Shown: positions 1 to 64,000 of the stretch, piece by piece | Numbering within the stretch: the first letter of the stretch is position 1 | Layout of the letters: each line of letters opens with the position of its first letter | NCBI GenBank assembly: GCA_016208765.1 | Contig: JACQXK010000009.1 | Coordinates: forward strand, 20,819-84,818 | From: Candidatus Omnitrophota bacterium | Lineage (GTDB): Bacteria > Omnitrophota > Gorgyraeia > Gygaellales > Profunditerraquicolaceae | Reading direction: 5' to 3' | DNA length: 64,000 bases | Notes under the pieces: model-generated | Databases searched by the model: none | What the model saw: only the letters and a program-made list of their open reading frames with translations | What the model was told of the DNA's origin: nothing | Program-made: the position numbers and the translations under genes

Positions 1-22
1 GTGTCATCTTGGCCATAAAGCT

Positions 23-1525
23 ATGATCCTAAAACCCCGCCTTGAAGATATAAAAATAATTTTCTTCTATTTGGGTAAAATTATGATCGGCCTTGGCCTT
101 GTCATGGTTTTACCGGCACTCTTAGGCCTGGCCTTGGGTGAAGTTAATCCTATGCTTGATTTTGTTTTAGCATTGGAAGTAACGCTGATTTTCGGTTTAA
201 TTTTAACCAAGCTTTGCGCCACCAGTAAAGACCTTAACTGGATGCACGGGATGATTGTGGTCAGCCTTTCATGGGTTGTTGCGATGATCTTGGGGGCAAT
301 ACCATTATATTTAAGCGGCCATTGGAAATCATTTTTAGATGCGTGTTTTGATACAATGTCCGGATTCACCACTACAGGGCTAACCTTGGTTTGTGACTTG
401 GATCACCTTTCTTATGCCCACAATTTCTGGAGGCACTTCGGGCCTTTTATAGGAGGGCAAGGTATCACTGTGGTTGCGCTGTCTTTTTTTGTGAAAGGGA
501 CATCTGGCGCGTTTAAAATGTATGTCGGAGAAGCCCGGGATGAAAAACTGGCGCCCAATGTAGTTGATACTGCGCGTTTTATTTGGTTTATCAGCATTAT
601 TTATTTGATTATTGGAACACTAAGTTTAGGGGTGGCAGGAATTTTTCTTGGGATGAAACCCTTTAGCGCCTTCTTTCATGGCGTATGTATTTTTATGGCT
701 GGGTTTGATACCGCAGGGTTTGCTCCGCAATCGCAAAACATTCTTTATTATCACAGTTTTATTTATGAGGCGATCATAGTTATAATTATGATTGCAGGCG
801 CGTTTAATTTTAATTTACATTATCAGCTGTGGATAGGCAACCGCAAGGAAATTTATAAAAATATTGAAAGCAAGGTTTTTCTTCTTTCGGTGTCGGCTTT
901 AGTTTTTGTAACAGCAGTTGGTTTACAGCAAATGCACATTTATGACAATGCTGTTATTTTATTCCGCAAAGGATTTTTCCAAGTTATCTCAGGCCATACA
1001 ACAACCGGGTACATGACAATTTACGCCCAGCAGTTTATCAGCGAATGGGGAAATTTTGCGTTAGTGGGTTTGATTTGTGCTATGGCGTTTGGAGGCAGCG
1101 CTTGTTCTACTGCCGGCGGCATTAAGATGTTGCGCCTGGGGATAATTTTTAAGGCGCTTAAAGAAGATTTAAAAAGAATTATTCTACCTGAAAAAGCTGT
1201 TGTCGTGCAGAGGTATCATCATATAAAAGAGGTTTTTCTGGAAGATAAAACTGTGCGCGCAGCGCTTTTAATCACGCTTTGTTATATTGTTTTGTTCGGC
1301 GTTGGTTCTCTTGTCGGGATGTTTTACGGGAATTCTTTTTTGACCTCGTTATTTGAATCTACTTCTGCTGCGGCTAATGTTGGTTTGTCCTGCGGGATTA
1401 CAAATGTAGATATGCCGGTAGGTTTAAAGCTAACCTATATTGTGCAGATGTGGGCCGGGCGTCTGGAATTTATGTCCATATTCACGTTGATCGGTTTTAT
1501 GGTCGCTGTGATAAAAGGAAAGTAA
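23..1525 (+). CDS. trkH: TrkH/KtrB-family cation (K+) transporter membrane subunit
   Basis: 500-aa polytopic protein with repeated pore-loop motifs SGFTTTGL / SGHTTTGY and GGIKMLRL, typical of the TrkH/KtrB superfamily. Confidence 0.8.
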   Translation: MILKPRLEDIKIIFFYLGKIMIGLGLVMVLPALLGLALGEVNPMLDFVLALEVTLIFGLILTKLCATSKDLNWMHGMIVVSLSWVVAMILGAIPLYLSGHWKSFLDACFDTMSGFTTTGLTLVCDLDHLSYAHNFWRHFGPFIGGQGITVVALSFFVKGTSGAFKMYVGEARDEKLAPNVVDTARFIWFISIIYLIIGTLSLGVAGIFLGMKPFSAFFHGVCIFMAGFDTAGFAPQSQNILYYHSFIYEAIIVIIMIAGAFNFNLHYQLWIGNRKEIYKNIESKVFLLSVSALVFVTAVGLQQMHIYDNAVILFRKGFFQVISGHTTTGYMTIYAQQFISEWGNFALVGLICAMAFGGSACSTAGGIKMLRLGIIFKALKEDLKRIILPEKAVVVQRYHHIKEVFLEDKTVRAALLITLCYIVLFGVGSLVGMFYGNSFLTSLFESTSAAANVGLSCGITNVDMPVGLKLTYIVQMWAGRLEFMSIFTLIGFMVAVIKGK

Positions 1526-2035
1526 ATGAAAAATAAAGTTCACAGTTTACGGTTTACAGTTTACAGTATTCTTTTCGCGCTGTTAACTGTAAATTGTACA
1601 TTATACACGTTCTGTTATGCTCAAATAATTTCTAGTAGCGAGTTGATCAATAATGCCAAAGAGTATGACGGTAAGGTTGTAACTTTTGAAGGCGAGGTTA
1701 TTGGGGATGTAATGGTGCGCGGGGATTTTGCCTGGGTTAATTTAAGCGATATAAGTAATGCTATTGGTATTTGGATGCCGGCGGATTTAGCGCGCCAAAT
1801 TGCATATACCGGCAGTTATAAATCAAAAGGAGATGCCCTTGAGGTTGCCGGGACTTTTCACCGCGCCTGCCCGGAGCATGGGGGAGATTTAGATATTCAC
1901 GCGTTGTCTTTGCGAAAGACCGACGCAGGGCGGCTTATTAAAGAGAGGGTGAACCAGAGCAAGAAAGTTTATGTTTTTATTTTATTGGGGGTATTGGGGT
2001 TGGCATGGATATTAACACTCTTAAAACACAAATAG
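1526..2035 (+). CDS. hypothetical secreted/membrane-anchored protein with possible OB-fold
   Basis: 169-aa ORF with an N-terminal signal/TM and a C-terminal TM helix. The core resembles small OB-fold periplasmic proteins. Its last 31 nt overlap the pheS start, so the start and extent are uncertain. Confidence 0.4.
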   Translation: MKNKVHSLRFTVYSILFALLTVNCTLYTFCYAQIISSSELINNAKEYDGKVVTFEGEVIGDVMVRGDFAWVNLSDISNAIGIWMPADLARQIAYTGSYKSKGDALEVAGTFHRACPEHGGDLDIHALSLRKTDAGRLIKERVNQSKKVYVFILLGVLGLAWILTLLKHK

Positions 2036-3069
2036 AATCTGAAATCCTTCAGGTTAATTCTACCGAGGAGTTAGAGGCATTTCGCGCCAAATACCTGGGA
2101 AGAAAAGGCGCCTTGGCAGAACTTACCGGCATGATCCCCCAGCTGCCGGTTGAACAACGCTCCGGCCTTGGCCAGCAGGTAAATGCGCTTAAAAATAATT
2201 TACAGGCATTAATAACCGAGAGGCAAAATAAACTTTCTGGAGTTTCAGCTCAACAAAATGTTTTAGTTAATTGTGATATCGGCATGCCTGGAATTGCCCA
2301 AGATTTAGGAAGGCTGCATCCTATTACCCAGATTATTGAAGAGATAAATGCAGTTTTTGTGAATATGGGATTTGTAGTTGCCGACGGGCCGGAGGTGGAA
2401 ACCGAGTTTAATAATTTTACCGGTTTAAACATCCCGCTTGATCATCCCTCGCGTGATGCCTTTGATACTTTTTATATTAAGCCGTTGGTCAGAAATAGCG
2501 AAATACAGGCGACCGGCGACAGGCGACCGGCGACAGGTGGACTATTGTTACGTAGCCATACCTCTCCGGTGCAGGTGCGCGCAATGAAGAGCCGTAAGCC
2601 TCCGTTAGCAGTAATTGTTCCGGGAAGGGTGTATCGGCCAGATGCAGTAGATGCCAGCCATTTATTTATGTTTCATCAGATAGAAGGTTTCATGGTGGAT
2701 ACTAATGTTACTTTTTCGGGGCTTAAGGGCATTTTGGAAACTTTTGCCAAGGAAGTATTTGGGGAAGAAATCAAGATGCGTTTCCGGCCGCATTTTTTTC
2801 CTTTTACCGAGCCTTCTGCAGAAGTGGACATTTCCTGTATTATTTGCAAAGGAAAAGGTTGTTCGGTTTGCGGGAGAAAAGGCTGGTTGGAAATATTAGG
2901 CGCAGGAATGATCCATCCCAATGTATTTAAGCAGGTTGGTTATGACCCAAAAAAATATAGCGGCTTTGCTTTCGGCATGGGGATTGAAAGAATTGCCATG
3001 TTAAAATACGGGATAAATGATATCAGGTTATTTTTTGAGAACGATTTGAGATTTTTAAAACAATTTTAA
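2005..3069 (+). CDS. pheS: phenylalanine--tRNA ligase alpha subunit; carries an in-frame heptamer-repeat insertion at 2506-2540
   Basis: Class II aaRS motifs (FRPHFFPFTEPS, GxGxER-like GMGIERIAML). Position and size match PheS, and pheT follows immediately. Confidence 0.9.
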   Translation: MDINTLKTQIESEILQVNSTEELEAFRAKYLGRKGALAELTGMIPQLPVEQRSGLGQQVNALKNNLQALITERQNKLSGVSAQQNVLVNCDIGMPGIAQDLGRLHPITQIIEEINAVFVNMGFVVADGPEVETEFNNFTGLNIPLDHPSRDAFDTFYIKPLVRNSEIQATGDRRPATGGLLLRSHTSPVQVRAMKSRKPPLAVIVPGRVYRPDAVDASHLFMFHQIEGFMVDTNVTFSGLKGILETFAKEVFGEEIKMRFRPHFFPFTEPSAEVDISCIICKGKGCSVCGRKGWLEILGAGMIHPNVFKQVGYDPKKYSGFAFGMGIERIAMLKYGINDIRLFFENDLRFLKQF

Positions 3070-3070
3070 T

Positions 3071-5107
3071 ATGAAAGTTACCTATAATTGGCTAAAAGAT
3101 TTTGTTGAGATCAAGCTTTCTCCTCAGGCCTTGGCAGATAAATTGACCATGGCCGGATTAGAGGTAAAGGCTATTGAGGAAAAAGAAGGGGACTTTGTAT
3201 TTGAGATAGAAATAACCTCTAACCGCCCGGATTGGTTAAGCGTCGTTGGTATTGCGCGGGAAGTCGCAGCGATTACCGGCAAAAAGTTAAATGTTAAAAG
3301 CCTGGCTCTTAATTTTAAGAATTTTAAACATCGCGCTTTAAACATTAATCAATTCAATATTAATATTGAATCTCCCAAAGACTGCCCTCTATATACCGCT
3401 AAAATTCTGCATAATGTTAAAGTGGGACAATCCCCGGCTTGGCTTAAAAATCGCCTGGAGATGGTCGGCTGCCGCAGTATAAATAACATCGTGGATATTA
3501 CAAATTATGTTCTTTTTGAGCAGGGCCAGCCATTACACGCATTTGATTTGGATAAATTATCTTCTAAGGAAATTATTGTGCGCCGTGCAAAGCAAGGCGA
3601 GAAACTTGTTACCCTTGATGCCGCAGAAAAAAGTTTAACCAAGGATATATTGGTGATTGCCGATAAAAATAATCCTGTGGCTATCGCCGGTGTAATGGGC
3701 GGGAAAGATACAGAGGTTACTCAGGATACAAAAAATATTTTATTAGAAGCTGCGGTCTTTAACCCGGCAGTGGTGCGTTTTGGCCGTCAGTTGCTTGGGT
3801 TAAACAGTGAGTCAAGTTACAGGTTTGAAAGGGGAGTAAATACGCAGGCAGTTGAGTTTGCCTCACTGCGGGCAACAAGATTAATGCAGGATTTATCCCC
3901 AGCAGAATATATTGGAGAAAAATCATCCGGCAGAGCGGGTAAAAACAAAAAAAATATTATTTTTGATGCTCTTTGTGTTCAAGAAAAATTAGGCATCCGC
4001 GTGCCTAACGTGCAGATAAAAACAATACTTACGCATCTTGGTTTTAGCATAAAAACAAAAAGCAAAAACGCCTTGATAATTGGGGTGCCTGGTTTCCGCC
4101 CGGATGTAAATTGCGCAGAGGATCTTATTGAGGAAATAGCGCGCATCTACGGTTATGAAAAGATAAAGACAACAATCCCCGCGGTTAAGCCCCAAGCTAA
4201 ATTTGCAGGCAACAGAGAATTGGTTTTGTTGACAAAAAATATTTTAACAGGCCTTGGATTAAATGAGGCAATAACTTACAGCCTTATTGATCGTGAATTA
4301 CTCAGCTTATATGCAAATACCGATGCTGTTGCTGAGGTCCGTAATCCTTTAAGCAAAGAGCAGGAAATTTTAAGGCCGGTTATCGTGCCCAGCTTGCTGC
4401 GCTGCGTGAGTTATAACTTGAACCAAAATCAGGAATTGGTAAATATTTTTGAAATTGCCAAGGTTTATTTGCCTGCCGGCGGCGTTATAAATGAAGAGCT
4501 GCATCTGGGAATTGTTCTTTGCGGGGAAAGAAACTTATTGCTTGAGCAGGGAAAGCTTAAAGATAAAATGAGCCTGCTGCATGTGAAGGGTATTTTAGAG
4601 GAGCTTGCGTCGCGAATGGGGATTGAAGATGTTGCTTTTTCCTGGGAAACCCCGGATACTGCGGGAGCTTTTGTAAATAAACAAAAAATCGGCATTATAG
4701 GGTGCCTGACACAGCAGGTTTTGGGAAAATTAGACATAAAACATAAAGACGTGTTTATCCTTGAAGTTTCCCTGGATAAACTTTTTAATTGTGTGAGCCT
4801 TAAGAAAAGATTTACTCCGCTTCCTAAGTTCCCGGGGATTATTAGGGACATTAGCTTTGTTGTAAAAAGCAGCATTAGTGTGAAAGAAATTATAGATGTC
4901 ATTAAAATAGCGGGCAAGCCGTTATTAGAGAATGTTGAAGTGACAGATTATTATCAGGGGCGCCAGATCCCTGCCGGAAGCAGGGGATTGACTATTTCCT
5001 GTTTCTATCGCCTTTTAGAGCGCACGCTGACTGAGGAAGAAATAAACCCTGTTCATACCAGCGCAGCCAGGCTCTTGACAGAAAAGTTTGGAGCAACGCT
5101 AAGGTAG
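3071..5107 (+). CDS. pheT: phenylalanine--tRNA ligase beta subunit (short form, 678 aa)
   Basis: B3/B4 and B5 domain-like sequence and a C-terminal FDX-ACB-like region directly after pheS. It appears to lack the N-terminal EMAP-type tRNA-binding OB domain of long PheT. Confidence 0.88.
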   Translation: MKVTYNWLKDFVEIKLSPQALADKLTMAGLEVKAIEEKEGDFVFEIEITSNRPDWLSVVGIAREVAAITGKKLNVKSLALNFKNFKHRALNINQFNINIESPKDCPLYTAKILHNVKVGQSPAWLKNRLEMVGCRSINNIVDITNYVLFEQGQPLHAFDLDKLSSKEIIVRRAKQGEKLVTLDAAEKSLTKDILVIADKNNPVAIAGVMGGKDTEVTQDTKNILLEAAVFNPAVVRFGRQLLGLNSESSYRFERGVNTQAVEFASLRATRLMQDLSPAEYIGEKSSGRAGKNKKNIIFDALCVQEKLGIRVPNVQIKTILTHLGFSIKTKSKNALIIGVPGFRPDVNCAEDLIEEIARIYGYEKIKTTIPAVKPQAKFAGNRELVLLTKNILTGLGLNEAITYSLIDRELLSLYANTDAVAEVRNPLSKEQEILRPVIVPSLLRCVSYNLNQNQELVNIFEIAKVYLPAGGVINEELHLGIVLCGERNLLLEQGKLKDKMSLLHVKGILEELASRMGIEDVAFSWETPDTAGAFVNKQKIGIIGCLTQQVLGKLDIKHKDVFILEVSLDKLFNCVSLKKRFTPLPKFPGIIRDISFVVKSSISVKEIIDVIKIAGKPLLENVEVTDYYQGRQIPAGSRGLTISCFYRLLERTLTEEEINPVHTSAARLLTEKFGATLR

Positions 5108-5456
5108 AAAAAGCGGTTTCTAGCCAGTTTGATTTCATATTAAAAGTATGGTATACTTTTTACAGGAAAGAGGAAAAATTTAATCCCTGCGGTGCGCGTT
5201 GGAGATTTTGATAATTATTGAACCAACATTATTATCAAGGGAGCCCAGAATTCCGCGACGGTTTTCCGTACAGGAGAGGGCACCCACCTGAAACCAACCG
5301 GTTCAGATGTCAACCCAACGGCATTTCCGCGGGGATTTTTTATTGAGGTCACAACTTATGGAGGGAGCAACGCGAACGAACATAAGTTGCAGCGAAGCGT
5401 CCGCGAATTAATACCTCTTCCGCCATATTGGGGGAAGAGGTATATTCATACCCACT

Positions 5457-6782
5457 ATGTCAGATCTTTTCAACGAAGAACAAAACCATAATAATTATAA
5501 AGAGTTGCCGCTTGCAGTGCGTATGCGTCCGCGCACTTTAGAGGAATTTGCCGGCCAGGGGCATATTTTAGGTAAAGGCAAACTTTTGCGCCGTGCAATT
5601 GAAGCTGACCGCCTGAGTTCGCTTGTTTTATTCGGGCCTCCTGGATGCGGGAAAACTTCCCTCGCCTGGTGTATTGCCAATGTTACCAAGGCTCATTATT
5701 TTGCTATTAATGCCGCTACTTCTAATGTTGAGGAGCTGCGTAAAATCATTGCCGCAGTAAAGCTGCGCAGAAAGAATACCGGTAAAAGAAGTATTTTATT
5801 TATTGATGAGATACATCGTTTTAATAAGTCCCAGCAGGATTGTTTGTTGCCGGACGTAGAAGAGGGGAACCCGATTTTAATCGGAGCCACTGTGCACAAC
5901 CCGTATTTTTCTCTAACCTCGGCTCTTTTATCGCGGTCGTTAGTTTGTGAATTAAAGGGTTTAAGCCAAAAAGAGATTGTCCAGGTTTTGAATTCGGCGC
6001 TAAAGGATAAAGAGCGCGGTTTCGGAAACTTAAAAATTAATTTAGATCCTCAGGCGCTGGAATTTTTAGCTAAGACCTGCGAAGGGGATGCCCGTCGGGC
6101 GCTTAGCGCTTTGGAGATCGGGGTCTTAACCACACAAAATAACCAAGACGGGAATATTGAAATCAATTTAGAAGTAGCTGCTGAGTCAATTCAGAAAAAG
6201 CCGGTGGTATATGATAATGCCGGAGATGCGCATTATGACACTGCCTCGGCATTTATTAAATCTATGCGCGGTTCCGACCCGGATGCGGCAATTTATTGGA
6301 TGGCGAAAATGCTCTATGCCGGGGAGGATCCGCGTTTTATCGCGCGCAGGATTTGTATTTTAGCTGCTGAAGATGTAGGCAACGCCGACCCTTTGGCCCT
6401 GGTGCTGGCCAATGCAGCGCTTGAGGTGGCTGAGTTTGTGGGGATGCCGGAGGCAAGGATACCTTTGGCGCAGGCTTGTATTTATGTGTCTTGCGCGCCA
6501 AAATCAAACGCAAGCTATATGGCTATTGACAAAGCCTACAAAGATATAGAAAATGAAAGATTGCAGGAGGTTCCTGAGCATCTTAAGGATGCCTCTTATA
6601 AAGGAGCGGAAAAATTAGGCCATGGCAAAGGATATAGGTACGCGCATGATTATCCTGGCCATTATGTGGACCAGCAATATACGCCTAAGGGCGTGAAATA
6701 TTATGAACCGACGGAAATGGGCTTTGAGGCAAAGATCAAGGAGAGAATGAAAAAACTAAAAAAACAAGGAGAGAAAGAATGA
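5457..6782 (+). CDS. rarA: replication-associated recombination protein A (AAA+ ATPase, MgsA/WRNIP1 family)
   Basis: Walker A LFGPPGCGKTSLA, Walker B ILFIDEIHRFNKSQQD and a C-terminal MgsA-type helical domain. Confidence 0.85.
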   Translation: MSDLFNEEQNHNNYKELPLAVRMRPRTLEEFAGQGHILGKGKLLRRAIEADRLSSLVLFGPPGCGKTSLAWCIANVTKAHYFAINAATSNVEELRKIIAAVKLRRKNTGKRSILFIDEIHRFNKSQQDCLLPDVEEGNPILIGATVHNPYFSLTSALLSRSLVCELKGLSQKEIVQVLNSALKDKERGFGNLKINLDPQALEFLAKTCEGDARRALSALEIGVLTTQNNQDGNIEINLEVAAESIQKKPVVYDNAGDAHYDTASAFIKSMRGSDPDAAIYWMAKMLYAGEDPRFIARRICILAAEDVGNADPLALVLANAALEVAEFVGMPEARIPLAQACIYVSCAPKSNASYMAIDKAYKDIENERLQEVPEHLKDASYKGAEKLGHGKGYRYAHDYPGHYVDQQYTPKGVKYYEPTEMGFEAKIKERMKKLKKQGEKE

Positions 6783-7237
6783 AGAAAATAATTGCAGTGG
6801 TTTGCAGTGCATTTATGATGGTAGCTACTTTAGGTTGCCAAAGCAATAAAACACGGGTAGCAGAAGGTTCGGTAATAGGAGGATTGTTGGGCGGGGCTGC
6901 AGGCGGCATTATCGGGCACCAGAGCGGACACGGCGGAGAAGGCGCTGCAATTGGGATAGCAGCCGGGGCATTGACCGGTGCGCTCATTGGAAGCCAGATC
7001 AACAAACCTGCACAAACAGAAACTGCTGCGCAGGCACAACCGCAGCAGGCAGCTAATCCCAACCAGATGACCCTCCAGCAGGTAGTGGATTTATCCAAGC
7101 AGGGGGTGAGTGAGACGGTGATTATTGATAAACTCAAATCTTCAAATTCAAAATTTAATTTAACCCAGGCTGATATTGATTACCTAAAACAACAAAAAGT
7201 CCCACAGAGTGTTATTGACGTAATGTCAGGAAAATGA
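6779..7237 (+). CDS. glycine-zipper lipoprotein (SlyB/17-kDa-antigen-like N-terminus)
   Basis: Lipobox (ATLGC) followed by a GxxxG-rich glycine-zipper segment and a Q/A-rich linker. Its ATGA start/stop overlap with the next gene suggests translational coupling. Confidence 0.5.
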
Positions 7238-10200
7238 GCACAATGCTTTTAATTGCGATTACCGGCGGAGTGGTGATGATAGGGTATGCGTTATATTCCA
7301 TATTCATCCCCGGCTCCGAAACAAATGAAAAGAAGACGGGGGGGAAGAATTTTTCTGCTCAGGCGGCACTTGTTGTTAATGAGCAAAAAGAGCAAAAGGC
7401 GCAAAAACTTCAGGGGCAAATGAATGTTTTAGAAAAAGAGCTGGTGCGTATTCAGGCAGAAAGCGCTCAGGAAAAGCTGGACATGGAATTGGCGAAAAAG
7501 AAAGAAGCGGAATTAGAATCAGAACTCTTGCGCAGGCAGGAATGGGTGTCTAAATCCGAAGGGATGTTGAAAAAGGTAAAAGATGAAAACCTGGAATTAA
7601 GAAAACATTTTCTGGTTAAGGAGAATCTTTTAGAGGAGGAGTTTGCCAAAAATGTTAATCTGGCTAAAGAAGCTCGTCTGCTTAATGAAAAGATTGCGGC
7701 ATTAGATAAAGAGTTAAAAGAAAAAGCAGAGCAAATTGAGATCCAGAAACATCAAATAGAAAAATACCTAAAAGAGAATAAAGAGCAGTCAGGAATTATT
7801 GCGCAACAAAAAAAGAAGGAAGAATCCAGCGAATGGGTGCCAAAGCAGGATTTTAATAAGCTTAATGAGGAGTATACTGAATTAGAAAAAGACCTGGAAG
7901 CGCGCGATGAGAAACTGCGTATTTTTGCCGAGGAGATCACGCATTTAAAACAGCAGTTAGCTGATAAAAAAATTGCTCAGCCTGTAAAAGAAGAAGTCAT
8001 TATTGAGGAAGCTCCTGTTGAAGAGGTTATCATCAAGGAGCCTGTTGTTCCTGAGGTTCAGGTTGTTGAGCCAGCTCCGGAAAAAGGAGTTTCTCTTGAA
8101 GTTGCAAATGTAGTTGAATCAAATATAGAGGAAGTAACACCGGCTCCTGTTATTGAAGAAAAACCCGCTGAAGAAATACACGAAGAGCCGGAAAAAGAAG
8201 CTAAGAAAAAAGAAGGCGAGTTGCTTCCGGCGGTTAACCTGGAAAAACTGCGTAATATCGGCATCATGGCGCATATTGATGCCGGAAAGACCACCCTTAC
8301 CGAGCGCATCCTTTTTTATACAGGTAAATCTCACAAGATCGGCGAGGTGCACGAGGGCGCTACGCAAATGGATTGGATGAAACAGGAGAGAGAGCGGGGC
8401 ATTACTATTACTGCGGCGGCAACGACTTGTTTCTGGAACAATTACCGCATAAATATTATTGATACTCCGGGGCATGTGGATTTTACAGTGGAAGTGGAAA
8501 GGTCTTTGCGTGTTTTAGACGGGGCAGTGGCAGTGTTTTGCGCTGTAGGAGGCGTGGAACCGCAATCTGAAACTGTGTGGCACCAGTCAAATAAATATAA
8601 TGTTCCCAAGATCGCATTTGTAAATAAAATGGACCGTACAGGAGCTGACTTTTATGCAGTGCTTAAAGGGATAGAACATGATTTGGGAGGAAATGTTATC
8701 CCTCTTGAGGTTCCCATTGGAAGTGAAGATAACTTCCAGGGGGTGGTGGACTTGATTGAAATGAAGGCATATTATTATATTGAAGAAACGCAGGGGAAAG
8801 ATTTTCGTATCGCAGAAATTCCCGCAGAATACCAGGAGAAGGCCAGGGAATACCGCAAGATTTTAGTAGAAAAGGCTGCGAGCTTTGATGAGGCGCTTAC
8901 TCAAAAATTCCTTGAGGCGGAAAGCTCCATAACTACTGAAGAAATTGTAGCAGCAATCCGTAAGGGAACAATTGCCAATAAAGGCGTGCCTGTTTTGTGC
9001 GGTGCGGCGTTTAAGAATAAAGGTATTCAGAAACTGCTTGATGCGGTAAATCTATTTTTGCCCTCTCCGTTAGATCTACCTGCGGTAACCGGGCACGACC
9101 CCGAGGACAAGGAAAAGGAATTTTTGCGCCGGCCGGTGATTGAAGAACCATTCTCCGGGTTGGCTTTTAAAGTTCAGGCAGATCCGCATATGGGAAAATT
9201 AGTTTATGTGCGGGTCTATTCAGGGGTGTTAAATACAGGAACGTATATTTTAAATTCTACAGTTGACAAGAGAGAGCGCGTCGGAAGGATTGTGCGCATG
9301 CATGCTAATCAAAGAGAAAATATTGATTACGCCTGCGCCGGAGATATTGTAGCGGTTGTCGGTTTATCAAATACAATTACAGGGCACACGCTTTGCGACC
9401 CGGGTTACCCGATACTTTTAGAAGCAATCCAGTTTCCTGTGCCGGTTGTGTCATTGAGTATTGCTCCAAAGAGCCGCTCGGATCAGGATAAATTAGGAAG
9501 GGGCCTTGCCAAGCTTGCCGAAGAGGACCCGACGTTCCTGGTGCAAAGCGACGAGGAAACCAAAGAAACAATTTTGACCGGGATGGGAGAGTTGCATTTG
9601 GAGATTATCGTTGACAGGCTTAAGGAGGAGTTTGGGGTAGAGGCAATTGTGGGACAGCCTAAGGTTGCTTATCGCGAGACGATTATGGAGCCTGCCCAAG
9701 GGGAGAGCAAATATATCAAGCAATCCGGAGGCCGCGGGCAGTATGGGCATGTAATGCTGCGTCTTACTCCGCAAACTGCGGGAGAAGGATTTGAATTTGT
9801 AGATAGTATCAGAGGAGGAGCGATCCCGCGGTCATTTATCCCGGCAGTAGAAAAAGGCGTGATTGAAGCAATGCAAAAGGGCGCGTTTGCAGGTTTTCCT
9901 GTTGTGGATGTAAAGGTTGATCTTTATGACGGATCATTTCACGAGGTGGACTCTTCGGAAATCGCCTTTAAGATGGCTGCGATACTCGGGTTTAAGGAAA
10001 TATTTATGCGGGCAAAACCAATTCTTTTAGAGCCCTACATGTCTCTTGAGGTGAGCACTCTTGAGGAGCATGTGAATGGTTGTGTGGGTTTTATTTGTTC
10101 TCGGCGGGGAAAGATTATTAATATTGATGTAAAGGGTAAACAGAAAGTAATTTCTGCTGAGGTGCCCCTTGCGGAAATGTTTGGTTATGTTAGCAGTTTT

Positions 10201-10317
10201 CGTTCTCTAACCAGCGGACGCGCAAACGCGACCATGGAATTCTCCAAATACATGCAGGTGCCGCATGAAATCGCCCAGAAGATCATTGAGGAAAAACAGG
10301 CTAAGGAAAAGAAGTAA
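7234..10317 (+). CDS. elongation factor G paralog with ~330-aa N-terminal TM + coiled-coil + acidic/Pro-rich extension
   Basis: From ~aa 335 there are canonical EF-G motifs ([28 protein letters not shown]) and domains II-V. Upstream, in the same frame with no stop, are a TM helix (aa 5-25), a K/E-rich coiled coil and an [12 protein letters not shown] repeat region. It is not in an rpsL-rpsG-tuf context. Confidence 0.8.
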
Positions 10318-10338
10318 GATTTAGGGCGTCAAGGCATA

Positions 10339-10466
10339 TTTCTCGCAGCACCGCTTGCCCCGCCCCAGCGTGGCGGGGCTGCGCTCGGGCGAAAACTTTT
10401 GCTCTGCCAGACTTCGTTATAGCGGTGCAACCGTGCCCGCAAAAGTTTTCTAACGTGCTGCTCGAA
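10339..10466. repeat. structured intergenic repeat element, copy A (nested inverted repeats; second copy at 51984-52108)
   Basis: ~85% identical to 51984-52108. Terminal arms are ttctcgcagcac / gtgctgctcgaa, with internal stems ccccgcc-ccagcgt-ggcgggg and gaaaacttttgc...gcaaaagttttc. Confidence 0.7.
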
Positions 10467-10494
10467 ATATACCTTGTCACCTCTTAGTTGATAT

Positions 10495-12582
10495 TTGAGT
10501 TTGAGTAATTTTATAGAATTATCGGAGAATAATAAGTTGTCAAAAATAATTGATTACAAAAAAGAATTGAACACGGCGCAATTTGCGGCTGTGCAGTCTA
10601 CTGATGGGCCGCATCTGGTGATCGCCGGGGCCGGAAGCGGCAAGACCAGGGTTCTGACTTATAGGGTGGCGTATTTAGTTGAAAAAGGCATCAGGCCCGA
10701 TGAGATACTGCTGCTTACTTTTACACGCAAGGCATCAGAGGAGATGTTGCGCAGGGCCTCTTTGTTATTGGATGAACGCTGCAATCATGTTTCCGGCGGG
10801 ACATTTCATTCTTTTGCCAACATGGTATTAAGAAAATACGCGCAGGCAGTCGGGATCAGCAATAGTTTTACCATCCTTGACCAGTCAGATGCCGAAGATA
10901 CCGTAAATTTGGTGCGCACTCAGCTCGGGTTCCATAAAACTGATAAACGCTTTCCGCGCAAGGCAGCGCTTCTGGAGCTGATTTCAAAAAGCGTGAATAA
11001 GTCCGAGGATATTGAGAATATCTTGTATGAAGAATACTCTCATTTTATGGAATGGAGCGACGAGGTTAAGAAAATCCGTGATGAATACAAGAAATACAAG
11101 CATCTAAAATCCATGCTGGATTATGACGACCTGCTGGTTTATCTAAAAAATCTTCTTACTACCCACGAAGAGGTGCGATTAACGCTTGCGCGTAAATATA
11201 AATATATTATGGTTGATGAATATCAGGATACCAATAAATTGCAGGCTTATATCGCCTGCCTTTTGGCTTCGGAACATAAGAATATTATGGTCGTAGGCGA
11301 TGATGCTCAGAGCATCTATTCTTTTCGCGGAGCAAATTTTAAAAATATTATAGATTTCCCTAAAATCTTCCCAGGAGCGAAAATAATTGCCCTTGAAGAG
11401 AATTACCGTTCTACCCAGCCGATACTTGATTTGACTAACGCAGTTATCCGCCAGGCGCGCGATAAGTTTGAGAAAAATCTTTTTACGCGTAAGCGAGGAG
11501 ATAAGGCTCCGATTTTTATTGATGCTGAAGATGAGCATGCGCAGTCGCGGTTTATCGCAGATAAGATCTTAGAGCTGCGTGAGGAAGGGGTTGAGTTGGG
11601 AGAGATGGCGGTGTTATTTCGGTCGGGCTGGCACTCTAATGATCTGGAAATTGAGCTTTCAAGCCGGAATATACCTTTTACAAAATACGGCGGGCAAAAA
11701 TTCGTTGAGGCAGCGCACATAAAAGACATTACCGCTTACCTGCGCATAATTTATAATTTATCCGACGAGGTTAGCTGGTACCGTGCGCTTTTATTGATGC
11801 GAGGCATCGGCCCAAAGACAGCCGAGGCAGTTATCCAGCAGATTATTGCCCAGAAAAAAGGCTTAGGCATAGAAGAAAAGTTTTTGCATAAGTCGCAGGA
11901 CTTAAGGCAGCTTTTGGAGCTTTTTTCCAAAGTAAGTTCAGAGAGCCTCAAGCCCGCTGAAATGATAGAAATATTTTTAGGTTACTATCAACCGCTACTT
12001 AAAGACAAATATGATGATTTTCCAAAACGCCTTAACGACCTTGATTCTCTGATGCGCATTGCTGCGCGCTACCGGTCTTTGGAAAGTTTTCTTTCGGACA
12101 TGGCGCTTGATCCGCCGGAGAGAAGCATTGTTGAAGCAGGGTTTAGGGATAAGGATGATTCAAGGCTGACATTATCAACCATACATTCGGCAAAAGGACT
12201 GGAATGGCATACTGTATTTTTAATTTATGTGGCAGAAGGATATATGCCGTCTTATTTGTCATTAGAAAATGAAGATGAGATTGAAGAGGAACGCAGGCTT
12301 TTTTATGTGGCGGCGACACGCGCAAAAGAAAACCTGTTTTTATTAAAACCGCACCTTGACCGCCCGATGCGCGGTATGATGAATGAGGGCCGCCAAATTT
12401 TTACGCAGGTTTCCAGATTTTTGGAGGAAGGAAAGATCTTGGACAGGTTTGTGGATGTGCATGAGCTTGGTCCCCTGGATGCCCTTGATGATCTGGATGT
12501 TGAAGATATCCTTGGCCGCAGGCCTCAGGGAGAAGGAAAGTTTTTTAAAGAAATGCGGGAGTATTTTAATGATGCTCCTTGA
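10495..12582 (+). CDS. UvrD/PcrA/Rep-family ATP-dependent DNA helicase
   Basis: SF1 helicase motifs: GAGSGKTRVLTYR (motif I), MVDEYQDTN (DExx), VGDDAQSIYSFRGA, ENYRST and a C-terminal UvrD_C region. Confidence 0.85.
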   Translation: MSLSNFIELSENNKLSKIIDYKKELNTAQFAAVQSTDGPHLVIAGAGSGKTRVLTYRVAYLVEKGIRPDEILLLTFTRKASEEMLRRASLLLDERCNHVSGGTFHSFANMVLRKYAQAVGISNSFTILDQSDAEDTVNLVRTQLGFHKTDKRFPRKAALLELISKSVNKSEDIENILYEEYSHFMEWSDEVKKIRDEYKKYKHLKSMLDYDDLLVYLKNLLTTHEEVRLTLARKYKYIMVDEYQDTNKLQAYIACLLASEHKNIMVVGDDAQSIYSFRGANFKNIIDFPKIFPGAKIIALEENYRSTQPILDLTNAVIRQARDKFEKNLFTRKRGDKAPIFIDAEDEHAQSRFIADKILELREEGVELGEMAVLFRSGWHSNDLEIELSSRNIPFTKYGGQKFVEAAHIKDITAYLRIIYNLSDEVSWYRALLLMRGIGPKTAEAVIQQIIAQKKGLGIEEKFLHKSQDLRQLLELFSKVSSESLKPAEMIEIFLGYYQPLLKDKYDDFPKRLNDLDSLMRIAARYRSLESFLSDMALDPPERSIVEAGFRDKDDSRLTLSTIHSAKGLEWHTVFLIYVAEGYMPSYLSLENEDEIEEERRLFYVAATRAKENLFLLKPHLDRPMRGMMNEGRQIFTQVSRFLEEGKILDRFVDVHELGPLDALDDLDVEDILGRRPQGEGKFFKEMREYFNDAP

Positions 12583-12696
12583 CAAATGGGGATATAAATG
12601 TTAAGCTTATTCAAGTAAATTAACCCTTTAAGCTGGCCCCGGTGAGGGCGGCAAGGCAAGGAAGAATGAATTGCAAAATTATTATAAACAGGTTAA

Positions 12697-12727
12697 CCTC
12701 CGGCTCAAGAATAGCTGGAGGTTTTTT
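12697..12727 (+). terminator. hairpin + U-tract (terminator of the helicase gene and/or pyrR leader attenuator)
   Basis: cctccggct...agctggagg stem followed by TTTTTT, 15 nt before the pyrR start. Confidence 0.5.
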
Positions 12728-12741
12728 ATTGTAGGAATACC

Positions 12742-13278
12742 ATGAGAGAAAAAGCCAAGATTTTAGATCCAGAAGCAATAAACCGGGCGATGATGCGCAT
12801 TGCCCATGAGATCCTTGAGAAAAATAAAGGCACGGAATCGCTGTGTATTATCGGTATACGCAACCGTGGGGCGTATTTGGCGCAGAGATTAGCAGAGCGT
12901 ATTAAGAAAATTGATGCTGCAGATGTTCCTGTAGGGGTTCTTGATATTACTTTATACCGAGATGATCTTACGCTGATTGCCTCCCAGCCTGTGGTGCATA
13001 AGACAGAGATTAATTTTGACATCAGCGATAAAAACCTGATTTTAGTAGATGATGTTTTATATAGCGGAAGGACGATCCGCGCTGCGCTTGATGCTTTGGT
13101 TGATTTTGGGCGGCCTAAAAGTATTCAACTTGCGGTTTTAATTGACCGCGGGCATCGGGAATTGCCGATTCGCGCGGATTATGTGGGCAAAAACATACCT
13201 ACTGCGCAGACTGAAACAGTTGAGGTCCGCCTTCATGAATGCGACGATAAAGATGAGGTTGTGATTATTGAGAAATAA
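12742..13278 (+). CDS. pyrR: bifunctional pyrimidine operon regulator / uracil phosphoribosyltransferase
   Basis: 178 aa with a PRTase-type motif ([17 protein letters not shown]). It sits directly upstream of pyrB-pyrC. Confidence 0.85.
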
Positions 13279-13301
13279 AATGGTTACTTGGGCTAATAAT
13301 T

Positions 13302-14243
13302 ATGAATTGGAATAAAAAAGATTTATTGGGCCTTGAAGAATTAAGCAAAGAAGAATTAGAACATATTTTGGCCACCGCTGAATCTTTTAAAGAAGTCTCC
13401 ACGCGCGAAATTAAAAAAGTCCCTGCTTTACGCGGAAAAACCGTGGTGAATTTATTTTATGAGCCTTCCACGCGAACACGCGTTTCCTTTGAAGTGGCGG
13501 CAAAAAGATTATCTGCCGACGTGATCAATATCGCTACCGAAACATCAAGCGTAAAAAAAGGCGAAACGTTAATTGATACCGGAAGAAATATTCAGGCGCT
13601 TAAAGCTGATATTATTGTTATGCGGCATAATTATTCAGGGGCAGCGGTAATGCTGGCGCGCCATGTTGATATAAGCGTGGTTAATGCAGGAGATGGCTGG
13701 CATGAACATCCGACACAGGCACTTTTAGATATTTTTACCCTTAAAGAAAAGCTCGGGAGGATTGAGGGTTTGCAAGTGGCGATTGTAGGCGACATTGCGC
13801 ATTCCCGTGTAGCACGCTCAAATATCTGGGGGCTGACAAAACTTGGGGCCGAGGTAACTGTCTGTGCCCCAAAGATTTTAATTCCTCCGGGAATTGAGGA
13901 GATGGGCGCGAAAGTTAGCTTAAATATCAATGAGGCATTAAAAAACGCTGATGCGGTAAATGTGCTACGAATGCAGTTTGAGCGCGATGAATTAAATGCG
14001 TTTCCGAAGCAATTGGAATATTTTAAGGAATTTGGGATCACGAAAGAAAGATTGAAAGAGGCAAAAAAAGGTATAGTTGTAATGCATCCCGGGCCGATAA
14101 ACCGCGGGGTGGAAATGTCCAGTGAAGTTGCTGATGGTGCTAATTCAGTAATTTTGGAGCAGGTGACTAATGGTATTGCTGTGAGGATGGCGGTGTTGTT
14201 TTTAGTTGCACAAGCAAGGGATATTAATGCAAATACTCATTAA
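13302..14243 (+). CDS. pyrB: aspartate carbamoyltransferase catalytic subunit
   Basis: STRTR carbamoyl-phosphate binding motif (EPSTRTRVSFE), HPTQ and HPGP motifs; 313 aa. Confidence 0.9.
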   Translation: MNWNKKDLLGLEELSKEELEHILATAESFKEVSTREIKKVPALRGKTVVNLFYEPSTRTRVSFEVAAKRLSADVINIATETSSVKKGETLIDTGRNIQALKADIIVMRHNYSGAAVMLARHVDISVVNAGDGWHEHPTQALLDIFTLKEKLGRIEGLQVAIVGDIAHSRVARSNIWGLTKLGAEVTVCAPKILIPPGIEEMGAKVSLNINEALKNADAVNVLRMQFERDELNAFPKQLEYFKEFGITKERLKEAKKGIVVMHPGPINRGVEMSSEVADGANSVILEQVTNGIAVRMAVLFLVAQARDINANTH

Positions 14244-15507
14244 AGGCGGCAGGGTGGTTGATCCGGCAAACAATATAGACGGCATTTTTGATATTCTCGT
14301 TGAAAATTCTAAAATTGCTAAAGTGGCAAAGAATATTAAAGATGAAGCTAAATTGGTAATTGATGCTGCTGATAAAATTGTCCTTCCGGGTTTGGTGGAC
14401 ATGCATGTGCATTTAAGAGAGCCGGGTAGAGAAGACAAAGAAACTGTTGAAAGCGGCACAATGGCTGCTGCCCGGGGCGGAGTAACTACGCTTCTGGCTA
14501 TGCCGAATACTTTTCCTGCAATTGATTCAGCTGAAAACGTTTCTCTGTTAAAAGAAATTATTAAAAACAGCGCCAAGGTGAATGTGTTGATTTGCGGGGC
14601 AATTTCCAGGCAAAGGCTGGGAAAGGAACTTACGGATATTGCCGGGCTGCGCTCTGCAGGCGTTGTGGTAATCTCCGACGACGGCTCTTCTGTTGATGAT
14701 CAAGCCTTGCTGCTTGAGGCTTTAAAAAAAGCTAATCAGGAGGATGTTTTAGTATCAAGCCATTGCGAGGATAAGTCGTTATCAGGAAATGGAGTGGTCA
14801 ATCGCGGATTTAATGCTACTCGCCTGGGCCTAAGAGGAATTTCAAAGGAATCTGAATATTTACGGGTAGAAAGAGATATAGAGTTAGCAGAGAAATCCGG
14901 CACAAGAATGCATATCGCGCATGTCAGTTGCAGCGAATCTGTAGAGATCATTGCAAAAGCCAAGAAAAAAGGAGTAAAGGTAACCAGCGAAGCTGCGCCG
15001 CATCACTTTGCCTTAAACGAAGAGGCGGTATTAGGATATGATACGAACATGAAAATGAACCCTCCGCTACGCAGCAAGCAGGATGTAGAGGCGATCAAGA
15101 AAGGTTTAAAGAGCGGAGTAATTGATGCGATTGCCTCGGATCACGCCCCGCATACTGAGAATGAAAAAGATATTGAGTTTGACCGCGCAGAGTTTGGAGT
15201 GATTGGCCTTGAAACCGAATTGTCAGTAGCGATTACAGAGTTGGTAGAGAAAGACGTTCTTGATTGGAAAAAGCTCGTTGAGAAAATGTCATATAACCCG
15301 GCTAAAATTTTAGGTATTGCTAAGGGTGCTCTGGGTGTTGGCAGTGATGCGGACATTGTAATTATTGACCCAAGCAAAGAATGGCTGGTAAAAAAAGAAG
15401 ATTTTTTGTCCAAGTCAAAGAATTCAGCTTTTATCGGCAAAAAGCTTAAAGGAGTAGTTGAATATACGTTCTGCAGTGGTAAGATAATTTATAAAGCTAA
15501 GGAATAA
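14227..15507 (+). CDS. pyrC: dihydroorotase (amidohydrolase family)
   Basis: DxHVHLREPG metal-binding motif plus HIAHVS and DHAPH motifs. The likely start is the ATG at 14227 (MQILIKGGRVVD), overlapping the pyrB end. Confidence 0.85.
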   Translation: MQILIKGGRVVDPANNIDGIFDILVENSKIAKVAKNIKDEAKLVIDAADKIVLPGLVDMHVHLREPGREDKETVESGTMAAARGGVTTLLAMPNTFPAIDSAENVSLLKEIIKNSAKVNVLICGAISRQRLGKELTDIAGLRSAGVVVISDDGSSVDDQALLLEALKKANQEDVLVSSHCEDKSLSGNGVVNRGFNATRLGLRGISKESEYLRVERDIELAEKSGTRMHIAHVSCSESVEIIAKAKKKGVKVTSEAAPHHFALNEEAVLGYDTNMKMNPPLRSKQDVEAIKKGLKSGVIDAIASDHAPHTENEKDIEFDRAEFGVIGLETELSVAITELVEKDVLDWKKLVEKMSYNPAKILGIAKGALGVGSDADIVIIDPSKEWLVKKEDFLSKSKNSAFIGKKLKGVVEYTFCSGKIIYKAKE

Positions 15508-15527
15508 TAAGGGGTTCAGTATTAAAA

Positions 15528-16763
15528 ATGGAATTCATTGCTGATTTTCATATTCATTCAAAATATTCAAGGGCAACCAGTAAGGATATGGATGTTGCCC
15601 ACATTTCTGAATTTGCCAAGCTTAAGGGCATTACCCTGATGGGTACAGGTGATTTTACGCACCACTTATGGCTGGAGGAATTAAAGCATAATTTAGAAGA
15701 TTCCGGGAACGGCCTTTTTAAACATAAAGGGGTTAATTTTATCCTGAGTGCTGAGATAAGCAGCATTTATTCCAAGAATTCAAAAGGTTACAGGATACAT
15801 AATTTAATTTTTGCGCCTTCATTTAAAACAGTAGATAAAATTAATGATGTTTTAGGCAGGTGCGGCAATCTTGCTAGCGACGGAAGGCCGATATTGGGCT
15901 TAGACGCCCAGGAGCTTGCCAGGATAGTTTTTGATATTGATGAAAATTGCATGGTGGTTCCTGCTCATATTTGGACGCCGTGGTTTAGCCTGTTCGGCTC
16001 TATGTCCGGATTTGACAAAATTGAAGATTGTTTTGGAAAAGAAACCGATAAAATTTTTGCCTTAGAAACCGGTTTGTCCAGCGACCCGGGTATGAATTGG
16101 CGCTTAAGCGCTTTAGATAGATTTAGCCTGATCTCTAACAGTGATTCGCATTCTCCGCAGAAGATCGGGCGTGAGGCAAATGTATTTAACTGTGATCTGG
16201 ATTATAAAACGATACGCGAAGTTTTAAAGGCAAAAGACATGAGCAGATTTTTGTACACAATTGAATTTTTTCCTGAAGAGGGGAAGTATCATTATGATGG
16301 CCACAGGCTTTGTGAAACCAGGATGTCTCCAAAAGAAACCAGGAATAATAATGGCAAGTGCCCGAAATGCGGTAAACCTGTAACTGTGGGTGTGATGAAC
16401 CGTGTTGAAAAATTAGCAGACCGCGCAGAAGGCTTTGTTCCTACTGTCAGCATTCCATATAGAAATTTAATTTCTCTTGATGAAATAATTGCTGACGCAA
16501 AAAGTGTTGGGAAGAATTCTATTAGTGTAGAAAGAGACTACCGGAGTTATGTAGCAAAATTCGGGACTGAGTTTGAAATTCTTCTGCGGGCTTCAAAAGA
16601 GGAGTTGCTTAAAGCTCTGCCTGCGCGTGTGGTTGAGGGGGTATTGCGCGTGCGTGAAGGCAAGGTTAATATTAAAGCCGGTTATGATGGCGAGTATGGT
16701 ATTATCTCAATCTTTGGAAACGAAGAAAAAGAAAAAAGCGAGAAACAATTAAGTTTATTTTAA
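15528..16763 (+). CDS. PHP-domain protein with C-terminal zinc ribbon, endonuclease Q-like
   Basis: N-terminal HIHSKYSRATS PHP metal site, further PAHIWTP and SDSHSP His motifs, and a CPKCGKPVTVGV zinc ribbon. This architecture resembles archaeal/Bacillus EndoQ. Confidence 0.5.
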   Translation: MEFIADFHIHSKYSRATSKDMDVAHISEFAKLKGITLMGTGDFTHHLWLEELKHNLEDSGNGLFKHKGVNFILSAEISSIYSKNSKGYRIHNLIFAPSFKTVDKINDVLGRCGNLASDGRPILGLDAQELARIVFDIDENCMVVPAHIWTPWFSLFGSMSGFDKIEDCFGKETDKIFALETGLSSDPGMNWRLSALDRFSLISNSDSHSPQKIGREANVFNCDLDYKTIREVLKAKDMSRFLYTIEFFPEEGKYHYDGHRLCETRMSPKETRNNNGKCPKCGKPVTVGVMNRVEKLADRAEGFVPTVSIPYRNLISLDEIIADAKSVGKNSISVERDYRSYVAKFGTEFEILLRASKEELLKALPARVVEGVLRVREGKVNIKAGYDGEYGIISIFGNEEKEKSEKQLSLF

Positions 16764-16795
16764 AATATTCTTAATCCCGCTTTCCCCTTCAAATT

Positions 16796-16831
16796 GGAAA
16801 CAGTTTCCGCTTTAATCCAGAAACTGTTTCC
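16796..16831 (+). terminator. 12-bp-stem hairpin downstream of the PHP gene
   Basis: ggaaacagtttc-cgctttaatcca-gaaactgtttcc perfect inverted repeat; no clear U-tract. Confidence 0.4.
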
Positions 16832-16883
16832 AGGGTAATCGGGACAGTGGGTCTGGGTCAGTTGTCAGTTGTAATTGAAATAC

Positions 16884-16955
16884 GCCCCTGTCGCCCAATG
16901 GATAGGGCACTGGCCTCCGAAGCCAGTTGTACAGGTTCGACTCCTGTCAGGGGCA
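16884..16955 (+). tRNA. tRNA-Arg (anticodon CCG)
   Basis: Acceptor GCCCCTG/CAGGGGC, anticodon stem CTGGC/GCCAG with loop CTCCGAA, T-arm GGTTCGACTCC; 72 nt, no encoded CCA. Confidence 0.75.
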
Positions 16956-17038
16956 TGAATAAGCCGTGGAACAGGTCAATTGTAACTGCTTGTAAGTCAA
17001 TGAGATAATGAGAAACAACCCTGAATTTGAGGAGAAAT

Positions 17039-17497
17039 ATGCAGAAAAAAGTAGTTGGGGTGGTTGGTGGGAGGGAATGCACGGTTGAGGTGGAGCAACT
17101 TGCCCATAAGTTAGGCAAAGAACTGGTAAGAGTGGCAGATGTGTTAGTTTCCGGCGGTTTAGGTGGAGCAATGGAGGCAGCAACATCAGGTTTTAAAAGT
17201 GCTGGAGGCTTAACCATAGGTATTTTACCCGGTTACAACAAAATTGATGCAAATAAACATGTAGACATAGCAATTCCTACAGGTTTAGGTTTAGCGCGTA
17301 ATGTTTTAGTAGTTAAATCAGCTGATGTGGTTGTGGCTTTGCCGGGCAATGCAGGGACTCTTTCTGAGATTGCTTATTGTTTGCAGTTTGATATTCCGGT
17401 AATTAGCTTAAATTCCTGGGATATTCCCGGGGTTATAAAGGTAAATACAATAGAAGAAGCAATTGCGCAAGTGGCATTGCGATTGGAGAAGAAATGA
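17039..17497 (+). CDS. TIGR00725/LOG-like Rossmann-fold nucleotide-binding protein
   Basis: GGxGxMEA and PGGxGTLxE motifs of the lysine-decarboxylase-like (LOG/SLOG) family. ATG at 17039 has a GGAG RBS; the ORF track starts at TTG 17027. Confidence 0.6.
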   Translation: MQKKVVGVVGGRECTVEVEQLAHKLGKELVRVADVLVSGGLGGAMEAATSGFKSAGGLTIGILPGYNKIDANKHVDIAIPTGLGLARNVLVVKSADVVVALPGNAGTLSEIAYCLQFDIPVISLNSWDIPGVIKVNTIEEAIAQVALRLEKK

Positions 17498-19062
17498 AGC
17501 AGAGTGTTGTAATTTTAGGCGGTGGCCCAAACAGGATTGGCCAGGGTATTGAATTTGATTATTGTTGTTGTCATGCTGCCTTTGCCTTAAAAGAAGAGGG
17601 TGTTGAAAGTATTATGATTAATTGTAACCCCGAAACAGTCTCCACAGACTATGATACTTCAGACCGCCTGTACTTTGAGCCGCTGACATTTGAAGATATT
17701 ATGAGCATCATTGAATTAGAAAAACCAATGGGTGTTATTGTGCAATTTGGAGGGCAGACGCCTTTAAATCTTGCGGTTTCTCTGCGTAAGGCAGGGGTTA
17801 ATCTGTTGGGGACCAGCGCCGATTCAATTGATATTGCAGAGGACAGGAAGCGTTTTAAGCAAATGCTTGACAAACTTGGTTTGTTACAGCCTGCCAATGG
17901 CACGGTATTTACTTTTGAAGAAGCAAAAGAAGTTGCACGGGAAATCGGCTATCCTGTGTTGGTGAGGCCTTCTTATGTTTTAGGCGGCAGGGCTATGGAA
18001 ATTGTTTATGACGAGTCAACTCTTGCCAGGTTTATTAAGGAGGCAGCTGCAGTTTCCGGAGAGCATCCGGTTTTAATTGATAAATTCCTTGAAGATGCGA
18101 TTGAGGTGGATGCCGACCTGATTGGAGACGGAGAAAACTTTGTCATCGGCGGGATTATGGAGCATATTGAGGAAGCGGGGATTCATTCCGGCGATTCAGC
18201 AATGGCCCTGCCTACCTTTACGCTTTCAAAAGAAATCCTGGAAAAGATCCGTGAGGCCACAATTAAAATGGCAAAAGAATTAAATATCCTGGGCCTAATG
18301 AATGTGCAATACGCGGTTAAGGATGGCAAGGCCTTTGTTTTAGAAGTTAATCCGCGCGCCTCCCGCACCGTGCCTTTTGTTTCAAAGGTCATCGGAGTGC
18401 CGCTTGCGAAATTGGCCACTAAAATCATGCTCGGTAAAAAGCTGAAAGACCTGGGTTTTAGTAAGGAAATAATCCCAAATCATGTGGCGGTAAAAGAATC
18501 TGTATTTCCATTTAACCGTTTTCCGGGAGTGGATATAATCCTTGGCCCGGAGATGAAATCAGCCGGAGAGGTCATGGGGATGGATGTTGATTTCGGCAGG
18601 GCGTTTTTAAAAAGCCAGATTGCCGCCGGGCAGCATTTACCCAAAAAAGGCAATGTGTTTATTTCAGTGCGCGACCGCGACAAGAACGCGATTGTGCCGA
18701 TTGCAAAAAAACTGGCAGGCCTTGGTTTTTCTTTGTATGCCAGTTCTGGCACAGCAGCCTCGCTTGTGGAAAATGGGGTTGAGGTTAAGATTCTGCCTAA
18801 GCTCGCTGAAGGAAGGCCGAATGTAATTGACTTGATGAAAGACGGTAAGATCCAGTTGGTAATTAATACGCCTTCAGGCAGGGTGCCGCGCGAGGATGAA
18901 GTAAAAATACGTTCTCATGTTGTTTGGTATAATATTGCTTATACTACGACTATTTCCGGAGCGCAGGCAACAGTAAATGGAATTGAAGCCCTGTTGAAGG
19001 AAGAATTGGGAGTAAAACCTTTGCAGGAATATTATAGTAAGGGAAAAAAGAAACAAAAATAA
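17494..19062 (+). CDS. carB: carbamoyl-phosphate synthase large subunit, C-terminal half (second ATP-grasp + MGS-like domain) as a separate gene
   Basis: Colinear with E. coli CarB residues ~555-1070 (LGGGPNRIGQGIEFDYCCCHA, NCNPETVSTDYDTSDRLYFEP, SYVLGGRAMEIVYDE, MEHIEEAGIHSGDS). A methionine start sits exactly at the domain boundary. Confidence 0.85.
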   Translation: MKQSVVILGGGPNRIGQGIEFDYCCCHAAFALKEEGVESIMINCNPETVSTDYDTSDRLYFEPLTFEDIMSIIELEKPMGVIVQFGGQTPLNLAVSLRKAGVNLLGTSADSIDIAEDRKRFKQMLDKLGLLQPANGTVFTFEEAKEVAREIGYPVLVRPSYVLGGRAMEIVYDESTLARFIKEAAAVSGEHPVLIDKFLEDAIEVDADLIGDGENFVIGGIMEHIEEAGIHSGDSAMALPTFTLSKEILEKIREATIKMAKELNILGLMNVQYAVKDGKAFVLEVNPRASRTVPFVSKVIGVPLAKLATKIMLGKKLKDLGFSKEIIPNHVAVKESVFPFNRFPGVDIILGPEMKSAGEVMGMDVDFGRAFLKSQIAAGQHLPKKGNVFISVRDRDKNAIVPIAKKLAGLGFSLYASSGTAASLVENGVEVKILPKLAEGRPNVIDLMKDGKIQLVINTPSGRVPREDEVKIRSHVVWYNIAYTTTISGAQATVNGIEALLKEELGVKPLQEYYSKGKKKQK

Positions 19063-19067
19063 ATAAA

Positions 19068-19868
19068 ATGCCTGAATTGCCAGAAGTTGAAACTGTAAAA
19101 AGAGAATTGGCCCAAGCGATTGTTGGTAAGAAGATAGTTGAGGTAATTATTAATAATCCTAAGGTTATCCGCCAGCCCAAGCCAAAAGAATTTTCCGAAG
19201 GCTTGAAAAACCTGAGCGTTAAAGAAATACTTCGTAAGGGGAAGTTATTAATTATTCAGCTTTCAAACGGCAAATCTTTGGCAATTCATTTAAAGATGAC
19301 CGGCCAGCTTATTTTTCCCGGAGACGGTTCAAACAGCAGGGTAAGTTTTAAGTTTTCAGACGGTAAATTTATGGACTTTCGCGACCGGCGCCTGTTTGCA
19401 GAGCTTTCTCTGGTAAACGACTGGAGAGAGCTGAAATTTATAAAATCATTAGGGCCGGAGCCGTTTGATTTAACCCAAAGCGAATTCAGGCAGATGCTTA
19501 TTAAAAAGAATTCTAAAATAAAGCCGCTCTTGATGGATCAGAATTTTGTTTCCGGGATAGGAAACCTTTATGCTGCCGAGGCGTTGTTCCGGGCGAGGAT
19601 CCATCCTGAGAGAAAGGCCTCTAGTTTAACTGAAAAAGAAACAAACTTGCTTTTTAAAGAGATCAACGGCACACTCCATGAAGCAATTAAGTCTAAGGGT
19701 TCATCAATAGACCAGTATGTGCAATTAGACGGCCAGCGCGGAGGGTATGTTAAATATCACAAGGTTTATGGCAGGCAAAATAAGCCTTGCCTGGTTTGTA
19801 AGATGCCGATTAAAAGGATTAGCATGGGGGGCAGGGGTACATATTTTTGCCCAAGGTGTCAAAAATGA
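19068..19868 (+). CDS. mutM: formamidopyrimidine-DNA glycosylase
   Basis: N-terminal MPELPEVE catalytic Pro2/Glu, an H2TH region and a C-terminal CxxC...CxxC zinc finger. Confidence 0.9.
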   Translation: MPELPEVETVKRELAQAIVGKKIVEVIINNPKVIRQPKPKEFSEGLKNLSVKEILRKGKLLIIQLSNGKSLAIHLKMTGQLIFPGDGSNSRVSFKFSDGKFMDFRDRRLFAELSLVNDWRELKFIKSLGPEPFDLTQSEFRQMLIKKNSKIKPLLMDQNFVSGIGNLYAAEALFRARIHPERKASSLTEKETNLLFKEINGTLHEAIKSKGSSIDQYVQLDGQRGGYVKYHKVYGRQNKPCLVCKMPIKRISMGGRGTYFCPRCQK

Positions 19869-20566
19869 AAAAACGCATTAAAATTAACGGGGTTATAATA
19901 TTTCTTGCTGTGGTGGTAATGGCGTTATTCCCAAAAGTTTTCTTCCGTCAGGCAGGAGGGCTGTTTGGAGATGTTGCAGAAATATTTGGCATCATTTTTG
20001 TTTTGTTAGGGCAGGTCTTACGCATTTCTGCTCGTGGATACAAAGCAGAAAATTCCCAGAACAGCCACAGGCTTATACAAGAAGGCCCTTATTCTTTGGT
20101 GCGAAACCCCATGTATTTAGGGATATTTCTTATAGGTTTTGGTGTGGTGCTTTGGTTATTTCAGATATGGGTAATTGTGGTTTTTCTGTTATTTTTCATC
20201 GTGCGTTACAATTTACTGATCATGGAAGAAGAAGAAAAGCTGGTAAAGTTCTTCCCCCAGGAATATCCTGTTTACCAGAGAAATGTTCCGCGCATCCTGC
20301 CTAATTTCTTGAAACTGAATAAGCAGGATATCGCAGAGTATCTGCCGGTAAAATTAAATTGGATCAAGAAAGAAATCAACTCCATTATACCGGTTTTGGC
20401 AGTGTCTTTTTTTATCGGGGCCTGGAAACAATTAAGGTTCTCCGGAATAAGCGGGCTTGTTAAAGAAGCAGTTATTTTTGACAGCGTGGTTATCATATTT
20501 ATCGGTTTGATACTATATTTGGCAAGAAATACAAGAGCAAATCTTAGCGGAAAAGAAAAAGGATAA
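19847..20566 (+). CDS. membrane methyltransferase, isoprenylcysteine carboxyl methyltransferase (ICMT/PEMT) family
   Basis: Multi-TM protein with the RNPMYLG motif and a downstream EE...L motif characteristic of ICMT-family enzymes. Confidence 0.6.
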   Translation: MPKVSKMKKRIKINGVIIFLAVVVMALFPKVFFRQAGGLFGDVAEIFGIIFVLLGQVLRISARGYKAENSQNSHRLIQEGPYSLVRNPMYLGIFLIGFGVVLWLFQIWVIVVFLLFFIVRYNLLIMEEEEKLVKFFPQEYPVYQRNVPRILPNFLKLNKQDIAEYLPVKLNWIKKEINSIIPVLAVSFFIGAWKQLRFSGISGLVKEAVIFDSVVIIFIGLILYLARNTRANLSGKEKG

Positions 20567-20571
20567 AAAGC

Positions 20572-21369
20572 GTGTTTCAGGTAAAGGCAAAAATAATTCA
20601 AAACAAACAGGTTAAAAAGAATTTCTTTCATTTGTTGGTGGATGCCCCGGAGATTGCCGGTAAAGCATTGCCCGGGCAATTTTTAAATATCAAGGTTAGC
20701 GATAATTTAGAGCCTTTGCTGCGCAGGCCGCTCGGAGTGCATCGTGTCAGTAAAAATAACATAGCAATGCTTTATGAAGTTGTCGGAAATGGAACGCAGA
20801 TTTTATCGCAAAGAAAAGCCGGGGAATATTTGGATATTATCGGCCCCTTGGGGAATGGTTTTGATTATCAGTCACCTGTCACCTGTCACCTGTCACCTGT
20901 GTTAGTTGCTGGTGGTATGGGGGTGGCTCCGTTATTATTTCTTGCGGATTTTTTAGCCCACAGTAAAAGTTTTAAAAGCTTAGTTTTTATCGGAGCCAAA
21001 ACAAAAAGCCAGTTGACTTGCGTGCAGGAATTTAGAGAATTAGGTTGCAAAGTAAAGATTGCCACCGACGACGGTTCAATGGGGTTTAAGGGCAGAGTTT
21101 CAGATCTTTTAACACATTTTCTACAGGCGACAGGAGACAGAAGACAGGCGACAATATTTAGCTGCGGCCCGCGGCCTATGCTTAAGGCAGTATCAGAAAT
21201 TTCCAGGAAGTTTAAGATTCCTGCGCAGATCTCTCTTGAAGAGCATATGAGTTGCGGCATAGGGGCTTGTATGGGGTGCGTGGTTCAAACCACAAGCGGC
21301 TACAAGAGAATTTGTAAAGAGGGCCCGGTTTTTCACGCAGATGAAATTGTCTGGGAGAGGGAGAAATGA
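20572..21369 (+). CDS. pyrK: dihydroorotate dehydrogenase (class 1B) electron-transfer subunit; contains two heptamer-repeat insertions
   Basis: FAD/NAD(P)-binding ferredoxin-reductase fold (RRPLGV, GGMGVAPL) and a C-terminal 2Fe-2S motif CGIGACMGC. It is adjacent to pyrD. Confidence 0.85.
   Translation: MFQVKAKIIQNKQVKKNFFHLLVDAPEIAGKALPGQFLNIKVSDNLEPLLRRPLGVHRVSKNNIAMLYEVVGNGTQILSQRKAGEYLDIIGPLGNGFDYQSPVTCHLSPVLVAGGMGVAPLLFLADFLAHSKSFKSLVFIGAKTKSQLTCVQEFRELGCKVKIATDDGSMGFKGRVSDLLTHFLQATGDRRQATIFSCGPRPMLKAVSEISRKFKIPAQISLEEHMSCGIGACMGCVVQTTSGYKRICKEGPVFHADEIVWEREK
20871..20901. repeat. in-frame heptamer tandem array (GTCACCT x4) inside pyrK
   Basis: gtcacctgtcacctgtcacctgtcacctgtg encodes SPVTCHLSPV; member of the CAGGCGA/TCGCCTG heptamer family. 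Confidence 0.8.
21124..21151. repeat. in-frame heptamer tandem array (CAGGCGA-CAGGAGA-CAGAAGA-CAGGCGA) inside pyrK, opposite orientation to the first
   Basis: caggcgacaggagacagaagacaggcga encodes QATGDRRQAT. Confidence 0.8.
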
Positions 21370-21725
21370 ACCAGTTGTTGTATATTGTTTTAGGAGTAGT
21401 TGCAGGGATATTTGGGGGGATGTTTGGTGTTGGAGGTGCAACAATTTTAGTGCCAGCTCTAATATATTTGTTCGGCCTTACGCAACATCAGGCTCAGGGG
21501 ACGACCCTTGCGATTATGATCCCGCCGATTGGTTTATTGGCTGCAATGAGATATTATTATAGCGGAAACGTTAAGTTGGGCATGGCAGGATTTATCTGCA
21601 TAGGTTTTCTTATTGGAGGATTATTTGGAGCGCACCTTGCCCATTTTATCCCTGATCAAGCGTTAAAGAAAATATTTGGGATATTTTTATTGGTTGTAGC
21701 AATAAGAATGATTTTTTGGAAATAA
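21366..21725 (+). CDS. small TSUP/DUF81-family membrane protein (half-size TauE/SafE-like)
   Basis: 119 aa, 4 predicted TM helices, glycine-rich GGxFGVGG signature. Confidence 0.5.
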   Translation: MNQLLYIVLGVVAGIFGGMFGVGGATILVPALIYLFGLTQHQAQGTTLAIMIPPIGLLAAMRYYYSGNVKLGMAGFICIGFLIGGLFGAHLAHFIPDQALKKIFGIFLLVVAIRMIFWK

Positions 21726-21726
21726 A

Positions 21727-22719
21727 ATGATAACTAATTTAACTGTAAATATTGGGAAGTTAAAATTAGAAAACCCTGTTATGGTTTGCTCCGGTACCTT
21801 TGGGTATGCCGGGGAGTTTAAGGATTTCTTGCCGCTTAAGAAGTTAGGGGCGATAGTAACCAAGACAATTACTTTAAATCCGCGGCAGGGGAATTTTCCT
21901 CCACGCACCTGTGAAACTCCGGCAGGAATGTTGAATTCTATTGGTTTGGAGAACCCGGGGTTGGCAGGATTTCTTAATGAAAAGCTTCCAATTTTAAAGA
22001 AAATCGGGGTTCCTGTAATTGTAAGTGTTGCTTCAGAAGGCGGCATAGCTGAATTTGTTAAGGCCGTTTCTGAATTAAACGATTTTAAAGAAGTCGCAGC
22101 TATTGAATTAAATATATCCTGTCCGAATATAGAGTCGCCAGTCACCAGTCACCTGTCGCCAGTCACCGGTCGCCAGTCACCTGTCGCCTGTCGCCGGTTA
22201 CCTGTGTTTAAGAACCGGCGGTTGATCTCCCAAGATCCACAGGCAACCTATCAACTGGTAAAACAAGTGCGCAAGGCAACGAAGAAAACTTTGATCACCA
22301 AATTATCACCTAACGTAACTGATATTTCTGAAATTGCCCTTGCCGCCGAAAATGCAGGAAGTGATGCAGTCAGCTTGATCAATACGCTAATGGGCATGAG
22401 CATTGATACAAAAACCATGAAGCCAAAAGTTGCGGCTGTTATTGCAGGATTAAGCGGGCCGGCAATCAGGCCGGTTGCTGTAAGAATGGTCTGGGAAGTC
22501 TACCAGAAAATTAAACTTCCCATAATAGGCATGGGTGGTATAATTGATACTTCCAGCGCCTTGGAATTTTTTCTGGCAGGCTCTACTGCTATTGGTGTCG
22601 GGACAGCAAATTTTATTGATCCTGCAGCTACAATCAGCATATTGCAGGGCATTAAATCTTATTTACGCAAAAACAGAATAAATAATATCGCTAAATTAAT
22701 CGGGGGATTGAAGGTATGA
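21727..22719 (+). CDS. pyrD: dihydroorotate dehydrogenase catalytic subunit (class 1B); contains a 9-unit heptamer array
   Basis: TIM-barrel DHOD motifs (NPVMVCSGTFGY, NxxSCPN, GGIxxxxxAxEFxLAGSTAIGVGT); partner of pyrK. Confidence 0.9.
   Translation: MITNLTVNIGKLKLENPVMVCSGTFGYAGEFKDFLPLKKLGAIVTKTITLNPRQGNFPPRTCETPAGMLNSIGLENPGLAGFLNEKLPILKKIGVPVIVSVASEGGIAEFVKAVSELNDFKEVAAIELNISCPNIESPVTSHLSPVTGRQSPVACRRLPVFKNRRLISQDPQATYQLVKQVRKATKKTLITKLSPNVTDISEIALAAENAGSDAVSLINTLMGMSIDTKTMKPKVAAVIAGLSGPAIRPVAVRMVWEVYQKIKLPIIGMGGIIDTSSALEFFLAGSTAIGVGTANFIDPAATISILQGIKSYLRKNRINNIAKLIGGLKV
22137..22206. repeat. in-frame heptamer tandem array (9-10 units GTCRCCN) inside pyrD
   Basis: gtcaccagtcacctgtcgccagtcaccggtcgccagtcacctgtcgcctgtcgccggttacctgtg encodes SPVTSHLSPVTGRQSPVACRRLPV between conserved PyrD blocks. 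Confidence 0.85.
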
Positions 22720-23381
22720 GCAGTGCCTCGCAAATCATCCTTGCTTTGGATGTGGATAACTTACAGGCAGCAAAGAATTTTGTGGATAAGCTGTATCCGC
22801 AAATAAAGATTTTTAAAATCGGTATCCAGCTTTTTACTTCCTGTGGCAGGGAGATTGTTGACTACATTAATAATAAAGGCGCAGAAGTTTTCCTGGACCT
22901 GAAATTTTTTGATATTCCTAATACCGTTGCCGGAGCTGTGCGAGAGGCAGTGCGCCTTAAGGTAAAAATGCTTACTATGCATATCTTGGGCGACGAGGAA
23001 ATGCTTAAGGCGGCAGTTAGCGCCAGAAACGATGAAGCTGGAACTTTAAAAATAAATAAACCGCTTTTAATAGGGGTTACTGTTTTAACCAGTAAAGACA
23101 CGGCTTCAAGTGACGTATTGACATTGGCTAAAATCGGCATTGAGTGCGGGCTTGATGGAGTGGTTTGTTCTGCCCGGGAGGCAGGATTGCTGCGCAAGGA
23201 AATCAAAAAAAGCTTTGTAATTGTTACTCCGGGGATAAGGCAGGCGAATACCGCTTCAGACGACCAGAAAAGAACCACGACAGTCCAGGAAGCGATTGCT
23301 TCCGGAAGCGACTTTCTTGTTGTGGGCCGCCCAATATTAAAAGCAGACGACCCGTTAAGAGCTGCAAAAGAGTTGGTGTAA
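22716..23381 (+). CDS. pyrF: orotidine 5'-phosphate decarboxylase
   Basis: LALDV...KIGIQLF, DLKFFDIPNTV and a C-terminal LVVGRPI phosphate-binding motif. Confidence 0.85.
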   Translation: MSSASQIILALDVDNLQAAKNFVDKLYPQIKIFKIGIQLFTSCGREIVDYINNKGAEVFLDLKFFDIPNTVAGAVREAVRLKVKMLTMHILGDEEMLKAAVSARNDEAGTLKINKPLLIGVTVLTSKDTASSDVLTLAKIGIECGLDGVVCSAREAGLLRKEIKKSFVIVTPGIRQANTASDDQKRTTTVQEAIASGSDFLVVGRPILKADDPLRAAKELV

Positions 23382-23392
23382 GGAGAAAACTT

Positions 23393-23992
23393 ATGTCAGA
23401 AGACTTAGAAAGTTTGATTGAAAAAATAAATCAGGAAGGCGTTAAGGCGGCAGAAGCAAAAGCAAGGTTGATTGAGCAGGAAGCGAATAAACGCGCAGAA
23501 GAAATTATCCATCAGGCACAAAATTTGAGCCGCGATAAGTTGTCTGAAGCAAAAGAGCAAATTGCCAAAATGGAGGAAAAGACAAAAACACTCCTTGTCC
23601 AAGCGGGAAGGGATTTGCTGCTTGTTTTAAGGAAAGAAATAAATTCCCTGCTTCTGAAGATTGTTTCACAGGATCTGCGCCAAGCGTTGAGCCCGCAGGA
23701 ATTAATTAAAATCCTCGCTTCTATAATTGAACAAACCATAGTAAATAAGGAAGGCCTGGTTACTATTTCTTTAAACAAGGATCAGTTTAAGGACATTGAG
23801 GCTGGTTTATTTGCCGTGCTTAAAGAAGAAGTAAAGAAGCAAGTGATTTTACGCTCACAGGACGACCTTCATTCCGGGTTTGTGATCAGTTTTGATTCCG
23901 GAAAGTCGCAATTTGATTTTAGCGACAAGGCTTTGGCAAGTTATATCGGAGAATTTTTAAAGCCAAAACTAAAAGATATCCTTGATGCCTGA
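23393..23992 (+). CDS. atpE: V-type ATPase subunit E
   Basis: 200-aa K/E/A-rich coiled-coil N-terminus (EAKARLIEQEANKRAEEIIHQAQ) typical of V/A-ATPase E. GGAG RBS before the ATG at 23393; first gene of the V-ATPase operon. Confidence 0.7.
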   Translation: MSEDLESLIEKINQEGVKAAEAKARLIEQEANKRAEEIIHQAQNLSRDKLSEAKEQIAKMEEKTKTLLVQAGRDLLLVLRKEINSLLLKIVSQDLRQALSPQELIKILASIIEQTIVNKEGLVTISLNKDQFKDIEAGLFAVLKEEVKKQVILRSQDDLHSGFVISFDSGKSQFDFSDKALASYIGEFLKPKLKDILDA

Positions 23993-24510
23993 TGGAATAC
24001 GTTTATTTTATTTCCAGCCTGCCAATGCTGCAGTTTGATGCAAAGCCGCCATTTTCTTTTGAAAATTTCTTGATAAAAGCAGCAGGGTTTGTTTCCGCTA
24101 AAGAGCTTGAAATTTTACGCGGGCTTTGTGATGAAAATATTTCTTCTGTGAAGCTTTCGTTAATTGAGCGCTGGCAGAGTTTTGATACATCGTTAAGGAA
24201 TGAACTGGTAAAATTAAGGGCGGCAAGAAAAAAAGTTGACCCGCATAAATATCTGCGACCCGACGGTGTTATTAGCAGTGTTTTGGCGCATGTAGTCTCC
24301 AGCGCCCAAAGAAGCCATTCCCCTTTAGAAGGAGAGAAAATTTTAGACAGGGAAAAGTGGAATTTTTTGGATGAATTAAGTTTTGGGCATTATTTTGATT
24401 TTGAGGTTTTGGTTATTTACGGGTACAGGCTTTTGATTTTGGAACGCTGGGAAAAGATCAGGCAACAGGATGCAGGAAAAAATATAGAAGGCTTATTAAT
24501 AAGTAATTAA
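23992..24510 (+). CDS. hypothetical protein conserved in chlamydia/spirochaete-type V-ATPase operons
   Basis: 172-aa ORF between atpE and atpA, start overlapping the atpE stop. Chlamydial V-ATPase operons carry a hypothetical gene at this position. Confidence 0.45.
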   Translation: MEYVYFISSLPMLQFDAKPPFSFENFLIKAAGFVSAKELEILRGLCDENISSVKLSLIERWQSFDTSLRNELVKLRAARKKVDPHKYLRPDGVISSVLAHVVSSAQRSHSPLEGEKILDREKWNFLDELSFGHYFDFEVLVIYGYRLLILERWEKIRQQDAGKNIEGLLISN

Positions 24511-24521
24511 GCGGGGTTGTT

Positions 24522-26276
24522 ATGAGCGAAAAAAGATTTGGTTTTGTTACAAGAATTAACAGCAATATAGTAGCCGTTAGTTTTGACAGTTTTGTTGTTC
24601 AAAATGAAGTAGCGTATATTTCAACCGGAAGCCAGCGTTTGAAAGCAGAAGTGATCCGCGTGCGCGGTAAGAGCGCTGAGATGCAAGTGTATGAAAACAC
24701 ATCAGGCTTAAAAGTTGGTGACAAGGTTGAATTTACAGAAGAATTACTGTCTGTAGAACTTGGGCCGGGCCTTTTGGGCCAGATTTTTGACGGCCTGCAG
24801 AATCCCTTGCCTCAGTTAGCCAAGGAGTGCGGATTTTTTCTTAAAAGAGGAGTTTATCTTAAGGCCTTGCCGGACGAATCTGTCTGGGAATTTTTTCCGC
24901 TTGTTAAACCCGGGGATAAAATCAGGGCAGGTGAAAGGCTTGGTTTTGTCCACGAGAAGATCTTTAAACATTATATTTTTGCGCCTTTTAATTTAAGCGG
25001 ATCCTGGGAAGTCGTAAATATTTCTCCAAAAGGTAATTATAATTTGAAACAACCCGTCGCACGTCTTAAAAATAGCGACGCAGAAGAGATAGACGCTTTC
25101 TTGTGCCAGAATTGGCCGGTAAAGATACCCATACAGGCATATTCGGAAAAAATAAAACCAAAAGAACCATTGGTTACAAAAATGCGCCTGATAGATTCTT
25201 TGTTTCCGGTTGCCCGAGGAGGGACTTATTGCATACCCGGGCCGTTTGGCGCAGGAAAAACAGTTTTACAGCAGTTAACCAGCCGGCATGCCGAAGTGGA
25301 TGTGGTGATCATTGCTGCCTGCGGGGAACGCGCCGGAGAAGTTGTTGAAACTTTAAGGACTTTTCCTGAATTAATGGATCCGCGTTCAAATAAACCTTTG
25401 ATTGACCGTACAATTATTATTTGTAATACAAGTTCAATGCCGGTTGCAGCAAGAGAGTCCAGCGTTTATACGGCAGTGACCCTGGCAGAATATTATCGCC
25501 AGATGGGTTTGCACGTTTTATTATTGGCAGATTCCACCTCCCGTTGGGCGCAGGCAATGCGCGAGATGTCCGGAAGATTAGAGGAGATCCCCGGAGAAGA
25601 AGCGTTTCCTGCATATCTTGAGTCGCGCATAGCTGCATTTTACGAGCGCGCCGGGTTAGTGAGGCTTTATGATAATAGCATAGGGTCGGTAACTATCGGC
25701 GGCGCAGTGAGCCCTGCCGGAGGAAATTTTGAAGAGCCTGTAACACAGGCAACGCTTAAAGTTGTGGGGGCGTTCCATGGCCTCTCGCGCGAGCGTTCTG
25801 ATGCGCGCAGGTATCCGGCCATTGACCCGTTAATCAGCTGGAGCAAATATAAAAGTTTTGTTGAAGAAAAGATCATGCGTAAAGGCCATGAGATTTTACA
25901 TAAGAGTAACGGGATCCTGCAGATGATGAAAGTTATCGGTGAAGAAGGCATTTCTTTGCTTGATTATGTTGAATATTTAAAGGGAGAGTTTTTTGATTTT
26001 GTGTATCTGCAGCAGAATGCATTTGATTTAGTTGATGAATCTACTCCTGCCGAGCGCCAGCAGTATGTGTTTGGTTTTATCCATGCAATCCTTGATTCGG
26101 ATTTTTCTTTTAAGGATAAGCCGGATGCCCTGCATTTCTTTCAGCAGTTACGCCAGTTGTTCCGCGGCTGGAATTCAACTGCCTGGCAGTCAGAAGAATT
26201 TTATAAAACCGAGGCAGAAATCAATACCGCCTTAAAAGAAAAACAAATTAAGCAAAAGGAAAAAACGCATGCATAA
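24522..26276 (+). CDS. atpA: V-type ATP synthase catalytic subunit A
   Basis: P-loop GPFGAGKTV and an A-subunit non-homologous insert region; 584 aa. Confidence 0.9.
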
Positions 26277-27570
26277 AGTCTACACGAGCATTATTCAAAT
26301 TGCCGGAGATGTGATTACCGTAGAAGCAGATGGAATAGGCTATTTGGAGATTGCCGAGATTTCTTCCCGCAGGGGTAAATCATTGGCGCAGGTAATCCGT
26401 ATTGACGAGAAAAAGGTTTCCCTGCAGGTATTTGCCGGCAGTAAAGGTGTTTCAACCGGGGACAAGGTAAGGTTTCTTGGGCATGCCATGCGTGTTTCAA
26501 GCGGAGAAAACTTGCTTGGCCGCATTTTTAATGGAAGCGGAGTTCCTTTGGATCGCGGCCCTGAATTAACCCAAGACATGATTGAGATTGCAGGCCCGCC
26601 GGTGAATCCTGCAAAAAGAATTATCCCGCATAAAATGATCCGTACCGGTATCCCGATGATTGATGTTTTTAATTCTCTGGTGGAGTCGCAGAAGCTGCCT
26701 ATTTTTTCTATTGCCGGCGAGCCGTATAATGAGCTGATGGCCAGGATCGCTATTCAGGCAGAAGTGGATATTATTATTTTAGGAGGCATGGGGCTAAAAT
26801 ATGACGACTACCTGTTTTTTAGGGATACGCTTGAGGAGCAGGGGGCGCTTTCGCGTTCAATCCTGTTTATTCATACTGCAAGCGATCCGGTAGTGGAATG
26901 TTTGTTGGTGCCGGATATCAGCTTGGCAGTGGCCGAGCAATTCGCCTTACAAGGAAAAAGAGTCTTGGTCTTGTTGACTGATATGACCAATTTTTGCGAC
27001 GCGTTAAAAGAAATTTCTATTACGATGGAGCAAGTGCCTTCAAACCGCGGTTATCCCGGTGATCTTTACAGTCAACTTGCTGCTCGGTATGAAAAAGCTG
27101 TTGATTTTGAGGGTGCAGGTTCAATTACTATTTTAGCCGCCACCACCATGCCCGGGGATGATGTTACCCATCCTGTGCCGGACAATACCGGTTATATTAC
27201 CGAGGGGCAGTTTTATTTAAAAAATGGAGTAATTGAACCGTTTGGTTCCCTGAGCCGTTTAAAACAGCAGGTGAACGGAAAAACACGCGATGACCACCGC
27301 ACGATTATGGATACTATGATCCAGCTTTTTGCCAGTTATCGGCAGTCAGTAGAAAAACAGGCAATGGGTTTTCAGATGAGCGAATGGGATAAAAAGCTTT
27401 TGCGTTACGGTGTGTTGTTTGAAGAAAAAATCATGTCTTTAAAAGTAAATATTGCGCTTGAAAAGGCCCTGGATTTAGGCTGGCAGATCTTGGCAGAGTG
27501 TTTTAGCCCTGAAGAAACCGGCATAAAAAAATCTATGATAGAAAAATACTGGCCGCAAAACCGGCAGTAA
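26269..27570 (+). CDS. atpB: V-type ATP synthase subunit B
   Basis: 433 aa with a degenerate P-loop region and conserved B-subunit blocks ([20 protein letters not shown]). Confidence 0.9.
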
Positions 27571-27576
27571 TTTTGT

Positions 27577-28191
27577 ATGGCAAAAATCAAATTAACTAAG
27601 GGAGAATTAAAGCGCCAGCGTGATGCCTTGGCGCAATACCAGAGGTATCTTCCCACATTGCAATTAAAAAAACAGCAGCTGCAGTTGGAGATTCTACAGC
27701 AGGATAATTTGCTTATTGACAGAGAAAGCTCGTTAGCCAAGAAAAAAGAACAAGCCAAAGTTTGGGCAGGGCTTTTATCAGGCCCTGTGGATGTGAGGCC
27801 ATGGATTAAGCCGGCGCGCATTATATCCGGAACAAAAAATGTAGCCGGAGTTGATATGGCTATTTTTGAAAGAGTTGAGTTTGCCGCAGCAGAATGTGAT
27901 TTGTTTATTACTCCTTTGTGGGTTGATTTTGCGATTGAAGCTCTGCATAGTTTAGTGAGTTTAAAAAACGAGATCATGCTTATAAAAGAAGGGATAGCTG
28001 TTTTAAAACACGAGTTGCGCATTACAACCCAAAGGGTCAATCTTTTTGAAAAAGTAAAAATCCCTGAAACCGAAGAAGCAATTCGTTTAATCAAGGTTTA
28101 TATCGGTGACCAGATGGCAAATGCCGTCGGAAGAAGTAAGATTGCCAAAAGAAAAATAGAAGAAGCTGTTTTTGCAGGAGCCCTAGCATGA
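27577..28191 (+). CDS. atpD: V-type ATPase subunit D
   Basis: 204-aa coiled-coil protein (KLTKGELKRQRDALAQYQRYLPTL) in operon position after B. Confidence 0.8.
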   Translation: MAKIKLTKGELKRQRDALAQYQRYLPTLQLKKQQLQLEILQQDNLLIDRESSLAKKKEQAKVWAGLLSGPVDVRPWIKPARIISGTKNVAGVDMAIFERVEFAAAECDLFITPLWVDFAIEALHSLVSLKNEIMLIKEGIAVLKHELRITTQRVNLFEKVKIPETEEAIRLIKVYIGDQMANAVGRSKIAKRKIEEAVFAGALA

Positions 28192-29963
28192 TTATAGCAA
28201 TGAAAAAAGTTGCAGTGATTATGCAGGCAAAAGATTCTGCGCAGGCGCTAAAGGCGCTGCGGTCTTTTGGAGCGGTGCATGTAGAAAATCAGCAACCGCC
28301 AAAAAGTGCTAATCTAAACAACCTGCTGGATGATTATGCGTTAGTCCAACAGGGGCTTGAAGTTTTTTCTGAGGAAGAATTTATTGAGCACTGTCATGGG
28401 GATTTAAGGCACAAAGAAACTCCTGATTGGAAATTAACCTGTCGCCATGCACTGGATCTCTGGAAGCGCATTGATCATCTGGAAGGCTACTCTTTTATTT
28501 TAAACCGAGATATCAAGGAATGGGAAAAGTGGGGAGATTTTGACCCGCAGATAGCAGGCCAGCTATTAAAAAAGAATATCTTCTGCAGTTTATATAAGAT
28601 CCCGTTGAAAGATTTGGCAGGTTTGTCAGGCGGCTATGTAATAAAAAAAATTTATCTTGAGGAAAATATTGCATACTGCGCAGTTATTTCGCGCACAAAA
28701 CCGGAGCTTAATTTTAAAGAGATTGAATTGCCGAAGATAAGCCTGTCTACAATGAAAGACAAGCTTGCTGAGAATAAATTGACAATAGACAGGCTAAGGC
28801 AGGAATTGCATCAGCAGCTTTGTTTTCGCGGCTCATTTGTGAGGGCCGAGGTTCAAATAGAAAAAGAAATTGAATTTGAAAATGCCTTAAGCGGTATGGC
28901 GCAGGAAACTGAACTGTCTTATTTGGTGGGCTTTGCTCCCCGGGAGTGCGAGACACAATTATTGGATTTGGCCAAAAAAGAAAAGTGGGGGATTTTGATC
29001 ACTGATCCGTCTGATGAAGATAATGTGCCGGTTGCAATTCGTAACCCGAAGTGGATTGCCTTAATTAGCCCGGTATTTAAGCTTTTAGAGATCCTTCCCG
29101 GATACCGTGAACTGGATATCAGTTTGTGGTTTTTGTTGTTTTTTGGGATTTTCTTCGGGATGCTGATCGGGGATGCTGGTTATGGTTTAACTTACTTTTT
29201 GCTTACTCTTTTTGTTCATGCTAAATTCGGGAAGAAAGTAAAAGATAAGTCGCCCTTTTTTCTCTTTTACCTTTTAAGTTTCTGCGCTATTATATGGGGG
29301 CTATTAACCGGTGTGTTTTTCGGGCAGGAGTGGCTGCAGAAGATTGGATGGAAGCCGCTTGTACCCGCCTTAAATGATGCAAGGATAATCCAGAGTTTTT
29401 GTTTCTTGCTCGGGGCGGTGCATCTTTCTATTGCTCATATCTGGAAAATAATTTTAAAGATCCCCTCTTTGTCGGCCTTGGCTGAATTGGGGTGGGTAGG
29501 TATTTTGTGGGGCGCTTTTTTTCTTGCACGTTTTCTAATACTTGGGTACGAATTTCCTTTCTTTGGAAAATGGCTAATTTTCGGCGGGATAAGCCTTGTC
29601 ATTCTTTTTACGCAGCCGCAGAAAAATATCCTTAAAGCAATCGGTTCCGGGTGCGGTACGCTTGCCTTGAATCTGATGAATAATTTTACCGACGTGGTTT
29701 CGTATGTGCGCCTTTTTGCCGTTGGTTTGGCCGGGGTTGCAATCGCGAATACTTTTAACAGTATGGCAGCAGGCATACGCGGCGAGAGCATCCTGGGGTT
29801 AATATTGGCAATAGTTGTTGTTTTGTCTGGGCATTTGTTAAACATTGTTTTGGGATTAATGTCGGTGCTGGTGCACGGTGTAAGGCTTAATGTCCTGGAA
29901 TTTTGTTCTCATGTGGGAATTAGCTGGAGCGGCACAGCCTACAAACCATTTAAGGAAAATTAA
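28188..29963 (+). CDS. atpI: V-type ATPase subunit I (a-subunit)
   Basis: 591 aa with a soluble N-terminal half and a polytopic C-terminal half containing the conserved Arg region (VSYVRLFAVGLAG). Confidence 0.8.
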   Translation: MIIAMKKVAVIMQAKDSAQALKALRSFGAVHVENQQPPKSANLNNLLDDYALVQQGLEVFSEEEFIEHCHGDLRHKETPDWKLTCRHALDLWKRIDHLEGYSFILNRDIKEWEKWGDFDPQIAGQLLKKNIFCSLYKIPLKDLAGLSGGYVIKKIYLEENIAYCAVISRTKPELNFKEIELPKISLSTMKDKLAENKLTIDRLRQELHQQLCFRGSFVRAEVQIEKEIEFENALSGMAQETELSYLVGFAPRECETQLLDLAKKEKWGILITDPSDEDNVPVAIRNPKWIALISPVFKLLEILPGYRELDISLWFLLFFGIFFGMLIGDAGYGLTYFLLTLFVHAKFGKKVKDKSPFFLFYLLSFCAIIWGLLTGVFFGQEWLQKIGWKPLVPALNDARIIQSFCFLLGAVHLSIAHIWKIILKIPSLSALAELGWVGILWGAFFLARFLILGYEFPFFGKWLIFGGISLVILFTQPQKNILKAIGSGCGTLALNLMNNFTDVVSYVRLFAVGLAGVAIANTFNSMAAGIRGESILGLILAIVVVLSGHLLNIVLGLMSVLVHGVRLNVLEFCSHVGISWSGTAYKPFKEN

Positions 29964-29979
29964 TAACATAGGAGAGAAT

Positions 29980-30429
29980 ATGGAAACAGGAGTAATTACG
30001 CAGTTTAAAGATTTGGGCTTGATTATGGTGCTTGCGCTATCTGCTGTTGGTTCTGCGGCTGGGGCTGGTGTGGCAGGAATGGCTGCAATAGGCGCATGGA
30101 AGAAGAACTTTTCGCAAAACAAGGCTGCTTCTTTTATGTTAGTGGCTTTTGTAGGCGCTCCGCTAACTCAGACAGTTTATGGCATGATCATTATGAATAA
30201 AATGATTGAGCTTGCTAACAAAGGGCAGTACCTTTGGGGTATGGGCATCTTCGCAGGTCTTGCCATAGGCATGTCTGCGTATTGGCAGGGAAAATGCGCT
30301 GCCAGCGCTTGTGATGCCATGGGAGAAACAAATAAAGGTTTTGGTAATTATATTGTGGTTTTAGGGATCATAGAGACTGTTGCTTTGTTCGTGATGGCAT
30401 TTACATTAGGGCTATTGGGAAAGCTATAA
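29980..30429 (+). CDS. atpK: V-type ATPase proteolipid subunit K
   Basis: Hydrophobic glycine/alanine-rich c-ring protein. ATG at 29980 is preceded by an AGGAGAG RBS; the longer 29890 ORF would overlap atpI. Confidence 0.75.
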   Translation: METGVITQFKDLGLIMVLALSAVGSAAGAGVAGMAAIGAWKKNFSQNKAASFMLVAFVGAPLTQTVYGMIIMNKMIELANKGQYLWGMGIFAGLAIGMSAYWQGKCAASACDAMGETNKGFGNYIVVLGIIETVALFVMAFTLGLLGKL

Positions 30430-30436
30430 ATTATTC

Positions 30437-30513
30437 GGGCGATTAGCTCAGCTGGTTAGAGCATCTGCTTTACACGCAGAGGGTCAGGGGTTCAAGTCCT
30501 CTATCGCCCACCA
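30437..30513 (+). tRNA. tRNA-Val (anticodon TAC), CCA encoded
   Basis: Acceptor GGGCGAT/ATCGCCC, D-arm GCTCAGCTGGTTAGAGC, anticodon loop TTTACAC, T-arm GGTTCAAGTCC, 3' CCA. Confidence 0.85.
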
Positions 30514-30607
30514 GTTTTAGAAAAAGGGTTGATTTGTTTGATGTTCTCTGTATAATATGTAATCTCTGTTAATAAGCAGAGTTTATTTCCAGAGTTCTTT
30601 TAAATTT

Positions 30608-30683
30608 GGGGTCGTGGTGTAGCCTGGTCTAACACATCTCCCTGTCACGGAGAAGACCGCGGGTCCAAATCCCGTCGACCCCG
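30608..30683 (+). tRNA. tRNA-Asp (anticodon GTC)
   Basis: Acceptor GGGGTCG/CGACCCC, anticodon stem TCTCC/GGAGA with loop CTGTCAC, T-arm GGGTCCAAATCCC. Confidence 0.85.
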
Positions 30684-30713
30684 TTAAAATTTTTGTTAAA
30701 AAAATTTTAACGG
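30681..30713 (+). terminator. 14-bp perfect hairpin directly after tRNA-Asp
   Basis: ccgttaaaatttttgttaaaaaaattttaacgg. AT-rich stem, so also possibly a processing or structural element. Confidence 0.4.
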
Positions 30714-30821
30714 GCACTAAAGCGAACGTTAAACAGCCCGGCAAGGGCTGTAGTGAGCGTAGTGCCTGAATAAAAGTTTTGCCTTATAGGCAGAGCACAG
30801 CGCCAATTTTATCATTAAGCT

Positions 30822-31445
30822 ATGGTTTGTTACTTAAAGAACTCTATAGCATTTTTTATATTAATTATTTTAACTCTTTGTTCTTCGCCTGCATCTCCCC
30901 AAGATTCCAATCCTTCCGCGGATAATAAGACCCCTTTAACAGAATCCATCTCTTCCGAAACAATTACAAAGGCAGTGGAAAAAGCAATTAAAGAAACCGA
31001 AGCTGAAAAAGAAAAGAAGAGTATTCAATTAAACGCACACCTAAGATCAAGGCTTGATCAGGCAATTAGCGAGTGGATCAGGCAAGCCAGGCAGATAAAA
31101 AGCAAGGACCTAAACAAATTATTGCACGAGAATTGGAAGAATATCGTTACGGTTACCCTGCCAATTCCCAATGATTATTATTTGCGCAGTTATGAATATT
31201 TTGTTATTAAAGAAGAATGCGTTAAAAGCGACTCCATTATTTCCCCTTATACGGCAGCCGTAGTAATCACAGAGAAACTTTATGTTGAAGGGTATCATTC
31301 ACCAGGCATAAGCAATGTTTCTCCCTACCTTTATACTATAGTCCGTCCAATTACAATAAATCTTAAATACAGCCAGGATGACTTTATTGTTACAAGTACT
31401 GAGTTTGGTCCCCTTGATATTTCCTCCGGCTGGGACAAGCAGTAA
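30822..31445 (+). CDS. hypothetical lipoprotein
   Basis: Signal peptide with LTLC lipobox; no recognised domain. Confidence 0.4.
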   Translation: MVCYLKNSIAFFILIILTLCSSPASPQDSNPSADNKTPLTESISSETITKAVEKAIKETEAEKEKKSIQLNAHLRSRLDQAISEWIRQARQIKSKDLNKLLHENWKNIVTVTLPIPNDYYLRSYEYFVIKEECVKSDSIISPYTAAVVITEKLYVEGYHSPGISNVSPYLYTIVRPITINLKYSQDDFIVTSTEFGPLDISSGWDKQ

Positions 31446-31525
31446 TCCCGTGGCAATTGTCGCATCTCTTGTGGCAGGCTTAAGAAGATTGACAAGCAGG
31501 AATTAGATAGTAAAATGAAGTCGCT

Positions 31526-31762
31526 ATGAATAAAGCGGAAGTAATAAACAAAATTGAAGGATTTATTGCTTTGGAGAAGAAAGCGGAAAATGATTTTCTG
31601 CCGTTTCATTTACGCCTGCTTAATGATTCTTCTGTCTCTCAAGATAAAAAAACCCACTGTAAGCAGATCATTGATAAGCTTACCCAGGATTCTATTACAC
31701 ATGCAAAAATTTTAGAAGAACTGAGAGATTTGTTGATAAGGAGCGAAGAAGATGATTTCTAA
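31526..31762 (+). CDS. small acidic helical protein (paralog of the next ORF)
   Basis: 78 aa. Shares the pattern IEGFIALEKKAENDFLPFHLRLLN with IERFKSILKFEEDFKNEYEEFLGRLHN of the following ORF; ATGA-type overlap with it. Confidence 0.35.
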   Translation: MNKAEVINKIEGFIALEKKAENDFLPFHLRLLNDSSVSQDKKTHCKQIIDKLTQDSITHAKILEELRDLLIRSEEDDF

Positions 31763-31952
31763 TGAGCAATTGATAGAGCGCTTCAAATCAATACTTAAGT
31801 TTGAAGAAGATTTTAAAAATGAATATGAAGAATTCTTGGGGCGGTTGCATAACCAGGTAGCAATGGTTAAAATTAAACTTATCAGGGATTGGGAAATAGA
31901 GCATATTAATCTTGCCCAGGAGCTGTTGAGCATCGTTCAATATACAGATTAG
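31752..31952 (+). CDS. small acidic helical protein (paralog of the previous ORF)
   Basis: 66 aa, translationally coupled to the preceding ORF, similar N-terminal motif. Confidence 0.35.
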   Translation: MISNEQLIERFKSILKFEEDFKNEYEEFLGRLHNQVAMVKIKLIRDWEIEHINLAQELLSIVQYTD

Positions 31953-32059
31953 CTTTAGTAAATTTGATGAGCAAATTACCCATAAATGAGAAAAATCATC
32001 TGCTTGCCTTCCCTGTTTTCCCTTGAGCTGGGGTGGGATTATTATAACTTAGAGAATAA

Positions 32060-32710
32060 ATGATTATCAGCAAACAAAAACCATTTGAAGAGATTACCGC
32101 AATGCTGAAAGAATACCAAAAGGTATTTTTAGTAGGCTGCGGCGAATGCGCAACTACCTGTAAATCAGGGGGAGAGCCGGAATTGCAGGAGATAAAAAAA
32201 CAGCTTGAACGCGCAGGAAAGATTATTGTCGGAACGTGTATCCCTGAGGCTCCTTGTTTGGCAGGTAAGCTAAAGCAGGAGTTGGCAAAGAACGTAAAGG
32301 TTTTGCGCGAGGCTGAGGCAATCTTAGTTTTTGCCTGCGGATTAGGAGTGCAATCTGTAAAAAACAACGACCGGCTTGGGTTAAAGGTTTTGCCGGGCGT
32401 AAACACGGTTTTTGGGGCGGTAATGGATAGTAAGGGAAACTTCTTTGAAAGGTGTTCAATGTGCGGCGAGTGTGTTTTAGATGTCACAGAGGGGATTTGC
32501 CCGGTTACCTTGTGCGCCAAGGGTTTAATGAATGGCCCTTGCGGAGGCATGGATAAGGGTAAGTGTGAAGTAGATAAAGATAAAGATTGCGCATGGATTT
32601 TGATTTATAAAGAATTAGAAAAGAAGAAGAAAACAACTAAATTCAGGCAAGTTCTTCCACCCAGGGACCACAGAAAATCCGGGAAACCGCGTCAGTTGAT
32701 TATTAAGTAG
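32060..32710 (+). CDS. methylenetetrahydrofolate reductase C-terminal-domain-like Cys-rich protein (MetV-like)
   Basis: Several CxxC pairs and the NGPCGG motif characteristic of the MTHFR_C family. The minus-strand ORF 31996-32550 opposite it is low-complexity and likely spurious. Confidence 0.55.
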   Translation: MIISKQKPFEEITAMLKEYQKVFLVGCGECATTCKSGGEPELQEIKKQLERAGKIIVGTCIPEAPCLAGKLKQELAKNVKVLREAEAILVFACGLGVQSVKNNDRLGLKVLPGVNTVFGAVMDSKGNFFERCSMCGECVLDVTEGICPVTLCAKGLMNGPCGGMDKGKCEVDKDKDCAWILIYKELEKKKKTTKFRQVLPPRDHRKSGKPRQLIIK

Positions 32711-32717
32711 TATATTT

Positions 32718-33308
32718 ATGTTAAAAAAGTTGAATTTAAGATTAAATCTAATAGCAAGCCCAAGATTGACAAAGGAGGAAATTCGTAGTAAAATCTTTGT
32801 TGAGTTAAAGAAACAAAGGGAGGACGAACGAAACCGAAAAAGCCGGCTTATTTACAAGAGGCTTTTTAGGACAAAAGCTTTTAGAGAAGCTAAAAATGTG
32901 ATGTTTTACATTGCTTTTGGTGGCGAGGTTAATACAGAAGAAATGATTAAAGAAGCCCGAAGATTAGGAAAAATAGTGACAGTGCCAGTATGTAGAGAAA
33001 ATAGAGTAACAATGATGCCATGTATATTAGACGAACACGCGACACTCAAAAAAGGGCCTTACGGGGTCCGCGAACCGGCCTTAAAAAAACATACTTCTTT
33101 GCGCGATTTAGACTTGGTGATTGTGCCGGGGTTGGCCTTTGATAAAAAAGGCAACCGTTTAGGCCGCGGTAAGGGTTGTTATGACCGTTTTTTGAGCAAG
33201 CTTTCCGAACATACGCATTCCATTGGCCTGGCTTTCGGTTTTCAAATCTTACCTTCTGTCCCCACCACCGAACATGATGTAACCGTCAAGAGAGTTATTT
33301 TCGCTTAA
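32718..33308 (+). CDS. 5-formyltetrahydrofolate cyclo-ligase
   Basis: 196 aa with the 5-FCL motifs GGEVNT and VPGLAFDKKGNRLGRGKGCYDRFL. Confidence 0.8.
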   Translation: MLKKLNLRLNLIASPRLTKEEIRSKIFVELKKQREDERNRKSRLIYKRLFRTKAFREAKNVMFYIAFGGEVNTEEMIKEARRLGKIVTVPVCRENRVTMMPCILDEHATLKKGPYGVREPALKKHTSLRDLDLVIVPGLAFDKKGNRLGRGKGCYDRFLSKLSEHTHSIGLAFGFQILPSVPTTEHDVTVKRVIFA

Positions 33309-33435
33309 TCACTGAAATAACAAAACGAGTTATCTTAATTTCGCTTTTTGCGCAATTGGGACTCTGCCCTGTAAGATAAAATCCCGGGGATAGGGTTTAT
33401 TCAGTGTTTTAAGTGCATCAGAGGAGGAAAGCCAG

Positions 33436-34992
33436 ATGTTAGTCAATATAATTATTTTCTTAGTTGGAATTTTGGTTGCATTAGGAGCAGGGTATTTTTT
33501 AAGAAAGATCATTGCAGAAAAGAAGATTCAGGCAGCTGAGTCGCAGGCGCATCATATAATTGAGCAGGCGAAAAAAGAAGCCCAGGATCGCCGTAGAGAA
33601 ATAGAGCTTGAGGCAAAGGATTTGCTTTACCGCATGCGGCAGGATTTTGAGCGGGAAACCAAGGACAGAAGGCTTGAGATATCAAATCTTGAAAAACGCC
33701 TGACACAAAAAGAAGAAAACATTGATAGGAGGTTAAATCTTTTAGAAGGAAAGGAAAAGGAAATTGAGCAAAAGCAGGAGAATGCCAGGAAGCAGGAAGA
33801 GGCATTAAAATTAAAAGATGCTCAGTTGCATCAGCTGATTGCCGAGGAAAAAGAAAGGCTGCAAAAAATCGCTTCTCTTTCGGCGGAAGAAGCAAAACAG
33901 ATCTTATTGAGCCGTTTAAGCGAAGAACTAAATGCCGAGAAGGCAGTGTTAATTAAGCGCCAGGAAGAGGAATTGCGCGCTGCCGCAGACAAAAAATCAA
34001 GAGAAATAATAAGCCTTGCTATTGAAAAATGTGCCGCAGAGCATGCGGTGGAGTCTACTGTAAGCGTTGTTACATTGCCGAGCGATGAAATGAAAGGCAG
34101 GGTGATCGGCCGCGAAGGAAGGAATATCCGCGCCCTTGAGATGGCCACTGGAGTAGATGTAATTATTGACGATACCCCTGAGGCAGTAACCCTGTCTGCT
34201 TTTGATACGGTGCGCAGGGAAATAGCGCGGCTGAGCCTTGAAAAGCTGCTTGCCGACGGCAGAATTCATCCGGGAAGAATTGAAGAAATTGTGGAAAAAA
34301 CAAAAAAAGAAATGGATGAAAAGATCCGCGAAGAAGGCGAACGCGCTGCCTTTGAAGCAGGTGTAAATAATCTGCACCCTGAATTAATTAAGTTGCTCGG
34401 CCGTTTAAAATACCGCACCAGTTTCGGCCAGAATGCCCTGCAGCATTCTAAAGAGGTTTCTTTTATTTTAGGGACGATTGCCTCGGAGATAGGGCTTGAT
34501 TTTAAACTGGGCAGGCGTATTGGGTTGTTGCATGATATTGGAAAGGCAGTAGACCATCAGATAGAAGGGACCCACGCTAAAATCGGCGCTGATCTTGCCA
34601 GGAAATACAACGAGTCTCCGGAGGTGGTAGGAGCAATTGAGGCGCATCATGAAGAGACCCAGCCGCAAAGTTTGTATGCGGTTTTGGCCATTGCCGCTGA
34701 TGCAATTAGCGCTGCCCGACCGGGTGCCAGGCGCGAGACCCTTGAAACATATGTCAAGCGTCTAGAGAAGCTTGAGTCAATCGCCAATGTTTTTAAAGGA
34801 GTTGAGAAATCTTTTGCAATACAGGCAGGTAGAGAAATACGCGTAATTGTCCAGCCGGAAAAAATCAGCGATGCAGACTCTATAGCAATGGCGCGGGATA
34901 TCCGCAAGAAAATAGAAGAAGGCATGGAGTATCCGGGGCAGATCAAGGTGACGGTAATCAGGGAAACAAGAGCGATAGAATACGCGAAATAG
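33436..34992 (+). CDS. rny: ribonuclease Y
   Basis: N-terminal TM, coiled coil, KH domain ([20 protein letters not shown]) and HD domain (LLHDIGKA...H). Confidence 0.9.
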
Positions 34993-35050
34993 CATAGGGC
35001 TTATCGTAAATCGCATATCGTTTTTAGATAAGCGATACGCGCAAACAAAT

Positions 35051-35842
35051 ATGAAAATATTATTTATTGGGGACATAGTTGGCAGCCCGGGGAGGAATGC
35101 GGTTAAGGTTTTACTCCCGCAGTTAAAAAAAGAGCATGGGCTTGATTTTGTAGTGGCTAATGCTGAAAACGCATCCGGAGGATCAGGCATTACTGTGTCA
35201 GTGGCGCAGGATTTATTTGAGTCAGGAGTGGATGTTTTAACTTCAGGTGATCATATCTGGAAGAAACGCGAGATATTTGAATTGATTACTCAGGAGGAAA
35301 GAATATTACGGCCGCTCAACTATCCCAAGGGCGCTCCCGGAAGAGGGCATAATGTTTATAAAACCAAAAATGATTTAAAGGTGGGTGTTGTTAATGTGAA
35401 CGGCCGGGTTTTTATGGATGCTTTGGATTGCCCGTTTAAGGGGACTCTTGAGGCAGTCAGTGAAATCGCGAAAGAAACAAAAATAATCCTTGTAGATATT
35501 CATGCGGAAGCAACTTCAGAAAAGGTGGCTATGGGCTGGTATTTAGATGGCAAGGTTTCAGCTGTCTTAGGAACGCATACGCATATTCAGACCGCCGACG
35601 ATAAAATCCTGCCGCAAGGCTCGGCATACCTGACTGATTTGGGAATGACCGGCCCGTATGATTCTGTGATAGGCAGAAGAGTTGAGGATGTTTTAGAAAG
35701 GTTTCTTACCGCAATACCTGTGCGTTTTGAGGTGGCCGAGGAAAATGTGCAACTCTGCGGAGCTGTTTTGGATATTGATGAAATAACCGGCAAAGCGAAT
35801 TCAATTATCAGGATACAGAGAAAACTTCAGAGCGATGTTTAA
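35051..35842 (+). CDS. ymdB: YmdB-like metallophosphoesterase (TIGR00282 family)
   Basis: MKILFIGDIVGSPGR N-terminus and a GDH...GTHTH calcineurin-like motif set. It follows rny, as in Firmicutes. Confidence 0.8.
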   Translation: MKILFIGDIVGSPGRNAVKVLLPQLKKEHGLDFVVANAENASGGSGITVSVAQDLFESGVDVLTSGDHIWKKREIFELITQEERILRPLNYPKGAPGRGHNVYKTKNDLKVGVVNVNGRVFMDALDCPFKGTLEAVSEIAKETKIILVDIHAEATSEKVAMGWYLDGKVSAVLGTHTHIQTADDKILPQGSAYLTDLGMTGPYDSVIGRRVEDVLERFLTAIPVRFEVAEENVQLCGAVLDIDEITGKANSIIRIQRKLQSDV

Positions 35843-37565
35843 AATAAGCAGAAAATTATATATTGTTTGTTTTATTTTGGTTGTGGCTTGCAGCCTGCTG
35901 CCTGTTTTAGGCAGGGTCACTGCCCAGGATTCTGAATTAGAGTTTACTCTTGATGCCAATTCTCCAACCGTTGTGTTGCCAAAGGTTTTTAGCCCGAACA
36001 TGGATCTGAGCGGCAGGGGTTTTAGCCGCGATGGAGTCTGGCCGCAATCCCTGGCTGCGAAAGAAGTGATTGAGCGCTGGCAGAAGGAAATCGGTTTTTC
36101 AGGTTTTTACCGTCTGCAATACAGCCTTTGGGAGATCAGCCAGCTGGATAAAAACAAAGATGAGCAGAAGAAGCTGCTTGCTAATTATGACGATTTGATT
36201 AAGAAAATCAGCGATGCCGGAGGCGTAGTAATTGTTAATATTTTCGGGACCCCTGTTGGTTCAGGAGCAGTTCTTGATAAGCGGAGCCCGCCACAGGATT
36301 TATCGGTATTTAAACAGGCGTTAAAGAATACCATCCGTGAATTAAGCTGCAACAAAAAATATAATGTTTGGTATGAAATCTGGAATGCCCCGGATTTGGA
36401 TGATTTTTTCCTGGGCAAGGCCCAGGAGTATCTTAATCTTTACCGTGCAGCAGCACAGGTCATTAAAGAGCTTGAGCAGGAGAGCAAGATACAAATCCCC
36501 ATCGGCGGACCCAGCACAAGCTGGTGGTTCCAGAATATGGACGGTAATACTATTGTTAACCCTGAAAGAAGCCTGGTTTATGAGTTGATCAAATATTGTT
36601 ATCGTTACCGGTTGCCGCTTGATTTTATTTCCTGGCACGCTTATTCTACTGACCCAAGAGCGGATAAGGCCCTTACCATTTATAAAAAGGATGCGGTTAC
36701 ATTAATCCGCGACTGGTTGTCATATTTCAAGTTTGAACGCAATACTCCATTGATCATTGATGAATGGAATTTTGACCGAAATGTAAATGTCTCTGAAGAG
36801 AGAAAAGACAAGGCTAATATTTGCGCAAGTTTTATACCGGCAAGGCTTAAAGGCATGTTTGAACAGGGCATTGATAACCAGGTTTATTTCTGTCTTGAGG
36901 ATTTCCAGGCAAATAAGGATAATGTTACAAGGAATACCGGCGTTTTTTCTTTTGACCAGGAGTATAAAGAATACCGCGGTAGCGCTAAATCAATTTATAA
37001 TGCTTTTAGGATGCTTTCTTGTCTTGGCAAAGAATTGTATACCGCTAAGCTCAACGATGATTTTATCGGGATAATCGCGACTAAAGGGACAGACAGTTTT
37101 GTTATTTTGGCGTATAATTATATTGACCCGGATATTGCGATAAACTTTCTTTCTCGTAACATTGGCATATTGACGGCTGGCGAGAAAAAGTTTATCATAA
37201 AGTCTGTTCATTCCGATATGTTAATGAATATTCTCTCCGGCAAACAGGTAATAGCTGGTTTGCGTACCACTAAGCGCGTGAAAGAACTTATGTCCAAGGC
37301 AAAGGAAAAATATCTTGATGCGCGTAAGTTTGATTCAGGGTTTCGTAATTTAAAATTAGGTATAAAGAATCTTAAAGACAACTATCTTTATGAGAGGTAC
37401 GTGATTGATTCTTCTTGCCATGCCGATTGTGATTTTTCTGTGATGGAAACAAAGGAGATCCAGGGGAATCTTTTATATGAAGAAGCCTTAAGCCTGAGCC
37501 CTTATTCAGTGCAAATGATAATCTTGAAGAAAAAAATACCATTACCAGAAGATGCAAAACAATAA
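35835..37565 (+). CDS. secreted glycoside-hydrolase family 39-like protein
   Basis: Signal peptide; TIM-barrel GH39-like blocks YNVWYEIWNAPDL (acid/base region, but WNAP rather than WNEP) and PLIIDEWNFD (nucleophile region). Confidence 0.4.
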   Translation: MFKISRKLYIVCFILVVACSLLPVLGRVTAQDSELEFTLDANSPTVVLPKVFSPNMDLSGRGFSRDGVWPQSLAAKEVIERWQKEIGFSGFYRLQYSLWEISQLDKNKDEQKKLLANYDDLIKKISDAGGVVIVNIFGTPVGSGAVLDKRSPPQDLSVFKQALKNTIRELSCNKKYNVWYEIWNAPDLDDFFLGKAQEYLNLYRAAAQVIKELEQESKIQIPIGGPSTSWWFQNMDGNTIVNPERSLVYELIKYCYRYRLPLDFISWHAYSTDPRADKALTIYKKDAVTLIRDWLSYFKFERNTPLIIDEWNFDRNVNVSEERKDKANICASFIPARLKGMFEQGIDNQVYFCLEDFQANKDNVTRNTGVFSFDQEYKEYRGSAKSIYNAFRMLSCLGKELYTAKLNDDFIGIIATKGTDSFVILAYNYIDPDIAINFLSRNIGILTAGEKKFIIKSVHSDMLMNILSGKQVIAGLRTTKRVKELMSKAKEKYLDARKFDSGFRNLKLGIKNLKDNYLYERYVIDSSCHADCDFSVMETKEIQGNLLYEEALSLSPYSVQMIILKKKIPLPEDAKQ

Positions 37566-38772
37566 CCAATCCCTGTCAAAAAATATTTATACTGTTTCTG
37601 AGATCACCCGGGATATAAAATTAATTTTGGAGAATACTTTTGGCCAAGTCTGGGTAGAAGGAGAAATTTCTAATTTCCGTCCGGCAAGTTCAGGGCATTT
37701 TTATCTGACACTTAAAGATGAGCAGGCAATTATTTCTGCGGCAATGTTCCGGGGGGCAAACAGGGATTTAAAGTTTGGCCTTGAAGACGGGCTGAAAGTA
37801 ATCTGTTTTGGAAAGATTGACGTCTATGCGCCGCGAGGGCAATATCAGCTGATCATTGAACGTATTGAGCCAAAGGGGATAGGCGCCCAACAGTTGGCCT
37901 TTGAACAGCTAAAAAACAAATTAGCCAAAGAAGGGATGTTTGATCCCAACCATAAAAAAGAGCTTCCCCTGATGCCTTTCTGCGCGGGGATTGTTACCTC
38001 GTCGGCAGGAGCAGCGGTCAGGGATATTTTGCAGATTTTAAAAAAAGGCGCTCCGGGAGTGGATGTATTGATCCGGTCTGTGCGCGTGCAGGGAGAAACG
38101 AGCGCTAAAGAAATTGCCCTGGGGATCCAGGAGCTGAATGAATTTGGGAAAGCCGATGTCATTATTGTAAGCCGCGGTGGGGGCAGCACCGAGGACCTTT
38201 GGTCATTTAATGAAGAAGTTGTAGTGAGAGCGATTTATAATTCAAAGATCCCGGTAATTTCTGCAGTAGGGCATCAGATCAACCAGACGCTTTCTGATTT
38301 AGTGGCGGATTATTTTGTAGAGACTCCTTCTGCCGCCGCAAAAATCATTGTGGATAAGAAAAACTCTTTGCTTTCTGAAATTGACAGTTTAAGGCACGAA
38401 TTAGGATTTGCGGTTTCAGAGATCCTGAACCGTTTGAGCCATAATTTTGTGGCCCTGCGCCACATGCTAAAAAGCCCCATGGACAGGCTTCTTGAAAAGG
38501 GGCAATTCTTAGACGAACTAAATAGCAGTTTGACCAATAATATGCGGCATTGTTTAAATATGACGCAGTTAACGGTAGGGTCTTTAATTAAAAGGCTTGA
38601 TACGTTAAGCCCTTTATCGGTTTTGTCCCGCGGGTATAGTTTGTCCACTTTCGTTTCTACGGGAGAGATTGTTGATAGCTCAGAGAAATTAAAACCCGGG
38701 GACATTGTAAAAACAGTATTAAATAAAGGCGCGTTTATAAGCTCTGTGCAGGAGGTAATTAAAAATGGCTAA
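37552..38772 (+). CDS. xseA: exodeoxyribonuclease VII large subunit
   Basis: N-terminal OB fold (VWVEGEISNF), catalytic core (RGGGSTEDLWSFNEE) and a C-terminal coiled region. Confidence 0.85.
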   Translation: MQNNNQSLSKNIYTVSEITRDIKLILENTFGQVWVEGEISNFRPASSGHFYLTLKDEQAIISAAMFRGANRDLKFGLEDGLKVICFGKIDVYAPRGQYQLIIERIEPKGIGAQQLAFEQLKNKLAKEGMFDPNHKKELPLMPFCAGIVTSSAGAAVRDILQILKKGAPGVDVLIRSVRVQGETSAKEIALGIQELNEFGKADVIIVSRGGGSTEDLWSFNEEVVVRAIYNSKIPVISAVGHQINQTLSDLVADYFVETPSAAAKIIVDKKNSLLSEIDSLRHELGFAVSEILNRLSHNFVALRHMLKSPMDRLLEKGQFLDELNSSLTNNMRHCLNMTQLTVGSLIKRLDTLSPLSVLSRGYSLSTFVSTGEIVDSSEKLKPGDIVKTVLNKGAFISSVQEVIKNG

Positions 38773-39007
38773 AGAAAAACAATCTTTTGAAGAAGATCTA
38801 AAGAGGCTGCAGAAAATAGTTGAAGAATTGTCCGGCGGAAAGCTTGCCTTGGGGGAATCTTTGAAAAAATACGAAGAGGGAGTGAAGCTTGCGCAAAGCT
38901 GCAGCGTCACTTTAAACGACGCCCAGCGAAAAGTGGAATTGTTAATGAAAAATAACGGGAAATATAGCCTGGATAAATTTGAAGATACGGATTCTAAGGA
39001 AGAATAA
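38765..39007 (+). CDS. xseB: exodeoxyribonuclease VII small subunit
   Basis: 80-aa helical protein (FEEDLKRLQKIVEELSGGKLALGESLKKYEEG) overlapping the xseA stop. Confidence 0.8.
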   Translation: MAKEKQSFEEDLKRLQKIVEELSGGKLALGESLKKYEEGVKLAQSCSVTLNDAQRKVELLMKNNGKYSLDKFEDTDSKEE

Positions 39008-40848
39008 TGCTGCTTGAGAAAATTAATTCACCCGCTGATTTAAAGAAATTACCGCTTTCGCAGTTGCCTCTTTTGGCCCAGGAAATACGCCAGAGGATAA
39101 TAGAGGTTGTTTCTTCATCCGGCGGGCATATTGCATCAAGCTTAGGGGCGGTGGAATTGATCATTGCCCTTCACTATTGTTTAAATGCGCCTCAGGATAA
39201 AATTATTTTTGATGTCGGGCACCAGGCTTATGCGCATAAAATTTTGACAGGAAGAAATAAAAATTTTTCAACCCTGCGCCAGTTCGGCGGGATCAGCGGG
39301 TTTCCTTCCAGGGATGAGTCGGAATACGATTGTTTTACTACCGGCCATAGTTCAAATGCAGTCTCTTTGGCTATGGGGCTGGTTTGCGCGCGTGATTATA
39401 ATCTGGAGCAATACAGGGTTGCTGCGGTAATTGGAGACGGTTCTTTGAGCGGCGGGCCCTGTTTTGAGGGTTTGAATAATGCGGGTCATCTAAAAAAAGA
39501 TGTATTGATTGTTCTAAACACAAATGAATTAAGCATTGCTCCGAATGTGGGGGCTATTAGCACATATCTGAATAAATTAATTTCTCTTCCTGTATATAAC
39601 CGTTTTAAGGCATCCCTTGAGAGCTTTGCCACTCAGCGCCTTCCGCGCGGGAGCCGCTTGGTAAAACTGGCGAATAAATTTGAAGAAGGCTTAAAGGGTT
39701 TGTTTGTCCCGGGGATGCTGTTTGAAGAATTAGGCTTTCGTTACTTCGGGCCTTTTGACGGCAATGATGTGGAGTTGTTAATTAACAGGCTGAAGAATAT
39801 TTTAACTATTCGCGCTCCGTTATTGGTGCATGTTATAACTAAAAAAGGAAAAGGTTATCTGCCTTCAGAGAACGAGCCGGTCAAGTTTCACGGGATAAGC
39901 CCGTTTGAGATTGAGACAGGGGATGCTTTAGCGGCAAAGAAAATAGAGACATATACCGATGTTTTTGGCAAAGAGATGGTTAGCCTTGGTGCAAAAAGAA
40001 AAGAGCTTGTTGCGATTACCGCAGCCATGCCTGAAGGAACGGGGTTGGATAAATTCCGAGATGCTTACCCAAAAAGATTCTTTGATGTCGGGATTGCCGA
40101 GGCGCATGCCGTGTCTTTTGCAGCAGGCCTGGCAAGGTCCGGGCTTGTGCCGGTAGTTGCGGTATATTCCACTTTTTTGCAGCGCGCCTATGATCAAATT
40201 GTTGAGGATGTTTGTTTGCAGAATTTAGCCGTGGTTTTGGCCGTTGACCGTGCAGGGATCGTCGGAGAGGACGGGATAACGCATCAGGGTATATTTGACA
40301 TTGCTTTTTTAAGGCATATTCCTAACTTGGTACTGATGGCCCCTAAAGATGCTGATGAATTCAGGGCAATGCTTGAATTTGCGCTAAACTTGAAAAAGCC
40401 GGTTGCAATCAGGTATCCAAGGTCAGCTTGTCCTGCAGCAAGCAGCCCAATTCCCGGGATTGAGCTTGGTAAGCCGGAAATTATCAAAAAAGGAAAAGAT
40501 TTTGCTATAATTGCCTTAGGGAGCATGGTTGAACAGGCGGCTCAGGCAATTATGATTTTGGAGAAGTCTGACTTAAAAGGGGCTCTAATAAACGCGCGTT
40601 TTGTCAAACCGTTAGATAAAACAATCCTTCAGGGTATTGCAAGAGAATATAAATATGTTTTTACAATTGAAGAGGGAGTTTTAGACGCAGGGTTTGGTTC
40701 TGCTGTTGAAGAGGTTTTAGAAAAAACAGTTACAAGGATTGGTCTGCCGTCAGAATTTGTTGTGCATGGAAAAAGAAATTTGCTTTTAGAGAAATACGGG
40801 TTAACTGCAAACGGAATTGTAAATAAAATAAAAGAGGTTGTTCATTAA
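39007..40848 (+). CDS. dxs: 1-deoxy-D-xylulose-5-phosphate synthase
   Basis: TPP-binding GDG motif (IGDGSLSGG), transketolase-like pyrimidine-binding and C-terminal domains; 613 aa. Confidence 0.9.
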   Translation: MLLEKINSPADLKKLPLSQLPLLAQEIRQRIIEVVSSSGGHIASSLGAVELIIALHYCLNAPQDKIIFDVGHQAYAHKILTGRNKNFSTLRQFGGISGFPSRDESEYDCFTTGHSSNAVSLAMGLVCARDYNLEQYRVAAVIGDGSLSGGPCFEGLNNAGHLKKDVLIVLNTNELSIAPNVGAISTYLNKLISLPVYNRFKASLESFATQRLPRGSRLVKLANKFEEGLKGLFVPGMLFEELGFRYFGPFDGNDVELLINRLKNILTIRAPLLVHVITKKGKGYLPSENEPVKFHGISPFEIETGDALAAKKIETYTDVFGKEMVSLGAKRKELVAITAAMPEGTGLDKFRDAYPKRFFDVGIAEAHAVSFAAGLARSGLVPVVAVYSTFLQRAYDQIVEDVCLQNLAVVLAVDRAGIVGEDGITHQGIFDIAFLRHIPNLVLMAPKDADEFRAMLEFALNLKKPVAIRYPRSACPAASSPIPGIELGKPEIIKKGKDFAIIALGSMVEQAAQAIMILEKSDLKGALINARFVKPLDKTILQGIAREYKYVFTIEEGVLDAGFGSAVEEVLEKTVTRIGLPSEFVVHGKRNLLLEKYGLTANGIVNKIKEVVH

Positions 40849-40862
40849 AAATTATTGAAAAA

Positions 40863-41066
40863 ATGGCCAAAGTTGTTATAAATAAAGAAAAGTGCAAGGG
40901 TTGTTTGTTATGTGTTAGTTTCTGTCCGAAAGGCTTATTGATTGTTGATACGGAGTTGAATACTAAAGGCATCAGGCCGGTAAAATTAAAAGAAGCAGCT
41001 GGATTTATTGGTTGTGCCCAGTGTGCGGTGATTTGCCCGGACTGCTGTATTGAAATTCATGAATAA
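40863..41066 (+). CDS. 4Fe-4S ferredoxin, delta subunit of 2-oxoacid:ferredoxin oxidoreductase
   Basis: Two CxxCxxCxxxCP motifs in 67 aa, immediately upstream of the alpha/beta/gamma subunits. Confidence 0.7.
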   Translation: MAKVVINKEKCKGCLLCVSFCPKGLLIVDTELNTKGIRPVKLKEAAGFIGCAQCAVICPDCCIEIHE

Positions 41067-42135
41067 GAAAATTTTGATGACAGGGAATGAAGCTTTTGCT
41101 AAAGGCGCTTTAGATGCAGGGTGCCGTTTTTATGCCGGCTATCCGATTACCCCGCAAAATGAGCTGCCTGCATATATGGCGTTAAATATGCCGCAGGTTG
41201 GGGGAGTGTTTATTCAGGCTGAGTCGGAGATCGCTGCAATTAATATGGTTTTTGGCGCTTCAGCCGCAGGAGCAAGGTCAATGACTTCTTCTTCAAGCCC
41301 GGGGATAAGCCTTAAGCAGGAAGGGATTTCTTATTTAGCAGGGGCAGAATTACCGTCGGTAATTATTAATGTCATGCGCGCAGGCCCTGGCTTAGGGAAT
41401 ATCTGGCCGTCGCAGTCTGATTATTTTCAGGCCACACGCAGCGCAGGGCACGGGGATAGCCACTGTATTGTCCTAGCGCCTTCTGCGGTGCAGGAGTCAT
41501 ATGATATTATGACGCTGGCGTTTGACCTGGCGGATAAATATCGTAATCCTGTAATGATTATGGGTGATGGTTTGTTGGGGCAGATGATGGAACCTGTTTT
41601 GGCAACTAACCAACGACAGGCGACAGGAGACAGGCGACAGGCGACTAAACCATGGGCAGTAACAGGATGTAAAGGAAGGAAACGCAACATTACCAAATCT
41701 TTTTACTTGCGGGAAGGCGATCTTGAGCAATTTAATATTTTATTACAGAAAAAATACCAAGAAATCCAGGAAAAAGAAGAGCGTTATGAAGGTTTATTTT
41801 TAGAAGATGCGGAATTAGTTTTGGTTGGGTACGGGACAATGTCTAGAATTGCCAAGTCGGCAATGTATAGATTGCGCGAAGAAAATTATAAGATAGGATT
41901 GATCCGGCCAATTACGCTTTGGCCTTTTCCAAAAAAGGTTTTTGAGAGTATGGGGAAAGCTATTTTCCTAGCCGTAGAAATGTCTTATGGGCAGATGGTT
42001 GAAGATGTTAAATTGGCGCTTAATTGCCGTTTTCCTGTGGAATTTCTTGGCCGTTCCGGCGGAGGGGTTGTATCTGAAGAAGATATAATTAATAAAGTGA
42101 AAGGCCTCATAAATAAAACAAACCGAGATGAATAA
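41050..42135 (+). CDS. 2-oxoacid:ferredoxin oxidoreductase alpha subunit; contains an in-frame heptamer array
   Basis: POR/KOR alpha-subunit N-terminal domain (GNEAFAKGALDAGCRFYAGYPITP) and transketolase-C-like region. Confidence 0.8.
   Translation: MKFMNKKILMTGNEAFAKGALDAGCRFYAGYPITPQNELPAYMALNMPQVGGVFIQAESEIAAINMVFGASAAGARSMTSSSSPGISLKQEGISYLAGAELPSVIINVMRAGPGLGNIWPSQSDYFQATRSAGHGDSHCIVLAPSAVQESYDIMTLAFDLADKYRNPVMIMGDGLLGQMMEPVLATNQRQATGDRRQATKPWAVTGCKGRKRNITKSFYLREGDLEQFNILLQKKYQEIQEKEERYEGLFLEDAELVLVGYGTMSRIAKSAMYRLREENYKIGLIRPITLWPFPKKVFESMGKAIFLAVEMSYGQMVEDVKLALNCRFPVEFLGRSGGGVVSEEDIINKVKGLINKTNRDE
41611..41644. repeat. in-frame heptamer tandem array inside the OFOR alpha gene
   Basis: caacgacaggcgacaggagacaggcgacaggcga encodes QRQATGDRRQAT. 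Confidence 0.8.
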
Positions 42136-42856
42136 AACTTTTATTCGCCCAAAATCATTGGTTGATGTGCCAACGCATTATTGCCCGGGTTGCGGGCATG
42201 GCATTGCGCACAGATTAGTTGCTGAGGTGGTGGATGAACTTGGGATTCGCGAGAGAGTAATTGGCGTAACTCCTATTGGCTGCGCCGTGGTTGCTTATGA
42301 TTACTGGGATTTTGATTGTTCTGAGGCAGCGCACGGCAGGGCTTTGGCAGTAGCAACTGCAATCAAAAGGGTCAGGCCGGAAAACATTGTTTTTACCTAC
42401 CAAGGCGACGGAGATTTGGCTGCAATCGGGACAAGCGAAACAATCCATGCCGCAAACAGAGGAGAAAACCTGACGGTAGTATTTATTAATAATGCTATTT
42501 ACGGCATGACCGGCGGCCAGATGGCTCCGACTACATTGTTAAAGCAAAAGACGGCTACCACTCCTTTAGGCAGAGAAGTAAAATATCACGGGTATCCCTT
42601 AAAGATTTCAGAAATGCTGGCTGTGCTTCCCGGGGTTAAATATATTGAACGCGTGTCTTTGCAATCTCCGCAGGCGGTATTAAACGCCAAGAAGGCATTG
42701 AAGCATGCATTTGAAAATCAGATAAATGATGTAGGTTTTTCTTTAGTAGAGTTCCTTTCTCCCTGCCCGACGTATTGGGGGATGTCTCCTCGTCAGGCAA
42801 TGGATTGGGTTAGAGATGTAATGAGCAAAGAGTTTCCGATAGGAAGAATTAAATGA
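42128..42856 (+). CDS. 2-oxoacid:ferredoxin oxidoreductase beta subunit (TPP-binding)
   Basis: TPP motif GDGD...N (YQGDGDLAAIG...NN) and the CPGCGHG N-terminal motif. Confidence 0.85.
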   Translation: MNKTFIRPKSLVDVPTHYCPGCGHGIAHRLVAEVVDELGIRERVIGVTPIGCAVVAYDYWDFDCSEAAHGRALAVATAIKRVRPENIVFTYQGDGDLAAIGTSETIHAANRGENLTVVFINNAIYGMTGGQMAPTTLLKQKTATTPLGREVKYHGYPLKISEMLAVLPGVKYIERVSLQSPQAVLNAKKALKHAFENQINDVGFSLVEFLSPCPTYWGMSPRQAMDWVRDVMSKEFPIGRIK

Positions 42857-43380
42857 TAGAACGCATAATTATAGCTGGCGCAGGCGGGCAAGGCGTAATG
42901 CTTTTAGGCAAGGTGTTAGCCGAGGCTGCGATGCGCGAAGATAAATTTGTTACCTGGCTTCCTTCTTATGGCGCAGAAGTGCGCGGCGGGACAGCGCATT
43001 GCATGGTGGTTATCTCTGATAAAGAGATCGGCTCTCCTTATATTGACAAAGCCGACACATTAATTATAATGAACAAGCCGTCTTTGGCAAAATTTGAGAA
43101 AAGGGTCAGGCCCGGCGGGCTCAGGATAGTTAATAGTTCTTTGTCCGGGGAAGATTTAAAGAAAACTGATAATCTGATAAATCAGCCTTTTACAGGCGTA
43201 GCAGAGCAATTGGGAAATATTAAAATTGCTAATATGGTAGCTTTGGGCTGCTACATCGGGCACAGGAAGATTATTGAGCCGGGGATAATTAAACAGGTGA
43301 TGGCAGAAATTGCCCCTAAGGATAAACAAAGCCTGGTTGAAATCAATCAGCAGGCATTTTTTGCAGGAATGAAACTATGA
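42853..43380 (+). CDS. 2-oxoacid:ferredoxin oxidoreductase gamma subunit
   Basis: 175 aa with the GxGGQG motif (IAGAGGQGVMLLGK). Confidence 0.8.
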   Translation: MIERIIIAGAGGQGVMLLGKVLAEAAMREDKFVTWLPSYGAEVRGGTAHCMVVISDKEIGSPYIDKADTLIIMNKPSLAKFEKRVRPGGLRIVNSSLSGEDLKKTDNLINQPFTGVAEQLGNIKIANMVALGCYIGHRKIIEPGIIKQVMAEIAPKDKQSLVEINQQAFFAGMKL

Positions 43381-44678
43381 TTAGAGTAAGATTTGCTCCC
43401 AGCCCGACGGGATATTTGCATATTGGAGGAGGACGTACAGCCTTGTTTAACTGGCTTTATGCCCGCGCAAAAAACGGTAAATTTGTTTTGCGCATTGAAG
43501 ATACTGATGTCACCCGCTCAAAACAGGAGTATGTTGATGAAATTTTACAGAGCCTTGGCTGGCTGGGGTTTAACTGGGATGAAATTTATTATCAGAGCCA
43601 GCGCGTGCATTTGTATCGCGAATATGCCGACAAACTATTAAAGGCGGGCCTTGCTTACACCGAGAAACTTCCAGACAAACCCGGAGAAGCAATTATTTTT
43701 AAAGTCACTCCTCAGAAAATAAAGGTCAAAGATTTGATTCGCGGAGAAATAGAATTTGATTCTGAAACAATCAAAGACCAGGTTTTGATTAAGTCTGACG
43801 GTTCTGCTACTTATAATTTCGCCTGCGTGGTGGATGACGCAACCATGAACATTACACATGTTATCCGCGGTGATGATCACATCTCTAATACTCCCAAACA
43901 AATTCTTTTTTACCATGCGTTAGGTTTTGAGGTGCCGAATTTTGCGCATCTTCCTTTAATTTTAGGAATGGAAGGCGGAAGGCTTTCAAAAAGAACAGGA
44001 GCAACTGCGATCAGCGATTACCGTCGCATGGGGTATCTGGCTGAGGCGTTGGTAAATTATTTATTGCTTCTGAGCTGGTCTCCGGGTGAGAACCGGGAGA
44101 TTATTGATATAAATGATGCAATCAAGCTGTTTGACATAACTAATGTTAATAAAACCGCAGCAACATTTAATCTGGATAAATTAAATTGGATCAATAACCA
44201 ATATTTAAAAAAAGAAGACCCTGAAAAACTAACCGATATAGTTATCCCGCAGCTTATTGAAAAAGGGTATATTGATAAGGATAATTTTGACAGGGCTTAC
44301 GTAGTTTCTCTGGTTAATTTATTCAAAGAGCGCATGCAGACGCTAAATGATTTTTGCGGCTGGGCGGATTTTTTCTTTGTTAAAGAAGTTTCTATTGATC
44401 CCAAGGCTCAGGAAAAGCATCTCTCTAAAGACTATTCAAAGGAATTCGGCCTTTTTATCAAACGCCTTGATGCGCTTAGCCAGTTTGATGTTGTTAGCAT
44501 TGAAGATTGCTTCAGAAAATTAGTGGCTGAGCTTGGAATTGAAGCAAAGGTTTTGATCCATCCTGTGCGCGTGGCTCTTACTGGAAAAACTGTGGGCCCC
44601 GGGCTGTTTGATGTGGTATACTATTTAGGTAGGGAGCGCGTTAAACAAAGGCTGGAGAGGTTATCAAAAAAGGAGTAG
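43377..44678 (+). CDS. gltX: glutamate--tRNA ligase
   Basis: Class I HIGH (SPTGYLHIGG) and KMSKS-like (RLSKR) motifs; 433 aa. Confidence 0.9.
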   Translation: MIRVRFAPSPTGYLHIGGGRTALFNWLYARAKNGKFVLRIEDTDVTRSKQEYVDEILQSLGWLGFNWDEIYYQSQRVHLYREYADKLLKAGLAYTEKLPDKPGEAIIFKVTPQKIKVKDLIRGEIEFDSETIKDQVLIKSDGSATYNFACVVDDATMNITHVIRGDDHISNTPKQILFYHALGFEVPNFAHLPLILGMEGGRLSKRTGATAISDYRRMGYLAEALVNYLLLLSWSPGENREIIDINDAIKLFDITNVNKTAATFNLDKLNWINNQYLKKEDPEKLTDIVIPQLIEKGYIDKDNFDRAYVVSLVNLFKERMQTLNDFCGWADFFFVKEVSIDPKAQEKHLSKDYSKEFGLFIKRLDALSQFDVVSIEDCFRKLVAELGIEAKVLIHPVRVALTGKTVGPGLFDVVYYLGRERVKQRLERLSKKE

Positions 44679-44683
44679 AGATC

Positions 44684-44887
44684 ATGAAAAAAAATAAATT
44701 AATTCTGGTTTCTTTAATTTTCTGCATTTCTCTTATTAGTATTATCGGCTGTAACACAATTGAAAAGTCAACTGATGGCCTGGCCTGCGGAGCGAAATTA
44801 ACCGGTCAAGGCATTGCTCAGGATTCCAAAGGATTAGTTGCGGCAATTGGCAGGGCTGATAATTGGATCAAGGAAAACCTTTGGTAA
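44684..44887 (+). CDS. small hypothetical lipoprotein
   Basis: 67 aa, signal peptide with IIGC lipobox. Confidence 0.3.
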   Translation: MKKNKLILVSLIFCISLISIIGCNTIEKSTDGLACGAKLTGQGIAQDSKGLVAAIGRADNWIKENLW

Positions 44888-44889
44888 AA

Positions 44890-45795
44890 TTAAACAGGCA
44901 ATACCAGTAATAATACCGCAGTTTCAAAAAATACCACTCCTAAAATAAACCACTTTAAATTTACGATTGATTTTTGCTGCGCAGGGGATGTTATAAAAAT
45001 AATTGCCTGATAAAAGAGTGTTATTCCTGAGCTAATCAGTAGCATTAAGGCAGGCGGGTTGATTTTAGCAATAGCGTTAACCTGCGAAAAATACAAGAAA
45101 GAAGAAAAAGGAGCGCTTAAGAGCAGCAAGCCGACCACGCTTGCTTTTTTGGCACCAAGAGCAACTACAAATGTTCTTATCCCTGCCAATTTATCTCCCG
45201 CGTAATCTTTAAAATCTGAGTAGAAACAAAGCAGGAAATTAATCTGCCAGATTAAAATTGCCATTGCCGCAAGCCTTGGGTCAAGAAAGATTGCAAATGT
45301 ATTTTTTGGGTTGGCGCAAAGCCCGGCATAATACACGCATGGGGCAAGAAGCAGCCCAAAAATAATATTTCCTAAAAGGGGCAAATGCTTTTTTTGTTGG
45401 TAGGCGATATTCAAAAGGAAAATGAAGATATAAATTAAGCATGCCCGCGGGTTAAGAAAAAATGTAATTATTAATCCGAATATAAATAGCCACATGCTAA
45501 GCCAAATAGCAAACTTTAAATTAAGCATGCCGGTAATTAGGGGCCTTCTGGGCGCATTGTGTGTATCTTCTTTTTGCCCCAAACAGTCATTGACTACCTG
45601 ATTTACACCCCAGCCAAAGAATAAAATAACCAAGATAATTATTGTCCTGGCGGTATTTACCGGCCAGAAATTTACCACCCCAATTAAGCCTACTATTACT
45701 GAAATAGGCGCTGCATAAAGGCGCATAGAGCTTAAATATGCCAGAATATTCTTTATAATTTCTCTTTTCATCTTAAGAACCCATTTTGCCTCCAC
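44890..45795 (-). CDS. UbiA-family prenyltransferase (membrane)
   Basis: Polytopic protein with the Asp-rich motifs NDxxDxxxD (NQVVNDCLGQKEDT) and YSDFKDYAGD. Last gene of the minus-strand lipid operon. Confidence 0.65.
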   Translation of the reverse strand: MEAKWVLKMKREIIKNILAYLSSMRLYAAPISVIVGLIGVVNFWPVNTARTIIILVILFFGWGVNQVVNDCLGQKEDTHNAPRRPLITGMLNLKFAIWLSMWLFIFGLIITFFLNPRACLIYIFIFLLNIAYQQKKHLPLLGNIIFGLLLAPCVYYAGLCANPKNTFAIFLDPRLAAMAILIWQINFLLCFYSDFKDYAGDKLAGIRTFVVALGAKKASVVGLLLLSAPFSSFLYFSQVNAIAKINPPALMLLISSGITLFYQAIIFITSPAQQKSIVNLKWFILGVVFFETAVLLLVLPV

Positions 45796-46799
45796 CAGCG
45801 AACAGTTTTTTGCACGGCGTGATAAACTGGTGTTTGGGGAGCAAGGTTTAATAATTGTTGCGCTTTGGTGTTGTTATAGACATTATTGCAATAATATATT
45901 TTAACCCTGGCGCGGTTTAAAAAAGGAGATTTATTAATTTTGAGCGCTTTGTATAAAAATTCCAGAAAAATACCAACAGGCATAAAGAAAATCTCTGGTA
46001 ACGAATAAGGCAGCTTTAGCTTTAAGGCAGAACAAAAGCTGCCAAGGAATTCTTTCAGAATTAAAGGTTTATTATCTGCTATGATAAAAATATTTGTTCC
46101 TTTGGGCATTTTCTCTGCAAGACTTGCCATATTTTTGGCCAAATCTTCCACATATACTAAATGGAATAATTTATTGCCGTTAAAGGGCATAATAGCATAT
46201 CCTTCCTGCACTGCTTTTGAGAAGATGTATGGCCCTGCGTGAAATTCTCTTGGCCCATATACCCAGGGGGCACGGATAATAGTCAGGTTGACTGCTTTAT
46301 CGCGGCAGAAATTTGTTGCTTCAGTTTCAGCCAGCGTTTTGCTTATTCTATAATAATTCATATTAGATTCAAGCAGAAAAGAGAGTGGATAGCTTTGTCT
46401 GGGGTTATAAGGGCTGAGCTCATCTTTAGGGGACAGTTGGTCTTCCTCGCCTAATACGGCGCAGCTGCTTAAAAGGATGAAATTATTTATGCCGTTATTA
46501 AAACCAGCCTTTAGAATATTTTCTGTTCCCTCAACATTGGTTTTAAAGAAATCTGATTTCCTGCCCCAGTCAGAGGCAAGCGCAGCTGTGTGATAAATAA
46601 TATCAAATCCTGAAGTTATTTTTTTAACCTGCGCATAGTCGCGGATGTCAGCATGGCAAATTTTTATTTTCTTTAAAGGTAAAAATTTAAGCGGACTTGT
46701 TTTTCGGCAGCAAACAGTAACATCGTGTTTTAGTTTGACTAATTGCTTTACAATATGGCTTCCAATAAAACCTGTCCCGCCGGTAACAAGGATTTTCAT
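45768..46799 (-). CDS. NAD-dependent epimerase/dehydratase (extended SDR)
   Basis: N-terminal TGGTGFIGSH Rossmann motif and a YxxxK catalytic region (YRISK). Confidence 0.8.
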   Translation of the reverse strand: MKILVTGGTGFIGSHIVKQLVKLKHDVTVCCRKTSPLKFLPLKKIKICHADIRDYAQVKKITSGFDIIYHTAALASDWGRKSDFFKTNVEGTENILKAGFNNGINNFILLSSCAVLGEEDQLSPKDELSPYNPRQSYPLSFLLESNMNYYRISKTLAETEATNFCRDKAVNLTIIRAPWVYGPREFHAGPYIFSKAVQEGYAIMPFNGNKLFHLVYVEDLAKNMASLAEKMPKGTNIFIIADNKPLILKEFLGSFCSALKLKLPYSLPEIFFMPVGIFLEFLYKALKINKSPFLNRARVKIYYCNNVYNNTKAQQLLNLAPQTPVYHAVQKTVRWWRQNGFLR

Positions 46800-47785
46800 T
46801 TTGTAATTACTTCCAATGCTTTATGCATAACTGAAATTTCCGCTGGCAGTATCCCCATTGCATCCCCATCAAATTCCACTTGTGGATGTTCAGGGCAATA
46901 GCTGATGTTGACATTATTTGCGTAAGTAATGCGCGCGCCGTTATATTTAAGAAAATTTCCAAAATAAAGCTTGGGTATATTTATGAAAAGCTCAATCCAG
47001 GACGCAGGGGCTATTTGTAAACAATATAATTTTCCGTCATCAGGAGAGATTTTGTTAAATACCCGCATTCCTGAGGCAAGATAAGGGTCTTTGCCAACAG
47101 TAAAATTAATCAGGTTTTTTAATTCGGTTTTTGTCCCGTCAATATCAACTTGTAAGTTAAACTTTTTAAATCCGCAAAGTGAGGTTAAAAGCGCAAGAAA
47201 TGTGCCGCAGGCATCTCCAAGATATTTGCGGTAACGCGAATTAGCTTTGAAAGCTATTCTTGGCCCTAAGCCAATATTGACATTACTTGCAAAATAGGAA
47301 GTTACTTGTTTAACTGCATTTGGCTCAAAGCTCTGATAAGTAATCTTACCGATGTCAATTAACCTCGTTTTTCCTTGTGTAAGCGTATGAATTGCCGCAG
47401 GGATTTGTATCGGGATATTATGGTATTTATTAAAATCTGGGCTGGTCCCGATATGAATAACTCCCAATTTTGGCATGTTGGATGTGGTGTTAGCTAAAAA
47501 TAATCCCGTGATAACCTCGGCAATTGTCCCGTCTCCGCCAACTGCGACTACAATAGGGTAGTTTTCTTTTTTGGCAGTTTGCGAAAACACGATTGCCTCT
47601 TTTGGTTTTTGAGTAAGGGCATAATCAAATTTAATTTTTAATTCCTGTAATTTATTGATAATAATTTTATATTCTTTTTTTGCCCTGCCCGAGCAGGCTG
47701 TGGGGTTAATAATCAGGAAATACTCTTTATCGCGGATATTCATTTCTGATTTTCTTAAAGATTGTAACGCTTTTTTTGATGTCAT
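46796..47785 (-). CDS. DAGK_cat-family lipid kinase (diacylglycerol/sphingoid-base kinase-like)
   Basis: LIINPTACSG and VVAVGGDGTIAEV motifs of the DAGK catalytic domain. The start may be at the internal Met (MNIRDKEYFLIINP), which would remove the overlap with the upstream gene. Confidence 0.7.
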   Translation of the reverse strand: MTSKKALQSLRKSEMNIRDKEYFLIINPTACSGRAKKEYKIIINKLQELKIKFDYALTQKPKEAIVFSQTAKKENYPIVVAVGGDGTIAEVITGLFLANTTSNMPKLGVIHIGTSPDFNKYHNIPIQIPAAIHTLTQGKTRLIDIGKITYQSFEPNAVKQVTSYFASNVNIGLGPRIAFKANSRYRKYLGDACGTFLALLTSLCGFKKFNLQVDIDGTKTELKNLINFTVGKDPYLASGMRVFNKISPDDGKLYCLQIAPASWIELFINIPKLYFGNFLKYNGARITYANNVNISYCPEHPQVEFDGDAMGILPAEISVMHKALEVITK

Positions 47786-49178
47786 TATTGTTTAAATAAG
47801 TAGATACTGATAATCTGATCCGTGGAGAATCATGCGGGACGCTTGGCGGGACAAACGGGATAGCATAAATTTTGTTTGAAAAAAGCAGTTTTGAAAACCT
47901 TAGAGTAGAATAAGTGTCAGGAAACAAAATAGAGAAAAGCGGAGCCTGCGATGGCGTGAGTTTATAATTCATATTTTGTAAGGCAGCGTACAATGTATTT
48001 TTCAAATTAAATATTCTCCTGCGTGCTTTTGCGGATTTTCTTATTAAATCCAGCGAAGCTGTTGTTGCTGCGGCAATATGCGCAGGAAGCGCAGTAGAGT
48101 ATAAATACTGGCTGGAATTATAACGCAAATATTCAATAATTTTATTCTTGCCGGCGATAAATCCTCCGAAAGTCCCGCAGGCCTTGCCAAGCGAACCGGT
48201 GATAAGCATGATATCATTAAACCCGCGGTAATATTCAAGGATTCCTCTTCCGGATTTTCCTAAAACTCCGATCCCGTGGGAGTCATCAACAATAATTCCT
48301 GCCTTATAGGTTTTACCGAGCGCAATAATTTTATCAAGATCAGCAATTGTCCCGTCTGTGCTGTAAAGCCCTTCAATGACAATAAAACGCATACGCAAAT
48401 TTTGAGAATCTTTCAGTATTTTCTCCAAATTTGCCATGTCGTTATGGGCAAAAAAAATCAGTTTCGCTTTAGAAAGCAGGCAACTGTTAATTAAGGAGGA
48501 GTGAATATCTTTATCTGCAATAATAATGTCGGTTTCTTTTGCAAACGCCTGAAATATACCAAGATTTGCCTGATATCCTGACGGATAAACTATCGCGGCA
48601 TCTTGTCTGAGAAAAGATGCAAGTTTTTTCTCAAGACTAAGGTTTAAATCAGTTGAACCCAGGACAATCGGGGTCGCGCACATACTTAATCCATATTTCT
48701 TGATTGCTTTAATGGCTGCGGATTTGAGTGTTTTATTTTGTGACAGGCCTAAGTAATCATTGCTGCCGAAATTAAACATCTCTTTGTTGTTAATCTTTAT
48801 TTTTTTGGATAATCCGCTATTTATTGGTTGGTAGTAAGGATTAAATTTTAATTTCTCAAACACAACTTTATCAACAAAAAGGCTGTCAGAGAATTCTGCT
48901 CGCTGGTTTTTAGCAGAGGGCTCATTGTTCAAGGCTGGTTTCTGCGCATCTAAGTAGTTTATTAAATCAACTACACTAACGGCAGGATGAAACATTTTTT
49001 CATCTATGTTGATGCCAAATGCCTGCTCAATGTTGTAGATTAATTCTATGCCGCTAAAGGAGTCAATGCCTAAATCAGCGAGCAGCTTGGAATCAGGGTG
49101 AATTTTGCTGGTATTTTTTTCTTTTCCTGCCCCGGCAAGTAATTCTTTAAGTTGTGTTATCAGGTTTTTTGTCATCAA
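47727..49178 (-). CDS. acyl-carrier-protein domain fused to an alpha-oxoamine synthase (AONS/KBL/serine-palmitoyltransferase family, PLP-dependent)
   Basis: N-terminal PP-binding motif LGIDSFSGIEL, then a class-II aminotransferase fold with the PLP-lysine motif GSLGKACG and the DDSHGIGVLG / IIADKDIHSS blocks typical of Bio-F/SPT-type enzymes. Confidence 0.75.
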   Translation of the reverse strand: MMTKNLITQLKELLAGAGKEKNTSKIHPDSKLLADLGIDSFSGIELIYNIEQAFGINIDEKMFHPAVSVVDLINYLDAQKPALNNEPSAKNQRAEFSDSLFVDKVVFEKLKFNPYYQPINSGLSKKIKINNKEMFNFGSNDYLGLSQNKTLKSAAIKAIKKYGLSMCATPIVLGSTDLNLSLEKKLASFLRQDAAIVYPSGYQANLGIFQAFAKETDIIIADKDIHSSLINSCLLSKAKLIFFAHNDMANLEKILKDSQNLRMRFIVIEGLYSTDGTIADLDKIIALGKTYKAGIIVDDSHGIGVLGKSGRGILEYYRGFNDIMLITGSLGKACGTFGGFIAGKNKIIEYLRYNSSQYLYSTALPAHIAAATTASLDLIRKSAKARRRIFNLKNTLYAALQNMNYKLTPSQAPLFSILFPDTYSTLRFSKLLFSNKIYAIPFVPPSVPHDSPRIRLSVSTYLNNNDIKKSVTIFKKIRNEYPR

Positions 49179-50441
49179 CTAATTATCACACATTTTACCA
49201 AGCACTACAACAGCGTTATTGCCGCCGAAGCCAAAAGCGTTTACCATGCCAAAACTGATATTTTTTTCTTGCGCTTTGTTAGGCGTGTAGTTTAGATCGC
49301 AGGCCGGATCAGCCTGCAAAAGATTAATTGTAGGAGGGATGATGCTGTGTTTTATGGAAAGGCAGGTAGAAATCAGGCCGATAGCTCCTGAAGCTGCGAT
49401 AGTATGCCCGATCATAGATTTGGTAGAACTGATAGAGAGCTGTTTAGAATGTTTTCCGAATACATTTTTTATTGCCATGGTTTCTACACGGTCATTTGCT
49501 TTTGTTGAGGTGCCGTGTGCATTAATATAGTCAATTTTTTGAGCAGATAACTTGGCTTGATCAAGCGCTAGCTGCATTGCTTTGGCAATATCTCTTCCGC
49601 GAGGTTGGGGCATAACCATATGATAAGCGCTGCTGTTGGAGCCAAAGCCAAGGATCTCCGCGTAAATAACAGCGTTTCTTTTGCGCGCAGACTTTAATGT
49701 TTCCATAACAACAATGCCGGCGCCCTCTCCTAAAACAAAACCGTCTCTGTTTAGAGCAAACGGGCAGGAGGCTTCCTGCGGCAGGCAGTTTCTTTGTGAC
49801 ATTACTCTAAGTGAGTCAAAGGCGCTGAAGGTTGCATAACTAAATGGCGCCTCAACTCCTCCGGCAAGCACAGCCTCTGCTCTTTTTGATTTAATTAGAT
49901 CAAACGCCAATCCGATTGCCTGCAGGCCGGAAGAGCAGGCAGTGGAAATAGTTAAATTTGGGCCGGTTGTTTTTAGCAGGATAGAGATTTGCGCGCTGAC
50001 GCTATTAGGCATTACTTTAGGCACAGTAATTGGAAGCGGCCTTTTGTTTCTTTCTTTTAAGATCTGCTCAATGATATCTTCATGAAAGATGATTCCTCCC
50101 AATCCTGAACCGATGCAAATTCCCGTTTTTTCAGGGTTTTCCCATTTACCGTAAATTCCGGCTTCGGCCTTTGCCATTTTTGCCGCAGTTACTCCAAATT
50201 GCGCAAAACGATCTAGCTGATTTAGAATAGAACTATTAATGTATTTTTGTGGAAGAAAACCTTTTACCTCTGCGCCGATTTTTGTTTTAAAGTTAGATGT
50301 GTCAAAACAGGTTATGTTTTCTACGCCGGAGATTCCTCTAAGATTTGCCTTCCAGAAAGAATCTTTACCAATCCCGTTTGGCGCAATTATTCCCAAACCG
50401 GTAATTACCACTCTTGTTTCTTGATTAGTTTTTTGTTTCAT
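49179..50441 (-). CDS. beta-ketoacyl-ACP synthase (KAS I/II, FabF/FabB-like)
   Basis: Active-site Cys (ISTACSSGL), His-His (NAHGTST, GHTIAASG) and a C-terminal GFGGNNAVV. Confidence 0.85.
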   Translation of the reverse strand: MKQKTNQETRVVITGLGIIAPNGIGKDSFWKANLRGISGVENITCFDTSNFKTKIGAEVKGFLPQKYINSSILNQLDRFAQFGVTAAKMAKAEAGIYGKWENPEKTGICIGSGLGGIIFHEDIIEQILKERNKRPLPITVPKVMPNSVSAQISILLKTTGPNLTISTACSSGLQAIGLAFDLIKSKRAEAVLAGGVEAPFSYATFSAFDSLRVMSQRNCLPQEASCPFALNRDGFVLGEGAGIVVMETLKSARKRNAVIYAEILGFGSNSSAYHMVMPQPRGRDIAKAMQLALDQAKLSAQKIDYINAHGTSTKANDRVETMAIKNVFGKHSKQLSISSTKSMIGHTIAASGAIGLISTCLSIKHSIIPPTINLLQADPACDLNYTPNKAQEKNISFGMVNAFGFGGNNAVVVLGKMCDN

Positions 50442-50448
50442 GGTTTGT

Positions 50449-51951
50449 TTAAGAATAAACGCGCAGAAAATTCAGCCAGATAAACAGGCAGATGAGTGTT
50501 AAAAGATATACAGAAAAAACATTTTCGTATTTCGGCGGTTTTTGATTGATGAGAAAGAATTGAATTATTCCTAGTATTGCGCAGGGGATAATAAGTAGCG
50601 GCTCTAAGAAAAGAAATGCCAGCAGGCAGTAGCTAATAAGATAAAATAAGCTGACAAAGATTTTAAGCCACGGCTTAGATTCTATTTCTGTAATATTTAA
50701 ACATCCGGTGAAAAAGACCAGAATATAAAATGAAAAAATATGAGGAAAGCTTAGAATTTCTCCTCCGGAAAAAAGCCAGCCTAACATTACTAATAAGATA
50801 ATATTAAAACAAAGCACTGTTTTGGATAAAATTGGTACGCGGCAAAGTTTTAGCGGCGGGAGAAAATAAATAAAGATGCTTGTTATTGATAGGGCAAAGA
50901 AGAAAAAGGTGGTGAAATTTACTGTAATTGATGAAGCTAGGGCCATGCCAAAGAATAAGGCAATTGCTGTTTTTTTGCCTGCCTGAGGAGGATTAATAAA
51001 AAGTGAGTAAATTGCAAACCCAAGCCAAATCGTGGCTAAAATTAACAGAAATCCTACAAGATTAGAAAATATTATTTTTGCTGCTCCCGCTTGATAAATA
51101 GACATTCCAATAAGAAATAAAAATATAAGCTGGGCTATGGTTTTAATTTTGATTTGCTTAGTGAGCATTTTGAAATATCCGCTTTTTCCAAGGGCAAGAA
51201 GGGTCAATATTTCAATAAAAATAAAGAGCGCCAGAAAACGGATTATTGTAATGATAGAGATCCCGTCCTGGCAGCTTGAGCAGGTGAATTTGGCTAATAA
51301 CGGAATAATGGAGGCTGCTAAAAGCGCAAAATATATTGCTATTGCTCCAAAGAGAGTCTTTACAAGGCTTTTTGTCTTAGTTAGAAAATATAAAACCGAT
51401 AAAATCACTGATAGTAGCGCAGTAATTGTTTCTCCGGGTGTGATGTTTGCCGAGAAGAAAAAGAGATTATACAACTTTGTAGGATGAACGTAGCGGATGT
51501 CAATGCCTTTACCTTTTGAAATTATCAGGTCAATGATCGGGGCAAAAATCCCTATTGCACAAACGAGGCTTAGCGCAGAGCGCAGCGATTTTTGAATTAT
51601 ATCTCCGGTAATTAAGGTAAAAATAATAGAAAATAATAATACAGAAGCTATCCAGAAAAGTGTATAGTGGAAAAATGATATCCCGATACTGACACTGCTC
51701 ATTAACAGGTTTGGATCAGAAGCAGAAAATATAGAGAACGGGACCATTGCTGTATCTGAAAATATTTCCAAGAAATTGCGCAGATTGATTATGCCAAGAA
51801 AACTTAAGATATAATAAGTAAGCGGGATATTTTCATCTTGGCTGAAAGAGGTGATTTTCTCTAAGAAGTGTGGAATTTTCATGGGATTAACAAAATTATC
51901 GCGGCAAAACAGATGATTGTCAAGCCATCTTTTGTAATAAGTCCGTGACAA
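50449..51951 (-). CDS. large polytopic membrane protein of unknown function (first gene of the lipid operon)
   Basis: 500 aa with >12 predicted TM helices and no recognisable motif; 8-nt gap to the KAS gene. Confidence 0.5.
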   Translation of the reverse strand: MSRTYYKRWLDNHLFCRDNFVNPMKIPHFLEKITSFSQDENIPLTYYILSFLGIINLRNFLEIFSDTAMVPFSIFSASDPNLLMSSVSIGISFFHYTLFWIASVLLFSIIFTLITGDIIQKSLRSALSLVCAIGIFAPIIDLIISKGKGIDIRYVHPTKLYNLFFFSANITPGETITALLSVILSVLYFLTKTKSLVKTLFGAIAIYFALLAASIIPLLAKFTCSSCQDGISIITIIRFLALFIFIEILTLLALGKSGYFKMLTKQIKIKTIAQLIFLFLIGMSIYQAGAAKIIFSNLVGFLLILATIWLGFAIYSLFINPPQAGKKTAIALFFGMALASSITVNFTTFFFFALSITSIFIYFLPPLKLCRVPILSKTVLCFNIILLVMLGWLFSGGEILSFPHIFSFYILVFFTGCLNITEIESKPWLKIFVSLFYLISYCLLAFLFLEPLLIIPCAILGIIQFFLINQKPPKYENVFSVYLLTLICLFIWLNFLRVYS

Positions 51952-51983
51952 TTTTTAGCAGTAACGGGGTTTGTCTTGTCTTG

Positions 51984-52108
51984 TTCTCGCAGCACCGCTC
52001 GCCTCGACCCAGCGTGTCGGGGCTTCGCTCGGGCGAAAACTCTTGCTCTTCACCGACTTTTAGTCGGGGAAACCGTGCCCGCAAGAGTTTTCTAACGTGC
52101 TGCTCGAA
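51984..52108. repeat. structured intergenic repeat element, copy B
   Basis: Aligns end to end with 10339-10466. Both substitutions in stem 2 (cctcgac/gtcgggg vs ccccgcc/ggcgggg) and in stem 4 (gaaaactcttgc/gcaagagttttc vs gaaaacttttgc/gcaaaagttttc) are compensatory. Confidence 0.7.
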
Positions 52109-52282
52109 TCAAGCCAAGCCATCCGTTATTGTATTATGTAAAGCATGTTATAATCCGATTTTTTCTATTGAAAGCTATACTGTTACGCGATATAATTGGA
52201 CACCTCAAGATTTTGTGAGGGATTATCAATGAATTTAATCCTCTCGAGCGAAGCGAAAGAGGATCTGAGAACCAAATATTTT

Positions 52283-52357
52283 TGCCCTGTCGTCTAATCG
52301 GTAGGACTTCAGATTCTGGATCTGACTATCATGGTTCGATTCCATGCGGGGCAGCCA
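52283..52357 (+). tRNA. tRNA-Gln (anticodon CTG), CCA encoded
   Basis: U1:A72 acceptor TGCCCTG/CGGGGCA, anticodon stem TCAGA/TCTGA with loop TTCTGGA, T-arm GGTTCGATTCC, 3' GCCA. Confidence 0.8.
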
Positions 52358-52585
52358 ATTTCGAGCCTGGACTCGAACCAGAGCTTGAAACTGGCAGAGT
52401 CCCGCCGCATTCTTGCAGAATGCAAGAGGCGGGACGGTCTAATGTTCTATTTTCTATTGTTCAAAAGGTGATTTATGCCTTTTATGTTTGAGAATCTTAA
52501 TAAGAAAATGGTCGCTGTCCCTATTATATAAAAAAATAGAAAAATTGATAGCAACCAAAAAACATAGACAAAAAGGAGGTGTTGT

Positions 52586-52984
52586 ATGTTTTTTAAGACA
52601 GTGGTAGTAGCCATAGCATTATTTTTTGCTGCGACTGGGGCATTTGCTCAGTTTGCGGGTCCGGGTGCAACAGACAGTGGAAATAAAACGGTAAAACAAA
52701 TTCTTGAAAGGCCCATGGATGATATGTGGGTAAGCCTTAAGGGGAATATTTTAAACAAAGTTGCGCATGAAAAGTATATGTTTAGCGACGGCACAGGCCA
52801 GATTGTCGTAGAGATTGATGATGAATATTTCCCTTACAATAGGCCAATTACTCCGCAAACTACCGTAGAGATATCAGGGGAAGTGGATCATGAATTTACA
52901 CGTCTTGAGATTGATGTTAAGCAAGTTACCATTATTAGCGATACCAGCACAGCGCCGCAACAGGGTGGGTTTAAAAGCAACTAG
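52586..52984 (+). CDS. YgiW/YdeI-family BOF (bacterial OB-fold, DUF388) periplasmic protein
   Basis: Signal peptide plus a TVKQILERPMDD...VSLKGNI...FSDGTGQIVVEIDDE pattern typical of BOF proteins. Confidence 0.7.
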   Translation: MFFKTVVVAIALFFAATGAFAQFAGPGATDSGNKTVKQILERPMDDMWVSLKGNILNKVAHEKYMFSDGTGQIVVEIDDEYFPYNRPITPQTTVEISGEVDHEFTRLEIDVKQVTIISDTSTAPQQGGFKSN

Positions 52985-53025
52985 TGTCCTAAAGAGAGAT
53001 TATTTAGTTATATAAGCAAGGAAGC

Positions 53026-53415
53026 TTAGATTTTTGGCAGCAAGCGTTCAATCTCGGCTCGGCGTTCTTTCTCGGTTCTGAGGCGGGAGATCTGCAGGAG
53101 CCTTCGGCCAGTGAAGATTTTTAGCTTCTCTTCATCGTTGCATGATTTCATATCTTGGATGAAGTCCAGGGGCAGATTATTGACTATTTTTAGCAAGTGT
53201 GCTAATTTGGACTCCGAGATATTTAGTTCTTTATGGGCTTTTGCCCAGGTTATTCTTCCGGGACCGTTATTGATAAAGACCTGGATTTTTAGGCCTTCGT
53301 AGATAGTATTTTTGATAATTCGCTTTGCCCGCTGAGGTTTCTCAGGTAAAGGATCGCCAAAACGGATCAATTGTTTCCTACTCCTACGGGTGTAGATTTT
53401 CACAATCATATGCAC
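53026..53415 (-). CDS. hypothetical basic protein with possible HTH
   Basis: 129 aa, Lys/Arg-rich with a helix-turn-helix-like segment (ISESKLAHLLKIV). No confident family assignment; it sits in the tRNA-Gln islet. Confidence 0.3.
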   Translation of the reverse strand: MHMIVKIYTRRSRKQLIRFGDPLPEKPQRAKRIIKNTIYEGLKIQVFINNGPGRITWAKAHKELNISESKLAHLLKIVNNLPLDFIQDMKSCNDEEKLKIFTGRRLLQISRLRTEKERRAEIERLLPKI

Positions 53416-53570
53416 TATATGGAGTTGTGAAGTTCGTCTGACGACAAGTTCGGGCAGTTAAATAATGTTCCTACTTGTAATATCTGTATAACAATGTTAT
53501 ACTTATATTGCAAAAGCACCCGGCCTAATTGGATTGGCCGGGTGCACTTTCTGTGCAAGGAGATGAAGAT

Positions 53571-53789
53571 ATGACTCTATTGAAAGCATTTCGTTTACCG
53601 GCTGGGTTGGTTAATAGGTTAGCTTCATTGGCAAAAGCTACACATCGCAGTGAAACTTTTTATGTTACCGATGCCTTAGTCCACTATTTGGAAGACTACG
53701 CCGATGCTCAAATCGCCAAAGACCGCTTTAACGATCCAAAATCTAAGATTATTTCCGGCAAAGAGCTAAGGAAGCAGCTCGGTGTATAA
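53571..53789 (+). CDS. type II antitoxin (ribbon-helix-helix, RelB/ParD-like)
   Basis: 72 aa from the ATG at 53571 (AAGGAG RBS). It overlaps the downstream RelE-like gene by 8 nt, and an imperfect palindrome lies upstream. Confidence 0.6.
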   Translation: MTLLKAFRLPAGLVNRLASLAKATHRSETFYVTDALVHYLEDYADAQIAKDRFNDPKSKIISGKELRKQLGV

Positions 53790-54039
53790 GGTTGCCTATC
53801 TTGATTCGGTTGAGCAAGACCTTAAAAAGCTCGATAAATCTACGGTTAAGAAAATTCTTATCCGCATCGAGACTTATCTTGCTCAAGAGCCTAAAGAATT
53901 AGGAAAGCCTTTAAAAGGAGAATTCCAAGGGCATTGGCGATACTGTTGGGGCGATTACCGTGTTATCTATAAAATATCAGAACAAGAGATCTTGATTGTT
54001 ATTTTGTGTATTAGCAATAGAAAAGATGTTTATGGGTAA
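53782..54039 (+). CDS. type II toxin, RelE/ParE (StbE) family
   Basis: 85 aa with the RelE-family C-terminal pattern (GEFQGHWRYCWGDYRVIYKISEQEILIVIL). Confidence 0.7.
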   Translation: MYKVAYLDSVEQDLKKLDKSTVKKILIRIETYLAQEPKELGKPLKGEFQGHWRYCWGDYRVIYKISEQEILIVILCISNRKDVYG

Positions 54040-54167
54040 TCTATAAAAACGTGCAGTCAGGCGTCAATCAGGTCAGCATATGAATTATTCAAAAAAGCAG
54101 TTGCTTTTTTCCCGAAGATAAATAAAATAGTACTAAGAAGATAAACAAACTTTAATTACTAATAAAA

Positions 54168-54560
54168 ATGGAAAGCGTTTTAACTAAAACTGAAACAAAG
54201 GCAAAAATAAAAGAAGGCCCTTTTTGCTCTATACATTTAACTGCGGATTTTATTTCGCCTAAGATTTTTATTGAAGATGCCGAGGAATTGGAGAACATTC
54301 TTTATCAGGCAGCGTTTGCTGCCAATAATACTCCGCTTAAGGCAGTAGTGCATAAATTCCCAGTGCAGGGTATTACCGGAGTCATTTTATTGGCAGAGTC
54401 GCATATTTCTATTCACACTTGGCCGGAGCACGATTATGTGGCAGTGGATATTTTTACCTGCGGAGAGAAAACCCAACCTTTAAAAGCCCTGGAGTATTTA
54501 AAAAAGAAGTTCCTTCCTGAGAAGGTCAAATTTGAAGAGGTCAGAAGAGGAAAAATATGA
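54168..54560 (+). CDS. speH: S-adenosylmethionine decarboxylase proenzyme (small bacterial/archaeal type)
   Basis: 130 aa with the self-processing site context LAESHISIHTWPE (Ser to pyruvoyl). Confidence 0.8.
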   Translation: MESVLTKTETKAKIKEGPFCSIHLTADFISPKIFIEDAEELENILYQAAFAANNTPLKAVVHKFPVQGITGVILLAESHISIHTWPEHDYVAVDIFTCGEKTQPLKALEYLKKKFLPEKVKFEEVRRGKI

Positions 54561-55444
54561 GCAAATCGTTTTCATTCCCCGCTAAGCAATGGTTTCTGGA
54601 GAATTCGTTTCCGGGAGTAAGAAGGTGTAAAACTGATTTATTCCGTATAGATAAGGAAATATTCAAAGGGAAAAGCAAATTTCAGGACATCCATATATTT
54701 AAGAGCCCTGGTTTTGGCAGGATGCTTTCGTTAGACAGCATAATTCAGCTTTCTGAAAGCGACGAATTTATTTATCATGAAATTATTGCGCATGTCCCGC
54801 TTCTTTCTCATCCAGCCCCAAAGAGATTCCTGGTTGTAGGAGGAGGAGACGGAGGTGTCCTGCGTGAGGCCCAGAAACATCCCTTAAAAGAATTGTATCA
54901 GGTTGAAATTGACCGCCAGATTGTTGAGCTTTCCCAAAAATACCTCCCTTTTATTTCTAAAGGAGCGTTTAAGGATAAGCGGCTGCAAATATTTTTTGAA
55001 GACGGATTTAAATTCTTAAGAAGATATAAAAAATTCTTTGATGTTATTGTAGTTGATTCAACTGATCCTGTTGGCCCGGGCAAGATCTTATTTAGCAATG
55101 CATTTTATAAAATACTGGATAATTCATTGACAGATGACGGTATTGCAATATTTCAATTGGGCCCGTTTTTGGATTTTAACCTGATTGTAAAGCCCACAGC
55201 GAAGAAACTAAAAACACTCTTTAAATACGTGCATCCGGTGCGGCTGTCTATGCCTTCATACAGCTGCGGATGCGAGTATTGTTTCCTTATCGCCTCAAAG
55301 AAAATAAACCCCGCTTCACTCACTCCCAAAGAAGTTGCAAAAAGACTAAGGCAATCGCTTGGCAGTAAAGAAAAGGCTCTCAAGTATTATACTCCCGAGG
55401 TTCACTGCGCAAGCATGGTCATGCCAAAGCTGTGGCAAATTTAA
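54557..55444 (+). CDS. speE: spermidine synthase (aminopropyltransferase)
   Basis: VVGGGDGGVLRE SAM/dcSAM-binding motif, a DSTDPVGP block, and operon context with speH. Confidence 0.85.
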   Translation: MSKSFSFPAKQWFLENSFPGVRRCKTDLFRIDKEIFKGKSKFQDIHIFKSPGFGRMLSLDSIIQLSESDEFIYHEIIAHVPLLSHPAPKRFLVVGGGDGGVLREAQKHPLKELYQVEIDRQIVELSQKYLPFISKGAFKDKRLQIFFEDGFKFLRRYKKFFDVIVVDSTDPVGPGKILFSNAFYKILDNSLTDDGIAIFQLGPFLDFNLIVKPTAKKLKTLFKYVHPVRLSMPSYSCGCEYCFLIASKKINPASLTPKEVAKRLRQSLGSKEKALKYYTPEVHCASMVMPKLWQI

Positions 55445-56409
55445 AATTTAAGGTTGCGATTATGGGCAAGGGCCGCATTGCCAATGCCCTTGGTTTTTAT
55501 TTAAATAAGAATAATATTTCTGTTTGCGAGGATATTAGCCGCAGCGATCTTATAATTGGAGCCTTAGGAGGAGATTTTGGCGAAGATTGCCTTAAGGCCG
55601 CGCTGCATTACAAAAAGAATTTATTGGATATTTCTGATGTTGACCCGCCGTTTTACCTGAAACATAAATCTCAGATAGAGAGATCCGGCATTACAGTTAT
55701 CCCGGGATGCGGTTTTTCACCGGGGTTGGTTAATTTGATTATCGGCAGGGAACTTGCGATAAATCCAGGAATCAGGAAAATTGAGATTAAAGCAGGGTCT
55801 CTTTCCGGAAAGAATAATTATTTTCCTTTTCTCTGGTGTTTTGAAGATTTGATACTTGGGCATAAACTTTTCTCATGGCAGCTGGTTAGAGGAAAGAAAA
55901 AGAGGTTTGCGCCTTTAGCCGGCCTGCAAAAAGAAAATTTCTTTGGTATTCAGGCTGAAAGCTATCTTTCTGCAAGCGGCATTGAGAATTTATTTACCGG
56001 GCGCGGTTTAACTGATTTTCAATACCGCGTGATCAGGCCGCTTGGATTTATTAATTTCCTGAAGTTTTTAATTAATCAGGGATTTCTAGATAAAGCTAAT
56101 TTTGCACTAACTAAAAAAATCCTTGAAGAGAAAAAAGAAGATAATTTCAGTTTTGCAAACGTTAGCCTATCCGGGCCAGGAAAAAAGATTGAATGGTTAC
56201 TCAAAAGCTCCTCTAAGAAAAATGAACAGTTAAATTCCATGCAGAAAATTACCTCAGCTGCTCCGGTAATTATTGCCAATTTTCTAAAAGAGAATAAAAT
56301 TGGCAAAGGGTTGCTTTTTATGGAGCAGCTTGGCAGTGATGAAGTTTTATTTTCTGATTTAATTAATAGAGCCAGAGAAGAGGGAATTGTTTTGCAAAGG
56401 AAGCCTTAA
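55432..56409 (+). CDS. saccharopine dehydrogenase NAD(P)-binding-domain-like protein (possible polyamine-modifying dehydrogenase)
   Basis: N-terminal Rossmann GxGxxG (AIMGKGRIANALG) and a PGCGFSPGLVN block. Only the operon context with speH/speE suggests a polyamine role. Confidence 0.35.
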   Translation: MANLKFKVAIMGKGRIANALGFYLNKNNISVCEDISRSDLIIGALGGDFGEDCLKAALHYKKNLLDISDVDPPFYLKHKSQIERSGITVIPGCGFSPGLVNLIIGRELAINPGIRKIEIKAGSLSGKNNYFPFLWCFEDLILGHKLFSWQLVRGKKKRFAPLAGLQKENFFGIQAESYLSASGIENLFTGRGLTDFQYRVIRPLGFINFLKFLINQGFLDKANFALTKKILEEKKEDNFSFANVSLSGPGKKIEWLLKSSSKKNEQLNSMQKITSAAPVIIANFLKENKIGKGLLFMEQLGSDEVLFSDLINRAREEGIVLQRKP

Positions 56410-56414
56410 TAAAA

Positions 56415-56942
56415 ATGATAAAACATTCTTATTTAAGTAAAAAAGTAAAAGTTCGCTCCTCCGGGATCAACCGTCGGGGAGTATTTGCTGTGGCTGGGCT
56501 TAAGAAAGGCGAAGCAATCGCGGTTTGGGGCGGATACATTATTACTCAAAAAGAATTTAAAGTTTTGTCCAAGAAGCGATTTAAGAATATAGATGACTAT
56601 GCCACAAAAGTCTGCGACGGGTTCTACATGGTTTCCTGCAAAAACGGTACTTTGGAAGATGACGATTTCTTTAACCATAGCTGTAATCCAAATGCAGGGA
56701 TAAACGGGCAGATTGTAATGGTTGCTATGCGCAATATTCTCCGGGGAGAAGAAATCACCTACGATTACGCAATGACTGACGCAGAGTTTGATTATAGCTT
56801 TAAGTGCTCCTGCGGGCAAAAGAATTGCCGTAAAATTGTTACTACCAAAGATTGGAAAATTCCTTCTTTGCAGAAAAGATATAAAGGACACTTTTCCTGG
56901 TATATCCAGGAAAAGATCAACAAATTAAGCCTCAGGCATTAA
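56415..56942 (+). CDS. SET-domain protein (putative protein-lysine methyltransferase)
   Basis: Classic SET motifs FFNHSCNPN and GEEITYDY plus a Cys-rich post-SET (CSCGQKNCR). Confidence 0.7.
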   Translation: MIKHSYLSKKVKVRSSGINRRGVFAVAGLKKGEAIAVWGGYIITQKEFKVLSKKRFKNIDDYATKVCDGFYMVSCKNGTLEDDDFFNHSCNPNAGINGQIVMVAMRNILRGEEITYDYAMTDAEFDYSFKCSCGQKNCRKIVTTKDWKIPSLQKRYKGHFSWYIQEKINKLSLRH

Positions 56943-56990
56943 CAAAATATTTGTTCTTTTGGTTTAGCGTTGTATAATAAGGCAATTAAC

Positions 56991-57073
56991 GCGAGGGTGG
57001 CGGAATGGCAGACGCGACAGTTTGAGGGGCTGTTGACCGCAAGGTTGTGAGGGTTCAACTCCCTCCCCTCGCA
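56991..57073 (+). tRNA. tRNA-Leu (anticodon GAG), long variable arm
   Basis: Acceptor GCGAGGG/CCCTCGC, anticodon stem ACAGT/GCTGT with loop TTGAGGG, long variable arm, T-arm GGGTTCAACTCCC; 83 nt. Confidence 0.75.
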
Positions 57074-57415
57074 TAAAATTAATTCTTAGTACCTTCTTTG
57101 GGCTGAAGCTAAAAAGAAATATTCTTTATTCTTAGCGTGATTTTGATTTTTAGACTTTTCGCTCTGCCCGCCTTCAACCCTCTAAAAACAAAACCTCTGG
57201 GCAAAATCCGATGTATTTGTTGAGGTCAAGGCAGAAAAAATGCTTCCCTTTCTTGATTTTTCCTATAAATATGTTACACTTACATTAATAAAATAATCCG
57301 GTAGTCCTGTTTATGGAGGTAAACAGGGTTGCCACGGTTTTAGAAGCCGGATTGACTCAAAAGGGGTCGATTTCCGGTTTCTTTATTTTTTGCCTACTTT
57401 CTAAAAAGTTAAAAA

Positions 57416-60337
57416 ATGCATAGAAGAACCTCAAAAATCTTAGCTATAATTTTGTCGTTTATCTTAATCTTCCAACAGTCTGGCTTTGCCCAGATTGCTG
57501 CTCAACTGGATATTGCTGGGTATTTTATCTCTCTTCAGAACGGTGTAGCCCAAGATAGATTCCGTCCTTTGCATTTACGGTATCTTCACTACAGCCCCGA
57601 AGAGAATAACTTCAGGCTCCTTTTAGACAAGGGCAATATTAAGGACCTAAAAGACCCCAACGTAGAGCAGGCCACCAAAGAGCTGTTGAATTACTTCTTT
57701 ATAGGCGTTACTCTCCCTAATGATTCCTTCTGGGTAAACCTAAGACCAGACTCCCCAGATAACATCATTGATCCGTGGCTTGCCCAGACCGACGTAGGTC
57801 GTATCCTTCTTGAAGCAGACCTGCAACTAAAGAAAGACACCGCCCTTTATACCTCGCCCCAAACCCCCGAAGGTAGGGAATACTGGGATAAACTCTATAG
57901 GAAAGCAGGAGAACTCTTCGGGTTGGATAATGTAACTATTCCTACACTTACTCGCCCTTGGATAGTGCCAGATGAAATCATCGTCCGAGAAACCCAAGAC
58001 AACGCCTATATCTATAAAGCCACCCTTAAAGTAATGCTGGAGCAGGACTACCTCAAGGACCCAAGCACCCATAACTTCAATGACCAACGCTCCAAACAAC
58101 TCAATGAATATTCCTCACAACTTATCCGAGACCGTATCATCCCCAAACTCGCCAAGGAAGTAAATACCTCTAAGCGTTATGCTCCTTTAAGGCAGGTTTA
58201 CTATTCTTTAATCCTCGCTCAATGGTTTAAGCAACAGTTTGCTGGCAAGAATACCACTTACTCTTCGCTCATTGACCGTAGAAACCTTGCTGGTCTTACC
58301 TCCCAACAAACCTGGTCTAAGACTACTTACTTTCAAGAATACCAAAAATCCTTTAAGGATGGCGAATATAATATCAAAGAGCAAATCTATACGCCCTCTG
58401 GTCAGACAATAAGAAGTTACTTTTCAGGGGGGATTGCCGTAACTACAAAAACGATTACTGCTGCTAAAGTATCCTCACCCGCAGGTGAGCCACTGGTAGT
58501 CCCAAATTATACGAAGGAAGTTTTAGCGTCTGGCACACCAGAGAGGCTTGACATAAGATTAGAAAGTAAGCAGCCACCTGATGGTAGAGCCAGCGAACTT
58601 TTTGCCAAAGATGAAAAACCATATTTCGTTATAGTAAACAAAAAAGATTACTTTGGCAAATTTACTGAAACTGCTGTTAATGTTTTGATGGCATTAAAGG
58701 AGGCAATTGAAATACCTAGTGATAAGCGAGCAAGTAGAATATCATTAATAGTTAAGAAATACGGGTTTAATGAACAATTGAGTAGCCATTTTAGTGAGGG
58801 TGTGAAGGGAACATCTATGAGAGGGGGCGATTCTTCACAGGAGGGATTTTCTTTTGAAGCAGTAAGGTCTGTATGTTCTATTCTTACTTATTATTATCCA
58901 GAGTTTGCCGATATAAGAGCTGAATATGATGTTATTAGTGAAATTGCTTTAGCTAGTGGAATGCCGATAAACAAGGAATTAAAAAATAGACTACAGAAAG
59001 TTATGGAATACTTGGAAATAGTATTGTCTGGAAAGGAAGACCCAGGCACCGTATATGACAAGCTTCAGAATGAACTGACAGAAGATAATACTTATACGGT
59101 TATTTTGCTCCTAAAATGGTGTGGCAATGTTGCAGAACTAGACAACTATCCAAATGAACAGCAAAAAGCAAGAGTATTTCTGAAATATTTTACCGGAAGG
59201 TATCTCAATGAGTATAAAGATGTATTAGATGCTTTTGCAGATTTTGTTTTTGGTAAAGTCGCGACTGCTCAAAGCAGGGTTTCTCATTTTGGGGGAGATG
59301 AGAGCGTTAAGGTAGCTATAATGCTGACAGGAGCACAGCAATTGGGGAATTGGTTAAAGGCAAAAGCACAAGCTTCAGGAAAGAAAATTGTTTTTAAGGA
59401 ATTACTATTGACAATGGCAATGGTAAATTCTCTTGAGTATTTTGTAGATACGGATACAGTATTTTTAACGCAACAATCAGAAGAGTTTATGCGTAGATAT
59501 TTGTCAGAAAGCGGTATATTAACAAGCGAAACCAAACACGTAGTTTTTGTTGACACTGGCTTTAAGGGGTCACTAAACCAATTCATGCATAGAGACCTTA
59601 GAGATAGAAACATTGGAGAAGACTTTCTATTGTTAGGTCAGTTTGCTTCATCTTTCCAAGAATATCTTGCCTCTGGATTAAATAAACAAAGCGGTTGGCA
59701 GGGTGATGAAAAAAGACTACGTAGATTCATCTTTGTTATGGATGATGGCTTTGAGGCATCTACGACTTCCGCAGTGCGATTCCACGATGGAATACAAGTT
59801 ACTGTTGCTTCTACGCCTCGTCCTTGGTTTTGCGCGTTAGTAAAAAACGAGATAGAAAAATTAGCAGGAGTAATGCCAGAGAGACCTGCTACTGATTTGC
59901 CACAAACCAATTCTGATTCTCAAGCATCTTCTGTTGTTGGTGGTATTGATTTCCGTAACCTACCTATCGTTACGCAGGCAATAACTAACTTAAAATTAAG
60001 CTCCTCTTCGGCTATGTCTATGGTTAAGCTACAAGATATTAACCTTAATCAGGAGTTAGGGGATATCCAAAAGACGGTAGAAGCCGGAATTGTCCCCTCT
60101 ACAGATAGAATCAAGGAGTATGTTGCCAGATCTTGCCTTAAAGGAAATTTAGACGCCCAGAAAGTCGTCTCTTGCATTGCCAATATGCTAAGGCTAGAAG
60201 AAGAACATTGCGTTTCAACCGACCCAATGTTACGAGATATCTTAGTTGTGCTTGAGTCAAACAGGTCTCTGGAAAGTCTTAGGGCTATTTTTGTGGATGC
60301 TAAGCCAGAAAAACAACAAACATTTCTTCTACCTTAA
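57416..60337 (+). CDS. large secreted protein of unknown function (973 aa)
   Basis: N-terminal signal peptide, no recognised motifs. The first ~400 codons favour C-ending codons (AAG, GAC, CCC, ACC); the remainder is AT-rich like the host genes. Confidence 0.5.
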   Translation: MHRRTSKILAIILSFILIFQQSGFAQIAAQLDIAGYFISLQNGVAQDRFRPLHLRYLHYSPEENNFRLLLDKGNIKDLKDPNVEQATKELLNYFFIGVTLPNDSFWVNLRPDSPDNIIDPWLAQTDVGRILLEADLQLKKDTALYTSPQTPEGREYWDKLYRKAGELFGLDNVTIPTLTRPWIVPDEIIVRETQDNAYIYKATLKVMLEQDYLKDPSTHNFNDQRSKQLNEYSSQLIRDRIIPKLAKEVNTSKRYAPLRQVYYSLILAQWFKQQFAGKNTTYSSLIDRRNLAGLTSQQTWSKTTYFQEYQKSFKDGEYNIKEQIYTPSGQTIRSYFSGGIAVTTKTITAAKVSSPAGEPLVVPNYTKEVLASGTPERLDIRLESKQPPDGRASELFAKDEKPYFVIVNKKDYFGKFTETAVNVLMALKEAIEIPSDKRASRISLIVKKYGFNEQLSSHFSEGVKGTSMRGGDSSQEGFSFEAVRSVCSILTYYYPEFADIRAEYDVISEIALASGMPINKELKNRLQKVMEYLEIVLSGKEDPGTVYDKLQNELTEDNTYTVILLLKWCGNVAELDNYPNEQQKARVFLKYFTGRYLNEYKDVLDAFADFVFGKVATAQSRVSHFGGDESVKVAIMLTGAQQLGNWLKAKAQASGKKIVFKELLLTMAMVNSLEYFVDTDTVFLTQQSEEFMRRYLSESGILTSETKHVVFVDTGFKGSLNQFMHRDLRDRNIGEDFLLLGQFASSFQEYLASGLNKQSGWQGDEKRLRRFIFVMDDGFEASTTSAVRFHDGIQVTVASTPRPWFCALVKNEIEKLAGVMPERPATDLPQTNSDSQASSVVGGIDFRNLPIVTQAITNLKLSSSSAMSMVKLQDINLNQELGDIQKTVEAGIVPSTDRIKEYVARSCLKGNLDAQKVVSCIANMLRLEEEHCVSTDPMLRDILVVLESNRSLESLRAIFVDAKPEKQQTFLLP

Positions 60338-60515
60338 CCTCCAAACACATTGAATTAAATCCTTTGTAAGGGGAAAAATTTAGAGGGAGGGGGGTACAAA
60401 AAGAATATATCGGGGATTATGATTTCGTTGACGAGCCGTTGTTCTCGTAGTAATCTTTAATCGGATAGGATATTTGAAAAACAGCCTTTCGGGTAGTCCT
60501 CATGCTAGGGGCATA

Positions 60516-61451
60516 TTATTTCTCAACCTTACGTTTATCCTTAACGTAGTTACTTTTTCCGACATTTTTGGCGTAAGATTTTAAATCTGCGCCGATCTCA
60601 CCGATCTGAGCAACGTGCTCAATCTTTCGCGCCTGGTTAGTTACAACTCCTATAGAAATTGAAAGAAGCGGTATATTTTCTTCTTTTCCCTGCCGGTCAT
60701 GAGAAGTAATGAAGCCTTGTTTTCTGTCGGGCTCAGTATAAAAAGAAGGAACCTCTTTGTCAAAATCAGAAATGATCTTGTTACAAAGATTATCCGCATT
60801 TTCAAGAGAAGTGATAATTACGAAATCATCTCCTCCGATATGCCCGATAAAAACTTCCGGCCCGCCATATTCTTGGGCAGCGCGGATTAGTATTCTGGCA
60901 GTTTCCTTAATAACGTCATCTCCGTGGCGGAATCCGTATTTGTCGTTATAGGCCTTAAATTTATCCAGATCAATATAGCAAACTGCGAATTGTGTGCGGT
61001 TGTCAAGGCGCTGCTGCAGTTGGCTTAAAATAGAAACATTTCCCGGAAGCCGGGTTAATGGGTTTGCTTCAAGGTCGCGTTCAGTGCGCCTTAGCACCAT
61101 GCGGATGCGCGCCAGGAGCTCTTTTGGTTCAAAAGGCTTTACCACATAATCGTCTGCTCCGGCGTCAATTCCTCCTACCTTGTCGTTAATATCGCCTTTT
61201 CCTGTAACCATGATTACCGGGAGATGGCTTAATAAAAGGTCTTTTTTTATCAGGCGGCACACCTGCCTGCCGTCTATTTTTGGGATTTTATAATCCAGTA
61301 AAACCAGGTCCAGGGTTTTTGAATTGATGATCTTTAAGGCTTCCTCGCCGTCTTTTGCCTCCAGGATCTCGTAATTTTCCTCGGAGAGCGTAAGTTTTAG
61401 GACATCCCTGATATCCGCGTCATCGTCAACAATAAGTATGCGCACTGCCAT
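60516..61451 (-). CDS. response regulator with REC domain and GGDEF-type output (non-canonical GGDDF motif)
   Basis: REC motifs (ILIVDDD, phospho-acceptor Asp in LVLLDYKIP, KP), then a diguanylate-cyclase-like domain with GHIGGDDFVII. Confidence 0.8.
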   Translation of the reverse strand: MAVRILIVDDDADIRDVLKLTLSEENYEILEAKDGEEALKIINSKTLDLVLLDYKIPKIDGRQVCRLIKKDLLLSHLPVIMVTGKGDINDKVGGIDAGADDYVVKPFEPKELLARIRMVLRRTERDLEANPLTRLPGNVSILSQLQQRLDNRTQFAVCYIDLDKFKAYNDKYGFRHGDDVIKETARILIRAAQEYGGPEVFIGHIGGDDFVIITSLENADNLCNKIISDFDKEVPSFYTEPDRKQGFITSHDRQGKEENIPLLSISIGVVTNQARKIEHVAQIGEIGADLKSYAKNVGKSNYVKDKRKVEK

Positions 61452-61465
61452 TCGGTTTCCTTTAT

Positions 61466-62953
61466 TTATGCTGGTAATGGTAAGGTGAAGCTAAAAGTTG
61501 ATCCGCTGCCAACCGTGCTTTTTACCCAGATCTTCCCCTGATGTGCCTCAATAATATGTTTTACTAATGATAGCCCAAGCCCAGTCCCTTTTGCCTCCTG
61601 ATTAATTGTATTATCCACTCGGTAAAATTCTTCAAAGATTTGTTGCTGCGCTTCGTGGGGCATTCCGCAACCGGTGTCACTGATATCTATTTGCACAGCG
61701 TTGCCTGATATTTTGGCATAAATATTAATTTTCCCGCCCTGAGGAGTAAATTTTAACGCGTTTCCTATAAGATTGATAAAGACGCGGTTAAGCTGCCCGC
61801 GGTCGGCAAATACCGCGTTTGCTTCTTTTGGGATTGTGTAGGAGAGCGCAATATTTTTTTCTTTCAGCTGCCCGGCTAAAAGGTCAAGGACCCTTCTTAA
61901 CAATTCCTCTAAATCAAAAGTTTCCTTTTTCATGTTCATTCTTCCGGCTTCAATCCGGGCGATATCCAAAAGGTCATTTACAAAATGCGTGAGTTCATCG
62001 CTGTGGCTGTTTATTTTCTCAAGCCTTTCTTGCACCTCAGGCGGGATTCCTCCTAATTTACCGGCGAGCAATATTGAGGCATATCCTTTAATTGAGGTAA
62101 GAGGGGTGCGTAATTCATGGGATACAGCTGAAACAAAATCTGTTTTTCGCTTGCTGATCATTTGGACTTCTTCAAGGGCCTTGGTTAGATCGTGCGTCCT
62201 TTCTTCAACCTTTCTTTCAAGCTGCTGCTGGGTGTGCCAGGTTTTTTCAAAAAGGCGGGCGTTATCAATTGCCTGTCCGATTTGATGCGCAAGCACTGTG
62301 ACCATTTCTTCGTCTCCCTCGCTGATTGCCATGTTGATATCGGTAGTGCCCATAAATAAAAATCCCCGGCTGCCACCGATAGGGGAAACAGAAGATATAA
62401 CAAAGGATATTACGTTAAAAACTTTATTAATTTTACTTTTTTCCTCTTGGCTAAGCGAAAGCGAAGAGACTGTTTTTTTGCTACTGAGTAACTCTAAATA
62501 TGCTTCTTGGTTTTCTTTAAGGTAAGACTGGATTGTTTCTAATTCTGCTTGCGAATAGCCGATGTTTGCCTGCTGCAGGAATGCTTTTTTTACAGGGTCC
62601 CATAAGAATGCGCAGGATTTCTCAAATCCAAAGTCCTCTATGCCGGTTGATTCAATGATCTTGAAAATCTTATTTTCTTCTAAGGTAGAAGAGATGGCGC
62701 GCGACATCCGCTGCAAGGCGTATAGGCTGGTGATCTTTTTGTCCAGTTCTTCCTGGGCCTTATTCAGTTCTATATCGGTGCGCAGGATCAATTTTGCCTG
62801 TTCGTCCATTTCATTAAGTGATTTTTTCAGGCCTTGGTTAGTTGCCTGAAGTTGTTTTAATTTTTCAAGCTTTAAGATGAGCAGGATCGCCAAAGCAGCT
62901 ATGCCGATTACCAGTAAAATATTTAGTATGCTGAATAAATTATCAAGTCCCAT
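61466..62953 (-). CDS. sensor histidine kinase with N-terminal TM, coiled coil and GAF-like domain
   Basis: H-box SHELRTPLTSI, N-box NLIGNALKF, G-boxes DTGCGMP and GTGLGLS. Confidence 0.85.
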   Translation of the reverse strand: MGLDNLFSILNILLVIGIAALAILLILKLEKLKQLQATNQGLKKSLNEMDEQAKLILRTDIELNKAQEELDKKITSLYALQRMSRAISSTLEENKIFKIIESTGIEDFGFEKSCAFLWDPVKKAFLQQANIGYSQAELETIQSYLKENQEAYLELLSSKKTVSSLSLSQEEKSKINKVFNVISFVISSVSPIGGSRGFLFMGTTDINMAISEGDEEMVTVLAHQIGQAIDNARLFEKTWHTQQQLERKVEERTHDLTKALEEVQMISKRKTDFVSAVSHELRTPLTSIKGYASILLAGKLGGIPPEVQERLEKINSHSDELTHFVNDLLDIARIEAGRMNMKKETFDLEELLRRVLDLLAGQLKEKNIALSYTIPKEANAVFADRGQLNRVFINLIGNALKFTPQGGKINIYAKISGNAVQIDISDTGCGMPHEAQQQIFEEFYRVDNTINQEAKGTGLGLSLVKHIIEAHQGKIWVKSTVGSGSTFSFTLPLPA

Positions 62954-62956
62954 AGA

Positions 62957-63898
62957 TTAATTTTTTGTGCCGATACCTAAAATTGTAAAAGTCTGGCTGT
63001 GAAAATAACTGATCCCGTGATATCCTGCTGCAGTTAAAGGAGCCTGTTCTCCGAAAGTATACAAGCCGATTACAGGGGTATTTTCTCCTAAACTCTCCTT
63101 TACGATTTCTAATTCTCTATTAGCATCTCTTCCTAAGAGCATCAGTCTGGAGGCGGAATTAAATAATAGCGCAAAATGCGTCTGGCAATTTTTTAATTGT
63201 TCTTTTGCCTGATCTAAGGCCTGTTTAGTGGCCGAAAGCGCCGATTCTTTTGTGCCGATCATCAGCCGGACCTGGCTGTTTACAGGGACATCTCCCTGGC
63301 AAACACAGGACCCGTCGTCTCCTATTGCGATAATATTTCTAAGCAGGCATTCTTTTTCCCCTGCCAGTGTTATTCCAAGAGGGTAAAATATGGAGATGCG
63401 TTTTAATTCTGTTTTTAGCCTTGGAAGATCAAATCCAAGGTATTGCTGGTATGTGTCTGCAGCAGGCTTGCCGTCAATTTCGTAGACGGTGTTATCAACG
63501 GCCTTTGTGATATAACGGGGTTTGCCCAGTGTCTTCCAGCCGTGTTTTATGCCCAGCCCGAAATTTACCCTGCCCCCAAAAAGCAAGCCGCAGGCTCCAT
63601 TGTTAAAGACTTCCTGGTTGGCATAAACAAAAGTTTTTGAGAAATGAAAGTTATCGCTTGCAGATGCCCCAACTACGGGAAAACTTCTTCCGAGTTTTTC
63701 CTGCAGGCCGGTAATAAGCCCTTTTTTTTCTTTTATTATCCCGTCGGAGAAGATGACGCTTAAGTCTCTTTGTTTTCCTGCAAATCCAGAAAGCAATTTT
63801 TCGGCAAGTTCAAGGCCTCCGGCAACTCCGCCTTTCTGATCCATGTCCTTAACAAAGGCGTGATTAACAAATATTTCTTCAGGAAAATTAACCAGCAT
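62957..63898 (-). CDS. FIST-domain sensor protein
   Basis: FIST_N/FIST_C-like architecture, co-operonic with the HK and RR. The N-terminus may extend upstream of the called Met. Confidence 0.6.
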   Translation of the reverse strand: MLVNFPEEIFVNHAFVKDMDQKGGVAGGLELAEKLLSGFAGKQRDLSVIFSDGIIKEKKGLITGLQEKLGRSFPVVGASASDNFHFSKTFVYANQEVFNNGACGLLFGGRVNFGLGIKHGWKTLGKPRYITKAVDNTVYEIDGKPAADTYQQYLGFDLPRLKTELKRISIFYPLGITLAGEKECLLRNIIAIGDDGSCVCQGDVPVNSQVRLMIGTKESALSATKQALDQAKEQLKNCQTHFALLFNSASRLMLLGRDANRELEIVKESLGENTPVIGLYTFGEQAPLTAAGYHGISYFHSQTFTILGIGTKN

Positions 63899-64000
63899 TA
63901 TTACGATGCCGTTTTTCCAGATACCTTGGTTAGAAATAACAGCAGCGCTGCTAGCCCCGATAACCGGAGTCGGGCCAAGAAGATTTGCTATAATTTTAGC

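Follow-up and report, generated by a model that had tools for sequence, protein, structure and literature searches.

Elongation factor G (EF-G) is regarded as a freely diffusing and very abundant cytoplasmic factor. LepA (EF4), an EF-G-related translational GTPase, is reportedly stored at the membrane in E. coli, and FtsY, the SRP receptor, is a membrane-held, translation-linked GTPase with an N-terminal region that is often very acidic and, in some species, a transmembrane (TM) helix. ZipA, TonB and RNase Y share a layout in which an N-terminal TM helix is followed by a charged or Pro-rich spacer or a coiled coil, and then by a distal globular domain. The isoforms of E. coli IF2 come from in-frame internal starts in infB.

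Soluble EF-G duplicates of normal length have been described, including EF-G1A/EF-G1B of Pseudomonas aeruginosa (PMC3832671) and gcEFG2 (PMC4342817). The more divergent paralogues EFG II/EF-G2, spdEFG1/2, mitochondrial EF-G1/2 and Tet(M)/Tet(O) belong to the same EF2 superfamily and provide a precedent for the division of EF-G tasks. We found no description in the literature of a membrane-tethered class of EF-G, as the earlier sequence-only reading of this locus had supposed, and the words "membrane" and "transmembrane" are absent from a broad survey of translational GTPases (PMC4342817).

A complete EF-G in frame with a predicted membrane anchor

The window, a 64,000-nt stretch of DNA from a Candidatus Omnitrophota bacterium, contains an uninterrupted 1027-aa ORF (7234..10317, + strand) that begins with an ATG five codons past an in-frame upstream stop and has no internal stops. 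The encoded protein has four parts: an N-terminal TM helix, a ~200-aa helical stalk, a ~80-aa Glu/Pro-rich spacer and a five-domain EF-G. Anchor, stalk and spacer together form an extension of 333 residues ahead of EF-G. The sequence-only reading had described a complete EF-G in frame with an upstream membrane-anchor and coiled-coil region, a description that the ORF, HMM matches and conservation confirm. The features of the locus are as follows.

5457..6782, + strand: rarA/mgsA, an AAA+ ATPase gene (Pfam MgsA_C, AAA_assoc_2, AAA)
6779..7237, + strand: glycine-zipper protein (PF05433, PF13488); ATGA overlap between its stop codon and the ATG of the fused gene
7234..10317, + strand: full fused ORF, putative membrane-anchored EF-G (1027 aa plus stop; fusion also in orthologous loci)
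7237..7305, + strand: predicted N-terminal TM helix, aa 2-24 (Kyte-Doolittle maximum of 2.0 at residues 5-23; AF2 helix 2-24)
7306..7362, + strand: basic, disordered, membrane-adjacent segment, aa 25-43 (pLDDT <50 at residues 26-47; K/R cluster)
7363..7974, + strand: helical stalk, the "X" module, aa 44-247 (AF2, conserved columns, homologues, dN/dS 0.04-0.18)
7975..8220, + strand: acidic, Pro-rich flexible spacer, aa ~248-329 (composition, variable length, dN/dS 0.17-0.83)
8221..8223, + strand: in-frame TTG, codon 330, candidate internal start (10 codons before RNIGI; AAGG 4 nt upstream)
8233..10299, + strand: complete EF-G, aa 334-1022 (TIGR00484, Pfam domains, motifs; dN/dS 0.03-0.08)

Several described systems share one or another of these features. 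Anchoring is common to the fused EF-G and FtsY, but FtsY belongs to an unrelated GTPase family, acts in targeting rather than elongation and has no long helical stalk. LepA/EF4 is also membrane-associated, although peripherally and without a TM anchor, and it belongs to a different subfamily. Both IF2 and the fused EF-G have a long, poorly conserved N-terminal region from which nested products are possible; the predicted membrane anchor and the lack of a conserved internal start set the fused EF-G apart. The layout is like that of ZipA, TonB and RNase Y, although the working domains differ and no sequence similarity was detected. Two Omnitrophota genomes, described below, resemble the carriers of EF-G1A/EF-G1B and gcEFG2 in holding two near-canonical, conserved EF-G copies, but here a membrane-anchoring module has been added to an EF-G part that is almost unchanged. 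With canonical EF-G (fusA; TIGR00484; PMC4342817) the protein shares five domains, all GTPase motifs, an equivalog-level score and very strong purifying selection; it differs in its 333 additional N-terminal residues and in lying outside an rpsL-rpsG-fusA-tuf operon. On balance, we favor the interpretation that the gene product is an active EF-G tethered at the cytoplasmic face of the membrane.

The EF-G part looks catalytically intact

The full protein scored 1028.8 bits against TIGR00484, and residues 330-1027 scored 1031, for a cut-off of 659.4. The five-domain set (PF00009, PF22042/PF03144, PF14492, PF03764 and PF00679) was found well over threshold and in the order GTP_EFTU (338-610, with the G' insertion), domain II (639-722), III (734-807), IV (809-928) and V (931-1016). 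The GTPase motifs and the domain IV tip loop SGGRGQYGH are intact in the translation, and the EF-G part looks catalytically competent by these measures. Unlike the divergent paralogues, it lacks sequence specialization and falls far below the cut-offs for EF-G2/EFG II (NF009377, 499-501 versus 890; NF058620, 488-491 versus 1000) and for tetracycline ribosomal protection (NF012153, 380-382 versus 775); the LepA/EF4 model TIGR01393 gave 169 against a cut-off of 534.

Comparison of the fused and free EF-G clades identified seven diagnostic columns only, all conservative substitutions, and no clade-specific indels. Conservation was about equal in the two sets (0.82 fused, 0.84 free), and TIGR00484 scores were 1031-1058 bits for fused and 1075-1095 bits for free copies. 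N-terminally tagged EF-G is routinely active in vitro; an N-terminal tether should therefore not hinder ribosome binding.

Anchor, stalk and spacer

The 19-residue windows of highest hydrophobicity begin at residues 2-7 of the fused protein, and a hydrophobic N-terminal helix is present in 75 of 80 orthologues. Across the 80 orthologues, Lys plus Arg averages 0.03 in aa 1-5 versus 5.1 in aa 25-45. The N-terminus does not fit the Sec signal peptide or lipoprotein class: residues 1-5 have no Lys or Arg, and the basic residues come after the helix. We read the helix as an uncleaved anchor that would leave the bulk of the protein cytoplasmic. The predicted topology is that of a single-pass inner-membrane protein with its N-terminus outside the cell and the remainder in the cytoplasm.

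In the AlphaFold model, residues 2-24 are helical and 25-43 disordered; a 157-residue helix (44-200) and a 44-residue helix (204-247) follow, separated by a kink at W201-V-P203, and the stalk pLDDT is 94-98 over residues 71-190. Residues W104, F137, W201, F207, N211 and Y214 of the stalk are invariant in the alignment of homologues (alignment A1), and the stalk is probably a dimerizing coiled coil. The spacer of the window protein (aa ~250-329) contains 24 Glu, 15 Val and 10 Pro per 80 residues. Orthologue spacers are 45-134 aa long (median 77) and average 25% Glu, 16% Pro, 12% Ala and 10.5% Lys; their sequence is poorly conserved, yet the spacer keeps the frame in every one of the 80 fused genes compared. 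The proline/acidic repeat noted from the letters holds as a compositional or short peptide repeat, but not at the DNA level, where a tandem-repeat scan found none in the spacer.

The X module defines a family within Omnitrophota

Searches with the X module returned 64 homologues (E values of 5e-57 to 3e-25), and a profile search returned 254 proteins, including a distant family of ~225 aa. The window protein has the TM helix and the motifs of this family (RR.EWV, EEF.KNV, QKHQIE and SEW[VI]PK.[ED]FN.LNEEY..LE), and 22 columns are invariant in alignment A1. No Pfam family matched the N-terminal module above threshold, sub-threshold coiled-coil noise being the only signal. By sequence, X is an uncharacterized Omnitrophota family of TM plus coiled-coil proteins that has no Pfam model. 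One member of the distant ~225-aa family, on a 1.5-kb contig, lies beside a gene that we read as CBS/GAF from its translation.

Whether homologues of the N-terminal region are always fused was a check proposed at the outset, and they are not. About 45 X proteins without EF-G form a clade that is nested among the fused genes and retains the acidic tail; the EF-G part therefore appears to have been lost secondarily in this derived sub-clade, whose members would in turn need another EF-G. X matches of 250-345 aa could not all be accepted as stand-alone genes, several being fragments of fused genes (82-100% identity); P0032 and P0037 were the only ones confirmed as stand-alone X genes. No X remnants were found beside free EF-G genes.

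The fusion is conserved in a large Omnitrophota clade

Among the 80 highest-ranking genome loci, which are all from Omnitrophota, 79 have an uninterrupted fusion of 995-1121 aa. These loci were drawn from species-representative genomes, all of them uncultured MAGs, and the fusion thus occurs in at least 79 Omnitrophota species. At the 79 loci the ORF starts with ATG, followed in most by a hydrophobic helix and a K/R cluster. Because the open frame is kept at 79 of 80 loci, a chance origin can be dismissed, and the fusion in the window appears far beyond coincidence. Among 13 close pairs, dN/dS was 0.04-0.18 for anchor plus stalk, 0.17-0.83 for the spacer and 0.03-0.08 for EF-G, values that indicate purifying selection on all three parts. 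The comparison thus supports the whole 1027-aa product, one of two outcomes initially envisaged, as genuine and conserved, a protein that would tether a complete EF-G to the membrane.

Three loci are disrupted, by an in-frame TAG (L005), by a stop accompanied by odd switch II substitutions (L076) and by a frameshift in A-runs of the spacer (L097). These could indicate that the EF-G part is dispensable there, or could be errors.

The 120 closest database proteins are mostly 985-1060 aa long when called by the JGI, ENA or Logan pipelines. NCBI gene models trim the N-terminus, to 917 aa in the window and to ~700 aa elsewhere, and the fusion is hidden in that annotation as a result. Matches of ~700 aa named "elongation factor G" were rejected as unfused genes: the contigs that carry them also carry the long ORFs, and their length reflects the choice of start site. 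Family-guided choice of start sites in GenBank thus creates a blind spot, in which genes cut to ~700-917 aa mask the fusion.

Gene neighborhood

The best promoter-like site lies at 5208-5235, ahead of rarA/mgsA, the probable first gene of the transcription unit. The fused gene, whose neighbors in the window are rarA, the glycine-zipper gene and uvrD, is directly preceded by rarA in about half of the orthologous loci. The glycine-zipper gene had been noted as a translationally coupled upstream neighbor. The PF05433 match and the ATGA overlap bear this out, but the argument is weak: of the 80 loci, none but the window and L009 have a homologue, and the gene therefore appears to be a lineage-specific insertion rather than a conserved partner. 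The position away from rpsL-rpsG, also raised by the sequence-only reading, is correct for the window but says little, because the free EF-G genes inspected in this phylum (L079, L087, L088 and L098) are likewise outside str operons; in L099 the contig breaks off upstream of the gene.

Alternative explanations

Mis-assembly, sequencing error or an over-extended gene call could in principle have joined an upstream coiled-coil gene to fusA, and databases do hold the parts separately, as partial X proteins of 250-345 aa and "elongation factor G" entries of ~700 aa; the locus L097 is split by a frameshift. We consider such an artefact extremely improbable. The several short X entries that are 82-100% identical to fused genes are fragments of them, and the ~700-aa entries result from the choice of start site on contigs that carry the long frame. 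A single open frame is preserved in 79 independent assemblies, made in many projects, although identity among orthologues is ~45% in the N-terminal part and the spacer varies in length. Together with dN/dS values below 1 in all three parts, this open frame argues, at the level of sequence comparison, against the frameshift or sequencing error that had been named as grounds for rejecting the fusion.

The same frame might instead give two products, with initiation at the TTG at 8221 yielding a free 698-aa EF-G and the long form being minor, as in the IF2 isoforms of E. coli infB. The TTG does lie 10 codons before RNIGI, as first noted, but its supposedly plausible ribosome-binding site is a weak AAGG, no better than at several other in-frame candidates. 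Shine-Dalgarno use is weak in the window's genome, so a poor site is not decisive, and the -10 codon sits where a free EF-G begins (MARQISLEKVRNIGI in L079). However, the start codon at -10 is confined to the window and P0305, which is nearly identical to it (both TTG), and to their nearest relatives L009 and P0066 (both ATG); in 25 of the 80 fused genes compared, the 25 codons before RNIGI include no ATG, GTG or TTG. In one of these, L061, length arithmetic places the start of the 698-aa model at an Ile codon; at least one of the ~700-aa NCBI models, which share contigs with long ORFs, must use a non-canonical start. A promoter/terminator scan found no promoter-like site just upstream of the TTG, and purifying selection acts on the N-terminal part and the spacer, both of which are in frame in 80 of 80 genes. 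Nested isoforms of the IF2 type, which would call for a conserved internal start codon with a ribosome-binding site, are thus not supported for the family, and because no internal start is conserved we take the full-length protein to be the conserved product. Internal initiation may give a free product in the window itself and its nearest relatives, but we judge a predominantly short product to be improbable.

Paralogue or only EF-G

The fused gene was initially called a paralogue, and this is demonstrated only in a basal lineage, for the genomes L079 (a complete chromosome, CP070797.1) and L098; for one other sub-clade it is inferred from the loss of the EF-G part. Both genomes have the order free EF-G (698 aa), SpoU, PG-binding gene, fused EF-G. 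Between L079 and L098, dN/dS was ~0.04 for each EF-G copy, free and fused; because both copies are under purifying selection, the tethered EF-G should have a function of its own where a free EF-G coexists. In the EF-G tree, the free EF-Gs branch apart from the main group of 79 fused domains, each as a clade of its own, and the two-copy basal lineage lies between them. We read the fused gene as the product of an old in-frame fusion of X to a fusA copy, kept in a large Omnitrophota clade.

It is possible, though on present evidence doubtful, that the fused gene is the sole canonical EF-G of the window's organism and of the main clade, fusA having been anchored and the free copy lost. The tethered factor would then run all elongation and recycling, an equally tentative proposal that would be workable in cells so small that the tether spans most of the cytoplasm; Omnitrophota cells measure ~0.2 µm (PMC10066038). 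In its degree of conservation the EF-G part matches the phylum's free EF-G, without signs of specialization; the layout of the clades is consistent with a duplication, a fusion and the loss of the free copy, in that order; and no free EF-G was found in the window or within 10 kb of 78 of the fused loci. No genome-sized accession block was common to 22 free-EF-G and 21 fused-gene accessions, a sparse sample with little power. The fused gene also adjoins a polyprenyl synthase gene in L074 and L048, as the free EF-G does in L088. Against a sole EF-G, however, L079 and L098 hold both copies, the clade of ~45 X proteins that lost the EF-G part would need another, and a 2026 preprint (10.64898/2026.06.07.730766) reports S12-S7-EF-G-EF-Tu operons in several complete Omnitrophota chromosomes. 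If the fused gene were nevertheless the only EF-G, every round of translocation and recycling would be carried out by a membrane-anchored factor, a previously unknown spatial organization of bacterial translation.

Implications for translation in Omnitrophota

For the tethered EF-G that we favor, we infer activity on ribosomes, the membrane topology, a dimeric stalk and a purpose for the tether. The EF-G part would continue to carry out GTP-dependent translocation and, together with RRF, to split ribosomes, as EF-G normally does, while held at the cytoplasmic side of the membrane by a tether a few tens of nanometres long. The outcome would be a membrane-proximal pool of EF-G that might, speculatively, serve ribosomes making membrane or secreted proteins. 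If borne out, this would mean that the location of a core elongation factor can be restricted within the cell, and across a large clade of ultra-small bacteria. These organisms would offer a natural system in which to ask how near the membrane translation runs in nano-sized cells, whether tethered and free EF-G split the work, and what X binds.

An N-terminal module is fused in frame to a complete EF-G

The proposal that an EF-G continues in frame from an upstream extension was borne out by one uninterrupted 1027-codon ORF whose EF-G part is complete by both Pfam and TIGR00484. The protein scored 1029-1031 bits against the TIGR00484 equivalog model (NCBIfam; cut-off, 659.4), and every score against the EF-G2, Tet, LepA, TypA and RF3 models was far under its cut-off. 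By every sequence test, the EF-G part is a canonical EF-G. A Pfam search of the first 333 residues assigned no family. The TM helix, coiled coil and acidic repeat proposed for this region are present as a hydrophobic helix, long predicted helices and a Glu/Val/Pro-rich spacer; we refer to the anchor and stalk together as X.

Features of the fused gene in the window
7234..10317 (+): fused X-EF-G ORF, a single frame of 1027 codons, ATG-initiated and free of internal stops
Residues 2-24 (+): hydrophobic helix of the N-terminal module
Residues 25-43 (+): disordered basic stretch of the N-terminal module
Residues 44-200 and 204-247 (+): stalk predicted by AlphaFold, a very long helix, a W-V-P kink and a second helix
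About 80 residues (+): Glu/Val/Pro-rich spacer, including the proline/acidic peptide quoted in the sequence-only reading
Residues 334-1022 (+): EF-G part, with the Pfam G domain followed by domains II, III, IV and V in order

The AlphaFold model of the N-terminal part was built on an alignment of 14 sequences and had a mean pLDDT of 84. A tandem-repeat scan of the spacer DNA found no repeat at the DNA level. On the rarA side, the stop of an upstream glycine-zipper gene overlaps the start of the fused gene (ATGA). Only the window and locus L009 have this neighbor (6779..7237) as an insertion between rarA and the fused gene, and the C-terminal half of its product has no assigned function. Three long ORFs in the window lack a Pfam match at E<=1e-5 (15528..16763, 411 aa; 28188..29963, 591 aa; 57416..60337, 973 aa), in a region otherwise given to housekeeping genes (trkH, pheST, pyrBC, carB, V-type ATPase, dxs, gltX).

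The GenBank record of the gene (MBI4706777.1, 'elongation factor G', 917 aa; 220,517-bp contig of a groundwater MAG) starts at Met111 and therefore lacks the anchor. For many orthologues the annotated protein has 693-721 aa, on the same contigs as the long ORF. At locus L061 there is no ATG, GTG or TTG among the 25 codons before the RNIGI motif of EF-G, so that by length arithmetic its 698-aa model begins at a non-canonical Ile codon. We rejected the ~700-aa entries as separate genes; they are model-guided start choices on contigs that carry the long ORF. Because NCBI models are trimmed at the N-terminus, the fusion is invisible in GenBank protein records.

The fusion is conserved across Omnitrophota

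We scanned one genome per species; the best 80 loci were all Omnitrophota MAGs, some labeled 'uncultured Planctomycetales'. These loci align to window residues ~1-1027 at 55-85% identity, and 79/80 have a single stop-to-stop frame of 995-1121 codons, with the P-loop at residue 311-437. In the remaining locus, L076, the frame is interrupted by a stop within an oddly mutated switch II (~9125; DTPGH to EPPGH). Nearly all fused genes begin with an ATG, a hydrophobic helix and a Lys/Arg cluster in turn, and the 120 closest database proteins are mostly 985-1060 aa when called by the JGI, ENA or Logan pipelines. In 13 close pairs, dN/dS was 0.04-0.18 for anchor and stalk, 0.17-0.83 for the spacer and 0.03-0.08 for EF-G. 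The open frame in 79/80 loci and dN/dS below 1 in all three parts show that the fusion is not an artefact of sequencing error or mis-calling. Spacer length ranges from 45 to 134 residues and the sequence is unconserved, yet the amino-acid make-up stays constant (Glu 25%, Pro 16%, Ala 12%, Lys 10.5%) and the reading frame is kept through the spacer in 80/80 fused genes compared; at the sequence level, such a pattern is characteristic of a translated flexible linker.

In a few copies the frame is interrupted. L005 has an in-frame stop (7177..7179) inside the G domain of an otherwise intact fused gene; this stop and that of L076 could mark early pseudogenes or local errors. In L097, a frameshift within the spacer, at A8/A7 runs, splits the gene (7100..8044 and 8001..10136); it reflects either a homopolymer error in the assembly or a sequence prone to slippage. 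The same locus carries a 276-aa ORF (11293..12123) with a faint LAGLIDADG match, between nifU and the 5-formyltetrahydrofolate cyclo-ligase gene, that is missing from the syntenic loci L001, L003 and L005. Protein P0009 (JGI contig, 5,471 bp), in which X is followed in frame by an antisense translation of the G domain, looks like an inverted-join assembly chimera.

We found 64 close homologues of X, and all are of Omnitrophota type. It is not always fused: verified stand-alone X genes encode 311-345 aa without EF-G, in a gene order common to many fused genes (trkH, small ORF, pheS, pheT, rarA, X, cyclophilin, uvrD). In a neighbor-joining tree, ~45 stand-alone proteins form one derived clade nested among fused genes, with 57-74% identity to their closest fused relatives versus about 40% to the window protein, and they retain an acidic tail resembling the spacer. 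Secondary loss of the EF-G part in this sub-clade is the simplest reading of these sequences. An exhaustive profile search also found a more distant ~225-aa family (P0405, P0411, P0420, P0429, P0433, P0446, P0461; L096 74..751) with the TM helix, coiled coil and both Trp motifs, and with neither acidic tail nor EF-G.

The family-level product is the full-length protein

The sequence-only reading had left open whether one frame yields two products, by way of an internal TTG with a plausible ribosome binding site. We aligned the junction of 80 fused genes (79 loci and the window). The one ATG conserved among them encodes the Met within NIGIMAHID, and initiation there cannot give a functional G domain. 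A start codon at -10, the exact beginning of a free EF-G (compare MARQISLEKVRNIGI in L079), is confined to the window and the near-identical P0305 (TTG) and to L009 and P0066 (ATG), and 25/80 genes have no ATG, GTG or TTG in the 25 codons upstream of RNIGI; dual products are therefore not supported as a family feature. The window TTG is real (8221, codon 330), but only AAGG precedes it, and other in-frame candidates have upstream sequences at least as good; a Shine-Dalgarno match is missing from about half of the genes in the window. No promoter-like site was found just upstream of the TTG. Since no internal start is conserved, the family-level product is the full-length protein. In the small sub-clade that includes the window, initiation at the internal codon may occur but has no support. 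The earlier interpretation stands in part, and the observation behind it is confirmed.

Fused and free EF-G

Omnitrophota also encode a free ~698-aa EF-G, which lay outside the str operon in the loci inspected; one further locus was cut upstream by a contig end. S12-S7-EF-G-EF-Tu operons have been described in several complete Omnitrophota chromosomes (2026 preprint). EF-G-domain trees gave a clade of 79 fused copies and a clade of 60 free copies, with the fused copy of L079 beside the free clade. Fused copies share a mean identity of 74% with one another and free copies 77%, against 68% for fused versus free. The clades are told apart by just 7 columns, each a conservative change; neither clade has indels of its own, and the two are about equally conserved. 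Two loci carry both forms.

Loci with both EF-G genes
L079 (complete chromosome CP070797.1), 6310..8406 and 10001..13156: free EF-G, SpoU-type methyltransferase, PG-binding gene, fused EF-G
L098 (JGI contig), 10001..12097 and 13695..16940: same order as L079

Between these loci dN/dS was about 0.04 for each copy, and GC3 of the two copies was similar. Both copies are thus under purifying selection and maintained where both exist, so that the free copy does not make the tethered one redundant. For the main fused group, the nested loss of EF-G and the possible pseudogene-like lesions (L005, L076, L097) suggest coexistence with a free EF-G; a sparse, low-power attempt to link a free and a fused gene to one genome gave no match. 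We think it somewhat more likely than not that the window's genome has a second EF-G.

A third, divergent 644-aa EF-G-like gene lies ~8 kb downstream of the fused gene in L039 (18571..20505) and L045 (19870..20538); its P-loop is GHAQSGKTT, and it scores 650.5 with TIGR00484, just under cut-off, and passes NF009891. In two deep lineages, the fused EF-G is closely followed by a polyprenyl synthase gene on the other strand (L074, 8693..9775(-); L048, 13557..14612(-)), as is the free EF-G of L088 (10994..12040(-)); this adjacency may reflect positional orthology.

A probably tethered EF-G and its predicted reach

The fused gene gives a core translation factor a domain architecture that is both new and conserved, and the whole protein belongs to no described paralogue class. 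P. aeruginosa, which reportedly has a pair of near-identical EF-G copies, is the closest genetic precedent for free plus fused EF-G; functional analogies are FtsY, membrane-stored LepA, IF2 isoforms and ZipA/TonB-type anchors. Literature text searches found no membrane-anchored EF-G, in keeping with the suggestion that such proteins are an undescribed class. A trGTPase survey lists EF-G, spdEFG1/2, gcEFG2, EFGII, Tet and lEFG, and the word 'membrane' is absent from it (PMC4342817).

Fused proteins have no basic residues before the TM helix and about five after it, which predicts an N-out, C-in topology; the anchor would hold EF-G at the cytoplasmic side of the membrane. At 0.15 nm per residue, the 157-residue helix would span ~24 nm and the 44-residue helix ~7 nm. 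The acidic, proline-rich spacer of 80 residues would contribute a few nm more, or as much as ~29 nm at full extension, for a reach of roughly 35-60 nm. Omnitrophota cells are mostly about 0.2 µm across (PMC10066038), and a shell of that depth is roughly 70-90% of the volume of a 100-nm-radius sphere. With such a reach, an EF-G kept close to the membrane by its tether could still work on the majority of ribosomes. The lack of change in the EF-G sequence points to the usual chemistry of translocation and recycling, and the novelty of the tethered EF-G would lie in its site of action and in whatever the conserved X stalk binds.

Follow-up and report, generated by a model that had tools for sequence, protein, structure and literature searches.

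Introduction

The bcr1 repeat of the Bacillus cereus group, a dispersed intergenic element of ~155 bp, is transcribed, and the structure of its RNA is kept through compensatory changes (PMC3184786). ERIC (IRU), an imperfect palindrome of 127 bp in enterobacteria, has been proposed to act in transcripts, where RNase E cleavage and mRNA decay are affected, while Correia/NEMIS and BOX, from Neisseria and Streptococcus pneumoniae, respectively, are structured and transcribed intergenic repeats, with the Correia hairpins being substrates of RNase III (PMC3184786).

Two copies of a comparable element are present in the window, as we call the whole 64,000-nt stretch of Omnitrophota DNA analysed here. 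With bcr1 this element shares a dispersed intergenic location, a similar size, a distribution that varies between relatives and a fold kept by compensatory changes, apparently at the RNA level. However, bcr1 is flanked by direct repeats of 5 bp and reaches tens to ~100 copies per genome, whereas the Omnitrophota element lacks consistent direct repeats, appears to have a low copy number, forms a three-way junction in which the loops are conserved, and shows no sequence similarity to bcr1. ERIC resembles it in core length (125-127 nt here), in being intergenic in either local context, and in its conservation across genera at loci that are often stable; it is however essentially one long hairpin, while the element from this other phylum is branched, has a conserved asymmetric bulge and is unrelated in sequence. 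The stability of ERIC loci is said to have been described by Wilson and Sharp in 2006. Correia repeats differ in having 26-bp terminal inverted repeats and a TA duplication, both absent here. BOX elements are modular (boxA, boxB and boxC), and this modularity resembles the shared 'handle' and different apical domains of the Omnitrophota families. Orphan non-coding RNA motifs of the Rfam type are also similar, with covarying stems, conserved loops, a length of ~170 nt and a range limited to one phylum, but most of them lack the insertion polymorphism and the multiple unrelated contexts observed here.

Omnitrophota are uncultivated and mostly ultra-small bacteria, and to our knowledge their non-coding repertoire is essentially unannotated. 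On balance, we consider it probable that the family is an insertion-derived dispersed element of a clade within Omnitrophota, with a fold selected at the RNA level in the manner of bcr1, ERIC and BOX.

Results

Two copies of a branched hairpin element

An earlier note on this DNA had described a repeat of ~125 nt in two copies that align end to end. Both copies are borne out (Table 1), with 87% identity over the full alignment, and 91% and 93% in two conserved blocks. The length was however set too short, as the flanks also pair and the structured unit measures ~165-185 nt in both copies. The inverted arms TTCTCGCAGCAC/GTGCTGCTCGAA, taken for the ends of the element, indeed pair and contain a conserved 2x2 TC/TC mismatch, but the pairing runs ~20 bp further out, using sequence specific to each copy (AAGGCATAT/ATATACCTT in copy A, CTTGTCTTG/CAAGCCAAG in copy B). 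Copy-specific flank pairs outside the arms include ATAT/ATAT, CTTG/CAAG, GTGC/GCAC and GCGGG/CCCGC.

The loop CCAGCGT is identical in copies A and B, and the stem sequences quoted in the note were correct. Its statement that every difference within the stems is compensated holds for two of three: true double changes are present in stem 2 (C-G to A-T) and stem 4 (T-A to C-G), but a C-to-T change in stem 2 of copy B is uncompensated and leaves a T.G (G.U) wobble. The centre, which the note regarded as differing between the copies, is variable, but is itself a hairpin (P4) with covarying basal pairs.

The pattern GCAGCAC-N(90-120)-GTGCTGC occurs twice in the window as compared to zero times in 100 shuffles, and the element ends together with the 22-mer GTTTTCTAACGTGCTGCTCGAA are found in the window at copies A and B only, where none would be expected. 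The G+C content of the element is 54-55% (~42% for the window), and copy A begins 6 nt past the stop codon of an EF-G-like gene (10315-10317). A covariance model run with filters off recovered no further copy in the window above noise.

Table 1. Coordinates of the two copies, their parts and adjoining hairpins; positions refer to the window unless a locus is named.
Feature	Position	Strand	Remarks
Copy A, structured unit	10323-10486	+	
Copy A, core	10340-10466	+	
Copy A, 5' outer arm of closing stem P1, AGGGCGTCAAGGCATAT	10323-10339	+	pairs with 10467-10486; arms differ between copies, pairing kept
Copy A, inner P1 5' strand	10340-10352	+	UUC 10340-42, UC of 2x2 loop 10343-44, GCAGCAC 10345-51, junction C
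Copy A, P2 domain	10353-10390	+	weak helix GCUU/GGGC (10353-56 with 10387-90), P2 stem 10357-64 with 10372-79, loop CCAGCGU 10365-71
Copy A, P3 domain	10391-10450	+	P3 stem 10391-10402 with 10439-10450, linker UC 10403-04, hairpin P4 10405-10429, bulge ACCGUGCCC 10430-38
Copy A, junction and inner P1 3' strand	10451-10466	+	UAAC 10451-54; GUGCUGC-UC-GAA 10455-66
Copy A, 3' outer arm of P1, ATATACCTTGTCACCTCTTA	10467-10486	+	partner of 5' outer arm
Copy B, whole inserted segment (231 nt)	51934-52164	+	absent at orthologous site of JACROS contig 6; TTTT at junctions 51930-33 and 52161-64
Copy B, hairpin unit	51954-52137	+	outer extension GCAGUAACGG/CCGUUAUUGU with two G.U pairs
Copy B, core	51984-52108	+	P1 51984-95 with 52097-52108; P2 52001-08 with 52016-23; loop 52009-15; P3 52035-46 with 52081-92; P4 52049-71; bulge 52072-80; UAAC 52093-96
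Family B copy	L032:12040-12275	+	
Family B copy	L029:~5690-5870	-	
Family B copy	L017:~7745-7960	-	
Family B-type arms	L018, L019		round family A element
Third hairpin (~200 nt)	L016:6148-6347	-	adjoins family A copy

Family size and distribution

Collection scans combined with a covariance model, an approach suggested by the earlier note, yielded 16 distinct copies in at least seven Omnitrophota MAGs or metagenomes. The 3' 22-mer alone, searched in one genome per species, returned five loci in four MAGs, all Candidatus Omnitrophota; a metagenome scan using an independent internal block contributed seven additional true copies; and the covariance model detected orthologous and diverged copies in loci retrieved via the neighbouring helicase. 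Scores span 55-198 bits with the first model and 122-194 bits with the second, with E-values down to 1e-54. There are few copies per genome, a rough figure considering the fragmentation of the MAGs. Applied to 73 kb from four other Omnitrophota the covariance model gave no copy, and the second model no extra copies in 281 kb. The viral, plasmid and phage collections contained no family match: three viral scans with conserved blocks returned 14 loci, which stemmed from two 16-mers (the 22-mer gave none) and were all chance matches of 16-18 nt, and family-wide patterns, used in two later viral scans, yielded 20 loci without a model hit in one and zero loci in the other. The metagenome loci L023, L024 and L027 also proved to be chance matches.

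In six loci from different assemblies (L022, L025, L026, L028, L031 and L060) the contig ends inside the element, as expected of a repeat; the element thus breaks metagenome assemblies, and its annotation would help the finishing of MAGs. With only two copies in the window and several others at contig ends, chance similarity or an assembly artefact might be suspected. However, copies with the scores given above were recovered from independent assemblies (NCBI, JGI, ENA and Logan), with orthologous copies in syntenic positions, which already refutes this explanation, and we consider its probability negligible.

Consensus fold, covariation and selection

The consensus fold of the family (family A) is a three-way junction of P1, P2 and P3, with P4 located inside P3. 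The closing stem P1 extends over ~25-30 bp and holds a conserved 2x2 UC/UC internal loop; this module (UUCUCGC/GCUCGAA) is present in nearly all family A copies and also in a second family, family B. The hairpin loop of P2 has the consensus CCRGCGN, and P3 reads GAAAACUYUUGC/GCARAGUUUUC. Within P3 are the variable P4, with U-A as closing pair, and a 9-nt bulge of consensus (A/U)CCRUGCCC, elsewhere in the analysis given as ACCRUGCCC, invariant apart from R at position 4. A UAAC junction joins P3 to the 3' strand of P1.

In a model-fitted alignment of 17 sequences the fold comprises 48 pairs, 25 of which are changed on both sides, and 95.4% of cells are paired. None of 500 shuffles was as good, although the aligned sequences are kin and such controls therefore overstate significance. 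Sliding the 3' partner by 1-3 columns lowers the pairing to 37-49%, and an unfitted alignment (MAFFT with RNAalifold) retains 44 pairs, of which 13 show double changes. All cells of the nine P2 pairs are paired (100%), with seven pairs changed on both sides; in P3 96.9% of cells are paired and 6 of 12 pairs doubly changed; and base pairs of P4 covary as well (GC, CG, UA). The proposal of the earlier note that secondary structure is under selection is hence supported: rather than diverging at random, the new copies keep its stems 2 and 4 paired (100% and 97%, with double changes in 7/9 and 6/12 pairs).

L033 and L032 have diverged so far that most of P1 and P3 differs in sequence, yet both stems still pair and the loops are unchanged; conservation of the unpaired parts (P2 loop, bulge, UC/UC loop and a GCUCU linker) extends even to these two copies. 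Such conserved unpaired parts next to changing stems form a pattern typical of a folded RNA, and the nearly invariant unpaired nucleotides point to a specific partner. Moreover, position 3 of the P2 loop and position 4 of the bulge switch together (A:G in seven copies, G:A in five, G:G in one and U:G in one), with both the A:G and the G:A state present in all three outer-stem types. This co-change may represent a tertiary contact, or else concerted evolution.

The core of the element is under purifying selection, with orthologous copies being more conserved than the neighbouring genes. While DNA of the window and of the JACROS MAG is ~80% identical, the core of copy A shares 92.9% identity with its ortholog downstream of EF-G in L030, as compared to 81-84% in the flanking genes, and the ortholog displays one compensated change in inner P1 (C-G to U-A). 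Copy B and its ortholog in L028 are 89% identical versus 82% for the adjoining genes.

Insertion behaviour

The site of copy B is filled in a third species (L028) and empty in the JACROS ortholog: aligned to the window, L058 and L059 have ATCTTTT directly next to CTATTGAAAG. This is the only clean empty site available, and relative to it TTTT is found at both junctions of copy B. In L035 and L036, without the element, the EF-G and helicase genes overlap, and the spacer between the helicase and DUF5981 genes is 58 nt in L035 versus ~530 nt in L032, which carries family A and family B elements. By these comparisons, the element has entered compact intergenic sites on more than one occasion.

Presence and absence at orthologous sites, also a hallmark of MITEs, would suit a non-autonomous DNA transposon or another hairpin-dependent mobile DNA, the fold of which is recognised as single-stranded DNA or cruciform by a transposase or recombinase acting in trans, with compensation stemming from that need or from correction of the quasipalindrome by template switching. 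The assembly breaks at copies are compatible with this proposal, as are a G+C content of 0.47-0.60 against ~0.42 for the genome, equally good folding of both strands, and a sub-terminal motif shared by two or three long-hairpin families that cluster or nest. The outermost arms, however, are the least conserved part, differing between copies and being merely complementary, opposite to what is expected of transposase-bound terminal repeats and at variance with the conserved terminal repeats of a classical MITE; the TTCTCGC/GCTCGAA motif is internal and imperfect rather than terminal. Most copies are without target duplications as direct repeats, none being consistent among the flanks, which outside copy B extend as inverted repeats. 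No transposase Pfam domain or parent IS was detected in the ~280 kb of flanks retrieved, plasmid or phage copies were not found, and the loci are stable across species with a core more conserved than the coding flanks. Correction of a palindrome should moreover erase a mismatch, and the UC/UC mismatch kept in nearly all copies therefore argues against it, nor does such correction explain the conserved asymmetric unpaired segments. We regard mobility governed at the DNA level as unlikely, and a classical MITE with terminal inverted repeats fits less well than an insertion-derived repeat selected at the RNA level.

Gene context

The copies are intergenic and reside in unrelated contexts (EF-G/helicase, tRNA-Gln, SecA-like, QueH-like and others), with housekeeping genes as neighbours. 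Approximately half of them follow a co-directional gene, starting 0-60 nt past its stop codon, and the remainder (seven copies) are downstream of a divergent gene, so that a pure 3'-UTR role cannot apply to every copy. In all six known cases with no other element in between, the copy points in the same direction as the downstream gene, copy A (winA) and its ortholog L030 being counted separately. A gene-specific cis-regulator such as a riboswitch or leader, which would be expected at a consistent position upstream of functionally related genes, fits these unrelated contexts less well, and an association with tRNA was dismissed, only copy B and the L028 copy being near a tRNA. TAATAAG was considered as a 5' terminus, but is a common stop-codon context in the genome (16 occurrences on the plus strand of the window) and therefore unreliable.

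The EF-G-like gene upstream of copy A (7234-10317, plus strand) encodes 1027 aa, including an N-terminal extension of ~340 aa that is hydrophobic at its start and contains a long charged stretch resembling a coiled coil; gene calls of this long form, at 989-1018 aa, are also present in four other contigs of Omnitrophota (L033-L036). In L058 (JACROS010000006.1, reverse strand, ~1150-1450) an insert of ~150 nt directly upstream of the intact tRNA-Gln is flanked by 17 nt that repeat the 5' end of this tRNA (TTGCCCTGTCGTCTAAT), an arrangement that looks like an integration scar at the tRNA gene.

Strand, transcription signals and a possible role

Folding of single sequences is equally good on both strands. 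Across the alignment there are 24 G.U versus 7 A.C pairs, 17 of the former being in the weak 4-bp helix; outside this weak helix 2 the ratio is 7 versus 7 and equivocal. P2 and P3 together have four G.U and zero A.C pairs, and the outer extension of copy B adds two more G.U pairs. With the orientation of the copies, these counts are suggestive only, hinting at a plus-strand RNA.

We found neither a conserved promoter nor a conserved terminator that would convincingly belong to the element itself. Neither copy A nor copy B has a terminator-like site, and most copies are without a U run after the 3' arm, as opposed to an intrinsic terminator. Promoter-like sites near copy B point to the tRNA and to the divergent gene. 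Two such sites are situated between copy B and tRNA-Gln (52125-52196, plus strand): TGTTATAAT, an extended -10 promoter-like site inside the 231-nt inserted segment, and TTGAAA-17-TATAAT, which is outside the insert and also preserved where the site is empty. The insertion of copy B may thus have carried in an extra, outward-facing putative promoter.

Could the copies instead be paralogous genes of a free-standing small RNA, spread by gene duplication, in which the three-way junction, with loop and bulge docked, is the functional core of a ribonucleoprotein, aptamer or ribozyme and the closing stem serves as a stalk for processing or stability? The complex asymmetric fold, the highly conserved unpaired nucleotides and the possible tertiary covariation would be in agreement with such genes, as would the low copy number and the loci that are stable across species at ~80% nucleotide identity; the sequence of the closing stem varies freely while pairing is kept, and the seven copies downstream of divergent genes would need a promoter of their own. 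A conserved promoter or terminator was however not found, several copies start 0-60 nt from an upstream stop codon, and no associated protein gene was seen. Furthermore, the clean 231-nt presence/absence with TTTT junctions and the insertion in otherwise overlapping genes indicate insertion rather than tandem or segmental duplication, and nesting in, and pairing with, a second hairpin family would be unusual. We therefore view free-standing small RNA genes as a possible, though rather unlikely, explanation.

For an insertion-derived repeat selected at the RNA level, we infer the following course. The element would be read into RNA in the sense orientation, together with neighbouring genes or from local promoters, and this RNA would fold into the conserved three-way junction, with the UC/UC 'handle', P2, P3, the bulge and the P4 tip. 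Selection would act on the RNA fold and on the unpaired loops, which presumably contact a protein or each other. As a module embedded in transcripts, the element would most likely set transcript ends, processing or stability, for instance by forming, between genes, a structure of the RNase III type or one that blocks exonucleases; such a role has also been proposed for the bcr1, ERIC, BOX and Correia repeats.

Sister hairpin families

Family B is a second conserved long hairpin (~220 nt; folding z-score, -8.7) that shows covariation of its own and has the handle UUUUCUCGC/GCUCGAAAA in common with family A. The two families are arranged tail to tail in L017, L029 and L032, and B-type arms enclose a family A element in L018 and L019. 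A third hairpin (z = -8), adjoining the copy of family A in L016, shares the P3 stem and UAAC junction with family A, is without P2 and has a 104-nt insert.

A bolder proposal is that families A and B form a novel class of mobile elements that are structured and RNA-like, composed of a conserved UC/UC 'handle' read by one dedicated factor and interchangeable complex apical domains, with the three-way junction of family A, its loop and bulge docked, being a possible ribozyme or a fold binding a ligand or protein. Neither terminal inverted repeats nor an enzyme encoded in cis would then be needed for spread, which might proceed via an RNA intermediate or by hairpin-targeted insertion into T-rich sites. 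We hold this to be quite improbable. If the apical domain were catalytic or ligand-binding, it would represent a new RNA class. Two handle-sharing families, nested or tail to tail, also offer a tractable system for studying repeat spread and transcript effects in compact genomes.

Comparison with known classes

Rfam 15 gave no match over the element at the gathering threshold, for the window and eight loci, and relaxing the search to E-values of up to 10 returned only noise at 8-17 bits; the comparison to Rfam families advised in the earlier note thus matched no family, and no known IS end, which the note had named as an alternative identity, was matched either. A literature search returned no description of this element. 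The family appears new, being without a database match, and the combination of a branched fold and a shared handle is unusual for such repeats.

Several classes were considered and set aside. REP/REPIN sequences are G+C-rich palindromes of 20-40 nt, often in inverted pairs and accompanied in the genome by a RAYT (Y1 transposase) gene, as compared to a branched unit of ~170 nt here, the flanks of which showed no RAYT gene. The lengths of the core (121, 125, 127, 128, 132 and 133 nt) are non-multiples of three apart in any candidate frame; a type I toxin mRNA or small protein gene was rejected due to these frame-breaking indels and the lack of a conserved ORF. Retron ncRNA, IS110 bridge RNA and TnpB/IscB omega-RNA were discarded as no reverse transcriptase, recombinase or nuclease is adjacent, the neighbours being housekeeping genes. 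attC, hammerhead, 5S, Y RNA and SRP were supported by neither the sequence nor Rfam. By contrast, dispersed intergenic copies with a fold kept by compensatory changes, as in repeats of the bcr1, ERIC and BOX kind, are what was found.

Other features of the window

Tracts of a 7-nt repeat (GTCRCCN and its complement) are present at 22125-22208, 2505-2539, 20869-20903, 21123-21152 and 41616-41659. The first of these, 84 nt long, is located in the ORF 21727-22719, just after an NISCPN motif, and would add 28 in-frame residues. A 6S RNA (Rfam RF00013, 65.5 bits) was identified at 5181-5339 on the plus strand, flanked by a gene homologous to PheT (B3_4/B5) of L030/L032 and by a gene homologous to the RuvB_N/MgsA-type ATPase of the same loci.

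Follow-up and report, generated by a model that had tools for sequence, protein, structure and literature searches.

The window, by which we mean the whole 64-kb stretch of DNA that was analysed, stems from an Omnitrophota MAG and carries a pyrK gene whose product is 100% identical to an NCBI protein listed for 'Candidatus Omnitrophica bacterium' and has 5KSW_B and 1EP3_B as its best PDB matches. The original prediction held that this gene contains two heptamer arrays, translated within one open reading frame as SPVTCHLSPV and QATGDRRQAT, and both arrays are real: direct reading and Tandem Repeats Finder (TRF) agree on the repeats, and the two peptides correspond to residues S101-V110 and Q185-T194 of the single PyrK ORF. 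The core of array 2 consists of the units CAGGCGA-CAGGAGA-CAGAAGA-CAGGCGA, which read GTCGCCT/GTCTCCT/GTCTTCT/GTCGCCT on the minus strand. Three further arrays lie in pyrD, in pheS and in the gene for the alpha subunit of a 2-oxoacid:ferredoxin oxidoreductase (OFOR), and these together with the two pyrK arrays are the 'five arrays' to which the prediction referred. All five are direct tandem repeats with a period of 7 nt and a length of 28-73 nt; TRF reports sizes of 4.3, 4.4, 4.6 and 4.7 units for four of them and 10 units for the fifth. Another example of an array-encoded peptide is SPVTSHLSPVTGR. That all five arrays are located inside genes is uninformative by itself because 92% of the window is coding. 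The pyrF gene downstream of pyrD is intact (positions 22716-23381).

Table 1. Positions of the pyrK gene and of the heptamer arrays in the window.
Feature	Position	Strand	Description
pyrK	20572-21369	+	dihydroorotate dehydrogenase B electron-transfer subunit; 265-aa ORF; Pfam PF10418 and PF00175; hosts arrays 1 and 2
Array 1 (pyrK site 1)	20871-20900	+	GTCACCT x4.3, 100% matches (direct read and TRF agree)
Array 2 (pyrK site 2)	21123-21153 (TRF); core 21124-21151	-	coding strand ACAGGCG x4.4, 83% matches
pyrD array	22133-22205	+	10 units GTCRCCN; higher-order periods of 14 and 28 nt (TRF); encodes SPVTSHLSPVTGRQSPVACRRLPV
pheS array	2505-2537	-	GTCGCCG/GTCGCCT alternating, 14-nt period, 100% matches; encodes IQATGDRRPATGG
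OFOR alpha array (gene at 41050-42135)	41614-41645	-	GTCGCCT-type x4.6; encodes NQRQATGDRRQATK
T-rich heptamer arrays	1537-1608	+	CAGTTTA x4 (1537-1567) and inverted partner (1580-1608), TRF; hairpin, predicted fold -21 kcal/mol

In 200 dinucleotide-preserving shuffles, period-7 arrays of at least three units averaged 0.105 as compared to five in the window, and arrays of at least four units, of which the window holds three, never appeared. When the two-unit pattern GTCRCCNGTCRCC was searched with one mismatch allowed, 19 matches were obtained against 0.22 expected, and all 19 fell inside the five arrays. The units of all five arrays are within one mismatch of GTCGCCT, two of these GTCRCCN loci being in forward and three in reverse orientation, and the array 2 unit, when rotated to AGGCGAC, is one base off AGGTGAC, the reverse complement of GTCACCT. 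The claim that the two pyrK arrays represent one unit family in opposite orientations is thereby upheld, and another Omnitrophota genome, L211, has this pairing too, with GTCACC forward and GGCGAC reverse in its pheS and pheT genes. Arrays of the type GTCRCCN x4 exist outside the Omnitrophota too: a metagenome-wide scan, run without a control pattern, gave at least 80 loci, mostly on high-GC soil contigs unrelated to this phylum.

The locations of the arrays in the host proteins were derived from alignments to solved homologues together with model secondary structure. For PyrK the mapping leans mainly on the alignment to 1EP3_B and 5KSW_B because the AlphaFold model is of limited quality (pLDDT 70, TM 0.44 to PyrK structures, wrong domain arrangement), and of this model the secondary structure alone was used. 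Array 1 takes up the linker that joins the FAD to the NAD domain, along with the beginning of strand beta-1. Array 2 runs from the last part of helix 176-187 through a loop into the first part of strand 193-198, and this helix-to-strand loop lies inside the NAD-binding domain, ahead of the CGP motif and upstream of the 2Fe-2S domain. Both arrays had been predicted to sit between the conserved FAD/NAD-binding and 2Fe-2S regions, but site 1 separates the FAD and NAD domains and site 2 is internal to the NAD domain. Native sequence of equal length in homologues, named in the original prediction as evidence against repeat-encoded inserts, was found at one of the two sites: Lactococcus PyrK aligns with zero gap at site 1 and is 5 aa shorter than the window protein at site 2. 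The pyrD array directly follows the active-site motif NISCPNIE, in a loop that is ~24 aa longer than in Lactococcus PyrD and 63 nt longer than in the relative L001, and the pheS array, placed between DTFYI and LLLRSHTSP, forms an 18-aa insertion compared to P. aeruginosa PheS and a net gain of 48 nt compared to the closest relative L210. The OFOR alpha array is found in the linker joining domains I and II. According to these alignments and models, the arrays of pyrK, pyrD, pheS and OFOR thus map to inter-domain linkers and loops, in structurally permissive positions that are predicted to be surface-exposed.

A survey of 1.25 Mb of Omnitrophota DNA yielded 99 period-7 arrays, compared to at most 12 each for periods of 5, 6, 8 and 9 nt, and 91 of the 99 are located in long ORFs. 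Among 88 pyrK genes of Omnitrophota, 38 contain near-perfect period-7 arrays, nearly all of them in three loops that include the two sites of the window (19 genes with an array at site 1, 24 at site 2, 14 at site 3 and 2 elsewhere), and arrays with a period of 5, 6 or 9 were not found in any of these 88 genes. The array density per kb in pyrK is ~35 times that of its flanks, for which we assume loop tolerance to be the reason. Array-bearing loci recur at the same sites, always in frame, in dozens of independent assemblies (NCBI, JGI, ENA and Logan). In the closest relative, L001, site 2 is occupied by a degenerate array that keeps the register and the GCGA core. The idea of a separate and recent double insertion into the pyrK gene of the window is therefore not supported, because both sites are old array-bearing loops that are common to orthologues across the phylum.

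The lengths of the array-bearing loops fall into classes. At pyrK site 3, 25 genes have a loop of 8 aa and 19 have one of 15 aa, arrays being present in the longer forms only, and at site 2 the classes are 15-17, 22-24, 29-30 and 36 aa. Expansion of the pyrD loop is seen in ~40% of the Omnitrophota pyrD genes, with length classes of 5-6, 12-14 and 24-27 aa. The classes of these pyrK and pyrD loops step by 7 aa, which equals 21 nt or three units. In 120 Omnitrophota PheS sequences the array site of pheS is variable as well, with a base state of 7 aa and a maximum of 36 aa. In one pair of close relatives separated by a 21-nt indel, a GAACTNN x5 array is opposed to a single GAAGTCA. The lengths of the pyrK arrays peak at 31-33 nt.

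The reading frame was found to be intact in 88 of 88 pyrK, 76 of 76 pyrD and 120 of 120 PheS sequences, and array units have no stop codon in any of the three frames. Translation is also visible in the orientation of the units: position 4 is an A in 9 of the 14 forward units of the five window arrays, but in none of the 13 reverse units (hypergeometric p = 4e-4), and reverse arrays use GGCGAC and never GGTGAC because the latter would give an in-frame TGA; this orientation-dependent choice of variant is found again in L211. The intact pyrK genes and the position-4 bias of the window units lend strong support to the predicted selection against frame disruption. In the array peptides T, R, S, H, Y and P are enriched and F, W, M and G are depleted, hydrophobic residues amount to 30% as compared to 43% in the remaining protein, and the coding strand of the arrays contains 33% A, 29% C and 18% G. 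T-rich units, for their part, are located in a hydrophobic N-terminus. This shows that the arrays in these genes are translated and filtered by translation, with a unit composition that suits the local protein environment.

Several observations relate to the way in which arrays change. TRF detected super-periods of 14 and 28 nt, which indicate growth in place by multi-unit duplication, and the units at pyrK site 2 form a series of single-base steps (CTATCGA, CCATCGA, CTGTCGA, CTGTCAA). Unit pairs with at most one mismatch make up 20% within a genome versus 4.5% between genomes, a difference that was as high in none of 2000 permutations; between genomes, such pairs account for 8.8% at the same site versus 2.1% at different sites. 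In L020 one unit adjoins conserved flanks at three loci, and in L012 this is the case at two pairs of loci. Among arrays of one family, shared flanks and target-site duplications, for which the prediction had suggested to look, were not found, and terminal repeats were not found either. Near-identical strains differ in short patches centred on the arrays, where the flank differences are mostly synonymous and the genes are otherwise ~99% identical; these patches reflect recombination rather than insertion because the flanks are diverged homologous sequence. A 36-nt array with one imperfect unit is identical across distant species whose host genes are 53-70% identical overall, which could also mean a constraint at the DNA level, i.e. 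a function. Together, these findings show that existing arrays change by multi-unit duplication, homogenisation of single-base variants and short-patch recombination between lineages. Some ongoing process, as had been proposed, is also supported by the perfect arrays, the turnover of alleles between near-identical strains and the gains in pheS and pyrD. The array-less pheS allele of L210 has no visible GTCRCC seed, and judged from its sequence this locus looks more like an import of family sequence than like local amplification.

The reading that we favour, with a probability of about 60%, is that these arrays constitute a phylum-wide class in loops and linkers of Omnitrophota enzymes, which was born by slippage-like synthesis, is filtered by translation and recombines. 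A typical array has 4-5 units (28-35 nt), is in frame and translated, and such arrays occur genome-wide in ordinary enzymes. Their birth would involve iterative, slippage-like DNA synthesis with an intrinsic 7-nt register and a genome-specific heptamer preference, acting on either strand, and this would probably be the same process that gave rise to the '4 x heptamer' repeats of Geobacter, Xanthomonas and cyanobacteria. A seed to which three units are added would give the typical four-unit array, and since this adds 21 nt, the reading frame is kept. The encoded peptides would then be tolerated linkers and not functional modules, and both pyrK arrays would go back to array loci inherited with the orthologous loops, not to two fresh insertions. 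Under simple replication slippage, neither the predominance of period 7 relative to 6 or 9 in coding DNA nor the presence of one unit at unrelated loci of a genome would be expected. A more specific proposal, which we regard as doubtful, is that an undescribed enzyme acts on a genome-specific heptamer, whichever strand carries it, and multiplies it in place to ~4 copies, thereby adding exactly 21 nt, and that the products spread by short-patch recombination, in the Omnitrophota and perhaps in Geobacter, Xanthomonas and heterocystous cyanobacteria. If so, this would amount to an intrinsically frame-preserving 'loop-writing' mutagenesis by which surface loops of otherwise conserved enzymes are repeatedly rewritten.

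One unit at many loci could instead, along the lines of the original prediction, be the work of a mobile element family, in which a transposase, recombinase, nickase or RT inserts preformed or trans-templated heptamer arrays in either orientation and selection purges the out-of-frame copies. This would accommodate five one-family arrays in four unrelated genes and both orientations, the far higher sharing of units within than between genomes, the occurrence of the same unit beside conserved flanks in different genes (L020 and L012), the net gains of 48 nt in pheS without a visible seed and of 63 nt in pyrD versus the closest relatives, the identical arrays in distant species, and the targeting of arrays by a clearly mobile 21-nt palindrome with nested copies. 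However, the traits of a transposable element or MITE, namely terminal inverted repeats, a target-site duplication and shared flanks, are absent from the arrays, copies of which have the array alone in common, although direct repeats in the flanks would be indistinguishable from the periodicity of an array. Moreover, the pyrK arrays occupy the same loops phylum-wide, with units that differ by single-base steps in a common register, while the super-periods point to growth in place and the strain-variable patches with their diverged homologous flanks to recombination. We therefore judge the mobile element explanation to be unlikely. An insertion/excision footprint with accumulating 7-bp target duplications was considered as well and found to be without supporting evidence.

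Selection at the nucleic acid level is an explanation to which we give little credence. The arrays would in that case be functional cis-elements, either because the inverted pyrK arrays pair as an RNA or DNA stem, or because the tracts bind a regulator or pause ribosomes at domain boundaries. The MFE fold of positions 20851-21170 does pair the two arrays (z = -1.56 for the sense strand and -3.68 for the antisense strand, with a mismatch turned into G-U), adjacent inverted array pairs are present at the pheS site of more than 40 lineages (e.g. L211, 8550-8611) and in pyrK and pyrD of L003, the conservation of an array can exceed that of its flanks, and a regulatory role was proposed for the Geobacter repeats by their authors (PMC2700814). 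Nonetheless, inspection of the unit lists showed that among ~14 two-site genomes the units of sites 1 and 2 are complementary in this window only, and in L024 the two sites even carry one identical unit, oriented alike. A long-range pyrK RNA stem as a conserved feature was therefore rejected, the complementarity being absent in the ~13 other two-site genomes. Rfam gave no matches at the arrays, the avoidance of stops and the amino-acid composition point to selection at the protein level, and a single binding specificity does not fit because several unrelated units coexist per genome. Heptanucleotide tracts are known to be phase-variable in Haemophilus and E. coli, and slippage by one unit of 7 nt, which is not a multiple of 3, would shift the frame and could switch a gene off and on. 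That the arrays are contingency loci of this kind is nevertheless very improbable, as their hosts are the essential housekeeping genes pheS, pyrK and pyrD, all of the pyrK, pyrD and PheS sequences are intact, the tracts are short (~4 units), and lengths differ by multiples of 3 nt; neither frame-switching changes in unit number nor a dispensable, usually surface-related host was encountered. Chance similarity or an assembly artefact can practically be dismissed: apart from the general fact that repeats can misassemble nothing speaks for it, the shuffle tests exclude chance, and the same sites appear, always in frame, in dozens of independent assemblies.

Reports of '4 x 7' heptamer repeats from several bacterial phyla go back more than 30 years, and to our knowledge neither a mechanism nor a function has been assigned to these repeats. 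The arrays described here belong to this class, as they have a 7-nt head-to-tail unit, ~4-5 units per array and a dispersed unit that is shared on both strands (within 64 kb). A literature search returned no paper that combines Omnitrophota with heptamer. According to Aklujkar et al. (2009; PMC2700814), Geobacter metallireducens contains Gmet_H4 (GGGACCG x4, 49 loci) and MTYCTGA x5 (15 loci), which resemble the present arrays in having tandem 7-nt units, 4-5 copies and one unit at many dispersed loci per genome. These repeats concern one genome, are GC-rich and were read as regulatory RNA or binding sites, some copies being within genes (PMC2700814), whereas many unit families coexist in the Omnitrophota, mostly inside genes. 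Conservation at orthologous sites, analyses of frame and stops, and turnover of units between species do not feature in the passages of the Geobacter account considered here (PMC2700814). The GGGNATC heptamer repeats of Xanthomonas and Nostoc were treated by Rehm et al. (2015; PMC4692102), where the cyanobacterial STRR sequences of Mazel et al. (1990) are cited. Some of these repeats are paired as inverted repeats, like some Omnitrophota arrays, but they are rich in G, occur more often than expected in non-coding DNA and less often than expected on the coding strand of ORFs, and their preference for four units was attributed to G-quadruplex formation (PMC4692102). The Omnitrophota arrays show neither the non-coding preference nor the G-richness and G-quadruplex potential of this subclass: they are A/C-rich on the coding strand, 91 of 99 are in long ORFs and most are not G-quadruplex-capable. 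The G-quadruplex account, which is the single explanation put forward for the four-unit preference, is thus inapplicable to most of them because of their A/C-rich composition.

Repeats within ORFs are also known as aaTRs from Borgs, which are archaeal extrachromosomal elements (Schoelmerich et al. 2023; PMC9879509). Like the present arrays, these tandem repeats are near-perfect, encode short disordered or hydrophilic peptides and evolve fast, with slippage being proposed; in homologous proteins, comparable positions hold different repeats, and partial repeats occur at the flanks (PMC9879509). Their in-ORF units are, however, divisible by three, essentially locus-unique and often found in extracellular proteins (PMC9879509). 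The Omnitrophota unit, by contrast, has 7 nt and is shared between loci, and its hosts are chromosomal housekeeping enzymes of bacteria, which sets it apart from the aaTRs. Because of this 7-nt unit, the frame is kept by the total length of an array only. Rickettsia palindromic elements (RPE) were reportedly described by Ogata et al. in 2000 as selfish DNA that is inserted in frame into protein-coding genes. They are said to be palindromes of ~100-150 bp that are tolerated in essential genes at fold-neutral positions. The arrays appear, from alignments and models, to share with RPE the in-frame placement at structurally permissive positions, but they are not palindromes of ~100-150 bp.

What is new in the present arrays is that four units correspond to a seed plus 21 nt, so that arrays which keep the frame can colonise coding DNA, that the same loops of the same proteins are occupied in orthologues phylum-wide while the unit sequence turns over, and that translation visibly filters the surviving units by orientation. 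With hundreds of MAGs, the Omnitrophota offer a natural comparative system for the origin of heptamer repeats, and their arrays reveal to what extent arbitrary sequence is tolerated in the linkers of PyrK, PyrD and PheS. A practical warning follows from the fact that marker genes with such arrays look more divergent than they are and become recombination mosaics.

The window contains a second, T-rich heptamer family. Its arrays encode the hydrophobic N-terminus of an ORF at 1526-2035, and in the syntenic relative L210 this place is taken by another T-rich heptamer, GTTTAAT x3. Finally, a 21-nt palindrome was observed to target heptamer arrays; it occurs in nested copies and is clearly mobile. 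The exact 7-nt repeats that flank it are uninformative because insertion into a periodic array yields them trivially. Situated inside arrays, the palindrome is the better analogue of RPE in these genomes, and under the doubtful proposal of an undescribed enzyme it may be part of the same system. Among the cyanobacterial small dispersed repeats (SDR), some are said to sit in heptameric repeats. The SDRs of Elhai et al. (2008), as quoted in PMC4390886, are very small mobile hairpins of 21-27 nt that insert precisely into other short repeats, e.g. SDR5 in HIP1, and this likeness, nested copies included, concerns the 21-nt palindrome in Omnitrophota arrays and not the arrays themselves.

Both pyrK arrays of the window lie in a single ORF (20572..21369) that carries the PyrK domains PF10418 and PF00175 of Pfam and is 100% identical to a protein of a 'Candidatus Omnitrophica bacterium'. 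Their translations, SPVTCHLSPV and QATGDRRQAT, agree with the original prediction. Further arrays were found in pheS, pyrD and the gene for the alpha subunit of a 2-oxoacid:ferredoxin oxidoreductase (OFOR). When written on the GTC strand, every unit of the five arrays is within one mismatch of GTCGCCT, and two arrays run with and three against their host genes, which bears out the proposal of a single unit family used in both orientations. A chance origin of these arrays is excluded: five arrays of at least three units were observed, as against 0.105 on average in 200 dinucleotide-preserving shuffles of the window, and the two-unit pattern has 19 matches where 0.22 are expected. The location of all five arrays inside genes carries little weight, since coding sequence makes up 92% of the window.

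Positions of heptamer arrays and related elements in the window and in comparison loci (L-numbers, mostly other Omnitrophota; P-numbers are comparison proteins; TRF, Tandem Repeats Finder)
Feature	Location	Units or remarks
pyrK array 1	window 20871-20900	GTCACCT x4.3, 100% matches (TRF)
pyrK array 2	window 21124-21151 (TRF 21123-21153)	CAGGCGA-CAGGAGA-CAGAAGA-CAGGCGA, 83% matches
pheS array	window 2505-2537	GTCGCCT-related family
pyrD array	window 22133-22205	10 units, GTCGCCT-related family
OFOR alpha subunit gene array	window 41614-41645	GTCGCCT-related family
T-rich pair	window 1537-1608	CAGTTTA x4 at 1537-1567, inverted partner at 1580-1608
PheS inverted pairs	L211 8550-8611	also in proteins P0137, P0237, P0147, P0172 and others
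pheT inverted pair	L211 9964-10133	same GTCACC/GGCGAC pair as L211 pheS, arms 113 nt apart
CCTGCCTGNCCGGCAGGCAGG palindrome in arrays	L018 10401-10421, 10600-10624; L044 18095-18115; L008 4196-4216; L209 8538-8558	
CCTGCCTGNCCGGCAGGCAGG palindrome, further copies	L002 4792; L064 5001; L022 10780	just upstream of ribosome-binding sites

The comparison set comprised three syntenic loci, 80 species-representative Omnitrophota loci and several close-relative pairs. Period-7 arrays numbered 99 in 1.25 Mb, 91 of them in long ORFs, and periods 5, 6, 8 and 9 gave at most 12 arrays each. With a stretch of at least 19/21 period-7 matches as the criterion, 38 of 88 pyrK genes carry a period-7 array, and no arrays with a period of 5, 6 or 9 were found in these 88 genes. 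The arrays occupy three PyrK loops, namely site 1 (19 genes), site 2 (24 genes) and site 3 (14 genes; past the FLAEKL helix), with 2 located elsewhere; those of the window are at sites 1 and 2. The units vary widely among genomes (e.g. CTATCCG, CTATCGA, ATTACCG, AAATCCG, CATTAGC and AAAACGC), and most arrays are near-perfect, with lengths of 29-36 nt. In loci L004-L083, the density of period-7 arrays per kb in pyrK is about 35 times that of the 10-kb flanks around it, and the other arrays are mostly in carB, pyrD and pyrF. The pyrimidine genes may be special or may simply have tolerant loops.

The original prediction regarded the pyrK arrays as two insertions. This does not apply as stated, since both loops bear arrays in orthologues across the phylum and site 1 shows no net length gain over the Lactococcus homologue. 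Site 1 (S101-V110) covers the linker joining the FAD and NAD domains and the start of strand beta-1, where the window protein aligns without gaps to Lactococcus PyrK (1EP3_B, 5KSW_B). Site 2 (Q185-T194) runs from a helix end through a loop into the beginning of the strand preceding the CGP motif, and is 5 aa longer than in Lactococcus. The AlphaFold PyrK model was of moderate confidence with a poor domain arrangement, and secondary structure alone was taken from it. The pyrD array directly follows NISCPNIE, with a net insertion of about 24 aa relative to Lactococcus PyrD; the pheS array is within an 18-aa insertion relative to P. aeruginosa PheS, and the OFOR array is in the variable linker joining domains I and II.

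Loop lengths at pyrK sites 2 and 3 and in pyrD form classes that are 7 aa apart (site 2: 15-17, 22-24, 29-30 and 36 aa; pyrD: 5-6, 12-14 and 24-27 aa). Site 3 measures 8 aa in 25 genes and 15 aa in 19, the arrays being restricted to the longer forms, and site 1, with modes of 8 and 12 aa, fits such classes less well. The PheS loop behaves like the pyrK and pyrD loops: 44 of 120 sequences show its base state of 7 aa, and expanded classes reach 36 aa. At site 3, two close relatives differ by exactly 21 nt, one having a GAACTNN x5 array and the other a lone GAAGTCA; the usual four-unit array therefore corresponds to one unit plus 21 nt, with the frame kept. The window's pyrD is 63 nt longer than that of L001, and its pheS has a net gain of 48 nt over that of L210 (~85% aa identity), a comparison in which no seed for the pheS array is visible.

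The view that an ongoing process lies behind the arrays held up. By TRF, the pheS array has a perfect super-period of 14 nt and the pyrD array has super-periods of 14 and 28 nt, a pattern that shows growth in place. Units at site 2 form single-step series (CTATCGA, CCATCGA, CTGTCGA, CTGTCAA), the window's GCGACAG and GCGATTA of L001 have a common core and register at this site, and unit pairs from different genomes differ by at most one mismatch in 8.8% of cases at the same site versus 2.1% at different sites. The site-2 series and the same-site likeness point to descent with homogenisation. Such pairs are also more frequent within genomes (20%) than between genomes (4.5%), a difference reached in 0 of 2000 permutations. 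In different genes of one genome the same unit adjoins conserved flanks, and these copies have nothing beyond the unit in common. Outside two patches, one centred on site 1 and one on site 2, the pyrK genes of L084 and L085 are ~99% identical, and those of L086 and L087 differ in a single ~95-nt patch at site 3. All of these patches take in ~30 nt of flank in which the differences are mostly synonymous, and were therefore imported from a diverged functional allele. L007, L014 and L069, whose pyrK genes are only 53-70% identical, have the very same 36-nt array at site 2, down to one imperfect unit; between L007 and L014 the 5' half is ~60-70% and the 3' half ~90% identical. These pyrK genes are recombination mosaics. 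Between L208 and L209, conservation of an ATTACCG x5 array is 100%, with scattered mismatches in the flanks and 80% identity over the whole gene alignment.

Each of the three reading frames is visited in turn along a tandem 7-mer, so that no stop triplet of the circular unit would escape being read. GTCACC and GTCGCC both occur in forward arrays, with A at position 4 in 9 of 14 units, and reverse arrays have A at this position in none of 13 units (hypergeometric p = 4e-4); GGTGAC, the reverse complement of GTCACC, contains TGA. The predicted selection on the reading frame is thus borne out by the absence of the stop-giving variant from reverse arrays. The same rule is followed in pheS and pheT of L211, where forward arms are GTCACC and reverse arms GGCGAC. 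Many expanded PheS forms are adjacent inverted array pairs, with a forward arm, a short A-rich loop and a reverse arm in the DTFY|LLRSHTS loop of many Omnitrophota. In L211, (AGTCACC)x4-AAAAAC-(AGGCGAC)x3.5, of the window's GTCACC/GGCGAC family, encodes SPVTSHQSPV-KT-GDRRQATG, peptides described as the same two as at sites 1 and 2 of the window's PyrK. The coding strand of the pyrK arrays is rich in A and C. Across the 88 genes, the residues that the arrays encode show an excess of T, R, S, H, Y and P and a deficit of F, W, M and G, and 30% of them are hydrophobic versus 43% in the remaining protein. This composition likewise points to arrays that are translated and pass a translational filter. 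A contrasting T-rich family encodes the hydrophobic N-terminus of ORF 1526..2035. Its CAGTTTA pair folds as a hairpin (-21 kcal/mol) directly past the stop of a TrkH-like gene, and the syntenic relative L210 has another T-rich heptamer, GTTTAAT x3 (1398-1422), in the equivalent place.

We favour a layered explanation with birth, maintenance and filtering. We infer that the process giving birth to arrays would have a 7-nt register built in and prefer particular units in each genome. The arrays would then be maintained by multi-unit duplication, homogenisation and short-patch recombination, as is partly shown by the comparisons, and would pass the strong translational filter that was observed. 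Plain slippage as a full account leaves unexplained both the prevalence of period 7 over 6 and 9 in coding DNA and the unit common to unrelated loci, and for this reason an enzyme-driven or trans-templated origin is a serious rival. An RNA stem pairing the two pyrK arrays is predicted in the window; as a conserved feature it is rejected, since the unit lists inspected for about 13 other genomes with both sites arrayed show no such complementarity. Phase variation is likewise rejected, as the hosts are essential and intact and lengths differ by multiples of 3 nt.

We file the Omnitrophota arrays with the dispersed heptamers as a distinct variant. Geobacter metallireducens has four-unit heptanucleotide repeats at 49 loci, within and between genes and sometimes more than one per gene (PMC2700814), and cyanobacterial STRR sequences are a third described setting of such repeats (cited in PMC4692102). 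In Xanthomonas and Nostoc, four units are preferred, which was put down to G-quadruplexes, and the heptamers are mostly non-coding (PMC4692102). The Omnitrophota arrays, in contrast, are mostly intragenic and translated, their orthologous sites are conserved while units turn over, and G-quadruplexes cannot explain them. Our literature search found no publication connecting Omnitrophota with heptamers. Among the matches listed are many unrelated metagenome contigs (L088-L167), mostly from high-GC soil and sediment, that carry perfect GTCRCCN arrays of 4 to more than 25 units, often in long ORFs. This suggests that such arrays are widespread outside Omnitrophota, the listing having no control pattern and hence giving no enrichment figure.

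These genomes also contain another small dispersed element, the 21-nt GC-rich palindrome CCTGCCTGNCCGGCAGGCAGG. Several copies sit inside heptamer arrays of pyrK, carB and other genes, with one copy nested within another, and encode 7-aa inserts such as PACRTGR and PCLSGRQ, also seen in the PyrK proteins P0040, P0041, P0011 and P0058. The palindrome is probably a tiny mobile element targeting heptamer arrays, and recalls the cyanobacterial small dispersed repeats (quoted in PMC4390886). The window also contains a 6S RNA at 5181-5339 (Rfam RF00013, 65.5 bits) and a GTCAGTT x2.3 repeat (16857-16872) immediately upstream of a tRNA (16884-16955). Between pyrK and pyrD lies a gene for a TauE-like membrane protein of 119 aa (21366-21725), which is kept at this position in L001, L003 and L086; in L002, L003 and L209 a glycosyltransferase gene replaces or joins it.

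Follow-up and report, generated by a model that had tools for sequence, protein, structure and literature searches.

How does a tandem repeat with a unit of seven nucleotides come to lie, in reading frame, inside a gene for dihydroorotate dehydrogenase? We examined this question at pyrD in a 64,000-nucleotide stretch of DNA from a Candidatus Omnitrophota bacterium (hereafter the window; all features below are given on its plus strand). The host open reading frame (21727 to 22719) matches PyrD models NF005574 (8.5e-108) and TIGR01037 and encodes the catalytic subunit of a class 1B enzyme, with catalytic Cys132 in the motif NISCPN. Within it, positions 22134 to 22205 hold ten GTCRCCN units followed by GT, a total of 72 nt or 24 codons that specify SPVTSHLSPVTGRQSPVACRRLPV (PyrD residues 137-160). 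TRF placed the repeat at 22133-22195 (period 7, 9.0 copies, 80% matches, score 70), and a chain of GTCRCCN units with at most one mismatch per unit ran over 10 units from 22134 to 22203. An earlier note on this DNA had described 9-10 copies in 63-70 nt; the array is real, but its extent is 72 nt and the first unit, GTCGCCA (22134-22140), was missing from the nine listed. The note's arithmetic, by which three units make seven codons, is correct. The tract is imperfect, with five unit variants, yet consists purely of direct, head-to-tail copies, and fits the definition of a heptanucleotide long simple-sequence repeat (LSSR; 1-11-nt unit). A tolerant periodicity scan of the whole window over lags 4 to 12 scored eight segments, all of them at lag 7.

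Misassembly of short repeats is possible in MAGs, but we give an assembly or sequencing artefact practically no credence here. An independent assembly of the same organism (L001, from Logan SRR12113406) carries identical copies of the three pyr-locus arrays and differs by 1 nt in 6138; equivalent arrays recur in dozens of MAGs that separate projects produced with different assemblers, the frame is kept in every case, and an array of just 72 nt sits comfortably inside read length. For comparisons of copy number, this assembly, identical at the arrays, is the sole other one, and the nearest PyrD relative is only 74-78% identical.

The array begins 4 residues past Cys132, where a loop of 30-31 residues takes the place of 5; residues N129-N134 are invariant among 56 orthologs. 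Against the solved L. lactis DHODB structure (1EP1_A), PyrD residues 137-166 lie opposite five residues (140-144), a net gain of 25; Omnitrophota orthologs without an array have a 5-residue loop here, and compared with them the gain is 26. Both alignments bear out the proposal that the array was inserted in frame into the loop bounded by NISCPNI and LISQDP, although the size of the insertion had been slightly underestimated at about 21 residues. In an AF2 model of PyrD, residues 137-161 have pLDDT below 50 and no secondary structure within a confidently modeled surrounding barrel, and the insert is thus a predicted disordered region of its host protein. Among 80 species representatives, the loop after SCPN measures 5-6 residues in 41, as in L. 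lactis DHODB; a second cluster spans 12-14 residues, with few loops in between. Deletion of 24 nt returns the loops of two loci, L014 and L036, to exactly 5 residues. Orthologs do have comparable segments at this position, a case for which the earlier note had allowed, but these are themselves repeat arrays and not ordinary sequence, and about half of the species have the short loop of 5-6 residues. Every PyrD loop recovered from the 81 loci is open in a single frame, and none of about 200 orthologs or loci is frame-broken at the array.

The same heptamer family recurs elsewhere in the window and, as the earlier note had reported for pheS, pyrK (twice) and the alpha subunit gene of an oxidoreductase, every copy is in frame. 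The gene for the DHOD B electron-transfer subunit, pyrK (20572-21369), hosts two arrays. One is a perfect 30-nt array, (GTCACCT)4GT, at 20871-20900 in the loop between GPLGNGF and LVAGGMG (product SPVTCHLSPV); the other, at 21123-21153, has the opposite orientation, ACAGGCGAC ACAGGAGAC AGAAGAC AGGCGAC A, and lies in the loop preceding the SCGP motif (product QATGDRRQAT). In vorB (41050-42135), which encodes the alpha subunit of a 2-oxoacid:ferredoxin oxidoreductase, the reverse-orientation array CGAC AGGCGAC AGGAGAC AGGCGAC AGGCGAC at 41614-41645 lies between GQMMEPV and KPWA.TGC (product RQATGDRRQAT), and a sister genome has a longer version that keeps remnants of arm 1. The pheS array at 2505-2537 (gene at 2005-3069), four reverse-orientation copies of (A/C)GGCGAC between DTFY and LLRSHTS (product QATGDRRPATG), lies in a loop of 23 residues versus 7 (LKDYPKM) in the closest relative. 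These five GTCRCCN loci in 64 kb (pyrD, pyrK twice, pheS and vorB) all lie inside ORFs, in both orientations, and the insertions in their hosts are visible relative to solved homologs. Several arrays replace native loop sequence and are not mere additions: the length at pyrK site 1 is the same overall as in 5KSW_B, and the native residues KDYPK are lost at the pheS site. A second heptamer family forms a hairpin at 1535-1607, inside the signal-peptide coding part of ORF 1526-2035, from an AGTTTAC array (1535-1567) and an inverted CTGTAAA copy (1580-1607); this segment folds at z = -3.3 against shuffles.

The pheS element is present in the window and in two other genomes, L202 (71% identity) and P0124 (75%), but absent from the closest relative, L203 (85%), which retains a conserved empty site. 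A distribution of this kind is expected of a mobile insertion or of recombination over short tracts. An intact hairpin pair stands at this site in L202, with sense arms GTCACC and GGCGAC that are not exact complements, and the pheS array of the window is the surviving 3' arm of such a pair.

We then compared the window with 80 other Omnitrophota pyrD loci (81 with the window; 1.2 Mb of DNA). Of the exact arrays with at least three copies, 35 had period 7, 11 had period 8 and 2 had period 6; periods 2-5 and 9-24 yielded none. Markov shuffles of the same DNA gave 0.1 and 0 arrays at periods 7 and 8, which excludes a chance origin. Of 109 arrays placed relative to genes, 93 (about 85%) fall within them, 11 between them and 5 across a boundary. 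Arrays recur at the same loops of PyrD, PyrK, PheS and VorB in other Omnitrophota, and the same peptide families are found in PyrD, PheS and VorB loops. Carriage depends strongly on relatedness: 23 of 30 loci with PyrD at least 64% identical to that of the window have arrays (14.2 per 100 kb), versus 4 of 25 below 62% (2.5 per 100 kb; p = 9e-6). The arrays are lineage-restricted. The units themselves vary freely between genomes, as do the peptides, with many units per genome and hundreds across genomes: L006 and L016 have TCGCATA x4 and TCGTACA x4 at one shared site and in one phase, and all four units differ between L028 (TTAGCCAG) and L031 (TTAGCCGG). Many unrelated metagenome contigs, of GC content from 0.25 to 0.74, likewise contain GTCRCC arrays. 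Raw counts there show small bumps at 4, 7 and 10 units, although calls of coding status are unreliable where contigs are GC-rich. A family private to the window genome is therefore ruled out. The pyrD array likewise loses the standing of founding example that it had been given, since arrays of 7- or 8-nt units fill orthologous loops in many other Omnitrophota, the GTCRCC unit is found in unrelated metagenome contigs and an excess of heptamer repeats has already been published.

What allows repeats of this kind to persist in coding sequence? The unit GTCRCCN can never make a stop codon, whereas its complement persists only as GGCGAC or GGAGAC and never as GGTGAC, which would give TGA; comparison of A-type and G-type units by orientation confirmed that reverse copies use GGCGAC and never GGTGAC (Fisher p = 0.006). 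Across arrays, consensus units read cyclically contain a stop in 15 of 92 cases on the sense strand versus 40 of 92 on the antisense strand, against 40% for random units (p = 1e-6). These results support the proposal that copies are tolerated only where they can be read through. The accompanying claim, that copies lack stops in both orientations, is true of the sense strand alone, because the antisense of the pyrD and pyrK-1 arrays has TGA in all three frames.

Arrays that share a unit class are concentrated within genomes. Identical classes occurred in 16 of 137 within-genome array pairs (11.7%) and in 25 of 4094 between-genome pairs (0.6%), an approximately 20-fold difference (p = 3e-14) that lends statistical support to the suggestion that the family spreads; one unit in one phase can occupy 2-5 unrelated sites in a genome, in both orientations. 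The lengths of exact arrays fell between 30 and 34 nt (28 plus 2 to 6), with none at 28-29; 32 nt was as common as 30 or 33, and multiples of 3 were not preferred. Addition of units to a short seed fits these flat lengths better than insertion of a fixed 30- or 33-nt cassette, which the exact three-unit steps of the loops also disfavor. The pyrK-1 and vorB copies have the sequence ATGGTTT / GTTAGTTGC in common, with a significance of about 1% once multiple testing is taken into account.

The explanation that we favor, and consider somewhat more probable than its negation, is that the pyrD array is a translated LSSR belonging to a genome-specific, dispersed GTCRCCN/NGGYGAC family, located in tolerant surface loops of housekeeping enzymes in one Omnitrophota lineage, with slippage altering array length three units at a time and a filter retaining only units without stops, in loops that can accommodate them. 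Slipped-strand or template-switch errors in a replication system favoring a 7- or 8-nt register would create and resize the arrays; the three-unit steps of the loops and the concerted evolution between species speak for such resizing indirectly. Because neither 7 nor 8 is divisible by 3, only three-unit changes (21 or 24 nt, counted as 7 or 8 codons) preserve the frame; loops accordingly grow by 7 or 8 residues at a time, and the arrays observed have about four units or, in pyrD, ten. As three successive units cover all three frames, only units free of stops on the sense strand can persist. The unit-sharing statistics are consistent with contraction to about one unit followed by re-expansion, which may keep arrays homogeneous inside while the unit drifts between genomes, a form of concerted evolution. 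They also suggest that units are copied between loci within a genome, where arrays often appear as inverted (hairpin) pairs, and with such copying the family would behave like a tiny non-autonomous element. On the disorder prediction, the resulting 7-residue-periodic peptide would extend, without fixed structure, the flap loop lying behind the catalytic cysteine. This peptide is most likely tolerated and not selected, serving no function itself. Several points weigh against parts of this explanation. Pure local slippage cannot explain identical, same-phase 7- or 8-mers in unrelated loops of one genome that share no flanks, and a viable jump of three units is hard to picture when gains of one or two are frameshifts in essential genes such as pheS. 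The replacement of native loop sequence by several arrays and the presence and absence of the pheS element among relatives also count against it.

One rival is a genuine micro mobile element. Such an element would be an array of about 30 nt, or a hairpin of about 60-70 nt made of two inverted arrays, copied by dedicated trans-acting machinery or templated repair in the manner of MITEs and RPEs, with slippage modifying the copies later. The dispersal of one unit and phase to several unrelated sites fits this account, as do the recurrence of one hairpin architecture and its units in PheS, PyrD and VorB loops of different genomes, the presence and absence of the pheS element among close relatives, the lineage-restricted abundance of arrays, and the replacement of native loop residues; Rickettsia RPEs provide a precedent for in-frame insertion in housekeeping genes (PMC10969869). 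We nevertheless regard it as unlikely, if deserving serious weight. Same-family copies showed no target-site duplication, shared flanks or conserved ends, bar one 9-mer, and single arrays had no terminal inverted repeats. A strict inverted partner within 110 nt was found for only 7 of 109 arrays; hairpin pairs do exist outside the pyrD array, as in L202, in L009 and at window positions 1535-1607. No transposase or reverse-transcriptase gene lay near arrays in the annotated neighborhoods examined. The spread of exact lengths over 30 to 34 nt, loops that grow by exactly three units from their native length and the multiplicity of units within and across genomes also speak against a defined element. 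A bolder version, which we consider less likely than not, is that one Omnitrophota lineage harbors undescribed, frame-agnostic micro-elements: 7- or 8-nt arrays, single or in hairpin pairs, open in every frame, that copy themselves by a dedicated mechanism between loops adjoining catalytic motifs of essential enzymes, possibly also between lineages through conserved flanks, and that are a main source of loop-length innovation in those proteomes.

The recurrent placement of arrays adjoining catalytic motifs could have function as its cause. Arrays might be selected for what they do to an enzyme loop, for example by modulating the PyrD active-site flap, or as RNA or DNA signals such as protein-binding heptamers or long-range pairing in the pyr operon mRNA. 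In favor of this, occupation of the same loops extends over four enzymes and many genomes, and pyrK and pyrD together contain arrays of both orientations; in addition, each cold-shock protein binds a single heptamer (PMC4679880), and tandem repeats in Borg ORFs have been argued to be selected as disordered regions (PMC9879509). We consider a functional origin improbable, because about half of the species retain the short native PyrD loop, unit and peptide sequences differ freely between genomes, the PyrD insert is predicted to be disordered, and the same arrays also occur in a signal peptide and between genes. Folding of the pyrD, pyrK-1 and pheS arrays is no stronger than that of shuffled sequence (z = -0.07, +1.5 and -1.0, respectively), which led us to drop a structural RNA or DNA cis-element for those copies, and pairing of pyrK-1 (GTCACC) with pyrK-2 (GGCGAC) leaves one mispair per unit. 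Simple repeats inside ORFs with a unit length not divisible by 3 are also the classic device of phase variation (PMC4692102), and in that case pyrD would be turned on or off whenever one 7-nt unit was gained or lost. Such a contingency locus is very improbable here, given an imperfect tract, agreement of two independent assemblies on the array, hosts that are housekeeping genes and include the essential pheS, and the lack of a single frame-broken PyrD among the orthologs and loci compared.

How does the favored reading, a translated and dispersed simple-sequence repeat, relate to known systems? Our best reading is that the GTCRCCN family is STRR-like with RPE-like behavior. STRR unit types of heterocystous cyanobacteria include CCCCAGT, TTGGTCA and CAACAGT, and GTCRCCN matches none of these; the source names of identical proteins, moreover, place the host in Candidatus Omnitrophica. 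STRR placement is predominantly intergenic, whereas all five GTCRCCN copies lie in ORFs. Dispersed families built on a single heptamer include the cyanobacterial STRR and GGGGAYT repeats, GGGAATC in Xanthomonas and TAACTGA in Beggiatoa and Microcystis (PMC4692102, PMC4679880). As in our family, one unit occurs at many loci in both orientations with some inverted pairs, and the modal size in Xanthomonas, about four units, is that of the Omnitrophota arrays (PMC4692102, PMC4679880); the GTCRCCN family differs in its unit, in being translated, in giving no structure signal and in its host phylum. More generally, over-representation of heptamer repeats in prokaryotes is known already: as later papers relate it, heptanucleotide LSSRs are the most over-represented class in many prokaryotes, and polymerase slippage has been proposed (Mrazek, Guo & Shah 2007, via PMC4692102 and PMC4679880). 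Head-to-tail heptamers far beyond chance, a strong preference for period 7 over other unit lengths, a proposed slippage origin and sporadic occurrence across lineages are shared. In those accounts, however, units of non-3n length are mainly non-coding, whereas about 85% of the Omnitrophota arrays are inside genes and in frame; the latter are also short (about four units), have a second preferred period of 8 and lie in loops of essential enzymes.

RPEs and intragenic MITEs are likewise selfish-looking repeats that are read through in frame in unrelated housekeeping genes at fold-tolerated sites, with many copies forming hairpins (PMC10969869). RPEs are about 100-150 bp long with a defined consensus and a conserved peptide (PMC10969869), whereas the Omnitrophota arrays measure 30-75 nt, share only the 7- or 8-nt unit, whose sequence varies, are open in all three frames by construction and have neither terminal inverted repeats nor target-site duplications. 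They thus fall outside the size range of MITEs and RPEs (roughly 100-400 bp with a family consensus), and the pyrD array, being purely direct and without a fold signal, is not palindromic as those elements are. Borg genomes show comparable genome-specific bursts of perfect tandem repeats in ORFs, which create disordered regions and recur at equivalent places in related proteins, with flanking partial repeats as possible seeds (PMC9879509). Borg units are, however, all divisible by three and virtually unique within a genome (PMC9879509), whereas the Omnitrophota arrays have 7- or 8-nt units that are shared among loci, keep the frame through three-unit steps and give peptides with a period of 7 or 8 residues.

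Little is known of the in-frame 7- and 8-base arrays inside housekeeping genes of this Omnitrophota lineage, of which the pyrD array is one copy, and our literature search found no paper on such arrays in Omnitrophota. One would expect essential genes to exclude repeats with a non-3n unit length. In this lineage such genes contain them in abundance, with the frame kept by three-unit steps and stop-free units, and the repeats occupy the PyrD active-site flap and comparable loops of PheS, PyrK and VorB. In practical terms, the arrays will be a source of confusion when Omnitrophota proteins are aligned, placed in gene trees or modeled in structure. The contrast between array-rich and array-free clades is a clean internal one, and with its help the replication or repair trait behind the heptamer arrays, or else their mobile machinery, could be tracked down. 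The arrays show, in nature and at the scale of a phylum, how repeats that are raw products of mutation turn into protein loops, as de novo disordered segments beside catalytic residues.

The pyrD array occupies positions 22134-22205 of the + strand, in a window of 42% GC, and comprises ten imperfect GTCRCCN units followed by GT (in order GTCGCCA, GTCACCA, GTCACCT, GTCGCCA, GTCACCG, GTCGCCA, GTCACCT, GTCGCCT, GTCGCCG, GTTACCT, GT). TRF assigned it period 7, 9.0 copies and 80% matches. It lies in frame within the + strand ORF 21727-22719, the class 1B dihydroorotate dehydrogenase catalytic subunit PyrD (NF005574, 8.5e-108, the match being broken into two stretches either side of the array), and encodes SPVTSHLSPVTGRQSPVACRRLPV, PyrD residues 137-160, confirming the array that the earlier note had described inside this gene. 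Scanned in full with a tolerant periodicity search, the window scored at lag 7 alone (eight segments, against none at lags 4-6 and 8-12), and Markov shuffles gave an expectation of 0.1 exact arrays in 1.2 Mb. These results exclude a chance origin of the pyrD array. Between pyrK and pyrD lies ORF 21366-21725, which encodes a 119-residue TauE/SafE-like membrane protein (Pfam PF01925 in L001, an independent assembly of the organism), shares a few bases with each of these genes and is an unusual passenger for this pair.

PyrD aligns with Lactococcus lactis DHODB (1EP1_A) from end to end over residues 4-136 and 167-327, and the 30 residues between them (137-166) take the place of five in 1EP1_A (HGGQA, 140-144) immediately after NISCPNVK. 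N129-N134 is invariant in 56 orthologs and includes Cys132 (Cys135 in 1EP1_A), the residue that acts as catalytic base in class 1 DHODs and is carried on their flexible active-site loop. AlphaFold2 run with the 56-ortholog alignment modeled the barrel confidently but left residues 137-161 without secondary structure, at a pLDDT under 50. The model suggests that the array encodes a disordered flap-loop extension and that the rest of the enzyme looks intact; with the alignment, it bears out an insert in the loop after NISCPN.

The GTCRCCN unit recurs at four further sites in the window, every one within a + strand gene. The first pyrK array (pyrK-1, 20871-20900) is (GTCACCT)4GT on the + strand and encodes SPVTCHLSPV. 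The unit has the opposite orientation in the second pyrK array (pyrK-2, 21123-21153, encoding QATGDRRQAT), in pheS (2505-2537, QATGDRRPATG) and in vorB, the 2-oxoacid:ferredoxin oxidoreductase alpha subunit gene (41614-41645, RQATGDRRQAT). All copies named in the earlier note were thus located and are read through in frame. Flanking words are common to the pyrK-1 array (20850-20912) and the vorB array taken as its reverse complement (41600-41665): ATGGTTT on one flank and GTTAGTTGC on the opposite one. The latter corresponds in pyrK to conserved LVA(GG) codons; the sharing is at about the 1% coincidence level after multiple testing, and the words could have been left by copying guided by microhomology.

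Read forward, GTCRCCN yields only the codons GTC, RCC, NGT, CRC, CNG, TCR and CCN, so a stop is impossible. Reverse-oriented units contain the codon YGA, and because Y = T makes this TGA, GGTGAC is missing from reverse arrays in the window: forward arrays hold eight GTCACC and five GTCGCC, reverse arrays zero GGTGAC and nine GGCGAC (Fisher p = 0.006). Read in antisense, the arrays of pyrD and pyrK-1 are rich in TGA. Across Omnitrophota loci, the consensus unit carries a cyclic stop in 15 of 92 arrays in sense and 40 of 92 in antisense, the random value being 40% (p = 1e-6). These results support the proposal that copies are filtered for read-through.

Exact arrays of at least three copies, counted across 1.16 Mb from 80 pyrD loci of further Omnitrophota species representatives, had period 7 (n = 35), 8 (n = 11) or 6 (n = 2), with an expectation of about zero, and none occurred at periods 2-5 or 9-24. 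The pyrD array is therefore not the founding example that it had been called. With mismatches allowed there were 91 heptamer and 17 octamer arrays, almost all of 25-36 nt; by a simple gene model, 93 of 109 arrays lay within genes, which make up about 93% of this DNA, 11 were intergenic and 5 straddled a boundary. Besides 7, only period 8 is preferred. Octamer arrays in PyrD and PyrK loops, such as GTCACCAC, AAAGTCAC, TTAGCCGG and ACCGGCAC (L014 7380-7410 and 10403-10432; L036 5795-5830 and 10406-10438; also L027, L028, L031 and L008), act like heptamer arrays, with about four units, in frame, and eight added residues per three units. A second heptamer family in the window, AGTTTAC x3.5 (1535-1567) and an inverted CTGTAAA copy (1580-1607) separated by 12 nt, forms a hairpin in the stretch of ORF 1526-2035 that encodes the signal peptide (RNA fold z = -3.3). 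The equivalent region of the ortholog carries a TGTTTAA array in the closest relative (L203, 1398-1422) and GTTCTCT x4.3 in a more distant one (L202, 1-30).

Arrays recur in particular loops. In 41 of 80 species the PyrD loop after SCPN is 5-6 residues long, as it is in other bacteria, and longer loops cluster at 12-14 (+7 or +8, that is, three 7- or 8-nt units), 19-21 and 24-27 residues. The last class is mostly an array, a short spacer and an inverted copy, as in L009: (AGTCCAC)4, 8 nt, (CGTGGAC)4. PyrK has at least four array-bearing loops. The PheS loop from DTFY to LLRTHTS has seven residues (LKDYPKM) in 44 of 118 orthologs and 10-36 in the others, the longer loops carrying peptide families as in PyrD, for example IGSPVTSHQSPVKTGDRRQATGGL; relative to P. 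aeruginosa PheS, the window's protein has an 18-residue insertion there. The pheS site reads (GTCACCN)4-AAAC-(AGGCGAC)3-4 in L202, is empty (LKDYPKM) in L203 at 85% identity, and retains only the second arm in the window. In VorB, the loop from GQMMEP to KPWALTGC holds 7-residue-periodic peptides in most orthologs, and the window's element exists in a longer form in the sister genome (P0242, 85% identity). Going by the L202 hairpin and the P0242 form, at least two of the window's three reverse-oriented arrays are what remains of older hairpin pairs, namely their second arms. The closest relative (L203 1851-2867; L002, GCA_016214325.1) has PheS and VorB 85% identical and PyrD 74-78% identical to the window's and is syntenic with window 1-13000 and 20000-23000; over 24 kb it has no strong heptamer array, and more distant relatives carry the pheS element. 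Other short recurrent loop inserts that are not heptamer arrays, such as LPAGQAG/LPVRQAG and FPPEADQPLAEA, occur across different proteins and genomes (PyrD, PyrK and PheS orthologs such as P0012, P0025, P0082, P0155 and P0192; L008 pyrK) and have the look of translated GC-rich palindromes.

We identified at least 120 metagenome contigs matching (GTCRCCN)3GTCRCC. Among the matches listed, GC ranged from 0.25 to 0.74, and their 667 kb held 72 further exact heptamer arrays with other units, including cyanobacterial-type and Xanthomonas-type units, against at most 10 for any other period. Some contigs carry very long GTCRCC-type arrays of up to 27 units (L135 176-363; L086 1-123 and 948-1120; L093 1065-1161; L110 6944-6998), and one of only 25% GC carries GTCGCCA x8. 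The heptamer excess agrees with the published prokaryotic picture: in many prokaryotes, according to earlier work, long SSRs with heptanucleotide units exceed expectation more than any other class, and polymerase-footprint slippage has been put forward as a hypothesis (PMC4692102, PMC4679880). Same-unit families are dispersed, mostly between genes, in Nostoc, Xanthomonas, Beggiatoa and Microcystis, their mechanism of spread being reported as unknown (PMC4692102, PMC4679880). Our literature search found no paper on such arrays in Omnitrophota. The pyrD array works like these LSSR/STRR families, so that the likeness to STRRs drawn in the earlier note stands for dispersed tandem heptamers, but it is genic whereas they are mostly intergenic, and GTCRCCN is not an STRR unit sequence. 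Within genes it behaves like the Rickettsia palindromic element (PMC10969869), but lacks the TIR, TSD and RPE size of such elements and MITEs. Borg repeats have units divisible by three that are not shared among loci (PMC9879509), the opposite on both counts.

The arrays give evidence both of change in place and of copying between loci. When three units are removed, the PyrD loops of L014 and L036 collapse exactly to five residues. Exact arrays are 30-34 nt long (28 + 2 to 6), with none at 28-29 nt and multiples of three not favored; these lengths fit three units added onto a short seed better than a fixed cassette inserted whole. At an identical site and phase, L006 and L016 each have four perfect units, with two unit positions differing between them in every copy; between L028 and L031 one position differs, again in each of the four units. 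As judged from these comparisons, this is concerted evolution, for which shrinkage to a single unit followed by re-expansion would be the simplest route. An identical unit class was found in 11.7% of same-genome array pairs, compared with 0.6% between genomes (p = 3e-14), often in matching phase, which gives statistical support to the idea of a spreading family.

The best-supported interpretation is that the pyrD array belongs to a dispersed heptanucleotide repeat family that is translated, by reading frame. Array length would change, in a 7- or 8-nt register, through slippage or template switching, only three-unit changes and stop-free units would survive in genes, and arrays would accumulate in tolerant loops. 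The encoded peptide is probably functionless, and the lack of an RNA structure signal in the pyrD (z = -0.07), pyrK-1 (+1.5) and pheS (-1.0) arrays argues against a structural cis-role for them. Foremost among the alternatives is a genuine micro mobile element, which would be consistent with unit sharing within genomes, with hairpin pairs of arrays, with native loop residues having been replaced and with pheS sites that are filled or empty among close relatives; loci sharing units showed no target-site duplication and, apart from the words at pyrK-1 and vorB, no shared flanks. A phase-variation device or an assembly artefact is very unlikely; L001 (Logan SRR12113406) shows a set of arrays identical to the window's.

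The repeat family in the window is thus much as first outlined: in frame, filtered for read-through, spreading and STRR-like. Its kind, the heptanucleotide LSSR/STRR, is already known, and the arrays here differ in lying in frame within genes. Array abundance is lineage-restricted: arrays occur at 23 of 30 loci whose PyrD shares 64% identity or more with that of the window (14.2 per 100 kb) and at 4 of 25 with PyrD below 62% (2.5 per 100 kb; p = 9e-6). About 250 kb from the clade with PyrD loop L(Q/H)KDK (L048, L051, L053, L054, L057, L059, L062, L064, L066, L070, L071 and L073-L076) contains zero 7- or 8-nt arrays, and this clade offers a ready negative control in the search for the cause of the arrays.
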